50,736 nucleotides of DNA, taken from Candidatus Hadarchaeota archaeon (GTDB lineage: Archaea > Hadarchaeota > Hadarchaeia > Hadarchaeales > JAWBSP01). The notes under the pieces were generated by a model. That model saw only the letters and a list, made by a program, of their open reading frames with translations, ran no database searches and was not told the origin of the DNA. Within the stretch, counting starts at the first letter, position 1. Each line of letters begins with the position of its first letter. Shown here piece by piece: positions 1 through 50,736 of the stretch. The stretch spans positions 1 through 50,736 of the forward strand of contig CAYYWO010000007.1 in assembly GCA_964474885.1 (NCBI GenBank), read 5' to 3'. Both the position numbers and the translations under genes were made by a program.

Positions 1-55
1 CTGGCTCTCCCGCCACGGGCCGCCCCGTCAACCGGCCTCATGCGGGTTTGAGTGC
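1..55. repeat. 55-bp perfect inverted repeat with the last 55 bp of the window
   Basis: 1-55 is the exact reverse complement of 50682-50736; identity stops at 56/50681. Confidence 0.98.
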
Positions 56-109
56 CCCCGGGCATGATGACTACCTGCAAGCCTCACCCGTCAGGGTGGG
101 GTAGTTGAC
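1..109 (-). mobile_element. Terminus of an IS200/IS605-superfamily element (HEARO/omegaRNA-like structured end), running off the left window edge
   Basis: Minus strand from 109 reads GTCAACTAC-CCCACCC-tgac-GGGTGAG-GCTTG...GGTTGAC: a subterminal hairpin plus an internal GTTGAC (plus 27-32) complementary to the terminal GTCAAC. A second diverged copy sits at 50624-50736. No nuclease or transposase gene lies inside the window. Confidence 0.72.
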
Positions 110-915
110 TCGAGCATGAGTTCCATGACTTCGTCGATGTTTTCGACTTCTCTTATCTCGAGCCCCCATCCCTGGTTCTCGGACCACTCATTCAGATCCA
201 CGACCTCTGGAACATAGGTGGTCCAGGTAAACCACCCTATGCGCCTTGTTACCTGCTCATACATCACGACCTTGCTTTGACCCTTGGGAACCAGCATCAG
301 TTTGGCTCCGTGGGCGGCAGCAGCTTCCGCCTTGTAGAAGACCCCACCAACCTGACCTATGGTCCCATCAGGCTGGATTGTACCAGTGATGACGACATCA
401 GGTTTTATCTGCCTGTTCTCGAGAGCAGCTATCAGGGCGATAGTGGTAGCAGCCCCCGCACTGGGGCCGTCAATGGCTTCGACGGTGATTTCTTTCCCAG
501 GCCCTGCCACCCTGAAGAAGATGTCAACACCCTTTATGCCCACACCATCTTCCGCAACTTCTAATCCAACCTTTTTCGCAGCTACCCTTGCCGCTACCCG
601 GCTGGCTTCTTGGAAGTCGAAGCCGACTAAAGTAGGGTCGATATCCATGTAAAGCCCTCCATGTCCCGGTGCAACCTTAACAGCCAAAGTACAAACGACA
701 CCGAGGGGCTGGCTTCCGGAGGCTACGGCTAGTATATTGATGACTCTGCCTGTCGGTCCAGCCCACTCCAGCAGTTCCTCTTCGCTGAGGGCAGTCTTAC
801 CCTCCAGCGGGATCATGGAAAGTCCATAACCGCAGAGCAACCCTATCAAGAATGCACCAACAAGGGCTAGGTGGCCTATCTTAGCTCTTTTTCGGCGTGT
901 ACGGCGCACACCCAT
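91..915 (-). CDS. Membrane-anchored Lon-like (S16) serine protease, proteolytic domain only
   Basis: N-terminal basic stretch plus TM helix; DGPSAG catalytic Ser motif; ITGTI..DG.IG.VGGV..K (Lys of the Ser-Lys dyad); no AAA+ domain. The C-terminal STTPP is encoded by the mobile-element end. Confidence 0.85.
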   Translation of the reverse strand: MGVRRTRRKRAKIGHLALVGAFLIGLLCGYGLSMIPLEGKTALSEEELLEWAGPTGRVINILAVASGSQPLGVVCTLAVKVAPGHGGLYMDIDPTLVGFDFQEASRVAARVAAKKVGLEVAEDGVGIKGVDIFFRVAGPGKEITVEAIDGPSAGAATTIALIAALENRQIKPDVVITGTIQPDGTIGQVGGVFYKAEAAAAHGAKLMLVPKGQSKVVMYEQVTRRIGWFTWTTYVPEVVDLNEWSENQGWGLEIREVENIDEVMELMLESTTPP

Positions 916-1090
916 TCATTTCTAGTTCAATGGCAATTTTGCTTACCTCTGCCTTGGAGTGACAGATGGCAGAGCACTTGAAATTTAGCGAAACTTTCGA
1001 AATGGTGGAAGAATTGAAATCAAAGCCTGCAGAAAAATCGTCTTGGTTGTATCGATGAAACTGTTTATCTTGATTATAAGCACTTGGGGT

Positions 1091-2269
1091 TCACAGACCC
1101 TTGGTTGCCCAGATTTGGAAGGGGAGAGCAAAGAGTTTTACTGCACCGATGGCGTCCCTTTGATCGAAACCCGTTTTCTTGACAGACCTTATCTCGGGGG
1201 CAAAGAGGGCGTTTTTAGACTCCCTCCTCACGATGGATACGTTTCCCTTGTACAGCTTAACCTCGATCTCCCCATTTACGTGTTCTTGGGTCGAGTCAAT
1301 GAAGGCATCCAGATCTCTCTTCAAGGGGTGGTACCACTGGGCGTGATACACGAGTTCTGCCCAGATTTGGTCGATATATCGCTTAAGCTGTAGCTGCTGT
1401 TTTGTGAGGCATAGGTGCTCGAGGTCTGCGTGCGTTTGCAGGAGTATCATGGCGGCAGGGGCCTCGTACAGCTCTCTGGACTTTAGGTTTAGTATCCCGT
1501 CCTCCAAGATGTCAATCCTACCTATTCCGTGCTTTCCTCCCACTTCGTTCAGATGGAAGATCTGTTCCACGGGATCCCTAATTCCGTTGACGCTCACAGG
1601 GACACCTTTCTCGAAAGTTATTTTGATGAAGGCCGGCTCATTGGGGGCTTCCTCCGGCGGGACGGTCCAAATGTAGTCCTTTGGATACTGGGATTGAAGA
1701 TCTTCGACTTGTCCACTTCCTATTGAGTGCGACCACATGTTGATATCGCCACCTAATTCTCCCCGGCTGGGTTTGGGCTCGATCCCATATTTTTTCAGTT
1801 CTTCCTCCTCCTTGCTCCTCACCAAGTTCAGCTCACGCACAGGTGCAACTACTTTTAGCTGCGGGGCGAGATACTTGAAAGTCGCCTCCATGCGGAACTG
1901 ATCGTTACCCTTCCCGGTGCACCCATGTGCTACAGCTTCAGCATTTTCCTCTTTTGCCACTTGGGCCACCTTAGTCGCTATGAGGACCCTCGACATGGAA
2001 GTACCGATGGGGTATCCTTGGTAGCTCCCGTTTGCCTTGATGCAACGATGGATGTACTGCTCCACAAACTCTTTTTTCGCATCGAAGAACCGGATGTCGT
2101 AACCAAGCTTCTCAGCCCTTTCCCGGGCCGTCTGTATTTCTTCTTCTCCCTGCCCAACGTCTACCAAAACCGGTATTACTTCATCGAACCCATAGGTCTC
2201 CTTGAGGGCGATCAATATGTAGGTCGAATCCAGCCCACCCGAATACGCAACCACCACCTTCCTCGTCAT
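1091..2269 (-). CDS. argG: Argininosuccinate synthase
   Basis: AYSGGLDS PP-loop, HGCTGKGNDQ.R and KSRELYEAPA motifs. Start set to the ATG at 2269 (MTRKVVVAY) rather than 2317. Confidence 0.96.
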   Translation of the reverse strand: MTRKVVVAYSGGLDSTYILIALKETYGFDEVIPVLVDVGQGEEEIQTARERAEKLGYDIRFFDAKKEFVEQYIHRCIKANGSYQGYPIGTSMSRVLIATKVAQVAKEENAEAVAHGCTGKGNDQFRMEATFKYLAPQLKVVAPVRELNLVRSKEEEELKKYGIEPKPSRGELGGDINMWSHSIGSGQVEDLQSQYPKDYIWTVPPEEAPNEPAFIKITFEKGVPVSVNGIRDPVEQIFHLNEVGGKHGIGRIDILEDGILNLKSRELYEAPAAMILLQTHADLEHLCLTKQQLQLKRYIDQIWAELVYHAQWYHPLKRDLDAFIDSTQEHVNGEIEVKLYKGNVSIVRRESKNALFAPEIRSVKKTGFDQRDAIGAVKLFALPFQIWATKGL

Positions 2270-2326
2270 TTCCGAGCTTCTAGGTTCAGTGAAAATAAAA
2301 GGCTTCTGTTTTAACAAAATGTCTAT

Positions 2327-3814
2327 TTATCTGACTCCAGCCTTTCTCAGAAGTTCAGAAATGCTTTTATCGATCTTGTTTTGGACCTCATCAAGCGACC
2401 TTCTTCTCTTTTTAAGCTCCCCCCTTCTTTTGAGCAACATCCTCCTAGCCTCAGCTGGATTTGGAGACCCCCTTGTTTTGCGGAACCGAAGGGAGGCAAG
2501 CGGCTCCGCATACTTCTTGATGAAGTCAGGCCTCAGCTTCAGTTTTTGCCCAGCTTTTTCAGAAATTTCCTCCAGTTCTTGAACAGATAGCTCAGTCAGT
2601 TTCCTCCCCTCTTCAGCACACTTCCTCACAGCTTGACCTATGACTCTGTGAGCCAACCTGAAAGGTACCCCGTACTCCAATACGAGCCCTTCCGCCAAAT
2701 CCAGTGCTAGGGCGTAGCTCCCCCTCGACACGGAGAGGCATCTCTCTTCGTTGATTTTCAGAGTAGAGATCACCCCTTTCAAAACTGCTAGGGAGTCTTG
2801 GGTGAGATCGAATATCTTCCATAAGATGGGTTTGGTTTCTTGTAAATCTCGGTTGTAGCCTGTGACCAATCCCTTTAGAATTGAGAAAAGCCCCATACAG
2901 AGCCCTTGGACCTCTGCCGCCCTTGCCCTCATCAGTTCTAAGGTGCAGGGGTTCACTTTTTGAGGCATGACACTGGAGGTGGAAGCATACTCGTCTGAGG
3001 GGGTGACAAATCCGAATTCATTCGAGGACCACAGGATGAGGTCTTCCGCAATCCTACTTAGGTCGCTCATGAGGATGTTGAGGCATGAAGCAACCTCCAG
3101 CATGAAACCCCTCGAGCTTACGGCCGAGAGGGAGTTCTCGACGAGTCCTGAGAATCCCAAGAGTTTGACTGCCATTTCTCTCTTTATGGGAAGACCGGTA
3201 CCGGCAACCGCACAGGCCCCGAGGGGGGAGAGATTGACTCTCTTGAAGCAATCGACCAGCCTGTCGTAGTCCTCAAGCAGATCATCAAACTTGGACAAGA
3301 AATAGTGCCCCAAAGAGCCTATCTGTGCCTGTTGCGTGTGCGTGTAAAAGGGAATCGGTAGCTCAACGCATCCCTCAGCCCTGTGGAGGAACTCTTCAGA
3401 GGTTTTCAGCAGCAGATCGCACGTTTTCAGTAACTCCTTCCTGACTCTAAGTCTGATCGCGAGTGCGACCTGATCGTTCCTGGATCTTCCAGAGTGGATC
3501 TTGCCACCTATCTCGATACCGACTCTCTTAATGACTTCGTTTTCCAAAAACTCGTGCACATCCTCGTAGGGTCCCTCCAGTCTCAGCTCTCCGCTTCTTG
3601 CCTGTTTCAGGAGTCCCCCTAGTACCCTGCAGATTTTCCTGCACTCTCTCTCGGTCAAAACGCCTGCCTCCTTCAGGCCCAAGACATGGGCGAGCGTCCC
3701 CAGGATATCGTCTACCAATATCCTCTCGTCGTCCCGCAAAGAGGAAACGAAATCAAGCGCCTTCGGGCAGAGTCCCCTCGATACTCGAGCCCTGTAAAGA
3801 GACTCTTCGCTCAA
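2327..3814 (-). CDS. argH: Argininosuccinate lyase
   Basis: HSGRSRNDQV, YTHTQQAQ, SSVMPQKVNP fumarase/ASL signature and YNRDLQE; adjacent to argG. Confidence 0.96.
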   Translation of the reverse strand: MSEESLYRARVSRGLCPKALDFVSSLRDDERILVDDILGTLAHVLGLKEAGVLTERECRKICRVLGGLLKQARSGELRLEGPYEDVHEFLENEVIKRVGIEIGGKIHSGRSRNDQVALAIRLRVRKELLKTCDLLLKTSEEFLHRAEGCVELPIPFYTHTQQAQIGSLGHYFLSKFDDLLEDYDRLVDCFKRVNLSPLGACAVAGTGLPIKREMAVKLLGFSGLVENSLSAVSSRGFMLEVASCLNILMSDLSRIAEDLILWSSNEFGFVTPSDEYASTSSVMPQKVNPCTLELMRARAAEVQGLCMGLFSILKGLVTGYNRDLQETKPILWKIFDLTQDSLAVLKGVISTLKINEERCLSVSRGSYALALDLAEGLVLEYGVPFRLAHRVIGQAVRKCAEEGRKLTELSVQELEEISEKAGQKLKLRPDFIKKYAEPLASLRFRKTRGSPNPAEARRMLLKRRGELKKRRRSLDEVQNKIDKSISELLRKAGVR

Positions 3815-4524
3815 CGCTCCCCCCCTTCACCGGCGGTTATGAGCGGGAAAACCTCCTCAAAGATAAATCCAACGAAGCTCTCGATAGTCGACCTCGAGAA
3901 GAGCGTTATCACAGAGTTTCTCGTGAGCCCCACTACCATACCTTTGTTCGCGACCTCAAAAACGATGTACCACAGCTTTCCGTGCTTGAGGTACTCCCGG
4001 TAGAGATTGGTGTCCGTCAGGCTCGGGCCCGAGAGCGCAAGCTTCTTTATCCCAGGGATGTCTATCTGATCGAACCATATGAGCTTTGTCGCACCAGGAT
4101 TCGACTCATGTAGTTTCTGGAGGGTCTGGTGGGGAATGTAGGTCTCCACAATGGAGCCGGTCTTAATGAAGAGCACCTCGCTCAGCTTGTTTGCGACGTA
4201 ATCGGTCAGGAGCTTCTTCACCCCTCTGGGTTTTGAGGGGGCGAGTGGGACGAGGAACATCCGGTTCTGGTACTTCTTTATCCAGAAGGGGACTTCCTCG
4301 GTCACGAGGGTTTCAACAAGCCCCCTGCGGTAAAACCTGCTCAGCACGTAATCCTTGGTGAAGATGCCGAAGATAGTATCCTTGCTCAGTTTGAGATCCA
4401 AGATCTCCGTTATGAGCTTCTTGTCCTTGTACGGTTCCTCTTCCCTGAAGTCTTTCAGCTTTCTAGCGATGGTCGTGTAGTCCAGTTGCTCCTTCAGCTC
4501 GTAGACTTTTGCAACTAGTACCAT
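3811..4524 (-). CDS. Hypothetical protein (237 aa), coupled to argH
   Basis: Long ORF with normal composition and a 4-bp overlap with the argH start; no recognisable motif. Confidence 0.7.
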   Translation of the reverse strand: MVLVAKVYELKEQLDYTTIARKLKDFREEEPYKDKKLITEILDLKLSKDTIFGIFTKDYVLSRFYRRGLVETLVTEEVPFWIKKYQNRMFLVPLAPSKPRGVKKLLTDYVANKLSEVLFIKTGSIVETYIPHQTLQKLHESNPGATKLIWFDQIDIPGIKKLALSGPSLTDTNLYREYLKHGKLWYIVFEVANKGMVVGLTRNSVITLFSRSTIESFVGFIFEEVFPLITAGEGGER

Positions 4525-4545
4525 TCAATCACTTCAACCGTTTTT

Positions 4546-4632
4546 CTATCTTCGTTTCCGAATCAGCAGGATGGTCAGGAGTAGCAGAACAAGCAGCGGG
4601 AGGAGCATGCGGGATTTGAGCATGAGATACAT
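4546..4632 (-). CDS. Possible 28-aa single-TM peptide with basic tail (MYLMLKSRMLLPLLVLLLLTILLIRKRR)
   Basis: Translated by hand (below the ORF-track cutoff); hydrophobic run followed by RKRR-stop. Confidence 0.35.
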   Translation of the reverse strand: MYLMLKSRMLLPLLVLLLLTILLIRKRR

Positions 4633-4700
4633 CCCTAACTGAGCCCAGCTCTAAAGGAGTTGCTAGGGCCGTAACGTTTAGCGATAACGAAAATCAGCCA

Positions 4701-4775
4701 CGGGCCCGGTGGGATTTGAACCCACGGTTTGCGGCTTAGAAGGCCGCCGCCTTATCCGGGCTAGGCCACGGGCCC
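4701..4775 (-). tRNA. tRNA-Arg(UCU)
   Basis: GGGCCCG/CGGGCCC acceptor stem, anticodon arm GCGGC-CTTCTAA-GCCGC, T loop GTTCAAATC; no intron, no encoded CCA. Confidence 0.95.
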
Positions 4776-4823
4776 ATCACCTTTTTTCACCTAGTCTGGT
4801 TTTAGGATGTACCCGAGAGGGAT

Positions 4824-6188
4824 TTGATGCCGAAGCTTTTCGGGACTTTCGGAGTTCGCGGAATAGCGAACAAGGATTTGACTCCCGAGATCGCATTCGA
4901 GCTGGGGATCTCTCTAGCCACTTACTTGGGGAACCGCGGGAAGGTGGCGGTCGGGCACGACAATCGGACTTCCAGCGAAATGCTGGAGAACGCTTGCATC
5001 TCTGGATTGCTGAGCGGTGGATGCGATGTGATCCGCTTGGGCACAGTTCCAACCCCGGTTCTCTCTTTTGCTGTCAAATTTTTCGACTGCTCGGCTGGAG
5101 TGATCATCACGGCCTCGCACAATCCGCCGGAATGGAACGGCATAAAGTTCTGGAAGGAGGACGGGGGCAGCTTCCCGCACTCGGAGGAGCTGGAGATCGA
5201 GCGGATGATACAGCAGAAATCTTGGAAGATGGCCGAGTGGCAGAAGGTTGGCCGAACGAGGAGGGTGGATGCTCTCTCCCCCTACCTCGAGAACTTGCTG
5301 GAAAGGATCCCCCAGCTCGATCGGAAGCTGAAGATTGTGGTGGATTGCGCAAATGCAACCGGAAGTCTGATAACTCCACGCATGTTGAGGCAGCTGGGGT
5401 GCGAAGTCGTGTCGCTCAACTGCCAGATGGATCCAACTTTCCCCGGCAGACTCCCTGAGCCAACCCCCGAAAACCTGGCCGACCTCTGCTCCATGGTGAG
5501 GAGCACGGGTGCCGATGTGGGCGTGGCTCAGGATGGGGATGCCGACAGAGCCGTCGTGGTGGATGAGCAGGGCAGGGTACTGATGGGGGACAGGACCTTC
5601 GCCCTAGTCACCCAGCATTACTTAAAGGGAAGGGAGCACCCGAGGATAGTCACCACGGTTGCGACGAGTAGCGTCATGGATGAAGTTGCGAGGAAGCTGG
5701 GAGGGGAGATCATCAGAACCAGAGTCGGGGAACCTGAAATAGTGACCGAGATCAGGCAGAACGGAGGGGACATAGGAGGGGAGGAAAACGGCGGGACGAT
5801 CTTCGTGGATTGGACTCTGGCCCGCGATGGCATCATGACCATAGGCCAGTTTGTTTCCTTACTGTCCTCCAGCGGCTTGAAAGTAACGGAGCTGGATTCT
5901 ATGTTGCCCAAGTTCCACCAGCGAAAAGCGAAGGTTAAGTGCCCGAACGAGTTCAAGGAGGAAGTCCTGAGGAGGTTGAAGGAGAAGTTCTCCGGCTACA
6001 AGTTGAACACGATCGATGGCATCCGTGTAGACTTTGCTGACGGTTCTTGGCTTCTCATTCGCCCCTCGGGGACCGAACCCATCTACAGGTGCTTCTCGGA
6101 GGCCAAGGATCCCTCCAGGGCGGATGAGCTGGTGAACTGGGGCCTCCAAGTCTTGCAGGAGATCAAGGGAGAGCTGGGTCTTCCATGA
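4824..6188 (+). CDS. Alpha-D-phosphohexomutase (PGM/PMM/GlmM family)
   Basis: LFGTFGVRG, TASHNP phosphoserine loop, DGDADR metal loop, GEENGG and RPSGTEP. Confidence 0.93.
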   Translation: MMPKLFGTFGVRGIANKDLTPEIAFELGISLATYLGNRGKVAVGHDNRTSSEMLENACISGLLSGGCDVIRLGTVPTPVLSFAVKFFDCSAGVIITASHNPPEWNGIKFWKEDGGSFPHSEELEIERMIQQKSWKMAEWQKVGRTRRVDALSPYLENLLERIPQLDRKLKIVVDCANATGSLITPRMLRQLGCEVVSLNCQMDPTFPGRLPEPTPENLADLCSMVRSTGADVGVAQDGDADRAVVVDEQGRVLMGDRTFALVTQHYLKGREHPRIVTTVATSSVMDEVARKLGGEIIRTRVGEPEIVTEIRQNGGDIGGEENGGTIFVDWTLARDGIMTIGQFVSLLSSSGLKVTELDSMLPKFHQRKAKVKCPNEFKEEVLRRLKEKFSGYKLNTIDGIRVDFADGSWLLIRPSGTEPIYRCFSEAKDPSRADELVNWGLQVLQEIKGELGLP

Positions 6189-7129
6189 AAGCCTTCGTAA
6201 CAGGAGGTGCGGGCTTCATAGGGAGTCACCTGGTTGAGGAACTCCTGAGCAGGGGTTGGCGAGTAGTTGTGCTGGACAACCTATCCACGGGAACTCTGGA
6301 GAATCTCGAGCAGGTCAGGAAAAATCCGAATCTGAAGTTCATCCGAGGTGATTGTCTTAGCCAACGGGATTTGGAAAGATCAATGGAAGGTTGCGAGATA
6401 GTCTTTCATCTTGCTGCCAATCCGGAAGTGAGGATCGGGGCCGTGAATCCGTCTGTTGATCTCGAACAGAATGTGATTGCAACTTTCCGTGTTTTGGAGG
6501 TGATGCGCAAGCTGGGGATCAACAAAATCGTTTTCACATCCTCTTCTACCGTTTACGGGGATGCGGAGATCGTCCCTACGCCGGAGAATGTGCCGCCCAG
6601 ACCGATCTCGACCTATGGAGCGAGCAAATTGGCATGCGAGAGCTTGATCTCCTCGTACTGTCACTGTTTCGATTTTTCGGCTCTTATTTTCAGGCTTGCC
6701 AACATAGTTGGTGCCCGATCCAGGCATGGTGTGATATGGGATTTCATCCAGAAGCTGAGGAGGAATCCACACGAACTAGAAATATTGGGTGATGGAACCC
6801 AGCGTAAATCTTATCTTCACGTGAAGGACTGCATACAGGCCATACTTCACTGTTTGGATAAATTTGAGGAGGGATTTGAAGTCTTCAACTTGGGTTCGGA
6901 AGACCAAGTCACGGTGAAGGAGATCGCTGGCATTGTGGTGAGAATGATGGGATTGGAAGATGTGCGCTTCAGGTTCACGGGAGGTGTTAAGGGAGGGAGG
7001 GGATGGCTGGGCGATGTTAAAATAATGCTTTTGGATATCAGCAAGATAAAGGGGCTGGGCTGGAGGCCGAGCGGAGGGAGCAGGGAGGCGGTAGAGCTAG
7101 CCGCTAGGGAGCTCGCCTGTAACCCTTAG
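6185..7129 (+). CDS. NAD-dependent nucleotide-sugar epimerase/dehydratase (GalE-like extended SDR)
   Basis: TGGAGFIGSH, SSSTVYG and YGASK motifs; ATGA overlap with the upstream mutase. Confidence 0.9.
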   Translation: MKAFVTGGAGFIGSHLVEELLSRGWRVVVLDNLSTGTLENLEQVRKNPNLKFIRGDCLSQRDLERSMEGCEIVFHLAANPEVRIGAVNPSVDLEQNVIATFRVLEVMRKLGINKIVFTSSSTVYGDAEIVPTPENVPPRPISTYGASKLACESLISSYCHCFDFSALIFRLANIVGARSRHGVIWDFIQKLRRNPHELEILGDGTQRKSYLHVKDCIQAILHCLDKFEEGFEVFNLGSEDQVTVKEIAGIVVRMMGLEDVRFRFTGGVKGGRGWLGDVKIMLLDISKIKGLGWRPSGGSREAVELAARELACNP

Positions 7130-8060
7130 CAACTCTAAGCTCAGCGGCCTTCTCCTCTGGGGTGTAGTCGAAAGTCACCGTTCCGGCGCCAGTTTCAACG
7201 CTGGCGAAGAACTTCAGTTTATTTCTTTCCCGGTAGGGTGGGTAGAACTCGATGTGGAAGTGGAAGTAGGGGTAGTCTCCTCTGGCGGGCCTCTGGTGAA
7301 GGACCATCATGTAAGGGAAGGGGTGGCCGAGCAAATTGTCAAACTTAGTGAGTATCTCTTTCAGCGAATCTGCCAACTGAAATCTCTCTCGGGTATCAAG
7401 CTCGTGTAGAGCCTGCACGTGGCGCTTCGGGCATACAAAGACCCCAAAGGGAAGTCTGGCGAAAAAAGGCAGAAAAGTTATGAATCCTTTGTTCTCGTCG
7501 ACGATTCTCACCCCCTCCTTCTTTTCTTCTTGGATAATATCACAGAGGAGGCATCTGCCAGTTCGGCGCATGTACTCTTCACAATTTTTGAGTTCCCTCT
7601 CGATTATGGGCGGGATGAATGGGAAGCCGTAGAGCTGCCCATGTGGGTGGTCTAAGGTCACACCGATTTCTCTCCCTTTGTTTTCGAAAATGTAAACGTA
7701 CTTGATGAAATCGAGTTTTTCAAGCTCAACGAACCTGGAGGCCCACAGATCTATGAGCTCTTTGATGTGATCGATCGTCAGGTTGGACAGGGGGGTATTG
7801 TGATCAGGAGTATAAAGGATGACTTCACAGACGCCCCTGGCGGGCGCTCTCCGGTAAAATTCGTGGGGAGGGGGCTCAGGGGCGTCAGGAGAAAGACTGG
7901 GGAACTTGTTTGGCAGACTTTTCACCCTCCAGTTAGAGTCCGGCACCTCCGGGGCTCCGGGACAGAAGGGGCACTTGGCAACCTTGAGCAGAGGGCGTTC
8001 ACTCCTCGCTGCTGAGACGATTATCCACTCACCTCTTAAAGGGTCCCACCTTAACTCCAT
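7104..8060 (-). CDS. galT: Galactose-1-phosphate uridylyltransferase
   Basis: ELRWDPL..EW, CPFCPG, NKFP, FENKG and the HPHGQ catalytic motif. Confidence 0.93.
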   Translation of the reverse strand: MELRWDPLRGEWIIVSAARSERPLLKVAKCPFCPGAPEVPDSNWRVKSLPNKFPSLSPDAPEPPPHEFYRRAPARGVCEVILYTPDHNTPLSNLTIDHIKELIDLWASRFVELEKLDFIKYVYIFENKGREIGVTLDHPHGQLYGFPFIPPIIERELKNCEEYMRRTGRCLLCDIIQEEKKEGVRIVDENKGFITFLPFFARLPFGVFVCPKRHVQALHELDTRERFQLADSLKEILTKFDNLLGHPFPYMMVLHQRPARGDYPYFHFHIEFYPPYRERNKLKFFASVETGAGTVTFDYTPEEKAAELRVAKGYRRAP

Positions 8061-8118
8061 TCTGTATTATAGAAGCTCAAAAAAGGGAAAACAAAAATTA
8101 CCAGTTTGCAGTTGGTTG

Positions 8119-9087
8119 ATGTTGATATGCGCCCTAGATCTGGGTGCCTCCTTCGTTAGGGCGTGCCTCTTTGATAACGGAAAGATGAAGGCCAGGTTAA
8201 AGGAGGAGACCCAAAAGGGAAGCGCCCGGGAACTGTGTCGTCAGCTTTTTTCAATGGTGAAATCACTGTGTTCTTCGGAAGGCATAAAGGCAACGGACTT
8301 GGCTGGGGTAGGAATAGCGTCAGTCGGTCCGCTGGATTTGAGACAGGGTGCTATTTTGGGCTCTCCCAACTTGGACATACCAAAAGTATCCCTTGTCCCT
8401 TATCTCGAGAGGAACCTAGGAGTTAAAGTCCTCCTCCTAAACGACTGCGTTGCAGCAGCTATAGGAGAGTGGAAGTTCGGGGCGGGAAAGGGCTATAGTG
8501 ACCTTGTATATCTCACCATCAGCACCGGGATTGGCGCGGGGGTCATAGTGGATGGTCATGTGCTTTTTGGTAAAGACGGAAATGCACATGAGGTTGGCCA
8601 CCTTGTGATAGATATTGATGGCAGGCTAGTCTGTGGGGATGGAAAGAGGGGGCACTGGGAGGCTTACTGCTCGGGCAGGAACATCCCCAACTACGTTCGA
8701 ATGAGGCTACCCGAGTTGGAAAGAGAATTCAGGAGGAGCATGTTATGGAAGTTGACTCAGGGGAGGACGGATAAAATAACTTCAGAAAAGCTGTTTTATT
8801 GTGCGAGGAAAGGGGACAGGTTTTCCATACAACTCGTGGAAGAAATAGGGAAGATCAATGCCATGGGCGTTGCTAGTGTGGTGAATGCCTATGATCCCGC
8901 CCTGCTCATTCTGGGGGGGAGCGTCGTTCTCCAGAACAGAGACCTAGTCGTTCGGCCGATACGAAAAAATATCAACAAATATTTGCTGAACAGAAGACCT
9001 AAAATCATCGTTACCTCACTGGGGGAAGATGTGGCGCTGTACGGAGCAGCCGCAGTCGTTAGCAATCCAGAGCTTATTCGGAGATAA
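8119..9087 (+). CDS. ROK-family sugar kinase (glucokinase-like)
   Basis: DLGAS, NDCVAAAIGE, STGIGAG, EVGH and CGDGKRGHWE (variant Zn motif). Start reset to the ATG at 8119 because the longer ORF overlaps galT. Confidence 0.9.
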   Translation: MLICALDLGASFVRACLFDNGKMKARLKEETQKGSARELCRQLFSMVKSLCSSEGIKATDLAGVGIASVGPLDLRQGAILGSPNLDIPKVSLVPYLERNLGVKVLLLNDCVAAAIGEWKFGAGKGYSDLVYLTISTGIGAGVIVDGHVLFGKDGNAHEVGHLVIDIDGRLVCGDGKRGHWEAYCSGRNIPNYVRMRLPELEREFRRSMLWKLTQGRTDKITSEKLFYCARKGDRFSIQLVEEIGKINAMGVASVVNAYDPALLILGGSVVLQNRDLVVRPIRKNINKYLLNRRPKIIVTSLGEDVALYGAAAVVSNPELIRR

Positions 9088-10930
9088 ACTTTTGCAGCTC
9101 TTCCCGGAGTATTCTAGCCACAATACTCCCATCCACCTTTCCCCTCACGATCCGCATGACAACACCCATCAAAGGTTTCATAGCGTTCATCCCCCTTTCT
9201 TTTATCAGGTTCTCCCTTTCTTTGATCGCTTGAATTACAATTTTCCTAACTTCTTCTTCAGTTAGCGGTTTGAGGCCGAGCTCTTTTATCGCCTGCTCCA
9301 CCGTTAGTCCTCGGCATGCCAGCCTGAGGATTTCCGGGATGACCTCCTTTGCTATTTTCCCCTCATGGAGCGAGGAAAACAGGTCCGTCAAAACCTTCTC
9401 ATCAATCCTACTAACATCCAGCCCATCCCTCCTTAAGCTCACCATGGTCTCTAGGAGGGTTGAGGCTACAAGTCGTGGCTCGGCGAGCTTGCACAGTTTC
9501 TCGAAAAGGTGTAGTTGATCCGAAATTGCGAGCTGCCAAGCGGTATCCTTGTTCAATCCGTATTCCTGCTGTAGTCTTCTCACCCTTTCTTCTGGCCTCT
9601 CAGCAAGCTCGATTTTCTTCAGTAAATCAGGGGTTACAGGAATGGGTGGAATATCAGTTTCAGGATACATCCTCCCAGCCCCAGGTAAGGGCCTCATGTA
9701 CTCAGTATTCCCATCAGGTAGAGCTCTTCGTGTTTCTTCAGGGATCCCTTCAATGGTCTTCTTTGCCCGCTCCGCAACAGCCTCAACAGCTTTTCGGACT
9801 TTTCCCTCATCTCCGGCTAACAGCACGAATGCATCTTCTGCGCCCAGGGATAGTTTCCGCCGGACTTTCTCGACTTCCTCCTTGCTGACACCATAACCGG
9901 GCAATTCATCGGAGTGCAACAGCCCTCCTAGTCCCACGGATTTTGCGTGGTCTGCGAGCTCTGTTCCTAGTCTTCTACCTGGCTGTACTTCTCTCCCCAG
10001 CAGTCCCCCGAAACCATGCAGTGCTAAGGCAACGATTTTGCCCTTCCTCTGCAGAACCTTCCTGAGCACCTTCGATGCAGTGCCTCTGAAGATGTTCGTC
10101 GCATCAACAGACGCCCCTACCTTAGCCCCCCTCCTTCTCAGCTCATCTCTTATCTGCAGGAGGGACAACTGCCGCTGTACCTCTCTCTCGATCACAATGG
10201 GTATCAGCTCCAACTGTTGCACACCCTTGATCTCCTGCCTCGCTCCATCCCTGATGGATATGTTTATATCTTGCCTTATACTCCCAATACCTCTCTTGAC
10301 ACGGCCGGTCATGCGGAACAGCGCCCCGAGGTAAAAGGCTGCCCTCGCCGCTTCCTCTGGGCTCTTGAAATCCGGCCCCGTTGCCACCTCGATAAGCGGG
10401 ATTCCAAGCCTGTCTAACCGATATATGACCTCGTTTTCCTTTTCGTCGACCTTCCTTGCTGCATCCTCCTCCAAGCAGATAGTTGGGATCCTGAAGTCCA
10501 GCCCCTCTACCTGAACACGCCCGTTCATAGCGACGAGAGCGGTTCGTTGAAAACCCGTCGTGTTGCTCCCGTCGATAACGATCTTCCGCATGACATGGAT
10601 CTCATCGACAGGCTTTGCATTCAGCATGAGGGAAATCTGCAGGGCAATCTCAAGAGCCTCCTCGTTGAGTGAGTGTGGAGGTTCGCAGTCCATTTCCACC
10701 AGGCATGTGTTGTCGGTGATCTGATATCTGAAGGTTTTCCCCTTGAGGGCCTCGGCGAGTGCTGCTCTGTCAATTTCCCCGAGTTCGCTCTGAGTTGGTC
10801 GCAACCTTCGCTTGATCTCAAACTTGAACTCTTTTTTTGTGGTTGAGGGGCAGCTACAGAAAAGTTTGTGTGTATCAAGTTCTTGGTGAATCTCGAAACC
10901 GACCCTCAGTCCCAGCTTTTCATAGTCCAT
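9074..10930 (-). CDS. gatE: Glu-tRNA(Gln) amidotransferase subunit E
   Basis: MDYEKLGLRVGFEIHQEL, DGSNTTGFQRT, RLDRLGIPLIE, RPLPGAGRMYPETDIP; archaea-specific. Start set at 10930. Confidence 0.96.
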   Translation of the reverse strand: MDYEKLGLRVGFEIHQELDTHKLFCSCPSTTKKEFKFEIKRRLRPTQSELGEIDRAALAEALKGKTFRYQITDNTCLVEMDCEPPHSLNEEALEIALQISLMLNAKPVDEIHVMRKIVIDGSNTTGFQRTALVAMNGRVQVEGLDFRIPTICLEEDAARKVDEKENEVIYRLDRLGIPLIEVATGPDFKSPEEAARAAFYLGALFRMTGRVKRGIGSIRQDINISIRDGARQEIKGVQQLELIPIVIEREVQRQLSLLQIRDELRRRGAKVGASVDATNIFRGTASKVLRKVLQRKGKIVALALHGFGGLLGREVQPGRRLGTELADHAKSVGLGGLLHSDELPGYGVSKEEVEKVRRKLSLGAEDAFVLLAGDEGKVRKAVEAVAERAKKTIEGIPEETRRALPDGNTEYMRPLPGAGRMYPETDIPPIPVTPDLLKKIELAERPEERVRRLQQEYGLNKDTAWQLAISDQLHLFEKLCKLAEPRLVASTLLETMVSLRRDGLDVSRIDEKVLTDLFSSLHEGKIAKEVIPEILRLACRGLTVEQAIKELGLKPLTEEEVRKIVIQAIKERENLIKERGMNAMKPLMGVVMRIVRGKVDGSIVARILREELQKFISE

Positions 10931-10977
10931 TTTCTGGCTTCGTCTTTTTCGATAAATTTTAGGCAATCTAGAGCTAA

Positions 10978-11832
10978 GTGAACCTCAACATCTGTCTCAT
11001 AGCATGCCTCGTGCCTCTAGGTCTTCTTTTGCAGCGTGTGAAGGTCTTGGCACCTGCATTGAGGATCTTGGTCATTTACATTACCTATCCTTGCCTTCTC
11101 TTCGCTGAGGGCCTCAAATTGAGTCTGTCCCTTGCATCAGCATCTGTTTTATCCATCCTTTACCTGTCTGGATGTTTCCTTTGGAGCTGGTTCACGTCGC
11201 TGTCAGCCCCACCGCAGGACCGCAAGACTATAGCTTTCAATTCGACTTTCCTCAACTCGATTTTCCTCCCATTCCCGCTTATTTTGACGTTTTACGGGGA
11301 TCTCTCGGTAGCCGTGCTTTTCAGTATACCAATCATGGTCCTTCACAATACGCTCGGAATAATGTTTTTGTCAGCGCAAAGGAACCTCAAAAGTTTGTTC
11401 AAAGCCCTTTCTTTTCCCCCACTTGTTGCATTCCTCTGCGGTTTCTGCTTCAAGCCTTTAGATTTGGCACTTCCTCCTTGGTTCGAGGTCTTTGGAAGAT
11501 CGACAGTCTATCTGAGTTTGATCTTCATAGGCCTATACCTTCCGGCGTCGAGAGAATCCCTGCTCTTTATCAAGCATCCAATCCCAAGGAAGATCTTCCT
11601 GAACAGGATGCTCTTCTCCCCCCTGTTCATGCAACTAATGCTGATCCCCTTCTCGAATGACCTGATGTGGAAGACCCTGACCATCGAATCCCTGATGCCT
11701 CCTGCGATCACGAATGCTGTGATCATGTCGAGCTTTGGTCTGGATGTCAAGTCCACTTCTCAGAGCCTCTTTCTTCCCACCTTCATTAGCCTGGCTGTTG
11801 TCACTCTGCTGCGAATGTTTGGAGTATTATAA
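10978..11832 (+). CDS. AEC (auxin efflux carrier)/Mem_trans family permease
   Basis: Multiple TM segments with two repeats; F.NS.FLP.P and MPPA.. motifs. Confidence 0.75.
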   Translation: MNLNICLIACLVPLGLLLQRVKVLAPALRILVIYITYPCLLFAEGLKLSLSLASASVLSILYLSGCFLWSWFTSLSAPPQDRKTIAFNSTFLNSIFLPFPLILTFYGDLSVAVLFSIPIMVLHNTLGIMFLSAQRNLKSLFKALSFPPLVAFLCGFCFKPLDLALPPWFEVFGRSTVYLSLIFIGLYLPASRESLLFIKHPIPRKIFLNRMLFSPLFMQLMLIPFSNDLMWKTLTIESLMPPAITNAVIMSSFGLDVKSTSQSLFLPTFISLAVVTLLRMFGVL

Positions 11833-12594
11833 TTAAGATTCTAGCCTTGGTGCCAGAACGAAAATCAAGTCTGCCTTAGGCTCTGTGTCACCTATGCTTA
11901 GCTCAAGCATTATAGGCATGTCATTCCCAAGCCTGACCCTGACCCACTCGTCCTCGTCTGCTGCTTTCAAAATGTTCAACAGGTACTCTATAGCAAAAGT
12001 CGAGGCAACTTGGGGTGGAGGTTCCACCAGCTGGATGCACTGGACATCTTCCTTCCTCATGAAGGTCTCGGTACCTCCCTTCTCACCCGCCGCAGATATT
12101 CTTAATCCTTCTGGACCCAGCTCGAACCTGACGGCATCCGCCACAAGTTCAGCATCCTTCAAGCTTTCTACTAGAGCCCCGGCCAAAACGTCTGCCGTTG
12201 CTGGAAGTTCGAGTTTAGAACGATCGGGGACTTCGGCTTCGCCGACTTCGATCAAAGGAATGCTGAACCTCCTCGTAACAATACCCCTCAGGATTAGGAG
12301 CAACTTGTTCTGTTGCTCGTCGAGTTGCAGTTCTATCTCGTCGTTTACCTTGGCACGTGAAAGAAATTCATCAAGCTGGCTCAAACTTAGACCCACATTT
12401 CTTTCCTGACTTACTTCATATTCCTCAAACATCTTCGATGGCATGTTCAGCTCTACCAGTGATATGTGGGCAGGATCCATTGCTTGGAGCTTGATTCCAT
12501 CCATTCCAAACCTGAAGTTGGTCTCTTCTATCAGACCTGAGATTGCGGCGATGCTCTTTTTCCAAACTCTGCAATTGGACATCTTGGCTCTCAT
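11833..12594 (-). CDS. pcn: DNA sliding clamp PCNA
   Basis: LQAMDPAHISLV and C-terminal LAPR; about 250 aa. Confidence 0.95.
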   Translation of the reverse strand: MRAKMSNCRVWKKSIAAISGLIEETNFRFGMDGIKLQAMDPAHISLVELNMPSKMFEEYEVSQERNVGLSLSQLDEFLSRAKVNDEIELQLDEQQNKLLLILRGIVTRRFSIPLIEVGEAEVPDRSKLELPATADVLAGALVESLKDAELVADAVRFELGPEGLRISAAGEKGGTETFMRKEDVQCIQLVEPPPQVASTFAIEYLLNILKAADEDEWVRVRLGNDMPIMLELSIGDTEPKADLIFVLAPRLES

Positions 12595-12926
12595 GTCTTA
12601 TACACCTCTCTTATCTTCTTCAATTCTTCCTTTGCCACCTTGTAAAGCTTTAGATCCATTCCTGTTATGTCTTGGATGATTTCCGCTCTCAGCTCTTTTC
12701 TATTCTTTTCGAGAAGAGGATTTCCGTAGATCCTTATCGTCTTGCCTTCTTGGATGTCCGAGAACAGTTCGGGCTCGTCGGCAAAAACCACGATCTCATT
12801 GCCCTCTTCGTCCCGGATTGTTAGGTCGCTTTCACCTTTTTTAGTGACCGTACCAGTGACTTTCACGAAATAGTCCTCGGGTCCTATTTCCGCTATTTTC
12901 TTCTCGACCACGGGGCTCCTAGGCAT
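12591..12926 (-). CDS. Single OB-fold protein, RPA14/Rpa3-like small subunit of archaeal RPA
   Basis: P.VEKKI.EI..ED..V...G.V, D..G, RIYG, AEIIQD....DL pattern resembles Thermococcales RPA14. Start reset to the ATG at 12926 (8-bp overlap with tfs). Confidence 0.7.
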   Translation of the reverse strand: MPRSPVVEKKIAEIGPEDYFVKVTGTVTKKGESDLTIRDEEGNEIVVFADEPELFSDIQEGKTIRIYGNPLLEKNRKELRAEIIQDITGMDLKLYKVAKEELKKIREVYKT

Positions 12927-13236
12927 ACTCTCGCCAAGTTTTTCCGCATTTTGTGCACCGGTAGAAGCGGGTGGGCGGTTCGTCGGCTCTCCGAGTCTGA
13001 AGTATCCACCAGTAGGCAGTATCATTTCCGCAGTTCGGGCAAGTGACCCTGGTGGTTGGTAGTACTTTCTTTTCCTCTTCTATGACCGTTATTTCACCTC
13101 TGTTGCTCTCAACCTCTTTGACGAGGGTGTATTCCTCTGGTCTTTCGAGCTTTTCCTCGTAACCACACTGCTTGCATACGAGTTTCCCACCTTCGGGCTC
13201 CAGCAGGTTCCCGCATTTTGGACAAAATTTCATCAT
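12919..13236 (-). CDS. tfs: Transcription elongation factor TFS (RpoM-like)
   Basis: Two Zn ribbons (FCPKCG, CPNCG...CTKCG) and QTRRADEP with the catalytic DE pair. Confidence 0.95.
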   Translation of the reverse strand: MMKFCPKCGNLLEPEGGKLVCKQCGYEEKLERPEEYTLVKEVESNRGEITVIEEEKKVLPTTRVTCPNCGNDTAYWWILQTRRADEPPTRFYRCTKCGKTWREYA

Positions 13237-13631
13237 CCTTTCACCCCCGCATCTTTTAGGATGCGGGCATGATCAAAAGCTAACTCCTCCCAGGGTATCT
13301 TCTTGAAGAATCGAGCATCCGCAGCATCCGTCCCGCTTTTTAGTATACCCCCCTTCTCTCTCGCCAAGAAACACACCGACACGACATGTCCCCTCGGATC
13401 TCTGTTGGGATCAGAGTAGACCCCAACAAGCTTCTCAAGCTCGATATCCAGCCCCGTTTCTTCTTTGCACTCCCTTATGGCGGCCTGCTCAACCGTCTCT
13501 CCATAATTGACAAAACCACCCACAAGTGCCCACTTTCCCTTATAAGGTTCGTTTTTCCTCTTGACGAGGAGAACCCCTTCTTTCCCAGTCACTATGACGT
13601 CCACGGTCAGTCTAGGCCCCTTCATCTCCAC
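13233..13631 (-). CDS. Nudix hydrolase
   Basis: Nudix box GGFVNYGETVEQAAIRECKEETG, plus RDPRGH and LAFDH. Confidence 0.92.
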   Translation of the reverse strand: MEMKGPRLTVDVIVTGKEGVLLVKRKNEPYKGKWALVGGFVNYGETVEQAAIRECKEETGLDIELEKLVGVYSDPNRDPRGHVVSVCFLAREKGGILKSGTDAADARFFKKIPWEELAFDHARILKDAGVKG

Positions 13632-14158
13632 CAGATAGATGGCCAGCCTAATTTAGGAATGACGAAAAGGACTTTTCCTACTATCTGATCCGATCTCACA
13701 GGAGGACTGTCGAACCACATATTTGCATCACCCTTAGTTATGAACATGAGATTATTGGCATTATCTGCACGTATCTCGACCACCCTATGTACGATCAAGT
13801 CCGAACCTCTTCGATAAACGATCACATCCCCCAGCTTTATTTCAGTCGGATCAGTACCTCTTATTAGTAGCAAGTCCCCCCTCTCGAAACCTCCTTGGAG
13901 AGGGAAATTTGAAGTGTCTACACCTTTCTGATAAAAAGGCCTCTTCCAAGAGTTCTCGTCGTAATGCTTCATGCTGTTGGAGTACACACTTCTCAGGGGG
14001 GAGTCCGTGAAGAGAACCATCATTAGACCTCCCATTATCATGAAGTAGAGAGAGATCAGGACTAGAACAAAGGTTAGGAATTCATACACGATCTCGTGTC
14101 TAACGATCTTCCTCGCAACATCTGTCGAGACCTTTTTGATACTTTCTAGGATCTTCAT
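13622..14158 (-). CDS. Signal peptidase I, archaeal/ER-type (S26B, Sec11-like)
   Basis: N-terminal TM, S.SM (Ser), RGDL, IVHRV (His) and TKGDAN. Confidence 0.88.
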   Translation of the reverse strand: MKILESIKKVSTDVARKIVRHEIVYEFLTFVLVLISLYFMIMGGLMMVLFTDSPLRSVYSNSMKHYDENSWKRPFYQKGVDTSNFPLQGGFERGDLLLIRGTDPTEIKLGDVIVYRRGSDLIVHRVVEIRADNANNLMFITKGDANMWFDSPPVRSDQIVGKVLFVIPKLGWPSIWWR

Positions 14159-14757
14159 GCCGTCTTCCCTCGCGAGATGCCAGTTGCTATCAGATGTGCT
14201 ACCCGGATAGGCTCAGGGATCAGCCCGTGCACGCATGTCATTCTGACTATTTCGGCGGCATCTTCGAACCTTATACCTGCCAACTGAAGGTAAAGTCTCC
14301 CCCTTCCGACGGTAAGGGGGAACACCTCTCCCGCTCTCTTAACGATCTCCAGCCTCCTCTCGAAATCCGGAAAATGTCTCAGGGCTTTCTCCACTTTTTC
14401 CATATCGGGCTTTTCCCTTGTTAAAGCTATCACAGGGAGTTCTGTCTCAGTCCAGACTCTTTGGATGTCCATCAGGTTGAATCCACCGAAAGTTATGCTT
14501 TCGCTCATGATCACTCGTAGTTGTCCCTTGTGCCGGCTTGATCTGACCATGTCGATCACGACATCTGTGGAGTCCGTACCGTCCCTTTCGATCCATCTGC
14601 TCAGAACTCCCTCTAGCTGTATTGCACCCCGGTAGATCACCCCAACCAGCAGGACCTTCTTATCAGTTCTCTGAAAGGAGCCATCATCCAATCCCAGTAT
14701 GCGGAGTTCGGGCTTTATTTCCCAGAATTTTTTATTTTCCTCAGCAGGCTTTCGCAT
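14155..14757 (-). CDS. DUF99/UPF0215 protein (endonuclease V-like fold)
   Basis: RILGLDDG.F, DGTDST, ITFGGFN, PEPIRVAHLIA; usual archaeal position next to rpoL. Confidence 0.85.
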   Translation of the reverse strand: MRKPAEENKKFWEIKPELRILGLDDGSFQRTDKKVLLVGVIYRGAIQLEGVLSRWIERDGTDSTDVVIDMVRSSRHKGQLRVIMSESITFGGFNLMDIQRVWTETELPVIALTREKPDMEKVEKALRHFPDFERRLEIVKRAGEVFPLTVGRGRLYLQLAGIRFEDAAEIVRMTCVHGLIPEPIRVAHLIATGISRGKTA

Positions 14758-14990
14758 TCTGAGCTCACTTTCTTGGCAGCTTTGTAGAGGGCAGCCTCGA
14801 CCTTGCCTTCTTTAACCCTCACAAAAATCTCGAAGGGAGAAAGGAGAGGGTGTTCCTGCCTGAAGGAGGCAAACTCAACCTCTGGGAGGGTATGGAGAGT
14901 TTTGACCAACAAGTTGCAGAGCGTTGCATCCTCCCCTATTACCTTCAGATGTAGCTCTCTTTTCTCCCTTCTCACGATTTCAAGCTCCAT
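14715..14990 (-). CDS. rpoL: RNA polymerase subunit Rpo11 (L)
   Basis: GED.TL.NLL, V.FA.F...HPL; syntenic with csl4. Confidence 0.9.
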   Translation of the reverse strand: MELEIVRREKRELHLKVIGEDATLCNLLVKTLHTLPEVEFASFRQEHPLLSPFEIFVRVKEGKVEAALYKAAKKVSSECESLLRKIKNSGK

Positions 14991-15552
14991 GGGAAACGTA
15001 ATCGCTTGAAATTTTTCTCACCTCGACATTTCCGCATGAGGGGCAATGAAGCCTGTTCTTGACTCTTTGTAATATCGCTCTGCACTTCCTGCAGTGGGCT
15101 AGGATCACCCCCAGCTCCGCGCCTTCTGTACTTAAAAGGATAGTACCGTTCCTTATCTCGAGGACTTTGGCCTTTATGACGTCGCCCTCTTGGAATTCTT
15201 TACTCAGGTCAGATACGAACCCCCTCCTGACCTTGGAGATCATGATAATACCGGAAGTAGGGTAGGGCAAGCTCTTTTCAACCCCAGCTAGGAACTTGAC
15301 CGACACCTCCGCTAACTGTCTCTTCACTTCCTGTATCACTCCGATCACGACATCTCCTCTTTTCAGAGCAGGCGGACCCCCCTTGGAGATAACCGAGATC
15401 TTTTTCCCTTTTATATCGACCAACACAAGACCCGCTTTGGCGGCGTAAATCTTTCCCCCTTCCTTGTAAGTTCCCTCGCCGCACATGAACTCCTCGATGG
15501 TGGCTAGGAAAGTCCCCGGAACGACGAACGAACCCGTTCTTATCTCCTCCAT
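14980..15552 (-). CDS. csl4: Exosome RNA-binding subunit Csl4
   Basis: VVPG..L...EE...GEGTY, S1 domain, C-terminal Zn ribbon (CRKC...CPSCG.VE.RKIS..Y). Confidence 0.92.
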   Translation of the reverse strand: MEEIRTGSFVVPGTFLATIEEFMCGEGTYKEGGKIYAAKAGLVLVDIKGKKISVISKGGPPALKRGDVVIGVIQEVKRQLAEVSVKFLAGVEKSLPYPTSGIIMISKVRRGFVSDLSKEFQEGDVIKAKVLEIRNGTILLSTEGAELGVILAHCRKCRAILQRVKNRLHCPSCGNVEVRKISSDYVSHGA

Positions 15553-15577
15553 GCAATACTTCCCCCCTGTTTAATTA

Positions 15578-16552
15578 CTACTGGAGGGGGTGTGTTTTGA
15601 GTTCAGCCACTCCCAGCATAACCTTGGCCTCGAAAGGTGTCAGAATGGGCACGTCGGTGCGTTTGGCATCGTCGAGAGCAAGTCTAGGGCAGGCTGTACA
15701 AACATACGCATCTAAGTTATAGTCTCTCAGCTCCTCTACTTTGATTTCGTCCATTATAAGAAACGAAACTTTTCTTCCGTGCCGAGTCAAGAGCTCCGCC
15801 ACCTCCTGACTTCTTTTCGGATCCCATTGCCCGGGCTTAATGCTCAGCAGGATGCCGAATTTCTCTCCTGAGCAGGCCTTGGCTATGACTCCCTTCCTCC
15901 AGAGAAGAAAGCGCTCAGCTGTGATTTCCTTAAAACCTCCCAGCGGGTTCACTGCGATCACCCTTTTTCCAGTTGCGGCGGCGACACCTAGGGGGTGGAA
16001 TTCCCCTGTACCGATATAGAGGTATTCATCCACTTGGTCAGCCAAGGAAACTGCACTGCCCACATCGCACCCCAGCACCTGTCCTTTATATTTGGCTCTC
16101 TTTCCTGGTCTGCCAAGCCGTGCTTGGAAGCCAAGAGAGACAAGGTTTTCCATGATTCTTGGCAGGAAGTGCACATGCTGGACTGAGGCGGTTAAACCCA
16201 CCCGCTTGGACCGCAGATGAGGGAGGACTTTACTTACTTCCGGCCAAGGATCTACTTTCATTTTGGCTTCGATATAAAGCACGGGCAGGCAGGTTTTGAG
16301 CCCCATTTCCGAATGACCAAAATGTAGGAGCAGATCGCAACCGGCTTGTTTAGCAAGTTGATCGGCGACATCGCATGCTCCATAGCAACTGGTACCCACG
16401 AGCAAACCCTCAGCTCCCGCCTCTTCAATAGTGTCCCTGATTTTGATCCAGCACTTTTTTAGACCAGGCGGTAACTGGACACCAACACGCTTGTTTTTGT
16501 GATCTCTGATGTAACCAGAAATTCTTTCTAATTCCAAGTCGTAGAACATCAA
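15578..16552 (-). CDS. dph2: Diphthamide biosynthesis protein Dph2
   Basis: QLP.GLK, CYGACD, HFGH, GQVLGC and ACPRL (three Fe-S cysteines). Confidence 0.93.
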   Translation of the reverse strand: MMFYDLELERISGYIRDHKNKRVGVQLPPGLKKCWIKIRDTIEEAGAEGLLVGTSCYGACDVADQLAKQAGCDLLLHFGHSEMGLKTCLPVLYIEAKMKVDPWPEVSKVLPHLRSKRVGLTASVQHVHFLPRIMENLVSLGFQARLGRPGKRAKYKGQVLGCDVGSAVSLADQVDEYLYIGTGEFHPLGVAAATGKRVIAVNPLGGFKEITAERFLLWRKGVIAKACSGEKFGILLSIKPGQWDPKRSQEVAELLTRHGRKVSFLIMDEIKVEELRDYNLDAYVCTACPRLALDDAKRTDVPILTPFEAKVMLGVAELKTHPLQ

Positions 16553-16565
16553 ATCTCTGATTTGG

Positions 16566-17342
16566 TTAAAAAGCGGGCTTCATCTTGACGCCCTCAGACC
16601 TGCAGAGTGATGTTAGGGTTGATATCATCTTAGCCCTCCAGCCCAGATCTCCCAAGGCAGACATCTTATATCCGGCTTCTGTTAAGGCATCAGTCATTCG
16701 TTGCACTGCCCATGGCTTCGGCCTGAACCAGTCATACATCAGCACACTTTTGGTGCGCTTGGCGACTTTTACGAGTTGGGTCAAGTTCTCGATGCCATCG
16801 TTGACTCCGGGGATTATAGGCCCTAGAAAGAGCCAGGTATCCATATCGGCGAGCTCTTCTAGGATATGGACACGCGAATCCGGTGGAGGAGCATTTGGTT
16901 CTAGGATCCGGGCTAGCTCCGGATCTAGGGTTATGATCGTGACCCCAATATCCCAGCTGGGTTCAAACAGGTCTCTATCCCGCAAGACTAGTGGGGATTT
17001 TGTTTGGATCGAAACGGTGAAACCCGCTCTGCGTAGTAATTGCAGGCAACGTCTGGTCAGCTCCAGATCTTTTTCTAGCGGCTGATAAGGATCCGTGGCG
17101 GTGCTCACACCCACGACGCCCTTCTTCTTGATCCTGACTTCTTTTGCGAGTATTTGTTCAAGGTTCTCCTTGACTCGAATCCTCTTCCCCCACTCCCGGT
17201 GGAGGGTTTCATCTCCGAGAACATCGGGAACATAACAGTACCTGCACCCATGCCCACAACCGACGTAGGGATTCAAACAATAATCGAGCTCAGGCAGACT
17301 GCTACGGACGAGTGCCGATCGACAGGAGATCCACTCGATCAA
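16566..17342 (-). CDS. Radical SAM protein, spore-photoproduct-lyase-like (Rv2578c-type)
   Basis: NPYVGCGHGCRYCY, TDPYQP.E, TKS..V.RD. Start reset to the TTG at 17342, which overlaps the nre stop (TTGA). Confidence 0.85.
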   Translation of the reverse strand: MIEWISCRSALVRSSLPELDYCLNPYVGCGHGCRYCYVPDVLGDETLHREWGKRIRVKENLEQILAKEVRIKKKGVVGVSTATDPYQPLEKDLELTRRCLQLLRRAGFTVSIQTKSPLVLRDRDLFEPSWDIGVTIITLDPELARILEPNAPPPDSRVHILEELADMDTWLFLGPIIPGVNDGIENLTQLVKVAKRTKSVLMYDWFRPKPWAVQRMTDALTEAGYKMSALGDLGWRAKMISTLTSLCRSEGVKMKPAF

Positions 17343-18607
17343 AGGAATTCCCTCAGCTTCTTTTGGTGCAGGATCATCCTTAGTAGTTCGCACTTTTCTA
17401 GCCATTTCTCCAGAGGGATGTTCAGTAGTGATGCCGCATACGAAAGCGCTTCAGGTACTTCATTGAAAGTTGCCGGCGTCTGTCTGAGCGCTCGTCTCAT
17501 GAGCTCTCTCACAAACCAGACCCCCAGCGGGAGCGGAAATCCCGGCTTTATCTCTCTCAATGCTACAACAACCGCCTGCCGTTTCTCCTCCCTCAGCTTT
17601 TCGCTCACAGCCAACCTGCTGGCATAGTAGCAGCCCCCGATCTCAGGGTATTCACCCCTTCCCCAGAAAAGCTCATGATCCGCCATCACGATGGGTGACT
17701 GGCCTTCTGGGTTCCACGTAGTTCTTGGATACCAGGCCTCAGCCCATTCGAAGGACCAGCTTCCAGGTATCATTATGATCACAATCAAGTTTGACAGGTG
17801 CTCGAGGTGATAAACCCTGCTTTCACTCACCCAAGGATACTGTTTCAGTTCCGAGACGAGCCCTTGGGAAATGGTAGAATCCACTGCTGTTATGCTCCAC
17901 CTTGTGGGAACGAGCTTCCTTCTTTTCTTCGATCCGAGCATACCCAAACTCAAGGCTTTCTGGATCCTAGATACTGGTAAGCCGGCCTCGTAGAGATTCA
18001 TTATCGCCTGTTGGGCAGGGAGATCGTCGTAGTAAACCTTCTCCAGATTCGGTTCGCTGGGTCCCGGTTCGTATCTCATACGGACGAGGGGTGCGGAAGG
18101 CCCCATGGGCTGCAGGTCCTCGCTGAGTGTCAGATGGGGATAGGGGCTCCGCTCAAGTAGCATTTCGGATGAGACAGGGTGTCTTGATAAGAGCATCTCT
18201 TGAAGTTCTGTGATGAACTTCCCTTGATTAGTTACCTCGACCTTTAACACGCCCCTGATGAGCTGATATCTGAAGTCCAGAATGTCCCCCAATTTCCAGC
18301 CCAGCCAGAACTCGGGTGTATCCATGACTTGAGTATCGCCGTGAATCGGGGGGATCATGGGACCAACGAGCACCTTTGGATACCCGATTCTCCCGACAAA
18401 AACGGCGGGTGGAGAGTCACCGGCTATGAGATTGGACTGGACGAGCTTCCTCACCCTGATTATAGACTGCGCCTTCAGCAAAATCGGGCAAGGACTCCGC
18501 CCGCAGAATCCTCTTCCTCTGCAGATTATGCACTCTCTCCTTGAAGGACGGAGTGGTGCAGACTCGAGAGGGATAATGCCATTGAGCCATTGGTAGTGTT
18601 CGTCCAA
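17339..18607 (-). CDS. nreA: DNA repair protein Nre (PCNA-interacting)
   Basis: CIICRG...CG...CP Zn finger, SPP.VFVGR.GYPKV, RKLVPTRWSITAVD, PLGVW.VRE and C-terminal PIP box QKKLREFL. Start reset to the TTG at 18607 after a GGGGGAG SD-like sequence. Confidence 0.9.
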   Translation of the reverse strand: MDEHYQWLNGIIPLESAPLRPSRRECIICRGRGFCGRSPCPILLKAQSIIRVRKLVQSNLIAGDSPPAVFVGRIGYPKVLVGPMIPPIHGDTQVMDTPEFWLGWKLGDILDFRYQLIRGVLKVEVTNQGKFITELQEMLLSRHPVSSEMLLERSPYPHLTLSEDLQPMGPSAPLVRMRYEPGPSEPNLEKVYYDDLPAQQAIMNLYEAGLPVSRIQKALSLGMLGSKKRRKLVPTRWSITAVDSTISQGLVSELKQYPWVSESRVYHLEHLSNLIVIIMIPGSWSFEWAEAWYPRTTWNPEGQSPIVMADHELFWGRGEYPEIGGCYYASRLAVSEKLREEKRQAVVVALREIKPGFPLPLGVWFVRELMRRALRQTPATFNEVPEALSYAASLLNIPLEKWLEKCELLRMILHQKKLREFL

Positions 18608-18716
18608 TCTATCTCCCCCAATCAGCTTCCACTCGGGAGGCTTTGAAAAATTCTTTTTGAGAGGTTCATCAAGAGTAAACCGGGATATCCGTTTATAGAG
18701 GTGAGGTAAGTGGAGC

Positions 18717-19322
18717 ATGAAGAAAAAGGAAGAGTACATTTATTCCAGAAGATTCTTGTATTTCTTCACGGGCAGGATTTCAAAAGCCTACGACGAAGTG
18801 ATGAAACACCCAGATCTTTTCAGAACGACGGTTCAGGCAGTTATTCCTGGTGCACTCATCTTCTCCTTCGTTTTCCAGTACACGATGGCCTCCGTGGTGC
18901 ACCCCTTCCTGCAGACGGTCTGGGCCGCGGACTTCTTCTCCTTCTGGGGGATCCCTGCCCTGATAAGCCTGTTCGTGCTCAAGCTCATGCGCACGAATTT
19001 TAATACTGAAGCTTTCCTCGAGGCCTCGATCTTAGCCGCTCATCCCCTTTATGTTGCCGTTTGGGCGTACTTCGTACCTTCAATAATATATCACCACTTC
19101 ATAGTAGGTGACTATCCCTGCTACGTCGCGTACAGCAGGATGGGCGAGTGGGTTTATCTTGCACTTTTGGGTGTCGCCGGATTTCTTTTGACATGCATTA
19201 CTTGGGTCTGGTGTCTCACAAAGGTTGGGAGGGTGAAGTGGTATATAGCACCTTTCATCTGGCTCTTTCTATGCGTCCCCGGCTTGTACGGAACTTATTT
19301 GATCTTCGTGTGGTGCACATGA
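18717..19322 (+). CDS. Hypothetical multi-pass membrane protein
   Basis: About 5 hydrophobic segments; GAGGTGA SD upstream; ATGA overlap with the next gene. Confidence 0.7.
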   Translation: MKKKEEYIYSRRFLYFFTGRISKAYDEVMKHPDLFRTTVQAVIPGALIFSFVFQYTMASVVHPFLQTVWAADFFSFWGIPALISLFVLKLMRTNFNTEAFLEASILAAHPLYVAVWAYFVPSIIYHHFIVGDYPCYVAYSRMGEWVYLALLGVAGFLLTCITWVWCLTKVGRVKWYIAPFIWLFLCVPGLYGTYLIFVWCT

Positions 19323-20641
19323 ACCTGACGCGACTGAAACCATACCTCCCATCATTGTTTTTTGTCTTAGCCCTCTGTGTCTTAGTGTTGAGTCTGTGGA
19401 GGCCTCACGCGGGTCACCACCGAATGGAGGAGGGAGACTTTCCAAACGAGTACGTGCCCGCCGTGACATGGCCGTTAGGATATTTTGAAGTGGCACCGGA
19501 AATCGAAAACGTCTGGATCGATAATGTACCTGCTCGAGTTGAGAATGGTAGGGTCTGGGTGGATAACCTAACGATAGGCTGGCATCAGCTCAAAGTCAGA
19601 AGAGGGGACAGTATCGAAGACAGGGGGAGGGCCCTTTACGTCACACCTTTCGGACCGGACAATTTCTTCTGGGTGTTCGTGACAGATGTCCACATAGCGA
19701 GGTTCGGAAAATACCTGAGGGAAGTGGCCGAGAACGGATTTAAACTCATAAACGAAATAGGCCCCGCCTTCGTATTCTGCGGCGGTGATGTGACAGACTA
19801 TGCCTTGGACTCCGAATACGAAGGATTTTTGAAGTGCAGGAAATCTCTAGAGCTTCCTCTCTATATGATCCCCGGGAATCACGAAACGTACATCGATCCG
19901 GATTTGGACCACTGGTCGGAGATGTTTGGACCGACAGACTACTCAGTGAAATTTGGGGATGCACTGTTCGTAGCCGCGAACGTGCTGGGGCCTTACAGAT
20001 CTTGGGGAGGAGCTACGCGAGAGGACTTGGAATGGATAGACAACCAACTGTCTAGGGATGGAAAAATAAAATTCTTCCTCAACCACCTACCAGTCGTTTA
20101 CAGTCAAACAACCATTTATACCATTTTTCCTCTCATCAACCGGGGCGAGTACAACACATGCGTGTGCCGGGGAACCGAGGAGCTGTTGGAGATCCTCAGA
20201 AGGGAGAACGCCATAAGTGTCTTTGGCCACTGGCATGTATTCGATGAACCCTTTGTGTACGAGAACCTTCTCTTTTTTCACGTACCTAGCCTAACGCCGA
20301 ACTCCAAAGGAGGTCTGATAAGATGGCTGCTGGGCGGGGGCATGATGGCGGGAGGATACGGATTTTACATCTTCAGAGTGGAGAACTGGAAACTGACTTA
20401 CGCGCATCCGATCGACATAAGGAAACTCGAGATAGTTAGGGAAAAGGCCTCGGATAGCGTGGTGGTGGTGCGGATTCGGAACGATCATCCCTATCCAGTG
20501 CCGCTAAATCTGAAATTCGATTTCAGGTGCGGGGCAAGCATAGATGGAAAGCCCGTGAGCTGTGTAACTTACGGCCAAGTTTCTTGGGTCAGGTTCGATG
20601 CACCCTCTGGCCTCACGACATTGACTGTGAGGAGGATTTAA
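19319..20641 (+). CDS. Membrane-anchored/secreted calcineurin-like metallophosphoesterase
   Basis: N-terminal hydrophobic anchor; TDVH, GGD, PGNHE, NH and GHWH motifs. Start reset to 19319. Confidence 0.85.
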   Translation: MNLTRLKPYLPSLFFVLALCVLVLSLWRPHAGHHRMEEGDFPNEYVPAVTWPLGYFEVAPEIENVWIDNVPARVENGRVWVDNLTIGWHQLKVRRGDSIEDRGRALYVTPFGPDNFFWVFVTDVHIARFGKYLREVAENGFKLINEIGPAFVFCGGDVTDYALDSEYEGFLKCRKSLELPLYMIPGNHETYIDPDLDHWSEMFGPTDYSVKFGDALFVAANVLGPYRSWGGATREDLEWIDNQLSRDGKIKFFLNHLPVVYSQTTIYTIFPLINRGEYNTCVCRGTEELLEILRRENAISVFGHWHVFDEPFVYENLLFFHVPSLTPNSKGGLIRWLLGGGMMAGGYGFYIFRVENWKLTYAHPIDIRKLEIVREKASDSVVVVRIRNDHPYPVPLNLKFDFRCGASIDGKPVSCVTYGQVSWVRFDAPSGLTTLTVRRI

Positions 20642-21098
20642 AGCCATAGCTTTTCGAAGATTACTGTTCCGGCAACAGCATGGGATTATTCTGAGCTTTT
20701 CCAGACCCGTCACTCCGATTGGGGGACGGTTCAAAACGTCATGCGGGGGTACTAGCGTTTTAAGTTCAGCCCCTCGTTTCTTTTTTCTACTCTCACCTCA
20801 ACCTCAGCCAAACCTACATCGACCGAATGTTTCCTCCCACCAAACTCGGTTTGCCCTGCCTATGGGTTTCAACCTCAGCTTGCTTGCTATTCTTTTGGGA
20901 TTACCAACTCGGCATGATGCCGCCGGTTTCAAGAGAACTCGCGTTTTCAGGGTAGCCCTCTGTGGGAAGTATCACCTGCGCGAAAACCGCTGGTATTTTA
21001 CCCGCATGTAGTGAAGCACTACTTTTTCATTTTCCTTGTGCTCCGCATGAGCCAGACATGGTGAGAGCGAGGTGAAGCGGGAACCAAGAGGGACTTAG

Positions 21099-21188
21099 CG
21101 CCGGGGAGGGGATTTGAACCCCTGCTCCCCCCATCAGGGGAACCGGATCTCGAGTCCGGCGCCTTGGGCCTGGCTAGGCTACCCCGGC
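21099..21188 (-). tRNA. tRNA-Ser(CGA)
   Basis: GCCGGGG/CCCCGGC acceptor, CCGGA-CTCGAGA-TCCGG anticodon arm, long variable arm, GGTTCAAATCC T arm. Confidence 0.95.
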
Positions 21189-21225
21189 TCCCTAATATCT
21201 TAAGCGATAGCTCGATTAAGCGTCG

Positions 21226-21807
21226 ATGCAGGAAGCCAGATTCCTGTACCTCGTGAAAAATCTGAGGGGAATCCTGTACTATTCAGAGCAGCGTGAGCAG
21301 GAGCTGGATTGGCTAAAGAGAAAGCTCAGATATCGAGAGGTTGCGATTTCGGAAACCCTCCCAATGCCAAGCAAATGGCGGAAACTGGTGGTTCTTCCGA
21401 AAATCGAGGATGACCCGGTGATAGACACTCTCCTGAACGCAAACCGGTACATAGTGCCTCTAATCCTGCTTGGTACATCCGCCCTCAAATCCCTCAAGAA
21501 GGGGATCGTAGCGGAGCTCAAAACCAAGCAAAAGTTCAGCGACAGGGAACTAAAGTTCAACCTGAGGCTGGTCAATTATGCTATCACGGATTTCTACGTG
21601 AAATCCATCGAGCTCGCGGAAAAGCAGAGGCTCAGGGAAAGGGAGAAGCTAGCAAGAACCGACTTGAAGAGATTCTGGAGGATCCAGCAGGACCCGAGGG
21701 GATCGACTTTCGTGGGTTATGTTGAACCGCTCAGGTTCGAACCGCTCGAGAAGAGGCTCCTCTCCCTGATACCCTTTCTAGTCATGGATTCTCGTTTTCT
21801 AGAGTGA
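21226..21807 (+). CDS. Hypothetical protein (193 aa, basic)
   Basis: Fills the gap between tRNA-Ser and the convergent glycosyltransferase; no motif recognised. Confidence 0.65.
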   Translation: MQEARFLYLVKNLRGILYYSEQREQELDWLKRKLRYREVAISETLPMPSKWRKLVVLPKIEDDPVIDTLLNANRYIVPLILLGTSALKSLKKGIVAELKTKQKFSDRELKFNLRLVNYAITDFYVKSIELAEKQRLREREKLARTDLKRFWRIQQDPRGSTFVGYVEPLRFEPLEKRLLSLIPFLVMDSRFLE

Positions 21808-22932
21808 TTAGCTAGCGCTGACAGATCTCAGGAGAGCATCCATCTGCGAGGCCACCCCGTCCCAGCTGAACTTATCTTGGACGAGCTTGAAGGCCTTTTT
21901 CGTTATCCGCCTTCTCAACATGGGATCTTCGAGCGCCCTTCCGATCTTACGGCTCAGCTCTTCGACATCTCCCAGTCTGAACAACAGTCCAGTTTTGCCG
22001 TCTTGAACAAGCTCTTTGAGTGCGGGTATATCGGAAACCACTGGGACGGTCTGCGATGCCCACGCCTCCAAAACCACTATGCCGAAGCCCTCGGTCGATG
22101 AGGGGAGTACAAGGACGTGGGAGGACTTGAGTAGCTTGATCTTCTTTTGCTCCGGGACGAAACCCTCGAAGCGGACTCTTTCCTGGATGCCCAACTTCTT
22201 CGCCAGAGCTTGCAGATATGGCTTCTCAGGTCCATCCCCCACGATCAGAAGCTCCGAGTCGGTACTCAGCCTCGAGAAGGCGTGCAGGAGGTGATCCACG
22301 TGTTTGTAGCGCACCAATCGACCAATGTAAACAATCCGAGGTCTTGTGCACTTTTTCGCTAGCACTTTTTGGAAGCTCTGTACGTCAACACCGTTGGGGA
22401 TCACGGCTATCTTATCTGGGGGCACTCCTGCCCTCACGAGCTTCTTCTTGGTAGTCTGGGAGACGGTAACTATACGTTCGTAATCCATCTTCAGGGTCAG
22501 ATTCTCAAAAACGGACATCAGGATCCCCTTTTTCCCGTATTTCTGCAGCCATGTCTCGCGGTAGACATCATGGATGGTGGGAACGATGGGCACCCTCTTC
22601 ATTCTCGAGAGGAGCCAGCATGGTGGAAGGGGAAAGAATTGTTGCGGAGCGCAAACGTCAAACTTTATTGAGAGTCCGCGTATCAAGTTCTTTATCATGA
22701 ACGTGAGTCCGTCTGAAACGGACTCGAGGGTAGGCCTCCCTGAGACCACTGAAACACGGTGGATGTGCACGCCCTCGTGCTCTTCCTCGGCCAGAAGCCC
22801 GCCGAATCTCCGCGTCACCACATGGACCTCGTGTTTCTTGGCAAGCCTCCTCGCGATCTCAAACATCCTCCTTTCTCCTCCCCCTGGGAGGTAGGGGTAA
22901 TAGTAATCCGAGGCTATTAGAATTCTCATCAC
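21808..22932 (-). CDS. GT4-family glycosyltransferase
   Basis: GGGE, HEVHVVT, IPNGVD, GRL...K and EGFGIVVLEA. Confidence 0.92.
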   Translation of the reverse strand: MMRILIASDYYYPYLPGGGERRMFEIARRLAKKHEVHVVTRRFGGLLAEEEHEGVHIHRVSVVSGRPTLESVSDGLTFMIKNLIRGLSIKFDVCAPQQFFPLPPCWLLSRMKRVPIVPTIHDVYRETWLQKYGKKGILMSVFENLTLKMDYERIVTVSQTTKKKLVRAGVPPDKIAVIPNGVDVQSFQKVLAKKCTRPRIVYIGRLVRYKHVDHLLHAFSRLSTDSELLIVGDGPEKPYLQALAKKLGIQERVRFEGFVPEQKKIKLLKSSHVLVLPSSTEGFGIVVLEAWASQTVPVVSDIPALKELVQDGKTGLLFRLGDVEELSRKIGRALEDPMLRRRITKKAFKLVQDKFSWDGVASQMDALLRSVSAS

Positions 22933-24044
22933 CTACTTTTGCTGTAGCTCTTTCGATAAACAGCCCTATATTTCCCCGTCTTTCTGGGGTGTGGAGGCTT
23001 GAAACCCCTTTTTATCTCTTTCATACATTGGGCGCAAACTAGGATTAGGTTGTCCAGATCGTAACCAGCCTCGTCGGTCAGCTTCACCACACGCAAACGA
23101 TGCGACCCCCTACAGTATTCACAGCGATTCCCTAGCTCCCGCCTGACGTACAAAGTGAATAGGTTGTCCGCGAGATTTTTTAGATCCCTTTTGTTCTCAA
23201 GCTTTTCCAACCATTCTGGAGGTATGTTCGAGTAACCATTGTGCGCTCCCGAGATGGCTCCGCTCATAGAGGCGATGGTGTCGGAGTCGCCCCCCAACGA
23301 AACCGCGTACAAGACGGTTGACTTGAAGTCCCGCGGCGACCTGAGAAAGCTGAAGAGGGCTGCCGGAAAGGAGTTGAAAACCTCGACGCCATTTCCTAGA
23401 ATTTGAACGACGTCTTCCTGTTTACCAGATGTCAGGAGCTCCTTTACGGCTTCTAGCTTATATTTGAAGACATTGCTCGTTGTCCATTTGTGAAGTTCAT
23501 CGATGAAGTCCAAGGGGTCGACAGCTCGGTGCTCTAGGGCAGCTCTTATGGCTTGTGCTTGCAGGATGGCCCCCTCTATTCCCAGGGGGTGAACGTGTGT
23601 TATTCTGCTTTCTTCTGCAACTTTTTCCGCGAGCTCTTTCCCCCTGTACAACAGAGCTAAGGGAGCCACCCTCATGGCCGCCCCGTTGCCAAAGGAGCCC
23701 TGCCCGCCCATTACCTGCTGAGCTAGGTTTTCCCAGGGATGCCCGTTAGCAATCTGTTGGAGGATCCATAATGTGTTCGGCCCGTACCCCCTGCTGGGGT
23801 CGAAATTTTGGGCGAAAGTCTTCGCTATCAGCTCTAGGTCCAAATCTCCCTCCTTCTTCACGAGCGACCGGGCTAGGTTGATGGTCATTTCGGTGTCATC
23901 CGTGTATCTAAGGGACATGATTTTTCGTGTCTCAGACTCTACGATCTCCGCAGAGGTTGGGGAGAGACCCTCGAATGGCCTGCCTAGGGCATCCCCTACA
24001 GCTAAACCGAGTAAACATCCGAGAAATTTATCTCTGAGGTCCAT
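22929..24044 (-). CDS. ADP-ribosylglycohydrolase (DraG/ARH family) with a C-terminal CxxC...CxxC HNH-like module and basic tail
   Basis: GLAVGDALG, YTDDTEM, GNGAAMR and GGDSDTIASM; then RCEYC...NLILVCAQC and KTGKYRAVYRKSYSKSR. Confidence 0.88.
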   Translation of the reverse strand: MDLRDKFLGCLLGLAVGDALGRPFEGLSPTSAEIVESETRKIMSLRYTDDTEMTINLARSLVKKEGDLDLELIAKTFAQNFDPSRGYGPNTLWILQQIANGHPWENLAQQVMGGQGSFGNGAAMRVAPLALLYRGKELAEKVAEESRITHVHPLGIEGAILQAQAIRAALEHRAVDPLDFIDELHKWTTSNVFKYKLEAVKELLTSGKQEDVVQILGNGVEVFNSFPAALFSFLRSPRDFKSTVLYAVSLGGDSDTIASMSGAISGAHNGYSNIPPEWLEKLENKRDLKNLADNLFTLYVRRELGNRCEYCRGSHRLRVVKLTDEAGYDLDNLILVCAQCMKEIKRGFKPPHPRKTGKYRAVYRKSYSKSR

Positions 24045-24826
24045 TATGGGGGCTCAAACTCCTTGCCCAAGTCAAGAGCGGTTTCGGAGGCAAAGGCCCT
24101 CTCAATCGAGGTCATGAGCTCCAACATTCCACTCCCCCGGGTTGCAGATACGGGTATGAGCTCCCCTGGCATCCCCAACCCCCTCAGTCCGGGAAGTATG
24201 GAAGATGCAACGTCTCTCTGCAAAGGGTTGGGCTCCTCCTGCATGGCATCCAGAAGGCTCTCTTGGTTATCCCACCAGTCCAGAATCCTGTTCAAATCAT
24301 CCTCCTTAATCAAGTCTGTTTTGGTCAGGGCTATGATCTGTGGGTTGCGGAATCGAACGAATACTGATGCTGAGAGCAAGAGGGTGGACACGAAGGTGCT
24401 CGGGGACCTGCACATGCAGGCATCCGCCAGGAAGAGCGTCCCCCTGTTCTCCCCAAGGGTTTTAACCACTATGGGGCCACTGTCCCTGAACGCGAAGAGC
24501 TCCATCTGTCCCGGTGTGTCGACCAGGACATAATCCGGTTTCATTCCCTTTATGATCTCTCGTAACCGATGCACATGGTCAACGAGTAAGTCGATTGCGG
24601 CTATCAACCCACCGTTTGGTCCGAGCTTGTATCTTCTCATTATTTCCGTGAGGGAAATGTCCTTCCTAATATCGATATCTGGCGTATAAGGGAGCCATTC
24701 TGCTCCAGGATCCAAATTCACCGTCACGCATTTGAGTTCGTACGATTCCATCGTTTCCAGCAAGCTAAGGGTCAGGGTTGATTTCCCTGAACCCGCGGGC
24801 CCGACTATATAGATGATGTTTGTCAT
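24044..24826 (-). CDS. GPN-loop GTPase
   Basis: GPAGSGKS, NLDPG, LGPNG, DTPGQMELF and TKTD. Confidence 0.93.
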   Translation of the reverse strand: MTNIIYIVGPAGSGKSTLTLSLLETMESYELKCVTVNLDPGAEWLPYTPDIDIRKDISLTEIMRRYKLGPNGGLIAAIDLLVDHVHRLREIIKGMKPDYVLVDTPGQMELFAFRDSGPIVVKTLGENRGTLFLADACMCRSPSTFVSTLLLSASVFVRFRNPQIIALTKTDLIKEDDLNRILDWWDNQESLLDAMQEEPNPLQRDVASSILPGLRGLGMPGELIPVSATRGSGMLELMTSIERAFASETALDLGKEFEPP

Positions 24827-24838
24827 CCACTTTTCCTG

Positions 24839-27800
24839 TTAGACCAAGAAATCGGCTAAACTGAGCTGTTTGGACCCCCCTTCTGAGAAGGTGCTCTTGA
24901 TTTCCTCCGCAAGCAGTTCAACTCTCTGCTTAAGATACTCACCCACATCGAACTGCTTGGCTATCTCAACCGCCAGCTGCAGGTACTTCTTTATCCCCCC
25001 TTGACTGACGGTGAGGACGAGGTTTCCTCCGCATTCGCATACACCGCTCAGGGGTACACGCCTGTATTTTTTGTTGCAGGAAGTGCACCTGAACTTTTGA
25101 GAAGCGAAGGCTCTCAGGTTCCCTCTTATGTCTGGAATGAAGTGATGTTCGATTAGTCGTCGGGCAACATCATGTTCGTCGACGGCTCTAATCCTTTTTG
25201 CCAGTTCAAGCTGTGTCCAGGCTTTTTCCTCCATCGTCTGGAGAACCTTGTAAGTAGTGTTCAATGGTCCATTGGAAATGCCTGAGGTGTCGAACATAAA
25301 GCCGATCTGATATTTTTGTTCGGAGTGTAGATTCTGTTCCACTACCTTTACCAAGTGAAGCAATTCGCTGGGATTCTTGCCTGCAGCCTGCTCATAGAAC
25401 TCGAGGGGGAGATCATAGTTGACCTCCACATGGTGTGCCTCTTTGTCGACCTCTAGTGGATCCACTCTGTAGGTTAGCATTAGGGGAGCATCCATGGTAC
25501 CACCTCTCTTTTCCGGTAAGAACCTCCGGCTAAAGTTCAGGAGTCCATCCAGAAGGAGCATGACTGAGTCCTGGTCACCATCGCAATCTCTTCTTCTGGC
25601 TGCGTGGAGGAAGGGGTGCGCGAACATCACGTTTGCATCCGTAAAGCCAATTATCCTAGCCACCACACCAACCGAAGTGTGCGGGGAGAGCGTTATGACG
25701 AGGTGTCCCACCAGATCCTCGGGAGACCTGCAGTTGTAGTATCTAGGCAGGTGGTAGAACTTCTCCAGCAGGTCGTCAAGGAAATTCGCCACCCTTACTA
25801 GGTACTCGGCGCAATCCCGGGAAATTATGATGTCCTGAACCTTTAGCTCCAGCAGCTGGTCTTCATTCTCCAGCGGTTTCTCCTTGAAATCCCGGTTATA
25901 GCCCAGTTTTTTCAGCTTGTCTATACTAACTCCAACCTCTCTCGGCCTGAAGTGGGTTAGGGGCATGTTGGTCGAATCGTATCGGACGGTTCCGTCCTTG
26001 AAAACGAAAATCTGATGTTTTGCCCTCAAGATCCCTTTCTCAAGTGGCTCGGGGATCTTGTAAGCGCTGGTCATTCCCTTGACACCCTTGATCTCCCTAG
26101 GGGGCTGCTCCTCCAGATTCCTCAACGCATTTTCAAGCATTTCCCTTAGGGGGATCATGCGCCTGGACGCAAAGGAAACACGCTCCCCGTGGATCCTGCA
26201 CCTCTCCTCATTGATTTCTCTATTGCAAACCGGACAGGATCTGAAGTACTCGGTTTCCGAGCCGCAATTTTCGCATTTCTTTCTTATGGTAATTCTCTGA
26301 CAGTTTGGACACCTCAGGTGCACGATCTCCGCTATAACCGGGACGCCGCTGCTTGCTGCCTTCACGATGCTTCTGGTGGGGCCCCCCGCCGTTGACACGG
26401 GGAATAGGATGTGGGGCGGCGGCTTCATTTTTCTTGGACTGGCTTTCTCAGGTCTTCCCATCCGAGTACCAACCAAAGCGGTCGTTTTTTGTCGGAGGGG
26501 GAGGCCAGCGATCTTTTCGACTATTGTGAGGACCTCTGTGTACTTCTCTAGAATCTCATACTTCTGATGGTTTTCAAGTCCCAGACATCGTATGAGGGGA
26601 AGCGCGAATTCCTCGATAATCACTTTGTTTTGCTCTACCCGATGAGGAACCCCGATTTGCTCTAGAAACTTCTTAGCTGGCGCAACTTGAAGCTCTAGGA
26701 CGGTCTTGTTTCCTTCACGTATGATTCGTGCACTCTCGAACCACTTTATCAGTTGTGATAGCTCTTCCTTGTTGAGAAATTGAAAATCAAAGGTGTAATA
26801 GGGATGCAAGGGCACTCCATATTTCTCCGAGAGCTCTATGGCAAGCTCGGGTGGGGGAGGCGGATATGGCGGTTCTAGGTAAACTGATAAATCCTGAGAG
26901 TCCGCCCCCCTCTTCTTGAGTTCTTTAGCCCACCACTCTTCACACCAGCATGGTGGTAACAGAGGGTGATTGTTTTCCAAGAACTCTCCGAAGCTGATCA
27001 AAAGATCCCCGAGGGAGAGTATCTCAATTACCTCATCCTTCAACCGCCTAGCTTCTTCTAGAGTTCTGATTCTAACCACAGAACCATCGCTGAGCTTGAC
27101 GGTGGGACCTTCAATGGTATCTACTGGTGCAATAGTAGCCGCCTTTCCTGGGAACTCGGTTTTTAACTGTGTCCCTACAGCTGGGAATCCGCCTAGGATC
27201 ACCATAGTTGCTGGATGCATACCCACGGTCGCGTACCCCGTGTTCCTTGCTCTCCCATACCTCACCCTGAAGCCACCCTGCCTCTGGGGATGGCTGAAAA
27301 CAGGTCTGCCACCTATCACCTCTTGGAGGTACCTTTCCTCCTCTTCATCCGCTTCCTCCTCGATTTCTTCCGTCTCCTCTGTTTCGGGGATCTCCTCCCG
27401 CTCTTTGCTCTCTTTAGCTTGGAAGTGGTGGGCAATTTCCTCCAGCCACTCCCATCCGTCCAGATTAAGTTTCTCAACGTACTTCAGCAGTTTGGGTGCC
27501 TTCTGAATGACACCTTCCGCAAGAGCCAGGATCGCCCCTCCCCTGACGAAGTCGTGCCCCACCCTTTCTAATCCCCTATTGGTAGTGACCGTGACATCTT
27601 TGTGGGTAGGCTCTCCCGTGACCTCCACAGGTATGTTCGCGACGGCCAGCCTTACCTCGTCCGGGGAAGGCGTGTACTGCAGGTGCTCGAGGTCTGCATA
27701 GAGCTCGGTTTCCTCAACGTACCGTTCGATTTCCTGCGGGGTGGGAACGAACTTATCCAAGTGGAGCTTTCTCCTTATCAGATCACCGATCAGGATGGTG

Positions 27801-28258
27801 AGAGCGGCGGCTGTACCACCGGCAGCCCTGATGGGACTGGCGAAGTGAAGTGCTAGCCACCTGCTTCTGGTGTCCCTTCTTATTTCGACCTTGGCTAACC
27901 CTTCTATGACGGCAGCAATGGGGACAGCTTCGGTGATTATAGCCAGTGCGAGCCGAAGAGCCTTCTCAGCAACCTTTTCATCATTCAGCTCCAGTTGCGT
28001 CAAGACGATGCGGTCGGCCAAGGTCATCGCGATTTCTTCCCGGTTCTTTCCTTCAGCCTCCAGCTTTCTAATCTCCTCGGCGATTCCGGGCAAGTTCAGG
28101 AGTTTCTCAACTCTTTCAGCATAGTCCCGGGTGACGATTATCTCAGGCTTCAGCTCGGGATCAAAGCCCTTCTCCCTAGCCCTTGAAGCTATCTCAAACT
28201 CTTTCTTGATCCGTTCCTCCAAGTGCGAGAAATAACTTTCGACTTCTTCGATTCTCAT
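24839..28258 (-). CDS. polC: DNA polymerase D large subunit DP2 (no intein)
   Basis: SPIRAAGGTA, RMGRPEK, FKDGTVRYD, RRDCDGDQD catalytic aspartates, Zn fingers and C-terminal PIP-like QLSLADFL. Confidence 0.98.
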   Translation of the reverse strand: MRIEEVESYFSHLEERIKKEFEIASRAREKGFDPELKPEIIVTRDYAERVEKLLNLPGIAEEIRKLEAEGKNREEIAMTLADRIVLTQLELNDEKVAEKALRLALAIITEAVPIAAVIEGLAKVEIRRDTRSRWLALHFASPIRAAGGTAAALTILIGDLIRRKLHLDKFVPTPQEIERYVEETELYADLEHLQYTPSPDEVRLAVANIPVEVTGEPTHKDVTVTTNRGLERVGHDFVRGGAILALAEGVIQKAPKLLKYVEKLNLDGWEWLEEIAHHFQAKESKEREEIPETEETEEIEEEADEEEERYLQEVIGGRPVFSHPQRQGGFRVRYGRARNTGYATVGMHPATMVILGGFPAVGTQLKTEFPGKAATIAPVDTIEGPTVKLSDGSVVRIRTLEEARRLKDEVIEILSLGDLLISFGEFLENNHPLLPPCWCEEWWAKELKKRGADSQDLSVYLEPPYPPPPPELAIELSEKYGVPLHPYYTFDFQFLNKEELSQLIKWFESARIIREGNKTVLELQVAPAKKFLEQIGVPHRVEQNKVIIEEFALPLIRCLGLENHQKYEILEKYTEVLTIVEKIAGLPLRQKTTALVGTRMGRPEKASPRKMKPPPHILFPVSTAGGPTRSIVKAASSGVPVIAEIVHLRCPNCQRITIRKKCENCGSETEYFRSCPVCNREINEERCRIHGERVSFASRRMIPLREMLENALRNLEEQPPREIKGVKGMTSAYKIPEPLEKGILRAKHQIFVFKDGTVRYDSTNMPLTHFRPREVGVSIDKLKKLGYNRDFKEKPLENEDQLLELKVQDIIISRDCAEYLVRVANFLDDLLEKFYHLPRYYNCRSPEDLVGHLVITLSPHTSVGVVARIIGFTDANVMFAHPFLHAARRRDCDGDQDSVMLLLDGLLNFSRRFLPEKRGGTMDAPLMLTYRVDPLEVDKEAHHVEVNYDLPLEFYEQAAGKNPSELLHLVKVVEQNLHSEQKYQIGFMFDTSGISNGPLNTTYKVLQTMEEKAWTQLELAKRIRAVDEHDVARRLIEHHFIPDIRGNLRAFASQKFRCTSCNKKYRRVPLSGVCECGGNLVLTVSQGGIKKYLQLAVEIAKQFDVGEYLKQRVELLAEEIKSTFSEGGSKQLSLADFLV

Positions 28259-29028
28259 GGATCCAGCTCCCCTAAGCTCTTTACAACGAGGTCCGGCCTG
28301 CTCTTCGATGGGGAGACCTCCTTGGTCACACCAGTCAAAACGAGGATGGTCTTCAATCCGAGCCTCTTCCCCGCAGGCACATCGGTGTCCAGCCTGTCCC
28401 CAACGAGTGCGGTCTCCTTTCGGGATGTTCCAAGGATGTCAAGTGCGAGTTCCAAGAGATAAGGCCGCGGTTTTCCCACCACGATGTCCGGTTCCTTGCC
28501 AGTTGCGGCTTTCAAGGCGTGCACAATCGCACCGGCGCCCGGGAGCAGGCCTTCAGGCGTGGGATATGAGCAATCGAGATTGGTTGCGATGAATTTTGCG
28601 CCCGAGAGGATGGCCCTCATCCCGGCTGCGAGTTTTTTGTAATTCAGCCGCCGGTCGAGCCCAACAACCACGTGTGTCGCTTGCCTCGCCTTTTCAATTG
28701 GGAGAATGGTTATTCCAGCTTCACGAAGTTCGCGGAGGAGACCTCTTTCTCCTATAGGGTAGACTGCTGGGCTGTCATCCTGGCTGATGATCCGAGCAGC
28801 ACCATATGCTGTTGTCAAAATGTAGTCCAGATGTGCAGGCAAGCCCATCTTCTTCAGCCTCTGAGCACAATCTGCTCGCGAGAGGGTAGAGTTGTTCGTC
28901 AGGTAGAGGATCTTTTTTCCCTTCCTTTGGATTCTTTTCAAGGCGCGGACAGCGCTTTTTATCGGTTTGCGTCCTAGCCAGACGACTCCGTCGAGGTCTA
29001 TAATGAGTGATTTTATCTGCTCAAGCAA
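28255..29028 (-). CDS. HAD subfamily IIA phosphatase (NagD-like)
   Basis: DLDGV, LTNNS, GKP and VGDRLDTD. Confidence 0.93.
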   Translation of the reverse strand: MLEQIKSLIIDLDGVVWLGRKPIKSAVRALKRIQRKGKKILYLTNNSTLSRADCAQRLKKMGLPAHLDYILTTAYGAARIISQDDSPAVYPIGERGLLRELREAGITILPIEKARQATHVVVGLDRRLNYKKLAAGMRAILSGAKFIATNLDCSYPTPEGLLPGAGAIVHALKAATGKEPDIVVGKPRPYLLELALDILGTSRKETALVGDRLDTDVPAGKRLGLKTILVLTGVTKEVSPSKSRPDLVVKSLGELDP

Positions 29029-30454
29029 GGTGCAACCTCAGCAGCTCTCCTGTTTTTAGGTTTAGAACCGGGACGATGCCGGGGGTTGGCTCTATGCCGC
29101 GCTTTCTCATGTAGGAAGTCTTGCCTTGGAAAGGCCCAGAACAGAGCAGCCAGACCCCCTTGTATCGCTCCATCCCAGCGACATGTAGATGTCCGCAGTG
29201 GAAGACATCAGGTATTTCTTCGATGACCATGTAGTCCTCGGTGTAGGGGGCAACCGCGGTTTTGCCTCCATAGACAGGAGCTAGGTGGCGTTTCTTGAGC
29301 AGGAGCTTCATGAGCTCACAGGGGTTTTGAACGTTAACTTCCGATGAAAGGTCATCGAAGCTACGTCCATGGTACATCAGGATCCTAACCCCCTCGATTT
29401 CTAGAAGGGAAGGATTTCCCACAAGCACGCACCCCATGTCGTGGAGGGGCTTTGCAATTTCTTCCGGGATCGGCGGCTGGGGTTCCGCCATTCTGACAGC
29501 GTCGTGATTGCCTGGAGAGATTACAACCGTGATGTGCTCGGGGAGCTCAGAAAGAAGTTCGGCGGCTCTTTCGTACTGCTTGAACACATCAGCGATCTCG
29601 AGCTCTTTTTCCTGCTTCGGGTAAATGCCAACGCCATCGCAGATGTCACCAGCTATGAGCAAGTAGCTGACCTTTGGGGGAATATGCTTGTATTTTTCTT
29701 GGGTTTCGGTACCTTTGAGCCACTTCACGAACCTCTCAAAAACATGCTCTAGGAACATCTTGCTGCCTACATGCAGGTCCGAAATAAAGGCAACGTACAC
29801 CTCCTCCTCCGCCCGGTGTGGCGTTATTTTGGGAAATTCCGGCCAGAGGATCTTCTTGGTGATGAAAGAGATGTTTCCAACCTGTCGTTTGATGCCAACC
29901 AAGCCTATTACCTCGTCAGTCACAACCTCATGCACCTGTTCGTAGGACTCCCCCTTGTCTCTCAACACCCAAAATCTCTCTCGTCTCTCCAGATCCTCCA
30001 GCTCCAGGATGTAGTGCCCTTTCGGTGTAACTCTTTTTTCCGCGACCATTCCGATGATCCTGAACTCTTGCCCCTCTTCCAGGTACTTTAAACTCGAAAA
30101 TGGTATAGCCTGCGATGCCTCAGGCCTCATCCTTAAGAGGGACTTTGTTTTTTCGTAGCGACTTCGAAAGAGCTGCTGGAAGTCCTCCACCTCTCCTCCA
30201 CAGCTGGGATAGTCTTTCCCCTTCAAGATTACCATCTTGGGGGCTTTGATCTCCCTCTCCGGCTTCATTTTCGGGGGCCTCGCCGTCTCGAGTACTTGGG
30301 CTACCATTTCGCGTGTTATGACAGTTGCACCTTTGAGTTGCGTGAAGATCTTTTGGATATCTTCATCGGGTAACGTCTCCAGCAATTGAATGGCATCAGG
30401 GGTCAGAAAAGAACCAAGGTTCATCGCCTTTTCCACGAGCAGCTCGGCCTTCAT
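29021..30454 (-). CDS. polB: DNA polymerase D small subunit DP1 (proofreading exonuclease)
   Basis: OB fold plus SDLHVGS, AGD..DG.G.Y..Q, PGNHD, HGRS.DD, RHLAP and GHLH. Confidence 0.96.
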   Translation of the reverse strand: MKAELLVEKAMNLGSFLTPDAIQLLETLPDEDIQKIFTQLKGATVITREMVAQVLETARPPKMKPEREIKAPKMVILKGKDYPSCGGEVEDFQQLFRSRYEKTKSLLRMRPEASQAIPFSSLKYLEEGQEFRIIGMVAEKRVTPKGHYILELEDLERRERFWVLRDKGESYEQVHEVVTDEVIGLVGIKRQVGNISFITKKILWPEFPKITPHRAEEEVYVAFISDLHVGSKMFLEHVFERFVKWLKGTETQEKYKHIPPKVSYLLIAGDICDGVGIYPKQEKELEIADVFKQYERAAELLSELPEHITVVISPGNHDAVRMAEPQPPIPEEIAKPLHDMGCVLVGNPSLLEIEGVRILMYHGRSFDDLSSEVNVQNPCELMKLLLKKRHLAPVYGGKTAVAPYTEDYMVIEEIPDVFHCGHLHVAGMERYKGVWLLCSGPFQGKTSYMRKRGIEPTPGIVPVLNLKTGELLRLHLA

Positions 30455-31707
30455 GAGAAAAAGCTGCAGAGTTTGGAGTCAGGCTGCGGGAACTCTAACT
30501 TTCCAAGCTCCGGTAAGAGTGCTTTCTTTATGCCGGGGAACAGGAGGTCTCTTACCATCGTGCTCCTCCCCCCGCGCCCCCTGCTCACAACTTCAGTCGA
30601 AATGATCCCAAGCATGTCTAGTTCGTCCAAGTAGTTCTTCAGGGATCGGTGCCCAACGGGTGTTATCCCGTTTTTCTCGCACAGCCTCTGGTAATACTTG
30701 TAAATTTCGCCGAACGTCAGCCGACAACCGTTTTGCTTTAAGACAACCAGACAGAGGAGGACTATTTTTTGCTGAAGAGGCAAGGTAGCCAGGATCTCCT
30801 TCACGGCATTCTTCTGCAACCGCTTGTTGCCCTCCTGTACGTGTTCGACTTTCACGAGCACCTCGTTCCTTTCCTCGGCTATTTCCCCCGCGGTTCTCAG
30901 CAAATCTAGAGCCCTCCTCGCATCCCCGTGTTCCTGTGCCGCCAAGGCGGCGCAGAGCTTGATAGCTTCCTCGGTTACGACTCCCGGCTTGAAACTCAGC
31001 TTCACCCTCTCCTTCAGTATGTCCTGCAGCTGCTGGGCGTTATATGGCGGGAAGACGACCTGCGCCTCTCCCAGGCTGCTCTTAACCCTCGGATCCAGGA
31101 AATCGAGGAAGGTTGCATTGTTCGAGATTCCGACGACGCTGACCTTGGATTGAACCAGCTCCGCATTGAGTCGTGAAAGTTTGTATAGTAGGTTGTCCCC
31201 CTTGTCTGTTAACTTGTCGATTTCATCTAGGGCTATAATGACGAACTTTTGTTCCAGATCCACCACCTTCTTGAAGATGTCAAACAGGAGGTCTACTGGC
31301 CATCCGGTATGAGGGATCCGGCTCGGTAAGTTGTGTTTAGAAAATTCGTAGGAGCCCTTTCTGTTTCGGAACTCTTCGAGCAGGGAAGTTGTAACTCGGC
31401 TCAGCACCCTGTACTCAGTGTTCACATGCTGGCAGTTCACATAGACACCAACGACCGGGATGTGGTTGCGTTCTCTCTGCAACTCTCTCAATAAATAAAG
31501 CGTCACAGCCGTCTTTCCTGTCCCGGGCTTTCCGTAAATGAGGACATTTGAGGGAGTTTCTCCTCTAAGCGGAGCGACCAGAATCCTAGCGAGTTGCTCT
31601 ATCTGTTCTTCTCGGTGCAGGAGCTTGTCTGGGGTGTAAGAAGGGCGCAAGTAGTCCTTGTTTTGGAATATTCTCTGGTCCCGCAAGAATTTCTCAAAAA
31701 GCGCCAT
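30451..31707 (-). CDS. cdc6: Orc1/Cdc6 replication initiator
   Basis: Y.P..L.HRE.QI, GKPGTGKT, LDEIDKL, LDPRVKSSL, GDARRALDLL and C-terminal winged helix. Confidence 0.96.
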   Translation of the reverse strand: MALFEKFLRDQRIFQNKDYLRPSYTPDKLLHREEQIEQLARILVAPLRGETPSNVLIYGKPGTGKTAVTLYLLRELQRERNHIPVVGVYVNCQHVNTEYRVLSRVTTSLLEEFRNRKGSYEFSKHNLPSRIPHTGWPVDLLFDIFKKVVDLEQKFVIIALDEIDKLTDKGDNLLYKLSRLNAELVQSKVSVVGISNNATFLDFLDPRVKSSLGEAQVVFPPYNAQQLQDILKERVKLSFKPGVVTEEAIKLCAALAAQEHGDARRALDLLRTAGEIAEERNEVLVKVEHVQEGNKRLQKNAVKEILATLPLQQKIVLLCLVVLKQNGCRLTFGEIYKYYQRLCEKNGITPVGHRSLKNYLDELDMLGIISTEVVSRGRGGRSTMVRDLLFPGIKKALLPELGKLEFPQPDSKLCSFFS

Positions 31708-32122
31708 GGGAAATCCTCCTCCTGATTTCTTCCAACCAATTTCTCAGAACCCTCCTCACCTGGTAGAAGAGGTGTAATTCATCGGGTGTCATGTTGTCCG
31801 TCGTTTCAGGACTCCGCAGGACTTTGAATGCTCTCGTTTCGAAAAGCCCCAAGGCTTCATTTAAGAGTTTCCCTCTTTCCTCTCGGCTCAGACCAAGCAT
31901 CGATAGCCTCAAAGTGGGTATGAGATCCTCCCGGAGACGGAGAAGCTCCGCGCTTTTTTCCTCTTTGATGAGCAACCCCCTCACATCTGCGAGAGTGAGA
32001 GGCTCTGCTAGCCTAGCCTTCCCCTGCGCTATCAGCACGGCAGCCTCCCACTCGTCCACCTCTCTTTCCTCCTCCGCGGCCAGGACTTCGCCCTCCGCCT
32101 GTACGAGAATCCGGACTTTCAT
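31694..32122 (-). CDS. GINS subunit (Gins23/Psf2-like)
   Basis: N-terminal beta B-domain with W.A..L...G, helical A-domain and NMTPDE..F; sits between mcm and cdc6. Confidence 0.7.
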   Translation of the reverse strand: MKVRILVQAEGEVLAAEEEREVDEWEAAVLIAQGKARLAEPLTLADVRGLLIKEEKSAELLRLREDLIPTLRLSMLGLSREERGKLLNEALGLFETRAFKVLRSPETTDNMTPDELHLFYQVRRVLRNWLEEIRRRISHGAF

Positions 32123-34143
32123 GCTCTCACCAGCTTGTACTTTGGCATGACACCCTCTTTCCCGAACTCAAAAAGGAACCCGTGGTTCTTATCTTCTTCT
32201 ATCATCTTCTCAATCGATACCTTATCCAAGCCGATCTCCTGGGCTCTTGTCACGATTTCGTCGTGGGGGATCCCTTCCGGAAACTCCTTGTCCAATTTCT
32301 GAAGCAATTGGCGGAACCTGCTGATTCTATCCCTCTCTGGCTTAGTCTTCTGCGTGTATATCAAATCTATGTCGAACCTCCCGCTTTCCAAGTCGTACCC
32401 TATTTCTTGCAGGGTGAGCTTCAGAAGTTGTATTGCTCTGTTAACATCCTCTATCTGTACCTCCTCCGAGAGTCTGGCTCTGGCATTGGCTTTGGCCAGT
32501 CGTATGATGGTCTCGAGTTGTCGCGGAGTGACAGGAACGGGATTCCCAGGTTCGGCGTGCTTTCTCCACTCCACGTAAAACCGTGTTATTTCGTTGACAA
32601 CTTCCTTCGATTTGATCTGGGGGTGGATGTACTTTTTGGCATAGACGATTATCTTCCGCAACATGTCAGCTGGGATGGGTGCTCTCACCGGCTTTCCATG
32701 TTTCCCGTGGAGGGAGACCATGTGTTCCGAGATTTTTTGATCCTGCTGCGGATCCGGGGTGTCCTTAACCGCGAAGATCAGATCAAAGCGACTTATGAGC
32801 ACAGGGGAGATGTCTATCTGCTGGACTAGAGGGATGCTGGTGTCTATCCTTCCCGTTTTTGGATTCGCCGCAGCACACACAGATGTCCGCGTGTTCAGCG
32901 TGGCAACTATGCCACCTTTTGAGACGCTTATAGTCTGCTGCTCTAAGGACTCTAGGATGGCGTTTGCCTCTGTCTTATCCATTTTTTCGAACTCGTCTAT
33001 GCATGCTATCCCCCCATCAGCTAGGACAAGGGCACCAGCTTCAAGGGCCCAGGTTCCTGTAACCTCATTTTTTACAGCTGTGGCGGTCAGGCCAGCAGCG
33101 GTCGACTTCACCCCTGAAGTGTAGAGGCCCCTGGGGGCAACCTGTGCCACCCACCTGAGGAGAGCGGACTTCGCTTTCCCTGGATCACCGACCAGCAGTA
33201 TGTGGATGTCCCCCCTCACTTTGTGTCCGTCTTTCGTGACAACAGGGTCTGAGCCGAACAGCTGGAGGAGTATTCCCTCCTTGATGTGCTCGCACCCAAA
33301 GATTGCCGGTGCGATGGATTTTATCAGTTTCTCCCTCAGGTTGGGGTCCTTTGCCAGCTTCTTTATTTGCTGGATCTCGTGCTGGGTGAGCTCAATTTCT
33401 TCTACTCCCTTCTCGATTACCTCTAGGTGGTTGATGAAGAAGATCTTTCTGAAGGTTCTCGGGAATTTTTTCCCTCTTCCTTCAGGTATGGGCTTCATGT
33501 ACCCCGTCACGCGGACACGATTGCCGGGGACGGCCCTCTCAACCAAGTCATCTCTTACGATGCAGTCCAGCCTTCTGGGCATCCTGCCACTTCTCAGGTC
33601 CTCCGGTTTCTCTTGAATGACTAAAGCCTGCCAGTCCCTGAATTTCGATTTCTCCTCAACCAATTCGAATTCACGTGCTGTGCGTTTGCTGCATTCCGGA
33701 TTTAGGCACATGAGCGGCTTCTCGATGAACTCGCCTGTCTGCTCAACCTCTTGGAGCTCCCCGCACCACTTGCATCTGTAAACAGCAACGCAGATTTCAG
33801 GCCTGACGGGACTGGCTTGGGCTATTATCCCCTCGATTTGTATGAATTTTCCCAAGTGGGACTCTCTCAAATCCCTGATCGAAACGGTATTCTCATCCCC
33901 CAAGTTGCTTATTCTGAGTCTCATGGTGGATCCTACCAGAGAAGTCAGCTCTTCGTCAGCAGCTCTTAGGAACTCCTCCGGCTTGTCCAGCAGGAACTTG
34001 GCGAGCTCGATGTCGTACTCGAGCAGTTGCCGGAATTCGAGGGTGATGGAGCTCGATCCTTTATTGGCTGCGGTCTTTGCTAGCTTGCGTACGCTTGATT
34101 GGTGCAGGAAATCCGTCAGGAGCTCCCTCAGCCTCTCTTCCAT
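32119..34143 (-). CDS. mcm: MCM replicative helicase (no intein)
   Basis: Zn finger CKWCG...C..P.C, RGDIHILLVGDPGKAKS, AGLTA, IDEFEKM, AANP and SRFD arginine finger. Confidence 0.97.
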   Translation of the reverse strand: MEERLRELLTDFLHQSSVRKLAKTAANKGSSSITLEFRQLLEYDIELAKFLLDKPEEFLRAADEELTSLVGSTMRLRISNLGDENTVSIRDLRESHLGKFIQIEGIIAQASPVRPEICVAVYRCKWCGELQEVEQTGEFIEKPLMCLNPECSKRTAREFELVEEKSKFRDWQALVIQEKPEDLRSGRMPRRLDCIVRDDLVERAVPGNRVRVTGYMKPIPEGRGKKFPRTFRKIFFINHLEVIEKGVEEIELTQHEIQQIKKLAKDPNLREKLIKSIAPAIFGCEHIKEGILLQLFGSDPVVTKDGHKVRGDIHILLVGDPGKAKSALLRWVAQVAPRGLYTSGVKSTAAGLTATAVKNEVTGTWALEAGALVLADGGIACIDEFEKMDKTEANAILESLEQQTISVSKGGIVATLNTRTSVCAAANPKTGRIDTSIPLVQQIDISPVLISRFDLIFAVKDTPDPQQDQKISEHMVSLHGKHGKPVRAPIPADMLRKIIVYAKKYIHPQIKSKEVVNEITRFYVEWRKHAEPGNPVPVTPRQLETIIRLAKANARARLSEEVQIEDVNRAIQLLKLTLQEIGYDLESGRFDIDLIYTQKTKPERDRISRFRQLLQKLDKEFPEGIPHDEIVTRAQEIGLDKVSIEKMIEEDKNHGFLFEFGKEGVMPKYKLVRA

Positions 34144-34351
34144 AGTCCCCCCTCAGTGGGTGGGCACGGCGAGGAAAATGTGTTTCGAGAAAACAATTTG
34201 AAGCCACTTTTTAATCCACGAAAAAATCTTCCACTGACTAAAAACTGAAGTGTAAAAAATTGCCACTCCTTCTTTTTAACCCCCATTTTTAACCCCCTTA
34301 ATTCTTCTCCTCTTTTAGAATGTGGATAGAGAGAGTTCGCTAGAAGTAAAA
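34144..34351. promoter_or_regulatory. AT-rich intergenic region upstream of the mcm-gins-cdc6-polD operon; promoter and candidate replication origin
   Basis: Non-coding with poly-A/T tracts; tandem 12-mer TTTTTAACCCCC at 34273-34284 and 34286-34297; TTCCACTGA near 34229. Confidence 0.35.
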
Positions 34352-35635
34352 CTAGCAGAAGAGGGAGAAGACGTCTGCCTCCTCGTCGAAGCAGTAGTGG
34401 AGGGTCTGGAAGTCCTTCCTGAACCGTGCAACCTCTCGGGCAACCTCCTCCGGTCTCTCACCTTTTACAAGAACCCTAGATATGAACTCCGCAATTCTCT
34501 CCATCTCAGGTTCTTTCATCCCAAGCCTAGTGACTTCAGCGGTACCGATCCTTACCCCTCCCGGATTCCTGAAGTGCCTACCATCCCTTATATCCCAAGG
34601 GAGGAGGTTCCTGTTCAGTATTATGTTGGCCTTTTCAAGCAGGGCCTCGACCCTCCCTCCATCGCCAAATCTGGTCACTTGCACCAGGAGCTGGTGGGAC
34701 TCTGTGAAGCCCAGCTCTGCGCACAGCACATCGAGTCCGTGTTCTTTCAAGGCTTTCCCTAGTGCCTTGGCATTCTTTATTATCTGGCTCGCGTAGGCCT
34801 CCCCGAATTCCAGCATCTCAGCTAGGGCTACAGCAAGCCCCGCTACTGCATGTAGATGATGATTGCTGACGACCCCGGGGAAGACAGCTCTGTCGATCTT
34901 TGGCCCCAGCTCCTCCGTGCACAAGATCATACCGTGCTGTGGCCCGGGCAGGGTTTTGTGGGTGCTGCACGTGATCACCTCTGCCCCCTCCCTCAGCGGA
35001 TCCTGGAACTTTTTTCCCGCGATCAGGCCGATCACGTGGGCAGCATCGTAAGCCACCCTCGCACCCACTTCTCTCGCGGCCTTGCTCAGCTCTCTGACTG
35101 GGTGCGGGAAGAGCATCACGCTCCCCCCGAACAGGACGAGCTTTGGTTTGGTGTCGGCTATCTCTTGGGCGGCCTTCTCGACGTCTATGTTCATGTGCTT
35201 TTCGTCGAACGGCCAGTACCTTACCTCCAGTCCGTGCACAGCTCCAGCGGTTCCTCCCAGCTCCCCTTTTCCCATGCTTATGTGCCCTCCGCAGGGTATG
35301 GCTAGGCACATCATCCTGTCCCCTGGGCTGGTCAGGGCCGTGTACATGGCTAGGTTTGCAGTAACGCCGGAGACGGGCTGAACATTCACATGTGGGGCAT
35401 CAAAGAGCTTCTTGGCCAGCTCGATCGCCAAAAGCTCGACTTCGTCTATGAATTTACAGCCAGCATACACCCTTTCCCCAGGTAGTCCCTCTGCATACCT
35501 GTGCTGAAAATCGGACTGGAGAGCTTGCCTGACGGCCGGGCTCGTGAGGTTCTCACTCGCAATGAGAGGTATGACCTCTCTGAACCAGCTGTGGTGCTCC
35601 TTGAGCAGTTGGAATACTTTTTCTTTTCCCCTCAT
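34352..35635 (-). CDS. glyA: Serine hydroxymethyltransferase (archaeal type)
   Basis: LIASEN, RYAEG, NVQP.SG..AN, YDAAH and STHKTLPGPQ PLP-lysine motif. Confidence 0.96.
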   Translation of the reverse strand: MRGKEKVFQLLKEHHSWFREVIPLIASENLTSPAVRQALQSDFQHRYAEGLPGERVYAGCKFIDEVELLAIELAKKLFDAPHVNVQPVSGVTANLAMYTALTSPGDRMMCLAIPCGGHISMGKGELGGTAGAVHGLEVRYWPFDEKHMNIDVEKAAQEIADTKPKLVLFGGSVMLFPHPVRELSKAAREVGARVAYDAAHVIGLIAGKKFQDPLREGAEVITCSTHKTLPGPQHGMILCTEELGPKIDRAVFPGVVSNHHLHAVAGLAVALAEMLEFGEAYASQIIKNAKALGKALKEHGLDVLCAELGFTESHQLLVQVTRFGDGGRVEALLEKANIILNRNLLPWDIRDGRHFRNPGGVRIGTAEVTRLGMKEPEMERIAEFISRVLVKGERPEEVAREVARFRKDFQTLHYCFDEEADVFSLFC

Positions 35636-36852
35636 TTGATGACCCTCAACAGCTCTTCGTAGTCCACATTTATCTCCCTTATCTCCCCAGTCACCTTGAC
35701 GACTTCTTCAGGGTCCTTCATCACGCTTCCCGTTGCGATACAGACTACGATTTCATCTCTCCCGATCGCCCCGAGGTCCAGCATTTTCTTGAGGCCTGCA
35801 ATGGTGGATGCGCTTGCTGGCTCGACCCCGATGCCCTCGGTCCTCGCTAGGAGCTTCTGAGCTTCCACTATCTCCTCGTCGGTGACGCTCTCGGCAGTCC
35901 CTCCAGACTTCCTGATGGCCCTGATAGCCTTGGGACCGTTGACGGGGTTGCCTATCCGGATAGCGGTGGCGATGGTTTCCGGGTTTGGTACCGGGATGAA
36001 GGTGTCTAGTCCCTTTTTAATAGCTTCCACGATGGGCTTGGCCCCCTCGGCTTGGATGCCGATCATCTGTGGTGTGCGGTCGAGGAGCCCAGTTTTCTGG
36101 AACTCCATGAACCCCTTGTAAATTGCCCAGATGTTGGCACAGTTCCCCATGGGGACAATTATCTTATCTGGGACCTCGTACCCGAGCTGCTCCGCCACCT
36201 CAAAGCCAATAGTTTTCTGTCCCTGGGGCCTGAAGGGATTCACCGAGTTCAGCAAGTAAACATTAGAGTTTTCCCTGCACAGCTTTGTCACTAGGGAGAG
36301 GGCCTGATCGAAGTTCCCCCTTATCCCGATCACCTCTGCCCCGTGGATCATCGCTTGGGCGAGCTTACCCAAGGCTACTTTCCCCTTGGGCAAGAGGACA
36401 AGGCACCTGAGGCCTGCCTTTGCGGCGTAAGCGGCTAGGGAGGCGGAGGTGTTCCCAGTCGAGGCGCAGGCCACCACCTTAACACCGTACTCGATGGCCT
36501 TGGTGACCCCTACCGTCATGCCCCTATCCTTGAAGGAACCCGTCGGATTGGCACCCTCGTACTTGACGTACAGCTCCCTGACCCCCAGCTCGGACGCCAG
36601 CCTTTCGCACCTGTACAAGGGGGTCCCGCCTTCCCCCAGTGTCACGGCCTTCGCCGGATCCCGGACGGGGAGGAAGCAGCTGTACCTCCAGACGGACAGG
36701 GGCCCTTTGAGGTTTTTCGCGAGTTCCTTTACCTTCTCCAGATCCAGCTCCACCTCCAGCAACCCGCCGCACCTGGGGCAGGTGTATAGTCTTTCGGAGG
36801 GATCGAATTTTGCCCCGCATTCGAAACACTGGTACCAGAACTCAGCCATCAT
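35632..36852 (-). CDS. thrC: Threonine synthase (with N-terminal Zn ribbon)
   Basis: CFECG...CPRCGG, NPTGSFKDRG, CASTGNTSAS, GKLAQA and EPASA. Start set to the ATG at 36852. Confidence 0.93.
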   Translation of the reverse strand: MMAEFWYQCFECGAKFDPSERLYTCPRCGGLLEVELDLEKVKELAKNLKGPLSVWRYSCFLPVRDPAKAVTLGEGGTPLYRCERLASELGVRELYVKYEGANPTGSFKDRGMTVGVTKAIEYGVKVVACASTGNTSASLAAYAAKAGLRCLVLLPKGKVALGKLAQAMIHGAEVIGIRGNFDQALSLVTKLCRENSNVYLLNSVNPFRPQGQKTIGFEVAEQLGYEVPDKIIVPMGNCANIWAIYKGFMEFQKTGLLDRTPQMIGIQAEGAKPIVEAIKKGLDTFIPVPNPETIATAIRIGNPVNGPKAIRAIRKSGGTAESVTDEEIVEAQKLLARTEGIGVEPASASTIAGLKKMLDLGAIGRDEIVVCIATGSVMKDPEEVVKVTGEIREINVDYEELLRVIK

Positions 36853-37007
36853 TCTGTCCGGGGGAGGAATAAAGACCACCGGTCGACCTGCAAATTCTTG
36901 CGGGCGCCAGCACTCAGCGAGAACTGGTATAGCGGGAAGGTGATGCCCAGCTATTCCGGATGGGTTGAGGAGAGATCGTGGGGGGTGAGTTTTACGATTT
37001 CGTGAAA

Positions 37008-37580
37008 TCAGCTCACACGAAAGAGCCTCCTCAGTACAGGAGCCAGTTCTCGGGCAAATCTGAAGATGTAATTGGGGTGAGGAAGAAAGAAGATCTCTGT
37101 CCTCTTCGCTTCAAGCTTCGTCGGGTACCTAACAGATCTTGGTTGTTCGAGATTGAATATCTCGCAGATCGAGGCCGAGGCCATTCTGCCCATGGCGACT
37201 ATTCTCTTGGGCTGGAGAAGCGAGATCTCCGCTCTCAGGTGCTTGACGCACTTTTTTCTCATTTCTTTTAGGGAATCTCTGTTTGGGGGCCTGCACTTGA
37301 CGGCTGCGGTGATGAAAACGCCCTGCTTCCTAAGAGCCTCCAAAACTCGCTTGTCTCCCTTTATGCCCAAAATGAACTTGAGCGACAGCCGTAGCCGGTC
37401 GAAGGTGTCCAGGTTGTATAGCGAGCCTGCTTTTCGACCCGGAGGGGGAGATTCCCCGATCGCTAAGGTATGGGTTTTTTCCGGAAGCCAAGCATACACC
37501 CGATGGCTTATGAAGGGCTTGTCCACGAAGCGGCAGAGATGGCAAGTGGCAATTCTGCGCCTTAATGTATTCATTATCAT
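37008..37580 (-). CDS. Uracil-DNA glycosylase superfamily protein (Fe-S type)
   Basis: CHLC, IGESPP, AVKCRPP...C and PHP. Start moved to 37580 because the longer ORF runs through tRNA-Thr. Confidence 0.78.
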   Translation of the reverse strand: MIMNTLRRRIATCHLCRFVDKPFISHRVYAWLPEKTHTLAIGESPPPGRKAGSLYNLDTFDRLRLSLKFILGIKGDKRVLEALRKQGVFITAAVKCRPPNRDSLKEMRKKCVKHLRAEISLLQPKRIVAMGRMASASICEIFNLEQPRSVRYPTKLEAKRTEIFFLPHPNYIFRFARELAPVLRRLFRVS

Positions 37581-37597
37581 TTTCCGCAAGAATGGAT

Positions 37598-37672
37598 GCC
37601 CCGGTAGCTCAGCCTGGTTAGAGCGCACGCTTGGTAAGCGTGAGGTCGCGGGTTCAACTCCCGCCCGGGGCT
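37598..37672 (+). tRNA. tRNA-Thr(GGU)
   Basis: GCCCCGG/CCGGGGC acceptor, CACGC-TTGGTAA-GCGTG anticodon arm, GCGGG-TTCAACT-CCCGC T arm. Confidence 0.96.
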
Positions 37673-37679
37673 TCAAGAC

Positions 37680-37919
37680 CTATTCCTCGGCTTCGGATAA
37701 GGCGATCAGAGTCTCCGTGTGCAAGACTCCAGGCATCTGTTCTAGAGTCTCGTAGATGTTTTTCTTTAGTTCCTCCTGATCCTTCCCCTCTATCACGAGG
37801 ACAGCATCATATCTGCCAAAAACGGAATTTGCCAGCTTCACGCCTTTTACTCTTCTGGCCCTAACGATTTCCTCGGAGGTACCGGGCTTGGCTCTGACTA
37901 AGACGAACGCCCGTATCAT
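37680..37919 (-). CDS. Stand-alone Lrp/AsnC ligand-binding (RAM) domain protein
   Basis: RAFVLV...PG, V.GRYD.V..IE, GV..TETLI; no HTH. Confidence 0.88.
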   Translation of the reverse strand: MIRAFVLVRAKPGTSEEIVRARRVKGVKLANSVFGRYDAVLVIEGKDQEELKKNIYETLEQMPGVLHTETLIALSEAEE

Positions 37920-38150
37920 CTAAAGGGTGATGGCAGTTTCAGTGTGAATCACGTGGGGTATCTTCGGGATGACCCTGTACACCGTTTCTTGGATGGACTT
38001 CAGGCTGCCCGCCTCGATCACAGCGATCACGTCGAACCTGCCCCAGACGGAATCTGCGCAGACTATCCCCGGGATCTTTTTTATCTCCTTCACAACTTCT
38101 TCTGAGGTCCCGGGCTTGGTCGTGATTAAAATGTACGCTTTCATCGGCAT
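37920..38150 (-). CDS. Stand-alone Lrp/AsnC ligand-binding (RAM) domain protein, paralog of the neighbour
   Basis: KAYILI...PGTSEEVV, VWGRFDVIAVIE, HTET; shares KPGTSEE and HTET with the neighbour. Confidence 0.88.
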   Translation of the reverse strand: MPMKAYILITTKPGTSEEVVKEIKKIPGIVCADSVWGRFDVIAVIEAGSLKSIQETVYRVIPKIPHVIHTETAITL

Positions 38151-38174
38151 TCAAAAGTTCGATTATTAATATGT

Positions 38175-39635
38175 TTAGGAGTCAAGGTAGAGGTAAAACT
38201 CGAAGGGGGTGGGCCTCAGGGCCTGCTCCCAGCACTCTTCCCTTTTCAGCTCGACATACTTCTCGATCAGATCCTTGGTGAAGATACCATCTGCCAGGAG
38301 GTAATTGTGGTCCGATTCCAGTTCGTCCAAAGCCTCGGAGAGGGAAGCGGGCAGCTCGCCGATTCCCAGTTGCCGCCTCCTCTCCTTGGGCAGGAGGTAT
38401 ATGTTCTCGTCCACCGGGTCGCCGGGATCTATCTTCTTCCTTATGCCATCAAGACCGGCAGCCAGCTGGGCCGCAAAGCACAGGTAGGGGTTGGATGCGG
38501 GGTCGGGGGCCCTGAACTCGATTCTCTTCGTATCGTGGGCCCTCTTGGTCCCTCTATAGTAAACGGGCACGCGGACGGTCGCAGACCTGTTGCTTCTGCT
38601 CCACGCTATGTAGACAGGGGCTTCATAGCCGGGCACTAGCCTCTTGTAGGAGTTGGTCGTGGGGGCCACGAGTGCAGCCAGGGATCGGCAGTGCTCCAAT
38701 ACCCCTCCGATGTAGTACCTCCCGATCTGGCTCAGCTCGGCGTAGCCGTCACCGGGGTCATAGAAGGCATTCTTCTTTCCCTTCCACAAGCTCTGGTGGA
38801 CATGCATGCCGGAAGCATTGTCACCGAAGATGGGTTTGGGCATGAAGGTGGCTATCATGTTTCTCATGTAGGCGACCATCTTGGCGACGAACTTGTAGGA
38901 TACAACCCCGTCGGCCATCCTGGTGAGGGGGGCGCACCCCATGTCTATCTCAACTTGCCCCGCCGTTGCCACCTCGTGGTGGTGGGCCTCGATCTTAATG
39001 CCGAAAAAGTCCTCCAGGATGCGGGATACCTCCGACCGGTAATCCTGGAGGGTATCCTCGGGAGGGGCGGGATAATATCCCTCCTTGAATCTGATGGGGA
39101 AGTTTATCCCACCCGGGCTCCATATCGCCTCCTTGGAGTCTATTCTGTATCCGCTACTCGCCCAGGCATCACGCGTGGCGAGCATGTTGGGTATCAGCTC
39201 GACCCTGTCGAACACGAAGAATTCGATCTCGGCCCCCCAGTAGGAGCAGTTGAATCCAGCCTTCTTCGCAGCCTCCTCCGCCTTCTGGGCGACGTACCGC
39301 GAATCCCTAGTGAACCTGGGACCCCCAAACGAGTGATATATGTCCGCCATCATCCTGGCTGTTTTGTGCTCGCCAGAGGTCCAGGGGAGGATCGCGAAGC
39401 TTTCCGGGGCAGGGACCAGCACCATGTCAGACTCGTGGATCTCGACGAACCCCTTTATGGAGGAGCCATCCAGTTTTCCAAAGCCGGATTTGAAGCTATC
39501 CACATCGAACTCGTGAGCAGGTATCGTCACATGCTGGAGCCTCCCCCTCAGGTCCACAAACTGCAGGTCTATCCACCTGATCTTCTCCCTTTCTATAGTC
39601 GCGATGACTCTTTCAACTTCCGTGGCATTGCTCAT
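38175..39635 (-). CDS. glnA: Glutamine synthetase type I
   Basis: DGSSIKGF..I.ESDM, HHHEVATAGQ.E, TFMPKP..GDN.SGMH.HQS, NSYKRLVPGYEAP and RIEFRAPD. Confidence 0.97.
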   Translation of the reverse strand: MSNATEVERVIATIEREKIRWIDLQFVDLRGRLQHVTIPAHEFDVDSFKSGFGKLDGSSIKGFVEIHESDMVLVPAPESFAILPWTSGEHKTARMMADIYHSFGGPRFTRDSRYVAQKAEEAAKKAGFNCSYWGAEIEFFVFDRVELIPNMLATRDAWASSGYRIDSKEAIWSPGGINFPIRFKEGYYPAPPEDTLQDYRSEVSRILEDFFGIKIEAHHHEVATAGQVEIDMGCAPLTRMADGVVSYKFVAKMVAYMRNMIATFMPKPIFGDNASGMHVHQSLWKGKKNAFYDPGDGYAELSQIGRYYIGGVLEHCRSLAALVAPTTNSYKRLVPGYEAPVYIAWSRSNRSATVRVPVYYRGTKRAHDTKRIEFRAPDPASNPYLCFAAQLAAGLDGIRKKIDPGDPVDENIYLLPKERRRQLGIGELPASLSEALDELESDHNYLLADGIFTKDLIEKYVELKREECWEQALRPTPFEFYLYLDS

Positions 39636-39716
39636 CGGAGTAGCGAATTCGAGAGTAAAAAAGCTTAATGTGAAAAATTATTGCTGAGTATTAACCTACT
39701 CTTCCGGGTTTAAGAC

Positions 39717-40661
39717 GTGAGACTGGAGGAGTATCTCGGCCGGTGCTCAAGGCTGGTGCGCCAGGTGATAGACCAAGTGCTACCCTCAGGTGCCGGAACC
39801 CTCCCGAGGGCGAGCAGACACCTCATCGAGGCAGGTGGGAAGATGCTCAGGCCCTGTCTCTGTTTGTCCTGCTGTGAGGCGGTCGGCGGGAAAATCACGG
39901 AGGACGTGCTCAAGGTGGCAGCAGCTCTGGAGCTGGTCCACACCTTCACGCTCGTCCACGACGATATAATGGACCACGCGGAGACCAGGAGGGGAGTACC
40001 CGCAGTCCACGTGAAGTGGGGAGAGCCGATAGCCCTCACGGTGGGAGATGCCCTCCTCCTCAAAGCCTTCAAGCTGCTATCAGAGGTACCCAACTCTCAG
40101 GCGATCATAGGGCTCATGGCGGAAGCAACGCTGCAGCTCTGTGAAGGCCAGATACTGGACATCGAGTTCTCAAAGAGGGAAACGGTGAGCGAGGGCGAAT
40201 ACCTGCAGATGATTGAGAGGAAAACCGGAGCTCTTTTCTCTGCCGCCACGAGGGCCGGTGCACTGATGGGCGGGGCACCTCCCGAGTTGGCGGGGGAGAT
40301 GGCAGAGTACGGGAGATTGGTAGGCATGGCGTTTCAGATAAGGGATGACGTGCTGGATCTGCTGGAGAAGCCCGAGTCCGACCTGAGGGAGGGGAAGAGG
40401 ACGCTCATGATCGTCAAAGCCATGGAAGACCTCCAGCTGCGGGAGAGGCTAAGAGATGCGCTTGGGAGGAGGGATCTATCTATTGAGGAAGCAAGAGAGA
40501 TCCAGAGGCTGCTGGTCGGTTCGGGCGCGTTCGATTACGCCATGGAAAAGGCCCGGGAACTTGCAGAACTGGCAAAGTCAAAACTAACAGGGCTCCCCCC
40601 GAGCCCGGCGAAGGATGTCCTGCTGGAGCTGGCGGACCTAGCGGTGACCAGAAACAGGTGA
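39717..40661 (+). CDS. idsA: Polyprenyl (geranylgeranyl) diphosphate synthase
   Basis: GGKMLRP, FTLVHDDIMD (FARM with F at -5, archaeal GGPPS type), RRG, GQ..D, KT and FQIRDDVLD. Confidence 0.9.
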   Translation: MRLEEYLGRCSRLVRQVIDQVLPSGAGTLPRASRHLIEAGGKMLRPCLCLSCCEAVGGKITEDVLKVAAALELVHTFTLVHDDIMDHAETRRGVPAVHVKWGEPIALTVGDALLLKAFKLLSEVPNSQAIIGLMAEATLQLCEGQILDIEFSKRETVSEGEYLQMIERKTGALFSAATRAGALMGGAPPELAGEMAEYGRLVGMAFQIRDDVLDLLEKPESDLREGKRTLMIVKAMEDLQLRERLRDALGRRDLSIEEAREIQRLLVGSGAFDYAMEKARELAELAKSKLTGLPPSPAKDVLLELADLAVTRNR

Positions 40662-40670
40662 AGCTTAATG
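40661..40670 (+). promoter_or_regulatory. Putative BRE/TATA box for a leaderless hyd operon transcript
   Basis: AAGCTTAATG centred about 28 bp upstream of the hydG ATG; the same decamer occurs at 39661-39670 in the glnA/idsA intergenic region. Confidence 0.4.
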
Positions 40671-40694
40671 GAGGGCAAAGGGACAATATTTTAG

Positions 40695-42224
40695 ATGTCC
40701 AGCTACCAGCCAATTGTCCAATGGATTGAAAACCTGCCACAGGGGCTGGGTGCATGGATGAAGGAAAGGTTGAGAGATGAAGATGACTACAGCAGGTGGC
40801 TGGAGGATGGCAGGGATTTCATAGATGAGGAAAAGATTTGGCGCTTGATAAAAGAGAACTCAGATCCCACCCGCAGTCAAGTCAGAGCAATCATCGACAA
40901 GGCCCTTTCCTCCAAGGAATGTTTAGAACCTGAGGAAACCGCCAAGTTGCTGAACATAAAGGATGAGCAGCTGTGGAAGGAAGTCTACGAGGCAGCAGGG
41001 GAGGTAAAAAAGGAAGTCTATGACAACAGAATCGTTACGTTTGCACCATTGTACTGTAGCGACTACTGCGTGAACAACTGTCTTTACTGTGCCTTCCGGA
41101 GAGAAAACCAGGTGGTCAGGAAGAGGCTCTCGATCGAGGAAGTAGAAAAAGAAGCCAGAGCTTTGGCGGCGGCAGGACACAAACGTTTGATAACCTCATA
41201 CGGTGAGCACCCGCTCTCTGATGCCGGCTATATTGCTGAAACCTTGAAGGCGATCTATCGGGTGAAGGTCAAAACGAGGTCGGGATGGGGAGAGATCCGG
41301 AGGGTCAACGTCAATGCAGCTCCAATGACGGTGGAGGAGCTCAAGATGCTGAAGCAGATAGGTATCGGTACTTTCCAGGTTTTCCAGGAAACCTACCACC
41401 ACGAAACCTACCGAGCGGTACACCCTGCTGACACCATCAAGGGCAGTTATCACTGGAGGCTGTATTGCATGCACAGGGCACTTGAGGCAGGGGTAGATGA
41501 TGTGGGGATCGGTGTCCTCCTTGGTCTCTACGACTGGAGATTCGAGGTGATGGGGCTCTTGTTCCACTCAAGGGAGCTAGAAGAAAAGTTTGGGGTGGGA
41601 CCACACACCATCTCCTTCCCAAGACTCCGCCCCGCCCTGAACACACCCTTCGTGCAACGGGCCGAATATAAGGTGTCTGACTCGGACTTCAAGAAGTTCA
41701 TAGCGGTTGTCAGGCTTTCGGTTCCCTATACAGGTATGATATTAACGGCTAGGGAGCCTGAACACGTGAGGAGAGAGGTTCTCCCCCTAGGGATCACCCA
41801 AACGGACTTCGGTTCCAGAATCGGGATAGGCTCCTACACGAGTGGCAATAGTGATCAGTTGCCCGATCGCCAGCAGTTCCTGCTGGGGGACACGAGGGAC
41901 TTGGAGGAAGGGATAAGGTGGCTGGCGAGCCAGGGATACATCGTGTCCTTCTGCACTGCTGGGTATAGGTGCGGAAGGACGGGTCAGCACATAATGACAC
42001 TCCTGAAGAGCGGGAAGGAGAAGGTGTTTTGCAAGCTGAATGCTGTGCTGACGTACAAGGAATACTTGGAGGACTTTGCGGGCGAAGAAACGAGGAGACT
42101 GGGCGAGAAAGTCATCGAGAAGGAAATAGAGGAGATCCGGGAACTCGTTCCGCCCGAGGTCTTCAAAAGATTTATGGAGTATTTAAACCGCATAAGCAAG
42201 GGTGAGCGGGACCTCTACTTCTGA
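40695..42224 (+). CDS. hydG: [FeFe]-hydrogenase maturase HydG
   Basis: FAPLY.S.YCVNNCLYC radical-SAM motif, FQETY, GPHTISFPR (dangler His) and auxiliary-cluster motif CTAGYRC-x19-C; C-terminal GERDLYF. Confidence 0.95.
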   Translation: MSSYQPIVQWIENLPQGLGAWMKERLRDEDDYSRWLEDGRDFIDEEKIWRLIKENSDPTRSQVRAIIDKALSSKECLEPEETAKLLNIKDEQLWKEVYEAAGEVKKEVYDNRIVTFAPLYCSDYCVNNCLYCAFRRENQVVRKRLSIEEVEKEARALAAAGHKRLITSYGEHPLSDAGYIAETLKAIYRVKVKTRSGWGEIRRVNVNAAPMTVEELKMLKQIGIGTFQVFQETYHHETYRAVHPADTIKGSYHWRLYCMHRALEAGVDDVGIGVLLGLYDWRFEVMGLLFHSRELEEKFGVGPHTISFPRLRPALNTPFVQRAEYKVSDSDFKKFIAVVRLSVPYTGMILTAREPEHVRREVLPLGITQTDFGSRIGIGSYTSGNSDQLPDRQQFLLGDTRDLEEGIRWLASQGYIVSFCTAGYRCGRTGQHIMTLLKSGKEKVFCKLNAVLTYKEYLEDFAGEETRRLGEKVIEKEIEEIRELVPPEVFKRFMEYLNRISKGERDLYF

Positions 42225-42489
42225 GGATCTCAGGAGATATCTGGAGGATCTCGCTCGCGTCGTAGCGGTGAAGTTCAGGGTCAAGGTTTGGTTCGCGGAG
42301 ATATTGGGCAGGAGGTGGTCGTACATCGCGGGTGAAAGGGAGGATACCTTCCTCCCTCCGGTCAAGGTTCAGCTGACGGAGAAGATGGGTGTAGTGCTGA
42401 TTGGTGTACACTCCCACGGGCAGGTGGAGGAGGTAAAGAATTTCATCCTCTCCCAGCTCAGAACCGCAGGTTTTAAAGATGCCAGCTAA
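42202..42489 (+). CDS. Uncharacterised 95-aa protein inside the hyd operon
   Basis: Overlaps the hydG end and stops 9 bp before hydC; contains EILGRRWSYIAG; no Cys. Confidence 0.7.
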   Translation: MSGTSTSEDLRRYLEDLARVVAVKFRVKVWFAEILGRRWSYIAGEREDTFLPPVKVQLTEKMGVVLIGVHSHGQVEEVKNFILSQLRTAGFKDAS

Positions 42490-42498
42490 ACACCGTTT

Positions 42499-42963
42499 AT
42501 GGAGTCGGAACTGGAAGATCAGATAAGCAGGATGGTTGAACAAATGGGCAGGCAGGCCTTGCTTCCCTGCCTGCATCTCATCCAAGAGAAGCTGGGATGC
42601 GTCACGCCGGAAGCGGCAACCCTCGTCGCGAAAAAGCTGGGCCTGTCAAGGGGAGAGGTTTTCAGCGTGGCATCCTTTTACGGGATGTTTAGCAGGGAGA
42701 GGGAGGGAAAATTTGTCATTCGCGTTTGTGTCTCCCTCCCCTGCTATCTGAAGGGGGCGAGGGAGATACTCCAGTACCTGCAGGGAGAACTCGGGGTCAA
42801 ACCGGGTCAGACCACGCCAGACGGGCTTTTCACTCTCAAGGAGACCTCATGTTTGGGCTTCTGTGACGGGGCCCCTGCCGTCATGGTGAACGACAAAACG
42901 TATGGCAGGGTGACTGTCGACAAAATGAAGGAAATCCTGCAGCAGTGCAGGGAGAAGGCATGA
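42499..42963 (+). CDS. hydC: [FeFe]-hydrogenase gamma subunit (NuoE-like [2Fe-2S])
   Basis: VASFY, CVSLPC...CLGFC..AP; ATGA overlap with hydB. Confidence 0.92.
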   Translation: MESELEDQISRMVEQMGRQALLPCLHLIQEKLGCVTPEAATLVAKKLGLSRGEVFSVASFYGMFSREREGKFVIRVCVSLPCYLKGAREILQYLQGELGVKPGQTTPDGLFTLKETSCLGFCDGAPAVMVNDKTYGRVTVDKMKEILQQCREKA

Positions 42964-44225
42964 AGATCCTCCTCAAACGTATAGAGAAGAAGGATTACAG
43001 GGGAACTCTAGAAGAATACCTGCAGGAGGGGGGTTACGAGGCACTGAGGAAGACGCTAGAGATGGAGCCGTCCGGAGTAATTGCGGAGGTCAAGCGATCT
43101 GGACTCGTGGGAAGAGGGGGTGCGGGCTTCCCCACCGGCTTGAAGTGGGAGTTAACTGCGAAGGTTCCAGACTCCCCCAAATACGTGGTCTGCAATGCCG
43201 ATGAGGGCGAGCCAGGGACCTTCAAAGATCGGATCATAATGGAGCGAGATCCCCACCTGCTCTTGGAGGGGATGATGATCTGCGGTTACGCGATTGGGGC
43301 TAGACAGGGCTACATTTATGTCCGGGGTGAGTACACCGAGAGCTACAGGCGGCTGGAAGCGGCGATCCAGGAAGCCCGGGAGAGGCACCTCTTGGGTGAG
43401 AAGATCCAGGGAACGGATTTCTCGTTCGACATTTACCTCTACAAAGGAGCTGGGGCTTACGTGTGCGGCGAGGAGACTGCACTCCTAGATTCACTGGAAG
43501 GTAAGAGGGGAGAGGCAAGGTTGAGGCCGCCATACCCGGCTACTTCGGGGTTCAGGGGCAAGCCTACCGTGGTGAACAATGTGGAAACTCTCTCGTGCAT
43601 CCCAGCTATAATTCTTAACGGAGGGGAGTGGTACTCCAAGATAGGCTCGGAGGGCAGTCCCGGAACTAAACTCTACTGTCTTTCAGGGGATGTCAGAAAT
43701 CCGGGCGTCTATGAACTACCCACGGACGTAACGCTCGAAGAACTTGTGAGCGAGTATGGCAGGGGGGTAGAAGGAGGGGCGAAGGCAGCCTTAACCGGGG
43801 GAATCTCGGGCGGGCTCCTAACTCCCGAACAATTTAAGGTAACTCTTGACTACAAGAGCATGCTCAAAGCGGGAACTGGCTTGGGTTCAGGCGCGATCAT
43901 CATGTTGAATCAGAGGAGGTGCATGGTGGATGTAGCGCTCAGGTGTCTCGAGTTCTTTGAGCATGAGTCGTGTGGGAAGTGTGCCCCCTGCAGGGAGGGG
44001 ACGAAGAGGGCAAGGGAATTGCTTCAGAAGATACGCAGAGGAAACGGGGACTCTGCCAGCCTGGAACTCCTGCTGGAGCTGCAAAGGGTGATGTACGACA
44101 CCTGTATCTGTGGTCTCGGTCAGAGCGCCCTCAATGTCACCAAAGCCTGCATCGAGAGGTTCAAGGGAGAGTTCGAAGAGCACCTCAGGGGGAGGTGCGT
44201 GGTAGGGGTGTGCGGACATGACTGA
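42960..44225 (+). CDS. hydB: [FeFe]-hydrogenase beta subunit (NuoF-like FMN/NADH diaphorase), short form
   Basis: GRGGAGFPTG.KW, NADEGEPGTFKDR, GAGAYVCGEETAL, NNVET, ESCGKCAPCREG...CGLG. Start reset to the ATG at 42960 (421 aa). Confidence 0.93.
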   Translation: MKILLKRIEKKDYRGTLEEYLQEGGYEALRKTLEMEPSGVIAEVKRSGLVGRGGAGFPTGLKWELTAKVPDSPKYVVCNADEGEPGTFKDRIIMERDPHLLLEGMMICGYAIGARQGYIYVRGEYTESYRRLEAAIQEARERHLLGEKIQGTDFSFDIYLYKGAGAYVCGEETALLDSLEGKRGEARLRPPYPATSGFRGKPTVVNNVETLSCIPAIILNGGEWYSKIGSEGSPGTKLYCLSGDVRNPGVYELPTDVTLEELVSEYGRGVEGGAKAALTGGISGGLLTPEQFKVTLDYKSMLKAGTGLGSGAIIMLNQRRCMVDVALRCLEFFEHESCGKCAPCREGTKRARELLQKIRRGNGDSASLELLLELQRVMYDTCICGLGQSALNVTKACIERFKGEFEEHLRGRCVVGVCGHD

Positions 44226-45945
44226 GCTGGTCAAGTTAACAATAGACGGTTATGAGGTTGAGGTACCAGCGGGCACCACCATCCTGGAGGCCGCAAAGAA
44301 GCTGAACATAAAGATCCCCACCCTCTGTTACAGGGAGGGGCTCGAACCTTACGGTGCTTGCCGGGTGTGCGTTGTGGAAATCGAGGGACGACCGAGACTG
44401 GAGCCTGCATGTGCTACACCGGTGGCACCTGGGATGAAGGTGAAGACGAGGTCTGCTAGAGTAAGGCGTGCGAGGCGCATGATCCTGGAACTCCTCCTGA
44501 GCAATGGGCATCAAGATTGCACCACATGTGAGAAGGCAGAAGACTGTGAGCTGAGGCAACTAGCGTATGAGCTTGGGGTGAGGGAGATAAGGTTCGAGGG
44601 TGAGAGGTACAACTACCCGATAGACACCTCCTCACCTTCAATAGTTTTTGATCCGAACCGCTGCATTCTCTGCGGCCGTTGCGTGAGGACATGCCGGGAG
44701 GTCCAGTCGGTTGAAGCCATCAAGTTGACCGACAGAGGGAGGAACACACGGGTGATGACGTTCTTCGATTGGGGCCTGGGAAATGTTGAGTGCACGGCCT
44801 GCGGCCAGTGTGTTCTAGCCTGTCCAACAGGTGCCTTAAGGGAGAGGAACGATATTGAGGAGGTTTGGAAGGCCCTGGAGGATCCTGACAAATTTGTGGT
44901 GGTACAGACGGCACCGGCGATCAGAGCGGCACTGGGTGAGGAGTTCAATCTGCCTCCAGGCACCTCTGTCACTGGAAAGATGGCGGCGGCTCTCAGGAGG
45001 CTGGGTTTCGACCGGGTCTTCGACACACAGTTCGGAGCGGACTTAACCATCGTGGAGGAGGCCCACGAGTTGATAGAGAGAATTCAGAAGGGAGGGAAGC
45101 TCCCCATGACCACCTCCTGCTCACCGGCGTGGGTGAAGTACTTTGAGCACTTTTTCCCAGAAGTTCTCGAGCACATGTCGACATGCAAATCCCCCCAGCA
45201 GATGTTTGGGGCGGTTGCGAAGACCTACTATGCTGAAAAATTGGGGATAAAGCCCGAAGACATGGTGGTGGTTTCGATCATGCCGTGCACGGCGAAGAAG
45301 TTCGAGGCAAAGCGTCCCGAGATGAAGGCCTCGGGTGTTTACGATGTTGACGTGGTGCTGACCACAAGGGAGTTCGCAAGGATGGTGAAAGAGGCCGGCA
45401 TTGATTTCGCCAGCCTTCCAGAGGAGGAGTTCGACGAGCCTCTGGGGATCTCCACTGGAGCGGCAGTCATCTTCGGCGTGACGGGCGGAGTTATGGAGGC
45501 TGCTCTGCGAACGGCGTACGAGATAGTCACGGGAAAGCCTTTGGAGAAGGTCGAGTTCAAGCAGGTTAGGGGTTTTGAGGGGATAAGGACTGCGTCAATC
45601 GACTTCAACGGCACTCAGGTGCGTGTTGCAGTTGCCCATGGGTTGGCCAACGCCCGGGTGCTGATGGAGGAGGTGAGGGACGGCAGATCCCCCTATCACT
45701 TCATCGAGGTCATGGCATGCCCGGGAGGCTGCTTGGGAGGGGGTGGGCAGCCCATTCCAACCGACATGGAGATCAGGAAGAAGAGGGCGGCCTGCCTGTA
45801 CTCGGAGGATGAGAGGAAGGTGGTGAGGAAGTCGCACGAAAATCCCGCCATAAAGAAACTCTATGAGGAGTACTTAGGAAGGCCGGGAAGTGAGAAGGCA
45901 CATCACCTCTTGCACACCACTTACACCTCCCGGGGAAGATACTGA
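44218..45945 (+). CDS. hydA: [FeFe]-hydrogenase catalytic subunit (group A, M3-type architecture)
   Basis: [2Fe-2S] domain, HQDCTTC-x5-C, two CxxCxxCxxxC; H-cluster motifs TSCSPAW, MPCTAKKFE and EVMACPGGCLGGGGQP; fused small-subunit tail SHENP...LLHT. Confidence 0.97.
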   Translation: MTELVKLTIDGYEVEVPAGTTILEAAKKLNIKIPTLCYREGLEPYGACRVCVVEIEGRPRLEPACATPVAPGMKVKTRSARVRRARRMILELLLSNGHQDCTTCEKAEDCELRQLAYELGVREIRFEGERYNYPIDTSSPSIVFDPNRCILCGRCVRTCREVQSVEAIKLTDRGRNTRVMTFFDWGLGNVECTACGQCVLACPTGALRERNDIEEVWKALEDPDKFVVVQTAPAIRAALGEEFNLPPGTSVTGKMAAALRRLGFDRVFDTQFGADLTIVEEAHELIERIQKGGKLPMTTSCSPAWVKYFEHFFPEVLEHMSTCKSPQQMFGAVAKTYYAEKLGIKPEDMVVVSIMPCTAKKFEAKRPEMKASGVYDVDVVLTTREFARMVKEAGIDFASLPEEEFDEPLGISTGAAVIFGVTGGVMEAALRTAYEIVTGKPLEKVEFKQVRGFEGIRTASIDFNGTQVRVAVAHGLANARVLMEEVRDGRSPYHFIEVMACPGGCLGGGGQPIPTDMEIRKKRAACLYSEDERKVVRKSHENPAIKKLYEEYLGRPGSEKAHHLLHTTYTSRGRY

Positions 45946-45948
45946 GTT

Positions 45949-46944
45949 TTGCCCTTTTTACACCACATCCTTCGCGTCCTGAGAAAACAGGATCTGAGCA
46001 AACTGAGCAAAGTCGCTAGTTGGGTCAGGGATAGGCACTGTGGCAGGGTCGTCTTCATCAGGGGGCTGCTGGAGTTCTCGAACTACTGTTGTCGCAGCTG
46101 TTTGTACTGCGGCCTCCGCAGGGAGAACAGGGACCTCCCCCGCTACCGGATGTCACCCGAGGAGATCTTGGAAGCGGTTGACAGGATGGCCGAGTGCGGG
46201 GTGAAAACAGTGGTGCTCCAGTCGGGGGATGACTTAGGGTACCCGGTGGAAGAACTGGCTCGAACCATCCGGCAGATCAAGGAGAGGTATCCTGACATGG
46301 CGGTTACTCTTTCCATCGGGGAGAGGTCAATAGAGGACTATAGAGCTTTAAGACAAGCGGGGGCGGACAGGTTCCTGCTAAAACACGAGACGGCCAACCC
46401 CGAGCTCTACCACGAAATGCATCCAGGGCAGTCCTTCATGCACAGGCTGAGGCTCCTGTTATACCTGCGGAGGTTAGGGTACCAGATTGGGGCAGGCTGC
46501 ATAGTTGGCCTGCCTGGCCAGACCTTAAAAGATTTGGCCGCTGATGTCAGACTCATGTACCTACTCGACGTGGACATGGCGGGGATTGGACCTTTCGTGC
46601 CCCAAAAGAACACCCCTCTCGGCAGCCACCCGCCTGGGAGCAAGGAACTCACCCTTTCCGTCCTGGCCTTGACCCGGATACTCACCAAAACGGTTCTGCT
46701 ACCCGCGACCACAGCCCTTGCTACCCTCGATCCCGTTGAGGGACATGTGGCGGGATTGAGGGCAGGATGTAACGTTATCATGGTCAATTTTACCCCCGAG
46801 AGGTACCGCCAGCACTACAGGATTTATGACAACAAGCTGAGGGTCACTTTGAGCAGGGCGGAAGAGGCCGTGAAGGAAGCAGGGCTAAGTATTTTATGGG
46901 ATAGGGGGGATACCTTCAGATGCTCCAAGCACCGAGGGGCTTAA
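45949..46944 (+). CDS. hydE: [FeFe]-hydrogenase maturase HydE
   Basis: RGLLEFSNYC..SCLYC, VLQSG, LKHET, GIGPF.P, PATTAL, G.NV.M.N.TP and YRIYDNK; lies between hydA and hydF. Confidence 0.92.
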   Translation: MPFLHHILRVLRKQDLSKLSKVASWVRDRHCGRVVFIRGLLEFSNYCCRSCLYCGLRRENRDLPRYRMSPEEILEAVDRMAECGVKTVVLQSGDDLGYPVEELARTIRQIKERYPDMAVTLSIGERSIEDYRALRQAGADRFLLKHETANPELYHEMHPGQSFMHRLRLLLYLRRLGYQIGAGCIVGLPGQTLKDLAADVRLMYLLDVDMAGIGPFVPQKNTPLGSHPPGSKELTLSVLALTRILTKTVLLPATTALATLDPVEGHVAGLRAGCNVIMVNFTPERYRQHYRIYDNKLRVTLSRAEEAVKEAGLSILWDRGDTFRCSKHRGA

Positions 46945-48137
46945 GATTGCACATAGCGATTCTGGGGAGGAGGAATGTGGGGAAGTCATCAATCCTTAAC
47001 GCTATTACCCAGCAACAGGTGGCCATAGTCTCAAGTAAGCCCGGAACCACAACGGATCCCGTTGAAAAGCCCATGGAACTTCCTCCCATCGGTCCGGTTA
47101 TGTTCATCGACACAGCTGGTCTGGACGACGTGGGATCCCTGGGCAAGCTCAGGCTTGAGAAAACCCAGAAAGTCCTGGAAAGGGCAGATTTGGTCCTGCT
47201 CGTGACAGAGGCAAATGTCTGGGGGGAGTACGAGGAGAAGGTGTTGAGAGAAGTCAGGAAGAGGGGCATTCCCCTGCTGGTTCTGCTCAACAAGGTCGAC
47301 ATAGTCAAACCTTCCCCCGAAATAAGGCAGAAACTCCAGAAGGAGGGCGTACCGTTCGTGGAAACCTGTGCGGTCGGGAATGGTGGAGAAGTGGCGGCCA
47401 AGATCAAGCAGGCCATGCTGGGTCTCCTGCCGGAGGATTTCGTCAACCCGCCACCGATCATCTCAGATATCGTTAAACCCGGTGATCTCGTGACCTTCGT
47501 CATGCCGATTGATTTGGAGGCACCGAAAGGGAGACTCAAACTTCCACCCCAGCAGACCATGAGGGAGCTTCTCGATCAGCGTGAGCCAATGTGCTTGGTG
47601 GTCAACGAGAAGACCCTGAAGAAGGGCTTGGAGACCTCGAGTGTTAAGCCGAGGCTGGTGGTAACAGATACCTGTGTACTTAAAGAAGTGGTTGATCAAG
47701 TTCCCCCCGAAATTCCCGTGACAAGCTTCTCGATTCTCCTAGCGAAGGCCAAAGGAGACTTGAGGGAGTTCGTCGAGGGGATCAAGGTGTTGGACAGACT
47801 GAAACCCGGGGATAAGGTACTGATCGCTGAAGCATGCACGCACCACCCGATAGGGGATGACATGGCTAGGGTCAGAATTCCCAGACTTATAAACCAGAAG
47901 GTGGGTGGACCAGTTCAGTTTGATGTTTACTCTGGGCACGACTTCCCAGAGAATCTGGAAGAGTACAAGTTAGTGATCCACTGTGGGGCATGCATGATAA
48001 ATCGCAGGGAGCTGCTCTCGAGGATCCTCAAGTGCAGGGAGAAGGGCGTACCGATAACCAACTACAGCATGGTGGTCGCATACCTGCACGGTTGCTTGGA
48101 CAGGGTTCTCCAACCCCTCCGTCAGCAGCTGGACTAG
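46920..48137 (+). CDS. hydF: [FeFe]-hydrogenase maturase GTPase HydF
   Basis: GRRNVGKSS, GTTTDPV, DTAG, NKVD, APKGRL and the CxH...HCGAC cluster motif (EACTHH / IHCGACM). Confidence 0.96.
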   Translation: MLQAPRGLRLHIAILGRRNVGKSSILNAITQQQVAIVSSKPGTTTDPVEKPMELPPIGPVMFIDTAGLDDVGSLGKLRLEKTQKVLERADLVLLVTEANVWGEYEEKVLREVRKRGIPLLVLLNKVDIVKPSPEIRQKLQKEGVPFVETCAVGNGGEVAAKIKQAMLGLLPEDFVNPPPIISDIVKPGDLVTFVMPIDLEAPKGRLKLPPQQTMRELLDQREPMCLVVNEKTLKKGLETSSVKPRLVVTDTCVLKEVVDQVPPEIPVTSFSILLAKAKGDLREFVEGIKVLDRLKPGDKVLIAEACTHHPIGDDMARVRIPRLINQKVGGPVQFDVYSGHDFPENLEEYKLVIHCGACMINRRELLSRILKCREKGVPITNYSMVVAYLHGCLDRVLQPLRQQLD

Positions 48138-49306
48138 AGTTGTCTCAACGAGACGTCTAGCAGTTTCCGGAAGGAGGCTAAGAATTCGTCAGGCAGCCTC
48201 GTCAGACCGACCTCCACGAATCCCTTGACGATCAGGGAAGTAGCTTCCTTTTCGGTCAGCCCCCTCGACATGAGGTACTCCACCTGCTCTCGCGCTATCT
48301 TGCCTATTGCTGCTTCGTGGGTCAGCTCTGCGCCCCTCTTCTTGGCTACGAGCTCGGGGATGGCGTGCACGGAGCAATCGGGCGAGAGCAGGAGCCCCAT
48401 GCATTCTACGTGTCCCCTGCAATCCTCGCAGTCCCCAACGATGCAGCTCCTAGACCAGACCTTCGCCCTGTCCTTAGCCACGACTCTTGTCAGGACTTCT
48501 CCCCGGCTCTCTTTACCTGAGAAGATTATCCTTCCCCCTAGGTCGAAGAGGGAATCCTCCTGTGCCAAGATGAGGTTGTTGAAGGTGACACTGGATCCGT
48601 CTCCCTCGCAGAAGGCCGTGGGATACATCTGAATGCTCTTAACGGGGAGCGCGCAGATGTAGTTGCTAACGAGGGAAGCACCCTCCTCCAACCTCGCGGC
48701 GGCCCTCGGTCTCGCATCGAACCCGGCCCCCCAATAATGGATCATGGTGAAGTTGAGTTTCGCATTTTTCTTGAGGTAAAACTCAGTCACCCCCACGTGC
48801 AGCCCCCGTTGTAGTCCCCGGTAGGCGGCACAGCCCGTCACTATCGTGGCCTCGGAGTCGGGCTCCATGACTATGATGTTGTGGACGTTTTGGTTCAGAC
48901 CCTCAGTCCCTATGAAGAAGCATGCCTGAAGGGGGAGGGGGACTTTCACCCCCTCCTTCACCCTTATGAATACTCCCCTGTCCTCGTTCAGGTACGTCCA
49001 AGCAGTATACTTGTCGGTTGCGGGATTGACCAGCTTCCAATAGTACGGTGCTAGATCGTGTCTCTTCCGCGCCTCCCTCATGTCCACTATCTCCACGGAA
49101 TCCCTCAGGGCTTCCCTGATGACCCGGCGGACCACGGAGTAGTCCACCTGCAAGTAGGTACCGGCCCTGCCCTCCTCTTGGATTCTCATGGGTGCCTCTC
49201 CGGCGGGTGTGCGGGAGCTCTCCCTGCCGTATGCCTCTAGGTCTATGTCCGGGCCGAACTGGGCGGGCTTTTGAAGGGCTTTTATGACTTCCTCCTTTTC
49301 GGGCAT
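48134..49306 (-). CDS. sufB: SufB/D-family Fe-S scaffold, SmsB type
   Basis: Beta-helix SufBD domain; GHVEC.GL, A.PEL, LTHEAAIGKI and YLMSRG. Start set to the ATG at 49306. Confidence 0.9.
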   Translation of the reverse strand: MPEKEEVIKALQKPAQFGPDIDLEAYGRESSRTPAGEAPMRIQEEGRAGTYLQVDYSVVRRVIREALRDSVEIVDMREARKRHDLAPYYWKLVNPATDKYTAWTYLNEDRGVFIRVKEGVKVPLPLQACFFIGTEGLNQNVHNIIVMEPDSEATIVTGCAAYRGLQRGLHVGVTEFYLKKNAKLNFTMIHYWGAGFDARPRAAARLEEGASLVSNYICALPVKSIQMYPTAFCEGDGSSVTFNNLILAQEDSLFDLGGRIIFSGKESRGEVLTRVVAKDRAKVWSRSCIVGDCEDCRGHVECMGLLLSPDCSVHAIPELVAKKRGAELTHEAAIGKIAREQVEYLMSRGLTEKEATSLIVKGFVEVGLTRLPDEFLASFRKLLDVSLRQL

Positions 49307-49989
49307 GATCGGCACCACTGGTACCCCTTCTCCATGATGGTCGAAACGATTCGTTCGGGATCACCCGAACAAACGATTTCCCCATCCATCATGACGTGGG
49401 CGACCTTTGCACGGACGTACCTCAGGATGTAACCCAGATGGGTAACGATGAGGCAGGAGCACTTTCCGGTCAGCCTGTCGATCACCCTTCCCAGAACCCT
49501 CAGGCTCTCCACATCCACGCCCGAGTCCGGCTCGTCCAGCAGGGCTAGTTTGGGCTTCTGAGCTAGAACCTGGAGGAGCTCCGACTTCTTGAGCTCCCCT
49601 CCGGAGAAACCCAAGTTCAGCTCACGCTCTAGAAATTCAAGGGGCAATCCCACCTCCGCTAGGAGCCTCTGGGTCTCTCCACCAACCAGCTCGAGCAGCT
49701 TGCCGAATTTGACTCCTCTCAGCTCGGGCGGGTTCTGAAAGGCGACGGCCATGCCCAGCCTCGCACGCTCATGTATCGGCAGCTGGGTTATGTCCCTGCC
49801 CTCGAAGAGTATCCTCCCCCCAACAATCTTGTAGGGGGAGAAACCTAGGATCGTCTTTATCAGACTCGTCTTCCCACAGCCATTGGGCCCAAGGAGGACA
49901 TGGGTTTCCCCCTCCCCTATCTCAAGGCAGACATCCCTTAGAACGATTTTATTCTCGATTTTGACGGTCAGGTGCTCTACCTTCAGCAT
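49282..49989 (-). CDS. sufC: SufC-family ABC ATPase, SmsC type
   Basis: GPNGCGKT, FQNP, GFSGGE, LDEPDSG.D; C-terminal C...CxxC (IVCSG...WCRSC) typical of SmsC. Confidence 0.92.
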   Translation of the reverse strand: MLKVEHLTVKIENKIVLRDVCLEIGEGETHVLLGPNGCGKTSLIKTILGFSPYKIVGGRILFEGRDITQLPIHERARLGMAVAFQNPPELRGVKFGKLLELVGGETQRLLAEVGLPLEFLERELNLGFSGGELKKSELLQVLAQKPKLALLDEPDSGVDVESLRVLGRVIDRLTGKCSCLIVTHLGYILRYVRAKVAHVMMDGEIVCSGDPERIVSTIMEKGYQWCRSCPKRRKS

Positions 49990-50192
49990 TAAGGTTTGAT
50001 CATCACCTTGAGGGTATCCCCCCGGCCAGAACGGTTTGCATGGCCTTCTCGAACTCCGCGAGCGGGAAAACGTGGTGGTGAGGTCCCCTCCCTCCTGACC
50101 TCTCCCGTAGCAAGCAGCGACAGCGCCCTACCGAGGCGACGGGTGAGTTCATGCTTGTGGTGGCTCGTCTCAGCTTTCTTAACGCTTTCCAT
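49989..50192 (-). pseudogene. Frameshifted C-terminal remnant of a Zn-dependent medium-chain dehydrogenase (MDR)
   Basis: Joining frames gives RALSLLATGEVR / DLT / HVFPLAEFEKAMQTVLAG / DTLKVMIKP*, a typical MDR C-terminus. Breaks fall at or near G-runs; the stop overlaps the sufC start (TAATG). Confidence 0.65.
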
Positions 50193-50303
50193 GGTACTAT
50201 CATTTTGAGCCTTAGTTACCCATTTTAAAATCCGAAAATAAGTTCAAAAATTGTACTAAAACTACATTTACTAAACTATTTTTCGAAATTTGCCGAAACA
50301 TGG

Positions 50304-50660
50304 ATGAATGTCTTGAAGGCCCTCTGTCAGGTGGAGAGGCTGCAGCTGTTAGAGGCATTGAGCCAGGGCCCCCTGCCTCTCTCGGCCCTGAAGCAGGCAA
50401 TGGGAAAGCCGTACTCGGTGCTCCTGTACCACCTCAGGGTCCTGCAGCGAGCGGGCCTGGTCGATCTGATCAGGCTAAAGCCGAAGCTGACGGTCGCCTA
50501 CTTGAAGCGTCACGTCGAGATCCACTGGAAGTGCGGGGAGAAGCCGAAGGTCCTCACGAAGCCCCTCCCCCCGCCAGCCGAAAGCGAGCTGGTGCTGACC
50601 TACTGGCGTCTGCTGGTGAGAAGGTCAACTACCCCACCCAACGATGGGGTTTGCAGGTGA
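50304..50660 (+). CDS. ArsR-like winged-helix transcriptional regulator
   Basis: LKAL....RLQLL..L..GP, YHLRVLQRAGLV. The C-terminal STTPPNDGVCR is encoded by the mobile-element end. Confidence 0.82.
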   Translation: MNVLKALCQVERLQLLEALSQGPLPLSALKQAMGKPYSVLLYHLRVLQRAGLVDLIRLKPKLTVAYLKRHVEIHWKCGEKPKVLTKPLPPPAESELVLTYWRLLVRRSTTPPNDGVCR

Positions 50661-50736
50661 TCATGGTGCTCGAAACTCATCGCACTCAAACCCGCATGAG
50701 GCCGGTTGACGGGGCGGCCCGTGGCGGGAGAGCCAG
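50624..50736 (+). mobile_element. Second copy of the IS200/IS605-type (HEARO/omegaRNA-like) terminus, running off the right window edge
   Basis: GTCAACTACCCCACCC is identical to the left copy; hairpin CCCCACC-caac-GATGGGG; TTGCAGGT; GTTGAC at 50705-50710; the last 55 bp are identical to the left copy. Confidence 0.72.
50682..50736. repeat. 55-bp perfect inverted repeat of positions 1-55
   Basis: Direct comparison of both ends. Confidence 0.98.

Follow-up and report, generated by a model that had tools for sequence, protein, structure and literature searches.

Two contig ends of a Hadesarchaea genome as probable right ends of a tnpB-only IS200/IS605-family element with a predicted guide-RNA scaffold

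Introduction

Both ends of the archaeal contig analysed here are occupied by the same structured repeat in opposite orientations, which raises the question of what kind of element this repeat belongs to and on which strand, if any, it acts as an RNA. The analysed stretch of DNA (50,736 nt; below, the window) is the entire contig C7 of the archaeal assembly G000 (60 contigs, 1.18 Mb, 92% complete). The ends of IS200/IS605 elements use subterminal DNA hairpins, and elements that consist of tnpB only are still filed in this family. Results of our analysis indicate, with a probability that we estimate at about 0.88, that each contig end is the right end of one copy of such a tnpB-only element, the two copies being inverted relative to each other.

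Results

Repeat copies at the contig ends

The repeat copies at window positions 1-109 (plus strand) and 50624-50736 (minus strand) are inverted with respect to each other and have one sharp end, at ...GGTAGTTGAC, past which their sequences are unrelated; the similarity stops exactly at 109|110 and 50624|50623. On the minus strand, positions 1-109 have the sequence GTCAACTACCCCACCC-loop-GGGTGAGGCTTGCAGGT...CCGGTTGAC, exactly the hairpin pattern that a first-pass annotation of this DNA had described. The second, diverged copy that it had placed at the opposite end is there as well: the reverse complement of 50624-50736 aligns with 1-109 at 83% identity (109 vs. 113 nt) and shares the boundary. 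Bases 1-55, common to both copies, are identical at 55 of 55 positions, and the differences of the right copy from the left one comprise a 6-nt insert (GATGAG), a terminal loop shorter by 2 nt, and hairpin substitutions. A search of the window with R1, a covariance model of the right end described below, gave no match besides these two ends (Table 1), and no further copy was found in the 1.18-Mb assembly by either BLAST or covariance-model search.

That the identical part exactly equals the assembler k of 55 might be taken to mean that the inverted ends are an assembly artefact, i.e., a chimeric or duplicated contig end. This is extremely improbable, since beyond the identical part the copies continue for 54-58 diverged bases more, to their common sharp boundary, and the same repeat is found inside contigs in related genomes. 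Both copies are real, because their junctions are crossed by independent contigs and unitigs, and the exact identity over 55 nt is a feature of the assembly, arising because the assembler (k=55) broke contig C7 inside the repeat. Among the contig ends of the assembly, nine pairs have exactly shared 55-mers, and a shared 77-mer was found in none. The other ends with exact shared 55-mers (C2-left/C12-left/C19-right, C3-right/C6-left, C4-left/C6-right, C4-right/C5-left, C5-right/C12-right, and C20-right/C33-left) provide hints for scaffolding and mark other repeats.

In sequencing runs X1 and X5, the loose end found at base 109 corresponds, as reverse complement, to the 3' end of contig C2. This contig (L129, about 680-700) stops 2 nt into the same right end, and unitigs of these runs join window-like bases 80-109 to the C2 flank at a lower depth (11.6). 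The C2 junction is a third insertion, possibly a polymorphic one; its empty site had no match in genomes G001 or G002. One more junction, absent from this assembly, was seen in X5. The multicopy family that had been proposed for this archaeon comes down to two copies on the contig and one further junction detected through reads only. In the same two runs, the right end of the left copy also occurs in another version, joined to the same flank and differing from window 77-95 by T84C, C87T, and C92T and by the lack of 1 nt at 77 and of 3 nt at 95; it may reflect strain variation or an exchange between two copies.

Linkage to tnpB and related elements

Intact tnpB genes of two relatives run into the same right end, namely, those of L045 (391 aa; an Archaeoglobi record) and L046 (410 aa; G019, a second genome of the Hadesarchaea order). 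Both proteins contain PF07282 and PF01385, and PF07282 is found also in the tnpB remnant adjoining the right end of the window. The right end of the left copy comprises the tnpB 3' end and most of the predicted omegaRNA scaffold, and it aligns with the right-end copies downstream of the relatives' tnpB. The tnpB stop lies 5-8 nt before the right boundary in the window and in L045, where it is the same TAG, inside GGG-TAG-TTGAC, as at window positions 102-104, and the window tnpB tail matches residues 199-227 of a TnpB-derived ORF of G016, a genome of the same order. The first-pass annotation had put the nuclease gene outside the window, which is correct for nearly all of it, but its last 33 codons and stop are inside. 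Among solved structures in the PDB, the L046 protein is best matched by Cas12f (9nzq, E 3.6e-20, residues 211-349).

A metagenome scan with a TnpB protein alignment yielded 68 loci, and R1 gave 63 matches in 79 sources. In the loci obtained with the tnpB query and oriented so that tnpB is on the plus strand, the R1 matches are on the plus strand, at the 3' end of tnpB, the exceptions being L082 and L059, each with one extra, weaker match away from that end (1208-1324 and 3804-3873, respectively). The weaker second right-end-like matches in these loci (L082 at 1208-1324 and 2532-2665; L059 at 3804-3873) suggest the presence of neighbouring or nested elements. Two other TnpB-like genes of G000, at C2:121647-121847 (open frame of 491 aa) and C2:33772-33870 (389 aa), both contain PF07282. 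They are members of different families, and the protein of the family described here does not match them at E 1e-40.

The two ends of the element are unlike each other and without terminal inverted repeats, and both carry covarying subterminal hairpins (P4 at the right end and the stems at the left end). The left end contains a CCNCAA/TTGNGG stem around a hairpin, with both-side changes in 6 of 14 pairs. Its start lies about 105-125 nt upstream of tnpB, too little for a tnpA gene to fit in between. Conserved TTAAATA and GCATATATGC blocks precede the tnpB start (alignment A8/A9, e.g., L031 1330-1368) and likely represent an archaeal promoter and start region. The Y1 transposase (PF01797) was not found in G000 (92% complete) and is present in G016 and G019. 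The tnpB-only form is, presumably, that of the IS1341-like group. The placement of the window ends among IS200/IS605 structured ends with a guide-RNA scaffold, proposed from the letters, agrees with these findings: the intact tnpB of relatives runs into the same end, and both an IS200/IS605 gene and an opposite-end hairpin are present.

Seven copies of the repeat lie inside contigs of G016. As their pairwise comparison indicates, two are parts of 928-nt elements (L002 and L004, 682-1608; 98.5% mutual identity) that consist of the left end, an internally deleted tnpB, and the repeat as the right end, the truncated tnpB reading into the repeat. Three further elements of about 296 nt (L006, L008, and L009, about 1304-1599) have the left and right ends only, without tnpB, and two are right-end fragments of 170-207 nt. 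The presence of the 296-nt elements and of the 928-nt copies so similar to each other indicates that non-autonomous forms have spread in G016. They resemble miniature non-autonomous IS200/IS605 derivatives (palindrome-associated elements). The window copies are not miniature forms, because they continue into 595 nt or more of a tnpB remnant. The miniature copy of L008 lies about 1.3 kb from the start of a 16S rRNA gene (2881-3099).

Damaged tnpB in the window genome

Contig C22 of the window genome ends with the left end of the element and the first 184 codons of tnpB, 79% identical to the G016 copy. A metagenome contig of 1194 nt (L112) bridges this left end and tnpB 5' half to the window right end: its positions 1-357 correspond to C22:5822-6178 (100%) and its positions 843-1194 to window 50736-50385 (99.7%), and the window right end is followed by 485 missing bases, supplied by L112, and by tnpB on C22. 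Counted from the first base past TCAT to GTTGAC, the bridged copy is 1267 nt long. Following the contig end into the repeat, as the first-pass annotation had advised, leads in this way from the right end to tnpB via L112 and C22. Of the nuclease types that it had considered, IscB/IsrB and TnpB, the latter is the one indicated by the intact tnpB of relatives together with the bridge to C22, and the guide is therefore to be placed 3' of the scaffold; a HEARO/IscB element is not what these data point to.

The bridged tnpB is a pseudogene. It contains an in-frame TAG after ...LHITV and one frameshift, seen with tblastn as a match split between two reading frames, and its first zinc-finger motif reads LPRCV vs. 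CPRCG in intact relatives, with the loss of a cysteine. The indels in the right end of this copy put the usual stop out of frame, and the frame runs past it. Given this damage, the current activity of the element in this genome is doubtful; no intact tnpB of the element's family was found in the G000 assembly. The copies in this genome are probably relics, and the element looks to be decaying here and intact in relatives.

Run X1 contains a unitig of 595 nt that terminates on window 1-55 and has a depth of 69.2 vs. 30.3 for the flank, depth not being equivalent to copy number. A path through L112 that starts at the last 55-mer of C22 and reaches window base 55 has exactly the same length of 595 nt. 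Based on the shared 55-mer and the matching length, both copies seem to share this stretch including the frameshift, i.e., the left copy seems to share the damaged tnpB 3' half. Run X1 and L112 possibly originate from the same sample as the window and for this reason do not constitute independent support. A synteny search for the left neighbour of the left copy gave no match in G000 to the gene beside the G002 empty site. The element copies explain the contig break at both ends and link C22 to the window right end.

Structure of the right end

The covariance model R1 was built from 24 aligned right ends in which four nested helices had been marked by hand, and pairs were counted on the R1 alignment with the pseudoknot added (49 distinct rows, 1836 cells). 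Standard pairs account for 94.1% of the 1836 cells vs. 74.1% in shuffled alignments (a value reached by 0 of 500) and 33-41% with slid partners, and changes on both sides occur in 31 of 40 pairs, the pseudoknot included, vs. 22.4 in shuffled alignments (again 0 of 500 reach it) and 13-16 with slid partners, all these figures being biased towards the structure to which the model fitted the alignment and coming from a region that is also coding. RNAalifold applied to a plain MAFFT alignment already finds P2 and P4, with 10 of 16 pairs compensated.

Both-side changes were found in 8 of 9 pairs of P1 (helix 1), the missing 5' arm of which is seen in L112 as GGCGAGGAGAG, and in 4 of 6 pairs of P2 (helix 2), which is paired in 96.5% of cells and is also recovered by single-sequence folding. 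The pseudoknot (helix 3) is paired in 98.2% of cells, and its strands change together from GTCAAC/GTTGAC to GTCAGA/TCTGAC in 7-8 distinct sequences. For helices 4 and 5, which form P3, the respective counts are 6 of 8 and 4 of 4 pairs, and for P4 (helices 6 and 7), 6 of 7. The P4 loop in most relatives is TTTA, at -20 to -17 from the element end. On the tnpB-sense strand, the alignment contains 133 G-U vs. 36 A-C cells, an excess that favours this strand for the RNA.

Single-sequence folding did not score better than shuffled sequences (z of -1.5 and -1.4 for the proposed strand and -0.5 and -0.4 for the other). A search of the whole window against Rfam at curated thresholds revealed nothing but three tRNAs, and when the cutoff was relaxed to an E of 10 for the ends and three related loci, the sole relevant match was HEARO at noise level. 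Among the public runs searched, there was no RNA run with the window sequence.

Between two covarying stems, 33 of the 49 distinct sequences have a UGA...NNNGA pattern (window 48-70 and, on the minus strand, 50667-50689; alignment A7). A second GA...GA pair is present in 21 of the 24 sequences with a long apical insert, among them the right copy of the window with its apical GA...GA insert. In several members, the motifs AUGAUGA and CUGA occur, which resemble box C and box D. Genes of the L7Ae family are present in G000. The pattern may form a K-turn-like module and, possibly, a putative L7Ae site.

Insertion sites

The motif TCAT is found at the left boundary of the element in 19 of 20 aligned loci, the exception being L046. 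In G002, a genome of the same genus, both sites that are occupied in the window are empty, and there is no target duplication. At the left site of G002, the plus strand reads TTCAT|TCCAGCATGAG where window position 110 begins, and at the right site TCAT, the reverse complement of an ATGA stop/start overlap, directly precedes the homologous bases. Both insertions thus took place directly 3' of TCAT and without duplication, and both are at gene ends because ATGA, which forms a stop or a stop/start overlap, reads TCAT on the opposite strand. Neither window flank was matched in G001.

As a result of the left insertion, the gene of a protein with a Lon_C domain had its own stop cut off and gained five codons (STTPP) from the right end, followed by TGA at 93-91; its homologue in G002 ends with ...LMLE* at the insertion point. 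The last 11 codons (STTPPNDGVCR) of the ArsR-type gene at the other end are likewise derived from the right end. In G002, the ArsR-type gene overlaps by ATGA with the next gene, which is the homologue of a secreted-protein gene on C22. The element sits exactly between these two genes, and the latter is now on C22. Insertions at TCAT have, in other words, rewritten the ends of two host genes and split one gene pair.

Table 1. Features of the window: repeat copies, predicted parts of the scaffold, guides, and genes
Feature	Positions	Strand	Remarks
Right end, left copy	1..109	+	R1 75.4 bits, E 3e-20; model positions 11-124; 5' side cut by contig end
Last 33 tnpB codons (3-101) and TAG stop (102-104)	3..104	+	frame open from base 3
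Stem P1: loop 1-4 (CTGG), 3' arm 5-16	1..16	+	5' arm off contig
Stem P2: 18-22 with 33-37, 10-nt loop with GTCAAC 27-32	18..37	+	covariation
Stem P3: 41-47 with 73-79, K-turn-like cap	41..79	+	helices 4 and 5 covary
P3 cap: GA 50-51 opposite GAU bulge 66-68 and GA 69-70; hairpin 52-56/61-65, loop 57-60		+	putative K-turn
Terminal hairpin P4: 82-89 with 94-101, loop GTCA	82..101	+	covariation
Pseudoknot 3' strand GTTGAC, last six bases of the element	104..109	+	pairs with P2 loop 27-32, directly before predicted guide
Predicted guide, left copy, 16-20 nt, TCGAGCATGAGTTCCATGAC	110..129	+	host DNA, 3' end of Lon_C-domain gene
Lon_C-domain protease-like gene	91..915	-	PF05362, E 2.3e-11
tRNA gene	4701-4775	-	with the other two tRNA genes, sole window matches at Rfam threshold
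tRNA gene	21099-21188	-	as above
tRNA gene	37598-37672	+	as above
ArsR-type HTH gene	50304..50660	+	PF12840, PF01022
Predicted guide, right copy, CTTCTCACCAGCAGACGCCA	50604..50623	-	host DNA, 3' end of ArsR-type HTH gene
Right end, right copy, inverted	50624..50736	-	R1 74.6 bits, E 5e-20; L112 continues into tnpB, C22
P2 of right copy	50719-50715 with 50704-50700	-
Pseudoknot of right copy	50710-50705 with 50629-50624	-

Discussion

The organization of the right end is similar to that of ISDra2 of Deinococcus radiodurans (PDB 8exa, 8h1j), where the scaffold overlaps the tnpB 3' end and stops at the right boundary, the flank supplies the guide, and a short fixed motif lies 5' of the insertion. 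The description of the ISDra2 omegaRNA in PMC10097598 gives a scaffold of 116 nt with four stems, a UUUA loop at -20 to -17, and a pseudoknot of -5 to -3, just before the guide, with a 5' region. The scaffold predicted here is alike in its length (about 116-124 nt), in having several stems and a pseudoknot formed by bases just before the guide, and in its UUUA-type loop 17-20 nt from the end. This match of layout leads us to regard the repeat as a putative TnpB guide-RNA (omegaRNA/reRNA) scaffold that would be read on the tnpB strand, i.e., on the plus strand at the left end of the window. The two systems also differ: the proteins are only distantly alike (E 1.3e-5), the motif is TCAT here and TTGAT in ISDra2, and our element is without tnpA and has an archaeal host. 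Its K-turn-like module is not mentioned for ISDra2 in the passages of PMC10097598 that were compared.

The resemblance to HEARO that the first-pass annotation had noted would make the repeat an omegaRNA of an IscB/IsrB element. At the left end, this RNA would be read from the minus strand, its guide would precede the scaffold on the 5' side, and the nuclease gene would have to lie further to the left. Model RF02033 does give weak matches on that strand (18.4 bits for the window end and 17.1 bits for L002), and GTCAAC...GTTGAC would allow a closing helix to be drawn on both strands. However, these matches, which are not independent because the window end and L002 are homologous, are far below the threshold of 83 bits (E 3.1 and 6.5), every relative has tnpB on that side, encoded on the opposite strand, and the G-U/A-C ratio of 133 to 36 belongs to the tnpB-sense strand. 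The resemblance has to be abandoned, and we consider such an element very unlikely; HEARO/IscB omegaRNAs (RF02033) are comparable in being transposon-borne guide scaffolds of the IS200/IS605 world, but they differ in strand, guide side, and partner protein, and the model match is noise. Equally little speaks for a free-standing family of small RNA genes (e.g., box C/D-like sRNA) unrelated to transposition. The AUGAUGA and CUGA-like motifs within the hairpin and the G016 copies devoid of tnpB would be in line with it, but those copies have the same left end as the tnpB-bearing ones and are therefore deletion derivatives, the tnpB reading frame ends in this very sequence, and two of the sites are empty in a congener.

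Somewhat less improbable, and still quite unlikely, is that the folds serve only as single-stranded DNA ends for the Y1 transposase, with no guide RNA involved. P4 and the left-end hairpin would suit such a role, and no RNA run with the sequence was among the public runs. Four covarying helices and a long-range pseudoknot over about 124 nt go, however, far beyond a transposase hairpin, and UUCG-type loops and GA/GA motifs are features of RNA. The layout agrees point by point with the solved ISDra2 omegaRNA. The roles of DNA end and guide RNA are, moreover, compatible with each other.

If the repeat is a TnpB guide-RNA scaffold, the right end would have two roles, encoding the C-terminal tail of TnpB and, on the same strand, the omegaRNA scaffold composed of P1, P2, P3, P4, and the pseudoknot. 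Transcription out of tnpB would continue into the flank, and the 16-20 nt after base 109 (in the right copy, those before 50624 on the minus strand) would become the guide. RNA-loaded TnpB would cut an element-free site in which TCAT is followed by the guide sequence, and the element would be retained through repair from the occupied copy. Such a cut-and-repair mechanism is established for ISDra2. For the element described here, we infer by analogy that the RNA is made and processed, that the guide has the length given, that TCAT acts as the cleavage TAM, and that homing takes place. The guide role of positions 110-129 is predicted from the TnpB mechanism; the similarity of the copies ends at 109. 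The first-pass annotation had offered as the guide the stretch from 125 to 110 or its complement, and it is the complement, window 110-125 on the plus strand (TCGAGCATGAGTTCCA), that agrees with our prediction, its first guess being on the wrong strand. In the assembly, no second target of either predicted guide was found, i.e., no site with fewer than two mismatches besides the guides' own places.

The K-turn-like motif is possibly a new feature of the element and the sole part of our results likely to surprise a specialist. The scaffold might use its box C/D-like K-turn, in many members with a stacked second K-loop, to recruit L7Ae, in which case the particle would consist of TnpB, omegaRNA, and a host protein; we put this forward tentatively and consider it rather doubtful at present. 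If true, it would mean that TnpB depends on a host RNA-binding protein, which is not described for TnpB. Our literature search for a natural K-turn in a TnpB guide RNA found none, the papers with both terms dealing mostly with engineering or other systems.

The kind of element described here is ordinary and widespread, TnpB being among the commonest genes known. Our search of the literature found no paper on both Hadesarchaea and TnpB. The TnpB of Sulfolobus islandicus is likewise reported as an archaeal, IS200/IS605-family RNA-guided nuclease and has been used for editing (bioRxiv 10.1101/2023.03.06.531077); the hosts here are Hadesarchaea and Archaeoglobi. The results define a TnpB family of hydrothermal-vent archaea by its left end, right end, likely TAM (TCAT), and predicted guide-RNA fold, and the intact members (L045, L046, and many metagenome loci) are candidate compact nucleases, possibly heat-tolerant ones.

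The similarity to Cas12f (9nzq) and to TnpB/Cas12f intermediates concerns the RuvC and zinc-ribbon part of the protein, which provides the best PDB match. Cas12f uses a CRISPR array and a tracrRNA, whereas the gene described here is a transposon gene with defined ends and no array. The L046 TnpB sequence is much closer to the solved Cas12f (E 3.6e-20) than to the ISDra2 TnpB (E 1.3e-5).

Follow-up and report, generated by a model that had tools for sequence, protein, structure and literature searches.

A bacterial-type [FeFe]-hydrogenase operon with all three maturases on an archaeal chromosome

Gene content and motifs of the hyd locus

The window, a 50,736-nucleotide stretch of a Candidatus Hadarchaeota archaeon contig, carries seven forward-strand open reading frames between positions 40695 and 48137 in the order hydG-orf95-hydCBA-hydE-hydF, each where the sequence-only reading had placed it, and all six hyd genes score above curated NCBIfam cut-offs. 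The locus begins with hydG (40695..42224; TIGR03955, 456.5 against a cut-off of 312), encoding a radical-SAM maturase, followed by orf95 (42202..42489), which encodes a small conserved protein of no known family. The hydrogenase subunits are encoded by hydC (42499..42963), a NuoE-like [2Fe-2S] subunit (PF01257, 164 bits; nuoE_fam, 146.6 against 142.4); hydB (42945..44225), the core only of a NuoF-like FMN/NADH subunit (PF01512, PF10589 and SLBB; NF010120, 411.6 against 389); and hydA (44218..45945), the catalytic subunit (NF040763, 929.8 against 765; PF02906, 353.6 bits). The operon closes with hydE (45949..46944; TIGR03956, 339.6 against 254.6), a second radical-SAM maturase, and hydF (46920..48137; TIGR03918, 509.8 against 325.6), a GTPase scaffold maturase with HydF_dimer and HydF_tetramer domains. 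From idsA, upstream of hydG, through to hydF the spacings are +33, -23, +9, -19, -8, +3 and -25 bp, confirming both the 33-bp idsA-hydG spacer and the overlapping or near-abutting arrangement described earlier; no gap within the operon exceeds 9 bp, and the overlaps measure 8-25 bp.

The claim that the diagnostic motifs are intact holds as regards their presence, with the qualification that the HydA L1 and HydG C-terminal motifs are variants. HydA comprises [2Fe-2S], His-ligated [4Fe-4S] and two [4Fe-4S] domains, the H-domain and a small-subunit-like tail; L2 (MPCTAKKFE) and L3 (EVMACPGGCLGGGG) are both present, and L1 reads TSCSPAW, the textbook consensus being TSCCPxW. This L1 variant is found in 114 of 120 HydA (the closest homologues and the window's own) and also in A. 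woodii HydA1 (PDB 7q4v). In the C-terminal cluster motif of HydG the spacing is likewise a variant, CX5CX19C (FCTAGYRCGRTG...C) against the canonical CX2CX22C, and it is shared by every one of the 119 best HydG homologues, among them the proteins of cultured Thermoanaerobacter and Thermodesulfovibrio. The radical-SAM CX3CX2C motif is CVNNCLYC in HydG (residue 125) and CCRSCLYC in HydE (residue 47). HydF has the P-loop GRRNVGKS, NKVD and CxH...HCxxC as CTH...HCGAC, and a Cx4Cx35Cx3C-type motif begins at residue 77 of HydC.

The operon in its archaeal contig

The 50.7-kb contig that holds the operon also carries PolD DP2 and DP1, Orc1, MCM, GatE and three tRNAs, in agreement with the earlier reading of an archaeal chromosome, and the presence of argG, argH, glnA, thrC, glyA, idsA and dph2 agrees with the earlier view that the host does not look like a reduced symbiont. 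The upstream neighbour of the operon, idsA (39717..40661, forward strand), encodes a short-chain isoprenyl diphosphate synthase (PF00348, 235.8 bits; best NCBIfam match IdsA_Meth at 299 bits, below its cut-off) and is native, with 43-53% identity to IdsA in 62 of the 65 other genomes of the host phylum. Downstream, sufB-like and sufC genes (48134..49989, reverse strand; SUFBD_core and ABC_tran) converge on hydF with a 4-bp overlap. The two genes are native and belong to Fe-S assembly: SufB shares 40-52% identity with its counterpart in 32 phylum genomes outside the genus and 37-38% with that in the two same-genus genomes, and no second SufB copy was found in the host genome, which is 92% complete. 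Further upstream, glyA and thrC are 75-80% identical to their counterparts in one stretch of a same-genus genome (G001), with synteny stopping at tRNA-Thr(GGT) (37598..37672, forward strand).

We regard it as extremely improbable that the contig arose as a chimera during assembly or binning, with a bacterial hyd fragment joined to archaeal DNA. Such an artefact would fit with the operon being missing from same-genus genomes, with the close named relatives of HydA all being bacterial, and with the low-GC, possibly foreign contigs in the bin (36 contigs with GC below 0.5, 198,611 of 1,183,335 bases), on account of which genome-wide presence calls are uncertain. However, both junctions are spanned by contigs that were assembled independently in runs belonging to other studies, idsA/hydG by one from run X3 (40491-40978) and hydF/sufB by those from X3 (47840-48478), X2 (47415-48223) and X5 (47990-48281). 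Depth is even from the archaeal core to the operon, with Logan contigs at 32.6 (a 22-kb contig whose aligned part covers 34000-38467) and, in run X1, which is possibly the source, at 30.2 (38438-44471) and 36.6 (44473-49695). Neither is there a compositional break, since the tetranucleotide distance of the operon to the genome mean lies at the 39th percentile of 364 windows. GC3 is 0.66-0.70 in the hyd operon and 0.57-0.76 in host genes on the contig, and individual hyd genes have a GC of 52-56%, whereas the closest bacterial clusters have 37-46%. The run X1 contigs break at position 44472, within hydA, and none among those listed bridges this base.

Enzyme type and maturation

The proposal of a trimeric hydrogenase stands in that hydCBA is present, and the features of HydB refine it to the non-bifurcating NADH-dependent class. 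At 426 aa, HydB consists of the NuoF core alone and lacks the additional Fe-S domains that its bifurcating counterparts have; it aligns to residues 131-540 of 599 in A. woodii, 163-569 of 630 in T. kivui and 160-565 of 626 in T. maritima. Its signatures are T92/K94, GAGAY and GGISG. According to the available text of Losey et al. 2020 (PMC7311640), non-bifurcating HydB is marked by T/S at 232, K/S/A at 234, Y in place of F and the lack of GGPSG; all four marks are found in the window's HydB, and they derive from few characterised enzymes. Among 126 HydB rows, 13, including the window and loci L124, L006, L005 and L007, have TK, GAGAY, no GGPSG and no C-terminal extension, and the other 113 have AM or SM, GAGAF and GGPSG. 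Taken together, the missing Fe-S domains and these signatures make a non-bifurcating, NADH-linked hydrogenase that works independently of ferredoxin, like Syntrophomonas wolfei Hyd1ABC, the most likely enzyme type. The non-bifurcating NADH-dependent S. wolfei Hyd1ABC and Syntrophus aciditrophicus HydAB share the alpha-beta-gamma make-up and, compared through published criteria only (Losey et al. 2017, 2020; criteria from PMC7311640), the HydB signatures; they belong to syntrophic bacteria, and the window's host is a vent archaeon.

A classical electron-bifurcating or confurcating HydABC (group A3), coupling NADH and reduced ferredoxin to H2, is unlikely in our estimation. The best solved relatives of HydA are admittedly the bifurcating HydA1 of T. 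kivui (8a6t; E 4.5e-217) and A. woodii (E 1.2e-210), and the bifurcating complexes of T. maritima, A. woodii and T. kivui (7p5h, 7q4v and 8a6t) have HydA of the same domain order that aligns end to end, a NuoE-like HydC and a homologous HydB core. The hydC-hydB-hydA gene triplet is also shared, the host genome has a gene of the pyruvate:ferredoxin oxidoreductase type (POR_N, 264 bits), and bifurcation is predicted for archaeal A3 enzymes in the available text of Greening et al. 2024 (PMC11216029). It is in HydB that the likeness fails: compared with the 599-630-aa bifurcating proteins, the window's HydB is shorter by about 130-160 residues at the N-terminus and 55-60 at the C-terminus and lacks the Fe-S domains of both ends, and all four bifurcation marks are missing, with T/K rather than A/M, GAGAY rather than GAGAF and GGISG rather than GGPSG. 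In addition, NCBIfam labels the HydA family NF040763 'NADH-dependent'.

HydA, HydB and HydC would assemble as a heterotrimer, with the FMN of HydB as the site of NADH oxidation or NAD+ reduction. The [2Fe-2S] and [4Fe-4S] clusters of HydC, HydB and HydA would relay the electrons to the H-cluster, the site at which protons and H2 would interconvert. Its physiological direction could be H2 production at low pH2/high temperature or H2 uptake to yield NADH, in a small-genome, free-living-type archaeon of hydrothermal vents. A search of the 92%-complete host genome found no [NiFe] hydrogenase. HydG would make the CO and CN ligands from tyrosine, and HydG, HydE and HydF would build the [2Fe] subcluster. 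That this biosynthesis is self-sufficient, as had been suggested, is doubtful, since current maturation models also require the glycine-cleavage H-protein (available text of PMC12501116) and no GCV_H (PF01597) was found in the same 92%-complete genome.

The 95-aa product of orf95, which accompanies the HydG subtype seen here, probably assists HydG, HydE and HydF. Homologues occur in four of 160 fetched loci (L024, L124, L136 and L174), always directly after hydG and, in these relatives, between hydG and hydE. Their alignment has 14 invariant columns, and no sequence match to orf95 was found in NCBIfam, Pfam or PDB. An AF2 model (pLDDT 85.5) has a helix-4 strands-helix arrangement, with a best Foldseek E-value of 0.027.

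Ancestry and distribution

We consider it likely, judging from sequence comparisons, that the hyd locus was laterally acquired, is compositionally ameliorated and is apparently functional. Foreign acquisition, proposed previously, gains support from the HydA tree and matches and from the finding of the locus in one genome of the host phylum: full-length HydA, HydF above cut-off and HydG above cut-off each occur in 1 of 66 genomes. The closest HydA among 5.8 billion proteins is 73% identical, and the named matches are all bacterial (Ratteibacteria, Omnitrophota and Atribacterota). In quick (SH-aLRT) trees, from which the supports given here are taken, the window's HydA is sister (99) to a 34-row Omnitrophota/Ratteibacteria clade within a bacterial radiation. 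HydA, HydB, HydC, HydE and HydF are nearest (59-73%) to Omnitrophota-type clusters with the same six genes. The same six genes are clustered in a Candidatus Omnitrophota MAG (L006; 59-70% identity; 37.6% GC), where the flanks are bacterial (pheST, rsmI and PTS), and in a metagenome contig (L124; 51-69% identity; 45.6% GC) in which orf95 is also present. Both share with the window the short TK/GAGAY-type HydB and the CX5CX19C HydG.

The accompanying idea that everything was acquired as one unit fared less well. HydG does not share the clade of HydA and HydF, and hydG-orf95 occupies another position than in the nearest bacterial clusters, which gives the operon a mosaic look, an assessment that draws on one named sequence and quick trees. 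HydG belongs to a separate 15-row clade (support 100; 68-79% identity) whose sole named member is an Archaeoglobus MAG. The best full-length match of HydF, in contrast, reaches only 63%. The HydG of L006 and L124 is 63% identical to the window's, and the gene order in these two loci is hydCBA-hydG-(orf95 or aldo-keto reductase)-hydE-hydF, with hydG between hydA and hydE rather than upstream of hydC. Transfer of the whole seven-gene operon in a single event, from one unsampled donor with identical order, is possible but doubtful. The tight packing and uniform GC3 of the operon genes speak for it. So does the fact that, of the 160 loci fetched, L006 and L124 rank best or near best for each of the six proteins, and so do the orf95 homologues that adjoin hydG in bacteria. 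Yet contigs of equal size (54,557; 80,647; 57,682; 157,823) recur among the best HydA and HydF matches and also among the 62-66% HydG matches, which belong to Omnitrophota-type clusters. The contigs of the closer HydG clade correspond in size to none of those with the best HydA or HydF matches. If the operon is a mosaic, hydCBA, hydE and hydF would derive from an Omnitrophota-like bacterial cluster, and assembly with hydG-orf95 may have taken place either within the archaeon or within an unsampled donor.

An intact bacterial-type hydrogenase with all three maturases in an archaeon is a rare but already documented situation, and the novelty first attached to it was overstated. The available text of Greening et al. 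2024 (PMC11216029) reports 44 group A3 enzymes from archaea, at least six archaeal radiations of group A, and full HydEFG in five of 130 genomes, in line with the earlier statement that most archaeal HydA genomes lack the full set; the present genome may be among the five, and the profile of its phylum, which agrees with Hadarchaeota, fits none of the lineages named in that text. The archaeal A3 enzymes described there resemble the window in the hydC-hydB-hydA triplet, in bacterial ancestry and in acquisition independent of other archaeal lineages, but the window differs in holding all three maturases within the operon. Across 401 sampled archaeal genomes, the HydA domain occurs in 25 and HydG in seven, with both only in the host genome; beyond the host phylum, 21 genomes have HydA, and not one of these is HydG-positive. 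In this sample, 13 other archaeal HydA loci likewise showed no hydG, no hydE and no hydF within about 8 kb. Five archaeal HydA from outside the host phylum are 52-57% identical to that of the window.

Structure and chromosomal setting of the operon

Seven open reading frames occupy the + strand at 40695-48137 of the window, which is one entire contig (C7) of the host genome (G000; 1.18 Mb in 60 contigs, 92% complete, 3.1% contaminated), in the order hydG, orf95, hydC, hydB, hydA, hydE and hydF. Six were assigned by Pfam and NCBIfam, while orf95 (42202-42489, +) matches no family. HydG scores 456.5 bits against TIGR03955 (cut-off 312.15) and carries its radical-SAM CX3CX2C motif as CVNNCLYC; HydE (TIGR03956, 339.6 vs 254.6) also has CX3CX2C, and HydF (TIGR03918, 509.8 vs 325.55) has the P-loop, NKxD and CxH...HCxxC. 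HydA matches PF02906 (353.6 vs 22.1) and NF040763, 'NADH-dependent [FeFe] hydrogenase, group A6' (929.8 vs 765), an NCBIfam label that corresponds to group A3 of HydDB. HydC is a NuoE-like [2Fe-2S] protein and HydB a NuoF-like FMN protein of 426 aa, and their genes immediately precede hydA, each overlapping the next at its end, as expected of the partners of a multimeric group A enzyme. From idsA onward the genes are spaced by +33, -23, +9, -19, -8, +3 and -25 bp. By the classical HydEFG definition, the operon is complete.

Fe-S and nucleotide motifs were found in the operon proteins, and two of them deviate from the textbook form. The H-cluster motifs of HydA have the consensus forms L1 (TSCCPxW), L2 (MPCxxKxxE) and L3 (ExMxCxxGCxxGG). 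L2 and L3 are present and L1 reads TSCSPAW. Since the TSCSP variant is also found in A. woodii HydA1 and in 114 of 120 sequences examined (the closest homologues and the window's own HydA), TSCSPAW is best read as the norm of this HydA clade and not as a lesion; a literature search for 'TSCSP' returned, among the matches listed, none related to a HydA variant. The second deviation concerns the C-terminal auxiliary cluster of HydG, for which CX2CX22C is canonical. Here the spacing is CX5CX19C (FCTAGYRCGRTG...C, residues about 419-446) in place of CX2CX22C, leaving the total span unchanged and displacing the middle Cys by three residues (FCTAGYRCGRTG versus FCTACYRxGRTG). All 119 of the 119 best HydG homologues share this spacing, including those of cultured Thermoanaerobacter, Caldanaerobacter and Thermodesulfovibrio, and because cultured hydrogen producers are among the carriers we regard it as marking a large HydG subtype rather than a defect. 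The canonical HydGs of five fetched loci (L013, L018, L134, L154, L194) do not have CX5CX19C.

Residence of the operon in an archaeal chromosome, as claimed in the sequence-only reading, is solid. The same contig encodes PolD DP2 (1497.7 bits), DP1, Orc1/Cdc6, MCM and GatE, as well as a diphthamide-synthesis protein, argG, argH, phosphoglucomutase and glyA (SHMT; 34352-35635), and both operon junctions are confirmed by independent contigs. The stretch was found in five public sequencing runs from five studies, with no RNA run among those listed. Run X1, the possible source, has separately assembled contigs for 38438-44471 (depth 30.2) and 44473-49695 (depth 36.6), and the part of a 22-kb contig covering 34000-38467 has a depth of 32.6, such that the archaeal part and the operon are comparably covered. 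The idsA/hydG junction is bridged by a contig from run X3 (40491-40978) and the hydF/sufB junction by contigs from X3 (47840-48478), X2 (47415-48223) and X5 (47990-48281); among the listed pieces, the sole unbridged point is base 44472, inside hydA. The composition of the operon is within the host range, with a tetranucleotide profile that ranks at the 39th percentile of 364 windows in distance from the genome mean and GC3 of 0.66-0.70, compared with 0.57-0.76 for host genes. A chimeric contig, the hazard that the earlier reading had itself raised, is ruled out by the bridging contigs, depth, tetranucleotide profile and GC3.

The host genome bin as a whole is less uniform. GC is below 0.5 in 36 of its 60 contigs (198,611 of 1,183,335 bases), many of them at 0.33-0.46, and 0.52-0.57 in the large contigs. 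The low-GC contigs include C11, C13, C16-C18, C24 and many small ones, and part of the bin may come from another organism. A second idsA-like gene is encoded on C27 (GC 0.40).

Origin of the operon and its flanks

In our sample of the host phylum (66 species genomes, 65 in one order), full-length HydA, HydF above cut-off and HydG above cut-off each occur in the host genome only (1/66), and are absent from both genomes of the same genus. With the host genome itself set aside, the best HydA matches in GTDB representatives and JGI metagenomes are 66-70% identical, and no archaeon is found among the titled GTDB records of these matches (the JGI contigs are without organism names). In a collection of 5.8 billion proteins the best match reaches 73%, with all named matches being bacterial (Ratteibacteria, Omnitrophota, Atribacterota). 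In an 87-row HydA tree, 34 Omnitrophota/Ratteibacteria rows form a clade that has the window protein as its sister (SH-aLRT 99, a quick-tree support) and lies within a wider set of bacteria. Two fetched loci, L006 (a contig of a Candidatus Omnitrophota MAG, flanked by bacterial pheS, pheT, rsmI and PTS genes) and L124 (a metagenome contig), have the order hydCBA-hydG-...-hydE-hydF and encode proteins 51-70% identical to those of the window across all six. We therefore consider the locus to be foreign, a conclusion drawn from gene content and phylogeny. Given that GC is 37.6% in L006 and 45.6% in L124 versus 52-56% in the individual window hyd genes, the transfer would be old enough for drift to host composition, or else the true donor is presumably unsampled.

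The sequence-only reading had further proposed that the module was acquired as one unit, and this part was not borne out. Unlike the other proteins, HydG has its best relatives (68-79% identical) in a separate 15-row clade that includes it (SH-aLRT 100) and whose sole named member is an 'Archaeoglobus sp.' MAG. The best full-length relative of HydF is from a Deltaproteobacteria MAG (63%), with Omnitrophica at 62%. Contig sizes of 54,557, 80,647, 57,682 and 157,823 recur in the lists of best HydA and best HydF matches, indicating that these matches repeatedly lie on the same contigs; the HydG-clade contigs coincide with none of them. The hydG-orf95 pair is also differently placed, being upstream of hydC in the window and between hydA and hydE in L006 and L124. 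The phylogenies thus bear out the bacterial source, through the Omnitrophota/Ratteibacteria sister group of HydA, and speak against a single acquisition, through the HydG clade. The operon is probably a mosaic, in which a hydCBA-hydE-hydF block of Omnitrophota type would have been joined to a hydG-orf95 pair from another lineage, the joining having taken place either in the archaeon or in the donor.

No empty insertion site was found; in the other genomes checked, idsA and sufB are either distant from each other or split between contigs. In the same-genus genome G001, glyA and thrC occur together in one fetched stretch at 75-80% identity; their contig also has a match to tRNA-Thr, past which no shared gene order was found. 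A larger island extending from glnA-idsA to sufBC was considered and dropped, because IdsA (39717-40661) and SufB (48134-49318) are closer to the phylum's other families (40-53%) than to the same-genus copies (37-45%) and appear native. The idsA and sufB copies of the same-genus genomes may themselves have been replaced.

AAGCTTAAT(G) closely precedes both idsA (39661-39669) and hydG (40661-40669), the two copies being offset by exactly 1000 bp and the second overlapping the idsA stop codon; two matches were seen in 1 of 100 shuffles of the window. With only 4 occurrences genome-wide, AAGCTTAAT was rejected as a general promoter element; it may be promoter-like, or a short direct repeat on either side of idsA. 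Scans for sigma-70 promoters and for terminators, consensus scans that do not cover archaeal promoters, gave no more than shuffles (3 vs 4.0 and 8 vs 8.7). Upstream of this region, the longest reading of a uracil-DNA-glycosylase-family ORF (37008-37676, -) crosses tRNA-Thr (37598-37672, +) on the opposite strand, so its start is probably further in. Depth over tRNA-Thr in run X5 is 981, as expected of sequence common to many organisms.

Predicted enzyme type and host physiology

HydB distinguishes two possible modes of action. In electron-bifurcating HydABC, HydB carries an N-terminal [2Fe-2S] domain and two C-terminal [4Fe-4S] domains. The window HydB is without these extra Fe-S domains (C-terminal extension, 0 aa), and its alignment with the bifurcating proteins is confined to their NuoF core, namely residues 131-540 of 599 in A. 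woodii, 163-569 of 630 in T. kivui and 160-565 of 626 in T. maritima. Losey et al. 2020 (PMC7311640) describe four marks that divide bifurcating from NADH-only enzymes: beside the extra Fe-S domains, bifurcating HydB has A or E at T. maritima position 232 with M at 234, an F close to the FMN site and GGPSG in the SLBB region, while in non-bifurcating HydB these domains and GGPSG are lacking, position 232 is T or S, position 234 is K, S or A, and Y replaces F. At each of the four, the window HydB agrees with the NADH-only enzymes (it lacks the extra Fe-S domains and has T92/K94, GAGAY and GGISG), and differs from both bifurcating references aligned, which read A/M, GAGAF and GGPSG. As a control, 126 HydB from the fetched loci fell into two clean classes, 13 that have TK and Y and lack both GGPSG and a C-terminal extension, and 113 with AM or SM, GAGAF and GGPSG; the window and its four closest loci (L124, L006, L005, L007) are in the former. 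Both the signature residues and the domain make-up fit the S. wolfei Hyd1ABC type, and the enzyme is probably NADH-only. In view of the four marks and the two classes, a ferredoxin-independent NADH:H+ oxidoreductase is the most likely mechanism; its H2 production would be confined to low H2 pressure or high temperature, or else it would work in the opposite direction and form NADH from vent H2. The short HydB is not unique among archaea, since it adjoins 6 of 12 other archaeal hydCBA loci.

The host phylum comprises one dominant order and one outlier, with genomes of 0.6-2.2 Mb, main contigs at 52-57% GC and a vent habitat. MCR-alpha homologues occur in 5 of the 66 phylum genomes, 4 of these in one family. 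In the portion of the text available, PMC10811742 describes a Hadarchaeota alkane oxidiser of 1.3 Mb and 52% GC, with Acr confined to one family, and places Persephonarchaea as a sister group in Hadarchaeota's class; the features of the host phylum fit this account, and Hadarchaeota is its likely identity. A protein-atlas search with MCM gave a mixture of archaeal, eukaryotic and viral clusters, with no placement. A POR-type oxidoreductase is present in G000. The [NiFe] large subunit (PF00374, PF00346) has no match in G000, a genome 92% complete, compared with matches in 57 of the 65 other phylum genomes, both same-genus genomes included, which suggests that [NiFe] was replaced by [FeFe] hydrogenase in this incompletely assembled host.

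Maturation and occurrence among archaea

Current maturation schemes, as set out in accessible parts of PMC12501116, require the glycine-cleavage H-protein, which supplies the dithiomethylamine bridge; the same requirement appears in the corresponding text of PMC12752695. H-protein (PF01597) has 0 matches in G000 (92% complete), and was matched in 13 of 14 control genomes. The self-sufficient H-cluster biosynthesis of the sequence-only reading is therefore not established, and the operon may not be self-sufficient.

Homologues of orf95 occur in 4 of 160 fetched loci, all bacterial (L024:11611-11922, L124:4977-5324, L136:13686-14060, L174:14829-15119), in each case directly downstream of a hydG of the CX5CX19C type. 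Fourteen columns of their alignment are invariant, some of them in a WF.EI.G.RWSY block (motif VWF.EI.G.RWSY). For orf95, NCBIfam (E ≤ 10), Pfam (E ≤ 1) and PDB profile searches gave chance-level matches only. Its AlphaFold (AF2) model, a confident one (pLDDT 85.5), places four strands between two helices; a Foldseek search of the PDB found nothing with E ≤ 0.001, and the top matches were Rag/roadblock and PAS/GAF-like domains (E 0.027-0.1, TMq 0.40-0.53), which we treat as a lead only. We regard orf95 as a genuine and conserved, if uncharacterised, companion of the CX5CX19C HydG subtype.

One could combine these observations into a joint reading in which a phylum new to [FeFe] hydrogenases holds a mosaic, NADH-linked bacterial enzyme that replaced [NiFe] and is matured by HydG, HydE and HydF without H-protein; as a whole, we think this unlikely. 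If maturation free of H-protein were true, the dithiomethylamine bridge would come from another source, possibly involving orf95. Under the same reading, maturase genes may circulate among vent archaea, because Archaeoglobus-labelled genomes have the same HydG subtype.

Across 401 archaeal species genomes (66 of the host phylum and 335 others), the HydA domain was found in 25 and HydG in 7, with both only in G000. HydG of the six other carriers, all from other phyla (G282, G335, G181, G145, G392, G206; loci L229-L234), is 45-49% identical to that of the window and is encoded in hydE-hydG pairs alone; HydA and HydF are absent from the five of these six genomes that were searched, making the pairs there orphan maturase genes. 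At 13 other archaeal HydA loci no maturase lies within about 8 kb, and five of these HydA are 52-57% identical to the window HydA. This rarity agrees with Greening et al. 2024 (PMC11216029), whose available text reports 130 archaeal genomes with HydA and 44 group A3 enzymes, the latter in six DPANN phyla, Thermoplasmatota E2 and Lokiarchaeia, with a full maturase set in five HydA genomes and a partial one in three. According to the same text, most archaeal [FeFe] genomes are without HydEFG, leading the authors to propose an unknown archaeal maturation route.

The novelty suggested in the sequence-only reading is reduced accordingly, given that published examples of archaeal A3 enzymes accompanied by a full maturase set exist, as the available text of Greening et al. 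2024 attests, and the operon is an incremental addition rather than a new kind of system. Names beginning Hadarchae, Korarchae or Archaeoglob are absent from the main text of that paper, and G000 might be one of its five full-set genomes. Our literature search found no paper pairing Hadarchaeota with FeFe hydrogenase, and broader searches gave nothing on this operon among the matches listed. As a system for testing H-cluster maturation in its native archaeal setting, the locus is of moderate interest: with a trimer and three maturases in one operon on a verified archaeal chromosome, it offers a clean natural counter-example to the unknown route, and a compact seven-gene construct could test use of the canonical pathway in archaeal hosts, the NADH-only short HydB and the dispensability of H-protein. 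It also documents bacteria-to-archaea transfer in vent communities, since ameliorated to host composition.

A different [FeFe]-related protein occurs elsewhere in the host phylum. Three genomes of one genus (G023:C53, fetched as L002; G015:C43; G025:C53) encode a fusion of 577-584 aa that joins an Oxidored_q6 [NiFe] small subunit to an [FeFe] H-domain, the same architecture as the group F hybrid hydrogenase of Greening et al., in whose available text the host phylum is unlisted. At L002, the one of the three whose neighbours were scanned, the fusion is followed by hydC- and hydB-like genes and has an FlpD-like gene next to it.

Follow-up and report, generated by a model that had tools for sequence, protein, structure and literature searches.

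The stretch of DNA analysed here (the window: 50,736 nucleotides of contig CAYYWO010000007.1, assembly GCA_964474885.1) encodes a three-subunit [FeFe] hydrogenase, HydCBA, which is probably not a bifurcating enzyme but an NAD(H):H2 oxidoreductase independent of ferredoxin, like Hyd1ABC of Syntrophomonas wolfei, and which would equilibrate NAD+/NADH with H2. Alignments and domain searches show that the predicted HydB has a flavin pocket of the NuoF type and not of the Bfu type, and that the N-terminal [2Fe-2S] domain and the C-terminal 2x[4Fe-4S] domain are both absent. Because HydB is without these additional Fe-S domains and carries the NuoF-type pocket, no low-potential branch to ferredoxin and hence no bifurcation would be expected. 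Non-bifurcating NADH-linked [FeFe] hydrogenases are a known type; in this case the enzyme is found, together with its own assembly genes, in an archaeal host. On balance, we favour the wider reading that the host, a thermophilic archaeon with affinity to Hadarchaeota, possesses a complete and self-sufficient HydCBA of the bacterial type together with HydG, HydE and HydF, that its HydB is of the ferredoxin-independent NAD(H) type, and that this first [FeFe] hydrogenase in the phylum would wire the NADH pool directly to H2.

The genes are arranged in the order hydG-hydC-hydB-hydA-hydE-hydF and form one block of 7.4 kb. The genes, and the sites within hydB that are diagnostic for the type of the enzyme, are located in the window as follows.

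40695..42224, + strand: hydG (509 aa), radical-SAM H-cluster maturase; NCBIfam TIGR03955 rSAM_HydG, 456.5 bits against a cut-off of 312.15; Pfam Radical_SAM and BATS
42499..42963, + strand: hydC (154 aa), NuoE-like thioredoxin-fold [2Fe-2S] subunit; Pfam 2Fe-2S_thioredx, E 2.4e-48; NCBIfam nuoE_fam, 146.6 bits against a cut-off of 142.4
42960..44225, + strand: hydB (421 aa), NuoF-like FMN/NAD(H)-binding subunit; translation with terminal stop, Pfam, NCBIfam and alignments
43209..43232, + strand: EPGTFKDR, HydB residues 84-91; T87 and K89 correspond to T. maritima HydB positions 232 and 234 and are both of the non-bifurcating type (criteria of Losey 2020)
43446..43475, + strand: GAGAYVCGEE, HydB residues 163-172; Y167, near the FMN, is of the non-bifurcating type (criteria of Losey 2020)
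43797..43814, + strand: GGISGG, HydB residues 280-285, SLBB region; not GGPSG (criteria of Losey 2020)
43971..44111, + strand: single [4Fe-4S] site of the N3/B1 type, C338, C341, C344 and C384; ligands assigned by homology
44193..44219, + strand: C-terminal tail of HydB, RCVVGVCGH (C413, C418 and H420, with H408 upstream); alignment with A. woodii HydB
44218..45945, + strand: hydA (575 aa), [FeFe]-hydrogenase catalytic subunit; NCBIfam NF040763, 929.8 bits against a cut-off of 765; Pfam Fe_hyd_lg_C, Fe_hyd_SSU, Fer2_4 and NADH-G_4Fe-4S_3
45949..46944, + strand: hydE (331 aa), radical-SAM H-cluster maturase; NCBIfam TIGR03956, 339.6 bits against a cut-off of 254.6
46920..48137, + strand: hydF (405 aa), H-cluster maturation GTPase/scaffold; NCBIfam TIGR03918, 509.8 bits against a cut-off of 325.55; Pfam HydF_dimer and HydF_tetramer

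The start codon of hydB is the ATG at 42960, which shares the bases ATGA with the stop of hydC, so that hydC and hydB overlap by 4 bases; hydB and hydA overlap by 8. An alternative GTG start at 42945 would add five residues to HydB. The protein consists of the NuoF core only, with the FMN/NADH domain (Pfam Complex1_51K, residues 44-215, E 2.9e-49), the SLBB region (residues 239-267, 24.8 bits, which is under the gathering cut-off of 27) and one [4Fe-4S] site (NADH_4Fe-4S, residues 324-408, E 1e-27), in which the cluster cysteines line up with CGKCxPC and CGLGQ of the homologues. The Pfam search detected neither 2Fe-2S_thioredx nor Fer4 domains in HydB, the conserved core is preceded by just 16 residues, and only three more follow residue 418. 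The original prediction had described a 421-aa HydB without the N-terminal [2Fe-2S] and C-terminal 2x[4Fe-4S] domains, and the translation, the Pfam search and these short flanks bear it out; the three motifs on which it relied, EPGTFKDR, GAGAYVCGEE and GGISGG, are all present as quoted. Among the NCBIfam models, HydB scores 519.1 bits with nuoF_fam, below the cut-off of 558.65, and 411.5 bits with NF010120, above the cut-off of 389.

The published criteria separating the two types of enzyme are related to the NADH site (positions 232 and 234 of T. maritima HydB), to the FMN site and to the domain set of the beta subunit. According to Losey et al. 2020, non-bifurcating beta subunits have Thr or Ser, as opposed to Ala or Glu, in T. 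maritima HydB position 232, Lys, Ser or Ala as opposed to Met in position 234, and Tyr as opposed to Phe at the FMN site, and they are without the GGPSG motif; in the tables of the same paper, the predicted non-bifurcating HydB proteins of trimeric enzymes are 402-434 aa long, have the states T/K/Y at these three positions and read GG[TIVASN][SA][GST]. HydB of the window (421 aa, T87/K89/Y167, GGISG) agrees with each of these points, that is, with the length, the states at 232 and 234, the Tyr and the absence of GGPSG; the original prediction had thus applied the published non-bifurcating criteria correctly, since all four states of Losey 2020 match. The contrasting states, PGAFMDR, GAGAFVCGEE and GGPSGG, are found in the aligned HydB chains of Acetobacterium woodii and Acetomicrobium mobile, and T87 and K89 align with the Ala and Met in PGAFMDR of A. 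woodii HydB. In terms of the flavin pocket of Bfu (A-F-M, F and GGPSG), the window has T-F-K, Y and GGISG. The C-terminal clusters of HydB are reported to be in all bifurcating and no non-bifurcating enzymes (Furlan 2022), clusters B2-B5 are described as absent from non-bifurcating homologues of BfuB (Schut 2022), and the ferredoxin branch has been probed by removal of the HydB C-terminus (Katsyv 2023). Of clusters B2-B5 and the extra metal site of Bfu, HydB of the window keeps only the C-x4-C-x-H tail, which is aligned with the Zn-hinge loop. The NADH-only label for HydB is inferred from such sequence rules, which rest on few characterised [FeFe] hydrogenases, namely those of S. wolfei, S. 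aciditrophicus and Caecomyces churrovis; Hyd of C. churrovis with NuoEF is the third characterised ferredoxin-independent enzyme and forms H2 from NADH.

As the signature of HydB is based on homology, chance agreement is not the issue, and it is the distribution of the states in the family that matters. Among 201 aligned homologues, a C-terminal extension of at least 50 aa is present in 47 of the 55 rows with A/M/F and in none of the 136 rows with T/K/Y; the C-terminal domain is missing from 8 A/M/F rows. The GGPSG rule is leaky, with the motif present in 13 of the 136 T/K/Y rows. The 71 closest database matches of HydB are 409-443 aa long, and 67 of them are T/K/Y, three A/K/Y and one I/K/Y, none having GGPSG. 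Scores over the core are not discriminating (A. woodii HydB 446 bits, Aquifex NuoF 409.8, T. maritima HydB 410). In a tree of 85 rows and 399 columns, which was anchored by E. coli NuoF and context-labelled loci and built without S. wolfei Hyd1B, S. aciditrophicus HydB and T. maritima HydB, HydB is nested in clades of 24 rows (support 97/95) and 30 rows (100/99), which consist of short T/K/Y proteins and one A/K/Y row. No characterised member of this clade is among the tree rows. All 24 A/M/F rows fall on one side of a branch, away from HydB of the window, which places the protein outside the BfuB clade. Constraining HydB into the A/M/F+TMF group costs 82.6 log-likelihood units with a p-AU of 0.032, a marginal value for a group chosen after the tree had been seen.

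The partner proteins are consistent with a multimeric NAD(H)-linked [FeFe] hydrogenase, as hydB is encoded together with an H-cluster HydA and a NuoE-like HydC. HydA matches the NCBIfam model NF040763 ('NADH-dependent [FeFe] hydrogenase, group A6', which equals group A3 in Greening's scheme) above the cut-off and over its full length. Its layout consists of a [2Fe-2S] domain, a His-ligated [4Fe-4S], 2x[4Fe-4S], the H-cluster domain and the small-subunit domain. The H-cluster motifs TSCSPAW, MPCTAKKFE and EVMACPGGCLGGGGQP are all present, and we take them to be the L1-L3 motifs. TSCSPAW corresponds to TSCSPGW of A. woodii HydA1, so that both proteins have the TSCSP[AG]W form of L1. HydC has Cys in positions 77, 82, 118 and 122, and its top relatives among solved structures are T. 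kivui HydC (119.4 bits) and Aquifex NuoE (117.4 bits).

The closest functional parallel is S. wolfei Hyd1ABC (Losey et al. 2017; 2020, Tables S1 and S3), which likewise combines an H-cluster HydA, a NuoF-like HydB and a NuoE-like HydC, and in which HydB, as in the window, is about 400-430 aa long and has only the FMN and NADH sites and one [4Fe-4S]. By the published tables, through which this likeness is drawn, the Syntrophomonas protein is 407 aa long with GGTSG, compared with 421 aa and GGISG here, and both are T/K/Y. The differences are the host, an archaeon in the window and a Firmicute in the case of S. wolfei, and the three maturase genes, which in the window adjoin the structural genes. 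Syntrophus aciditrophicus HydAB, in which HydB is a NuoE-NuoF fusion, also has the T/K/Y pocket and no C-terminal ferredoxin domain, and its NADH:H2 activity is independent of ferredoxin (Losey et al. 2020). In that enzyme beta carries gamma as an N-terminal fusion, whereas hydC of the window is a separate gene; relatives of the fusion type (520-560 aa) are 52-57% identical to HydB of the window, and in the tree they adjoin the A/M/F clade and do not group with it. The bifurcating HydABC enzymes of Thermotoga maritima, Acetobacterium woodii and Thermoanaerobacter kivui, which belong to the Bfu family (PDB 7P5H, 7Q4V, 8A6T), share the same three-subunit plan, and their HydB core can be aligned end to end with that of the window. 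However, the bifurcating HydB is 599-630 aa long and has the N-terminal [2Fe-2S], the C-terminal 2x[4Fe-4S] and PGAFMDR/GAGAFVCGEE/GGPSGG, none of which is found in HydB of the window. NuoE-NuoF of complex I (E. coli, Aquifex aeolicus, Thermus thermophilus) agrees with the window in its domains and in the T/K/Y states; NuoF of E. coli, 44.6% identical to HydB, is T/K/Y without GGPSG and reads GAGRYICGEE at the FMN site. Complex I has NuoG and membrane subunits as partners, whereas HydB of the window is paired with HydA through overlapping genes of one operon; the window is devoid of nuo membrane genes, and HydB is not classed with complex I NuoF, which goes with NuoG and a membrane arm and feeds a quinone. 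In C. churrovis, NuoEF and an [FeFe] hydrogenase together form H2 from NADH without ferredoxin, but these fungal proteins reportedly arose separately.

Considering these likenesses, the following route can be proposed. The products of hydC, hydB and hydA would form a trimeric [FeFe] hydrogenase in which HydB, judged by its homology to complex I and by the model for S. wolfei Hyd1ABC, would bind FMN and NAD(H). Electrons would then pass one by one from the single [4Fe-4S] of HydB along the Fe-S clusters of HydA until they reach the H-cluster, and the [2Fe-2S] of HydC would be off-path or accessory. The H-cluster would be built by HydG, HydE and HydF, which are encoded on both sides of the structural genes. 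The direction is not readable from the sequence: NADH could be vented as H2 at low H2 pressure, or H2 could be taken up and NADH made.

A different reading, which we consider improbable, is that HydABC still bifurcates or confurcates, with the low-potential branch running via the [2Fe-2S] of HydC or via a ferredoxin-like partner encoded outside the window. Synechocystis HoxEFUYH provides the precedent, as it is reported to bifurcate without the C-terminal 2x[4Fe-4S] by using the [2Fe-2S] clusters of HoxE and of the N-terminal part of HoxF, HoxE being in the low-potential branch (2026 preprint). Domain loss alone therefore proves little, and it was counted against the preferred reading together with the presence of the HydC cluster, for which four conserved Cys are available. 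HydA also belongs on that side of the account: its best solved relatives are the bifurcating HydA1 proteins of T. kivui (725.6 bits) and A. woodii (704.4 bits), which are far nearer than the monomeric CpI (only about 520 bits). The C-x4-C-x-H tail of HydB, aligned with the Zn-hinge loop of the bifurcating enzymes, was counted in the same way as a possible vestige. On the other hand, according to the same preprint, Hox keeps the AFM, F and GGPSG motifs of the bifurcating pocket and has the N-terminal [2Fe-2S] in HoxF, whereas the pocket of HydB is non-bifurcating throughout (T87, K89, Y167, no GGPSG), its N-terminal domain is absent and the protein lies outside the A/M/F clade. The motif CxxCxxCxxxC of the ferredoxin type occurs twice in the six frames of the 50,736 bases, both times within HydA, and nowhere else in the window. 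The original prediction had named a separately encoded subunit restoring the missing Fe-S domains among the findings that would speak against it; by the motif search none is encoded in the 50.7-kb window, the part of the genome which that check covers. An ORF of 95 aa at 42202-42489 was considered as a spare Fe-S subunit and rejected, as it has no Pfam match and no Cys.

The ferredoxin-independent reading of HydCBA had also been extended to the way of life of the host, with the enzyme taken as the mark of a syntrophic, H2-evolving organism dependent on a hydrogenotrophic partner. Such enzymes are indeed used by S. wolfei and S. aciditrophicus, and H2 formed from NADH came to only 2.2-40.2 Pa when the NADH/NAD+ ratio was 1-5 (Losey 2020). 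However, in the same paper the signature is common in organisms that are not syntrophs, such as Dehalococcoides, Halothermothrix, Petrotoga, Selenomonas and Ignavibacterium, and the enzyme is held not to be usable as the sole indicator of syntrophy; being reversible, it equally allows the formation of NADH from H2 (Losey 2020). No other gene in the window bears on the oxidation of fatty acids or aromatic compounds. The protein composition, by a regression, suggests growth near 80 °C. Hotter conditions ease the H2 limit on NADH-driven H2 formation. A syntrophic host is rather unlikely, and HydB argues only weakly for one; the step from its signature to a syntrophic lifestyle is not supported, given the many non-syntrophs with the enzyme in Losey 2020.

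By its gene content and composition the window is part of an archaeal, Hadarchaeota-like and thermophile-like genome. The archaeal host went unmentioned in the original prediction. The closest relatives of HydB are bacterial, with up to 64% identity, as are all nine organism-named proteins among the 71 closest matches; a scan of the genome collection gave 80 loci, all bacterial and up to 56% identical, with an H-cluster HydA adjacent in only five. The cluster was most likely acquired from bacteria. The same bacterial affinity could also arise if bacterial DNA had been mis-assembled or mis-binned onto an archaeal contig, which would make the archaeal setting an artefact, and the tetranucleotide correlation of 0.872 between the cluster and the remainder of the window is among the lower values when set against the controls, which span 0.863-0.948. 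However, archaeal genes are located on both flanks. Upstream lie PCNA, PolD, Cdc6 and MCM, where PolD DP2 has 65% identity with a protein from Hadarchaeales and, of its 20 matches that carry an organism name, 14 are from Hadarchaeota/Hadesarchaea; downstream, a gene of the SufD family, whose organism-named matches are all archaeal, overlaps hydF by 4 bases. Within the cluster, GC3 (0.66-0.70), the share of AGR among Arg codons (0.69-0.89) and the share of ATA among Ile codons are in the range of the archaeal housekeeping genes, and the IVYWREL fraction is 0.446 for the Hyd proteins and 0.445 for the rest. As no relative of HydB exceeds 64% identity, the cluster is not a fragment of a sequenced bacterium. 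The archaeal flanks on both sides, the codon usage and the IVYWREL fraction led us to reject mis-assembly, which we regard as highly improbable.

Archaeal HydABC enzymes of group A3, likewise with HydA beside HydB and HydC, were described by Greening et al. 2024 (Cell) from DPANN phyla, Thermoplasmatota E2 and Lokiarchaeia; their acquisition on several occasions was inferred, and A3 enzymes are treated there as bifurcating or confurcating. In Table S2 of that paper, two DPANN genomes have a short HydB with PGTFKDR adjoining HydA. The string 'Hadarchae' does not occur in its main text, and of the 39 occurrences of Hadarchaeota in its Table S3, the 32 examined are without exception in rows marked 'Non-[FeFe] encoding'. 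With the present locus, [FeFe] hydrogenases reach a Hadarchaeota-like lineage that is marked, in those rows, as being without them. The full HydEFG set is given for only 5 of 130 genomes in the same paper, whereas the window carries all three beside the structural genes; if the wider reading is true, the host would join the very few archaea equipped with the canonical maturation machinery, and the enzyme would provide for the disposal of NADH at high temperature, or for H2-driven reduction of NAD+, without ferredoxin. HydABC operons are routinely called 'electron-bifurcating', and group A3 is so treated in Greening et al. 2024, but the label should rest on HydB, and once it does the predicted energy metabolism changes: a non-bifurcating enzyme needs no reduced ferredoxin, and its evolution of H2 from NADH is confined to low H2 pressure or to otherwise favourable conditions. 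The locus is a natural candidate for the expression of a thermostable, self-maturing NADH-linked hydrogenase, and the clade of short T/K/Y HydB proteins is a place to try the Losey rules beyond the enzymes of syntrophs.

The C-terminal tail of HydB deserves separate consideration. RCVVGVCGH aligns with KKCPAGVCKH, residues 531-540 of A. woodii HydB, where the loop 530-542 is reported to bind Zn2+ (Katsyv 2023). Judging from this alignment, the C-x4-C-x-H tail may be what is left of the Zn hinge about which the ferredoxin domain swings in bifurcating enzymes, or may represent a precursor of that hinge, in which case the clade would be informative on the gain or loss of bifurcation. The C-x4-C pair of the tail is present in 58 of the 71 closest homologues.

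The gene hydB, which encodes the NuoF-like FMN- and NAD(H)-binding subunit of a trimeric [FeFe] hydrogenase (HydABC), is an uninterrupted open reading frame of 421 residues and a stop codon at positions 42960-44225 of the plus strand. Its ATG at 42960 is preceded by a GGGAGAAGG stretch and shares bases with the TGA of the upstream gene in the form ATGA, and its final 8 bases are shared with the ATG of the downstream gene hydA. It is the third of six co-directional hyd genes, given here with four stretches of translated HydB.

40695-42224, plus strand: hydG (TIGR03955, 456.5 bits)
42499-42963, plus strand: hydC, NuoE-like [2Fe-2S] subunit
42960-44225, plus strand: hydB, NuoF core only
44218-45945, plus strand: hydA, 575 aa (NF040763, 'NADH-dependent [FeFe] hydrogenase, group A6'; 929.8 bits, cut-off 765)
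45949-46944, plus strand: hydE (TIGR03956, 339.6 bits)
46920-48137, plus strand: hydF (TIGR03918, 509.8 bits)
HydB residues 84-91, plus strand: EPGTFKDR
HydB residues 163-172, plus strand: GAGAYVCGEE
HydB residues 280-285, plus strand: GGISGG
HydB residues 412-420, window 44193-44219, plus strand: RCVVGVCGH

The full-length HydB contains the Pfam domains Complex1_51K (44-215), a weak SLBB (239-267) and NADH_4Fe-4S (324-408), no further Pfam domain was found in it, and its top NCBIfam models are NuoF models. Compared with the window protein in alignments to proteins of solved structure, the HydB chains of the bifurcating A. woodii and A. mobile enzymes are longer by about 130 residues at the N-terminus and about 60 at the C-terminus, and they read PGAFMDR, GAGAFVCGEE and GGPSGG at the places equivalent to the first three listed motifs. 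The original prediction described a HydB of 421 residues devoid of both the N- and the C-terminal Fe-S domains and carrying these three motifs, and every detail of that observation holds.

Losey et al. 2020 proposed that bifurcating beta subunits have Ala or Glu at T. maritima HydB position 232, Met at 234, Phe at the FMN site and GGPSG at 427-431, and that non-bifurcating NADH-dependent ones have Thr/Ser, Lys/Ser/Ala and Tyr at the three single sites and are devoid of GGPSG (the typical combinations are written A/M/F and T/K/Y below). In their tables, the predicted non-bifurcating trimeric HydB proteins are 402-434 aa long, all are T/K/Y, and the SLBB motif varies as GGTSG, GGIST, GGISS, GGASG, GGSSG and similar; the HydB of Syntrophomonas species has 407 aa and GGTSG. 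The window HydB (421 aa; T87, K89, Y167; GGISG) matches this group, and the earlier claim that such features separate ferredoxin-independent from bifurcating enzymes is thus in line with published criteria, which later papers explain in structural terms. Furlan 2022 describes a C-terminal HydB domain, carrying clusters B3 and B4, that every characterised bifurcating [FeFe] hydrogenase has and no non-bifurcating one does, the ferredoxin branch was validated through deletion of the HydB C-terminus (Katsyv 2023), and BfuB homologues of the non-bifurcating type are reported to have no clusters B2-B5 and no interaction with ferredoxin (Schut 2022). A 2026 paper adds a third ferredoxin-independent NADH-dependent system, which combines an [FeFe] hydrogenase with plain NuoEF. 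However, loss of the domain is by itself no proof of non-bifurcation, because Synechocystis HoxEFUYH, which according to a 2026 preprint bifurcates, keeps AFM, F, GGPSG and an N-terminal [2Fe-2S] but lacks a C-terminal ferredoxin domain. Motifs of the flavin pocket seem to predict the enzyme type better than domain loss does, and those of the window HydB read clearly as the non-bifurcating type.

Homologues were sought among about 5.8 billion clustered proteins, where 7,999 candidates were scored and the best 120 listed. Within these best 120, the closest non-self match has 64% identity, and the 71 closest matches are all 409-443 aa long and are followed by NuoE-NuoF fusions of 520-560 aa. Among the 71, the signatures are T/K/Y (67), A/K/Y (3) and I/K/Y (1), and GGPSG occurs in none; the nine with a named organism are all bacterial MAGs (Omnitrophota, Elusimicrobiota, Planctomycetes, Deltaproteobacteria, 'bacterium'). 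Searching species-representative genomes with HydB yielded 80 loci, all bacterial and with at most 56% identity. An alignment of the 120 database proteins with 81 HydB-like ORFs taken from the genome loci has 201 rows including the window, and a C-terminal extension of at least 50 aa is present in 47 of 55 A/M/F rows, in none of the 136 T/K/Y rows and in none of the 10 rows with other signatures. The eight A/M/F rows without it belong to HoxF-like proteins (539-551 aa) that adjoin HoxU-like genes.

HoxF-like ORFs of 539-551 aa at seven genome loci (L004, L006, L007, L009, L015, L076 and L080) combine A/M/F and GGPSG with the absence of a C-terminal ferredoxin domain, which fits the preprint on the bifurcating cyanobacterial HoxEFUYH. 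The GGPSG criterion is leaky, as 13 T/K/Y rows carry GGPSG and variants such as GGPLG stand in six A/M/F rows; most of the 13 are Caldatribacterium-type NuoE-NuoF fusions (database proteins P0075, P0081, P0090, P0093, P0097, P0098, P0101, P0102, P0105, P0111 and P0113), which this criterion alone would therefore misassign. Finally, positions 1877-9007 of one Cloacimonadales MAG locus (L001) contain, in this order, hydC, a 615-aa A/M/F HydB, a second hydC, a 520-aa T/K/Y HydB and a single HydA, so that a bifurcating-type and a non-bifurcating-type flavin subunit are encoded together, followed by one catalytic subunit. The 520-aa protein has GGAAG, and its length and states equal those of the Ca. 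Cloacimonas entry in Losey Table S2.

For the tree, the rows were thinned until all identities were under 80%, and any row with over 80 core gaps was removed, which left 84 of the 201 rows plus E. coli NuoF and 399 columns. The window HydB lies inside a 24-row clade (UFBoot 97, SH-aLRT 95) and a 30-row clade (100/99), which are made up of short T/K/Y proteins and one A/K/Y row. All 24 A/M/F rows are located elsewhere, on one side of a branch (82/34; 76% of bootstrap trees, with the bootstrap short of full convergence at a correlation of 0.958). Forcing the window protein together with 25 A/M/F and TMF rows costs 82.6 log-likelihood units, a marginal result (p-AU 0.032) for a group that was named post hoc. 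E. coli NuoF, which is genuinely non-bifurcating, is likewise T/K/Y. The tree thus agrees with the original prediction in setting this HydB apart from the bifurcating HydABC type, in a set that includes neither S. wolfei Hyd1B nor another characterised non-bifurcating HydB and in which the clade of the window protein has no characterised member. Like its domain content, diagnostic residues and operon, this separation from HydB of the bifurcating (Bfu) type is an observed property.

The H-cluster maturase genes hydG, hydE and hydF form a full set of three on both sides of the structural genes. HydA contains the complete M3-type accessory cluster domains together with the H-cluster and small-subunit domains in Pfam, and its H-cluster motifs are TSCSPAW (the first, residues 299-305, window 45112-45132), MPCTAKKFE and EVMACPGGCLGGGGQP. 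The first motif has the same form as TSCSPGW of the active A. woodii HydA1 and differs from TSCCPSW of T. kivui HydA1; in CpI-type enzymes it is TSCCPxW. HydA scores far higher against HydA1 of the trimeric enzymes (T. kivui 725.6 bits, A. woodii 704.4 bits) than against monomeric CpI (about 520 bits). A separately encoded subunit could have restored the Fe-S domains that HydB is missing, as the original prediction had considered, and none was found when the window (50,736 bases) was scanned in all six reading frames: its only two CxxCxxCxxxC motifs are both within HydA, and a 95-aa ORF inside the cluster (42202-42489, plus strand) has no cysteine and no Pfam family match. This ORF has a GTG start, lies in the 275-base gap between hydG and hydC and shares 23 bases with the end of hydG; it may be a small gene of its own or a non-coding spacer with an operon-internal promoter.

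The window outside the hyd cluster (1-40661 and 48134-49989) is archaeal by gene content and includes the following genes.

11833-12594: PCNA
24839-28258: PolD DP2
29021-30454: PolD DP1
30451-31707: Cdc6/Orc1
32119-34143: MCM

Further archaeal genes encode GatE, diphthamide synthase, Nre, an exosome Csl4-like protein and endonuclease dU. PolD DP2 is 65% identical to a Candidatus Hadarchaeales archaeon protein, and 14 of its 20 organism-named matches, including the ten best, are from Hadarchaeota/Hadesarchaea. A SufD-family gene directly 3' of hydF, with a 4-base overlap, has exclusively archaeal organism-named relatives (best 52% identity). In the six hyd genes, GC3 (0.66-0.70) and the AGR share of Arg codons (0.69-0.89) are within the housekeeping ranges (0.53-0.76 and 0.59-0.92), the tetranucleotide correlation of the cluster is 0.872 against 0.863-0.948 in control segments, and the IVYWREL fraction is 0.446 in Hyd proteins and 0.445 in the other window proteins. 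A chimeric contig, which would also place a bacterial-type cluster next to archaeal genes, is therefore unlikely, and the cluster seems to have been acquired from bacteria long ago and to be well adapted. An IVYWREL fraction of 0.445-0.446 reportedly corresponds to about 82 °C in the regression of Zeldovich et al. 2007. Together with an AGR share of 59-92% among Arg codons, at a GC content of about 52%, this fraction suggests a (hyper)thermophilic host.

The HydB C-terminus reads ...EFEEH408LRGRC413VVGVC418GH420D and stops exactly where, in the alignment, the ferredoxin domain of bifurcating HydB starts. It aligns with A. woodii HydB ...AHIRDKKCPAGVCKH (residues ~527-540). According to Katsyv 2023, the loop 530-542 connects the C-terminal ferredoxin domain with the four-helix bundle, and its conserved Cys/His bind Zn2+; Furlan 2022 describes the Zn site as three Cys and one His working as a hinge. 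Of the 71 closest homologues, 58 retain the C-x4-C pair, as do the fusion proteins, and it is missing from a 409-411-aa subgroup, the 520-aa Cloacimonadales HydB and E. coli NuoF. The tail is a putative metal site and may be a relic of domain loss or an ancestral state.

By homology, NAD(H) would bind at the FMN in HydB, electrons would pass from the single HydB [4Fe-4S] through the HydA chain to the H-cluster, and the ferredoxin branch would be absent. The GEE acidic pair following the FMN-site tyrosine, which may contribute to NADH preference, is shared with E. coli NuoF. Both the published criteria and our own comparison support the view that this HydABC is, with good probability, a ferredoxin-independent, non-bifurcating NAD(H)-linked hydrogenase. 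The original prediction went on to read the HydB type as pointing to a syntrophic lifestyle, and this step is not supported in that form. At NADH/NAD+ ratios between 1 and 5, Losey 2020 obtained only 2.2-40.2 Pa of H2 from NADH, but the paper also reports the enzyme from many non-syntrophs and as insufficient as a marker of syntrophy. Moreover, judged from sequence, H2 uptake to NADH would be just as possible a direction as H2 evolution. The host probably grows hot, and hot-growing hosts have a higher H2 ceiling. For these reasons a syntrophic lifestyle is improbable as the meaning of the enzyme and is rated far below the biochemical reading as an NAD(H)-linked hydrogenase.

The hydrogenase belongs to an already known kind of enzyme, and the interest comes mainly from features on which the original prediction was silent, namely the archaeal, Hadarchaeota-like host, the adjoining complete maturase set and the kept hinge-loop tail. 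Greening et al. 2024 list 130 archaeal genomes, from 9 phyla, that encode [FeFe] hydrogenases; 'Hadarchae' is absent from the main text, and at least 32 of the 39 Hadarchaeota occurrences in Table S3 are marked 'Non-[FeFe] encoding', their maturase hits being false. A full-text search, with subscription papers and bioRxiv supplements outside its scope, found no paper tying Hadarchaeota, Hadarchaeia or Hadesarchaea to an [FeFe] hydrogenase. Table S2 of Greening et al. 2024 contains two DPANN HydB proteins with PGTFKDR adjoining HydA (Micrarchaeota, 407 aa; QMZS01, 371 aa), both from genomes that have no HydEFG, and short T/K-type archaeal HydB were therefore already public, though apparently not highlighted there. 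The full maturase set is reported in only 5 of the 130 genomes, and an alternative maturation route is proposed for the others. As a minor point of annotation, the listed 222-aa UDG-family ORF (37008-37676, minus strand) has its TTG start inside a tRNA-Thr(GGT) gene (37598-37672, plus strand), and its true start is probably located farther downstream.

Follow-up and report, generated by a model that had tools for sequence, protein, structure and literature searches.

Insertion sequences of the IS200/IS605 family insert as single-stranded DNA directly 3' of a TAM that stays beside the left end of the element, and no target duplication is produced. The Y1 transposase TnpA moves the element, in single-stranded form, to the site 3' of this TAM.

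Several described systems are close to the locus analysed here. The IS605B and ISC elements have the target N^ATGA (a caret marks the junction throughout), 5'-GT termini and an antisense tnpB, e.g., IS605B-1_MA and ISC1-1_MA (Kapitonov, Makarova and Koonin 2016, PMC4810608). The main text of that article contains the word "codon" 0 times, and placement at start or stop codons and a donated protein tail are absent from it. TTCAT is the TAM of IscB in ISGst5, and TTTAT is the TAM of TnpB in ISGst2 (Meers et al. 2023, 10.1101/2023.03.14.532601). PATEs, known from haloarchaea, are IS605-type elements with internal deletions (Dyall-Smith et al. 2011, PMC3119063). In Borrelia, IS605 stem-loops overlap the 3' end of lipoprotein genes (Delihas 2009, PMC2775950). 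A keyword search of the open-access subset of the literature found no account of start or stop codon placement of N^ATGA or TTCAT elements, which is not proof of absence.

The two contig ends described here are the right ends of a new archaeal member of the IS200/IS605 family (TnpB-only) with a known target specificity. As described for IS605B/ISC elements, insertion is exactly 5' of ATGA, there is no target duplication, and tnpB runs antisense to the ATGA-reading strand, with hairpins predicted in subterminal positions; the terminus at the upstream flank starts with GT as in ISC1-1_MA, i.e., GTCA.. in that element and GTCAAC here (PMC4810608). The host differs from those of the IS605B/ISC examples given there in being archaeal (Hadesarchaea), and the likeness is one of target and end features, not of sequence relatedness. 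ISGst5 has the same 5-base TAM 5' of its left end. However, it is a bacterial element with IscB, whereas here a TnpB is the putative nuclease and the TAM begins with C or T. The model taken here by analogy is the one proposed for ISGst5 and ISGst2, in which TnpA performs excision and insertion and RNA-guided re-cutting takes place at the empty TAM-plus-flank site (10.1101/2023.03.14.532601). Core-deleted copies of 280–289 nt and 916 nt in a related genome resemble PATEs, but they are from another host lineage and the short copies keep the whole predicted guide-RNA scaffold region (PMC3119063). In the Borrelia case an IS605 end that includes a stem-loop likewise overlaps the last bases of a host coding region; there the overlap is between 8 nt of coding sequence and the left-flank similarity, and the gene keeps its own TAA, whereas here the stop is replaced and residues are added (PMC2775950).

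Contig ends and junctions

The window, i.e., the whole 50,736 nt stretch that was analysed, is the entire contig C7 of MAG G000, an assembly of 1.18 Mb in 60 contigs that is 92% complete. Both ends of the contig carry the same terminus. Positions 1–109 and 50624–50736 represent the right ends (RE) of two copies of the element. At the plus-strand end the sequence reads ...CTG GTG AGA AG^G TCA ACT ACC CCA CCC AAC GAT GGG GTT TGC AGG TGA, and the junction, which is in an ArsR-type gene, is between positions 50623 and 50624. The minus strand of the left contig end reads ...ATG CTC GA^G TCA ACT ACC CCA CCC TGA, with the junction between positions 110 and 109 in a Lon-like gene. Both junctions come after the second base of a codon, and each splits the last sense codon of the host gene.

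The two contig ends can be aligned over ~113 nt, in which 16 identical bases are followed by ~40 diverged bases and then by 55 identical bases. Blastn of one end against the other gives 82.6% over 115 columns (E=1e-25), and as judged from sequence comparison the ~113-nt alignment is not due to chance. The shared 12-mer alone is weak evidence, as it has 2 matches in the window and 2 are also found in 4 of 100 shuffles. The other contig ends in the assembly also show overlaps of exactly 55 bases. The final identical block has this same length, which implies that the contig stops where the assembler met a repeat.

The junctions are real and are not assembly artefacts, because three metagenome contigs (L018, L022 and L023) run across them into the element and Logan contigs from two runs (X1, possibly the source run, and X2) cross the same junctions in the same way. 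The original observation was that two copies of an element sit at the last codon of unrelated genes, in the same phase, and provide an STTPP tail; the independent contigs confirm these junctions.

In the MAG, the terminus is present as two RE only, and there is one left end (LE), located on contig C22. The RE of copy 1, a predicted guide-RNA scaffold region, is at positions 1–109 on the plus strand. Its element strand is the plus strand of the window, ends with ...GGGTGGGGTAGTTGAC at position 109 and is cut by the contig end. Contig L018 extends this copy, at the Lon site, into the 3' part of tnpB. The RE of copy 2 is at positions 50624–50736 on the minus strand, which is its element strand, and continues via L022 into C22.

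The Lon-site insertion is also represented in L018 (positions 149–261, corresponding to window positions 1–109), where 291 of 291 aligned flank bases are identical. Within ~23 nt, the RE hairpin of L018 differs from that of the window by three substitutions and two deletions, one of 3 nt and one of 1 nt, and the tail reads STTP followed by a stop. This hairpin difference could be due to a mutation hotspot, copy-to-copy conversion or a chimeric assembly.

Element identity and structure

In G016, a related genome from the same order, the 113-nt end finds 8 matches. A longer query gives 23 matching pieces, including 16 distinct junctions that start with GTCAAC. The complete copies in G016 are of two kinds: three are 280–289 nt and consist of the fused ends only, and two are 916 nt and have an internally deleted tnpB. 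The 916-nt copies have an ORF on the opposite strand that is directed at the GTCAAC junction. In contig L022 the ArsR copy of the window continues for a further 955 nt, and the C-terminal part of TnpB is encoded there on the opposite strand. Since tnpB reads toward the GTCAAC junction, the GTCAAC end is the RE, and the element strand is ...GGGTAGTTGAC-3'. The 3' tnpB part on L022 matches PF07282 (Cas12f1-like TNB / OrfB Zn ribbon) with E=2.8e-17, and PDB chains of TnpB/Cas12f match the element protein with E values of 5e-13 to 1e-7. The 5' tnpB part scores 24.7 bits with PF01385, which is under the cut-off of 30.5.

Contig L022 matches C22 positions 5822–6178 at 100%, and this places the left end of the ArsR copy on C22. 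The whole copy is ~1,267 nt and its tnpB starts 116 nt from the left end. In G000 the tnpB of this copy (C22, L056:1617–2168) has an in-frame stop after ..LHITV. The tnpB at L022:216–1192 has a frameshift in addition to the in-frame stop. The ArsR-site copy looks decayed in the lineage of the window, while the RE and the host tail persist. No tnpA is present inside the element. A profile search with PF01797 found no Y1 transposase in G000, at its 92% completeness, or in G002, a genome of the same genus. The same profile gives 4 matches in G016, with 2 over the cut-off, one of which has a stop. The copies in G000 are probably now immobile, given a tnpB with a stop and no Y1 transposase found.

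The flanks of the 5 complete copies share nothing, i.e., there is no target-site duplication. Minimum-energy DNA folds display hairpins just inside the ends in 6 of 6 ends, and the RE hairpin is 8–9 nt from the tip. The hairpin energies are no different from those of shuffled sequences (z from -1.2 to +0.4, not significant). Stem sequences vary from copy to copy but remain able to pair, and an alignment-based fold shows only 3 pairs that are changed on both sides. The subterminal RE hairpin of copy 1 is CACCC-GTCA-GGGTG in the minimum-energy fold (positions 85–98, plus strand), and its loop holds the host-frame stop TGA (positions 91–93, minus strand). In copy 2 the hairpin of the centroid fold is at positions 50631–50650 on the minus strand; its stem and loop are unlike those of copy 1, and the loop lacks an in-frame stop. 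The short copies retain the RE region, which is conserved. Rfam searches of the window at gathering thresholds reveal three tRNAs only, and four element loci gave no match at E<=1.

An internal GTCAAC, within CCGTCAACCGGCC, is also present in both RE (window positions 50665–50670 compared with the terminal 50624–50629, and likewise 63–68 compared with 104–109). It is complementary to the terminal GTTGAC of the element strand, and neither sequence varies among the 10 aligned ends. A long-range stem between the internal GTCAAC and the terminal GTTGAC is predicted by RNAalifold, with no covariation.

A second subfamily in G016 is found at contig ends (L045–L053; e.g., L045:1–127). It has 9 junctions with the same 32-nt RE tip and a different interior. 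Eight of these junctions are identical over 127 nt up to the contig end, i.e., they have been collapsed by the assembler; neither left ends nor a tnpB of this subfamily were obtained.

Target motif and empty sites

On the host-gene strand the left end finishes with ..GCGGTGGTC(G/A)AG. A search of G016 and G000 with the LE 12-mer reveals 14 places, 10 of which have left-end sequence upstream; the other 4 are chance matches. ATGA[AG] directly follows 9 of the 10 true LE junctions, as ATGAAG in four, ATGAAA in three, ATGAGC in one and ATGAGG in one. No motif is common to the RE flanks among 18 junctions. The presence of ATGA[AG] at the LE, together with the lack of an RE motif and of a duplication, shows that the motif on the element strand is YTCAT and precedes the left end on its 5' side, as is usual for IS200/IS605 elements. 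A target of N^ATGA, with YTCAT as the TAM on the element strand, is a specificity already published for IS605B/ISC elements.

The sole one of the 10 termini without the motif (L055, G016 contig C1, positions 61617–61628) is left-end-like and is followed by AAAG. It may be a rearranged or decayed copy. Two left-end remnants of ~100–120 nt in G016 (L057 and L061) have no matching right end nearby, and the DNA that adjoins L061 has a fragment that by eye is TnpB N-terminal-like, in the opposite orientation. These two loci may represent nested or rearranged elements. A 74-aa fragment at L057 was considered as a recombinase remnant; it has no Pfam match and the idea was dropped.

Two genomes of the same genus, G001 and G002, lack the element and provide the corresponding unoccupied sequences. 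The Lon-like gene of G002 ends with ..ATG CTG GAA TGA ATC, i.e., GGA^ATGAAT, which is Glu-stop. The ArsR gene ends with ..GTG AAA AAA TGA GGC in G002 and with ..AGA AAA TGA GGA in G001, which is Lys-stop in both. The ATG of this ATGA starts a signal-peptide gene in G002, and the same overlap with the signal-peptide gene start is present in G001. Alignments of the Lon and ArsR proteins with the sister species both stop at the junction residue. Among the Lon-like homologues in relatives, 16 of 19 end one residue after ..ML, at the junction codon (15 with Glu and 1 with Gly); the remaining 3 have 2–3 residues.

On C22 in G000, ..GGTGGTCAAG is directly followed by ATGAGGTGGCTG, which represents the far end of the ArsR copy abutting ATGAGG. 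The sequence that follows this junction, ATGAGGTGG, opens the orthologue of the downstream gene of the sister species. Since the left end abuts ATGAGG, the empty ArsR site in G000 was AGA AG^A TGA, Arg-stop. The joined flanks give the sister-species pattern NN^ATGA. Searches of the MAG did not reveal the far end of the Lon copy, and tblastx with the downstream region of the sister species gave nothing. Six public runs have part of the stretch. The contigs of the 4 examined contain no joints and no empty allele of the species itself (2 cross the occupied junction and 2 end before it).

It had been proposed from the two window sites that the target is ATGA or ATAA on the host-gene strand. Both the LE flanks (9 of 10) and the sister-species Lon and ArsR sites agree with ATGA. 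The predicted empty alleles, Glu-stop for the Lon site and Arg-stop for the ArsR site, correspond to GA^A TGA in the sister species and to AG^A TGA as read from the C22 flank, with Lys-stop in the sister species at the latter site. Homologues were expected to end at the junction, and do so exactly in 16 of 19 Lon-like proteins and in the sister ArsR alignments. The motif sought beside the far end of the element is the ATGAGG at the left end of the ArsR copy.

Host genes and donated tails

The Lon-like host ORF is at positions 91–915 on the minus strand and has a Lon_C domain (Pfam, E=2.3e-11). It ends with LE-STTPP and a stop. The last 19 nt of this ORF (positions 109 to 91, with the stop at 91–93 included) are element-derived. 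The split last sense codon, GA^G (Glu), is at positions 109–111 on the minus strand and takes its third base from the element; the empty allele of the sister species is GA^A followed by TGA. The ArsR-type HTH host ORF is at positions 50304–50660 on the plus strand (Pfam HTH_20/HTH_5) and ends with RR-STTPPNDGVCR and a stop, bases 50624–50660 being element-derived. Its split last sense codon, AG^G (Arg), is at positions 50622–50624 on the plus strand and also has its third base from the element, the empty site being AG^ATGA.

The STTPP tail is the RE tip read backwards, with its two prolines encoded by the C-rich arm of the RE hairpin. The hairpin loop supplies the stop, as TAA in G016 and as TGA in the Lon copy; the loop of the ArsR copy has no stop. 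The only effect on the junction codon is that XYA becomes XYG, a synonymous change in 5 of 5 phase-2 cases.

Placement at start and stop codons

The tally comprises 18 RE junctions (2 in G000 and 16 in G016) and 10 LE junctions from these two genomes. A host ORF of at least 100 codons enters the RE in phase 2 at 5 of the 18 junctions, with the tail STTPP and stop in four and STTPPNDGVCR and stop in one. At one junction the host ORF, aroE, enters in phase 0 and its tail is VNYPSLKDGLAG followed by a stop. The host stop is 0–1 nt before the junction at two others, where the host's own stop is kept, and no host ORF runs in at the remaining 10. At the LE, the ATG of ATGA[AG] opens an ORF of at least 140 codons in 8 of the 9 junctions that have this motif. 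The site between aroE and tyrA (G016, L031:1–1500, L067) is in phase 0, not 2, and has a 12-residue tail; in relatives, GGA TGA AG is the overlap with tyrA in 3 of 4. To account for the aroE phase in G016, one must assume that 1 nt changed at a later time or that the ancestral end was different.

Five of the 8 downstream ORFs have a Pfam match that begins at profile position 1–4 and within the first 16 residues. These genes are a P-loop ATPase, a Tsr3-like gene, a topoisomerase, a prephenate dehydrogenase and a metallo-beta-lactamase-fold gene. Because the matches begin at the profile start, the ATGs of these five genes represent native N-termini.

The background was taken from G000 with a crude ORF caller, while most junctions are from G016; in this background, 16.2% of 5,130 ATGAR sites open at least 140 codons and 4.2% close at least 100 codons. 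Crude classes of 5,421 sites in G000 give 4,327 inside genes, 833 intergenic, 199 at starts and 119 at stops, with 57 counted as both. The binomial p for starts (8 of 10) is 1.6e-5 compared with all sites, and 4e-5 to 4e-4 compared with sites outside gene interiors. For stops (5 of 18) the corresponding values are 7e-4 and 0.04, the latter being marginal. The start excess is strong against the null that excludes gene interiors, and simple survivorship therefore may not explain everything. Gene starts are a commoner site than stops, and stop/start overlaps are a subset.

The proposal that the element targets stop codons holds at both window sites but is overstated, in that only 5 of 18 RE replace a stop and 8 of 10 LE are at gene starts. 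The shared phase extends to the five phase-2 junctions; it does not extend to the phase 0 junction, the two that keep their own stop, or the ten that have no host ORF. A replacement stop supplied by the element, also proposed, is seen after STTPP and after STTPPNDGVCR. The suggestion that the element could be transcribed from the host mRNA fails, as tnpB is on the strand opposite both flanking host genes. With tnpB antisense to these genes, read-through from the host yields antisense RNA, and no tnpB mRNA or guide RNA.

Proposed explanation and alternatives

The contig ends are very probably the RE of a TnpB-only IS200/IS605 insertion sequence (IS1341/'IS605B') located at N^ATGA, and the placement at gene boundaries would be due mainly to the TAM and to survivorship. 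The element sits at N^ATGA on the host-gene strand, with tnpB antisense to the host gene. ATGA can be read as a TGA stop plus an ATG start, and gene ends and gene starts are among the sites that lie outside gene interiors. The 4-base stop/start overlap of neighbouring genes combines the TGA stop and the ATG start in one site. At both window sites the TGA was the host stop, and at the ArsR site the ATG was also the start of the next gene. After insertion, the last codon has as its third base the G with which the RE begins, in place of the A of ATGA. The host frame then reads the RE tip as S-T-T-P-P through the C-rich hairpin arm, and a stop follows in or just after the loop. The downstream gene keeps its ATG directly against the left end. 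The gene-boundary placement probably results mainly from TAM composition and from the loss of insertions inside genes. In the model for this type of system, a TnpB-type nuclease with an RNA from the RE and the adjoining flank re-cuts the empty TAM-plus-flank site (10.1101/2023.03.14.532601). For the element described here, the predicted guide would be the reverse complement of the last codons of the host gene.

It is possible, though doubtful, that the element ends are in addition adapted to gene junctions; such adaptation adds to the main explanation and does not exclude it. Selection would then retain the RE tip for its ability to end the interrupted frame after a few codons. The left tip, GGTGGTC(G/A)AG^ATG on the host strand, would be a putative Shine-Dalgarno-like site, perhaps with an outward promoter, for the abutting gene, and insertion into an operon junction would then be nearly neutral. 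In both genomes the LE puts GGTG at -10 from the host ATG, and the 16S rRNA of the MAG has the 3' end ..GATCACCTCC. Among 556 high-confidence starts, GGTG has a peak at -11 to -8 (38, compared with 2–5 at most other positions); however, this is only ~7% of the native starts tested, which points to a modest use of Shine-Dalgarno sites. The native Shine-Dalgarno sequence is displaced in at least two cases, GGAGGTA^ATG of the topoisomerase gene and GGAGG inside aroE in relatives, and 8 of 8 downstream genes are still open despite diverged MITE copies. The GGTG of the left tip fits a substitute ribosome-binding site but stays a putative one, because the same bases also serve transposition. The LE and RE bases are needed for transposition in any case, and their conservation needs no host-side reason.

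The right side presents a similarly mixed picture. The G016 form of the RE loop contains an in-frame stop, as do 2 of 3 forms of the lineage of the window, and the variant hairpin at the Lon site still yields STTP and a stop. On the other hand, the ArsR copy has no loop stop and runs for 11 codons, and the phase-1 frame is open for at least 25 codons. The start-codon excess, which survives the survivorship null, is in favor of adapted ends, but the tally is from two genomes. A more complete form of adaptation is somewhat less probable again. This would be a junction-adapted transposon with a TAM that is the reverse complement of the commonest operon junction (ATGA), a right tip that closes the frame and a left tip that supplies a spaced ribosome-binding site and perhaps a promoter. 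As read from sequence features, such an element would be near-costless inside operons, even before essential genes.

An alternative is that a further feature, in addition to the 5-base TAM, guides insertion to gene starts or junctions; candidates are a longer motif (CTTCAT, which corresponds to Met-Lys) and exposed single-stranded DNA at initiation regions. This is unlikely. The 9 ATGA-flanked LE junctions among the 10 true ones include 4 with ATGAAG and 3 with ATGAAA, but when junctions and empty sites are compared, any of G, A, C and T can be the sixth base. The start excess stands over both nulls, but ATGAR is found at 32% of the high-confidence starts in G000 anyway. We know of no mechanism that directs IS200/IS605 insertion to gene starts.

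The notion that the STTPP tail belongs to the host proteins themselves, or arose as a chimera when the contig ends were assembled, can be set aside almost with certainty, since the position of both copies at contig ends and the last 55 bases with the length of the assembler overlap are its only attractions, and it is already contradicted by homologues that end at the junction, by independent contigs that cross the junctions and by the same terminus beside 16 unrelated sites in G016.

Distribution

Among 65 genomes of the class, the RE-tip pattern matches only G016; G000 has its own loop variant, which is outside the pattern. The LE pattern has matches in 42 of 66 genomes of the phylum, and the one locus inspected in each of 30 other genomes is a chance match in every case. 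Chance matches to the LE pattern are inside coding sequence, typically ..AVVE/K... A scan of a collection of genome contigs shows 5 loci, and a single Hadesarchaea MAG, which corresponds to G016, accounts for all of them. A scan of a collection of metagenome contigs shows 9 loci, of which 5 represent sites already seen in G000 or G016 and 4 are due to chance.

The element is found only in G000 and G016, which represent different families of the order, and the search of 65 genomes of the class did not find it in their closer relatives. Such patchiness suggests that the element has spread or been transferred recently.

Implications

An IS200/IS605 insertion at N^ATGA explains an otherwise odd tail on two unrelated proteins. 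It also provides a natural example of the effect on insertion sites of a TAM that holds both a stop and a start codon. The element is found at gene boundaries, often exactly in the 4-base stop/start overlap, where the upstream protein is only tailed and the downstream ORF is intact. The additions beyond the known specificity are modest: starts are used more than stops, overlaps are a special case, and the ends may replace displaced translation signals.

For annotation, C-terminal STTPP-like tails and displaced ribosome-binding sites in these archaea should be viewed as transposon-derived. For the biology of TnpB, the junctions offer a candidate set of natural TAM/guide/target triples from an uncultured archaeal lineage. 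If it is true that the ends substitute for translation signals, IS200/IS605 elements would have a new means of surviving at low cost where genomes are very compact.
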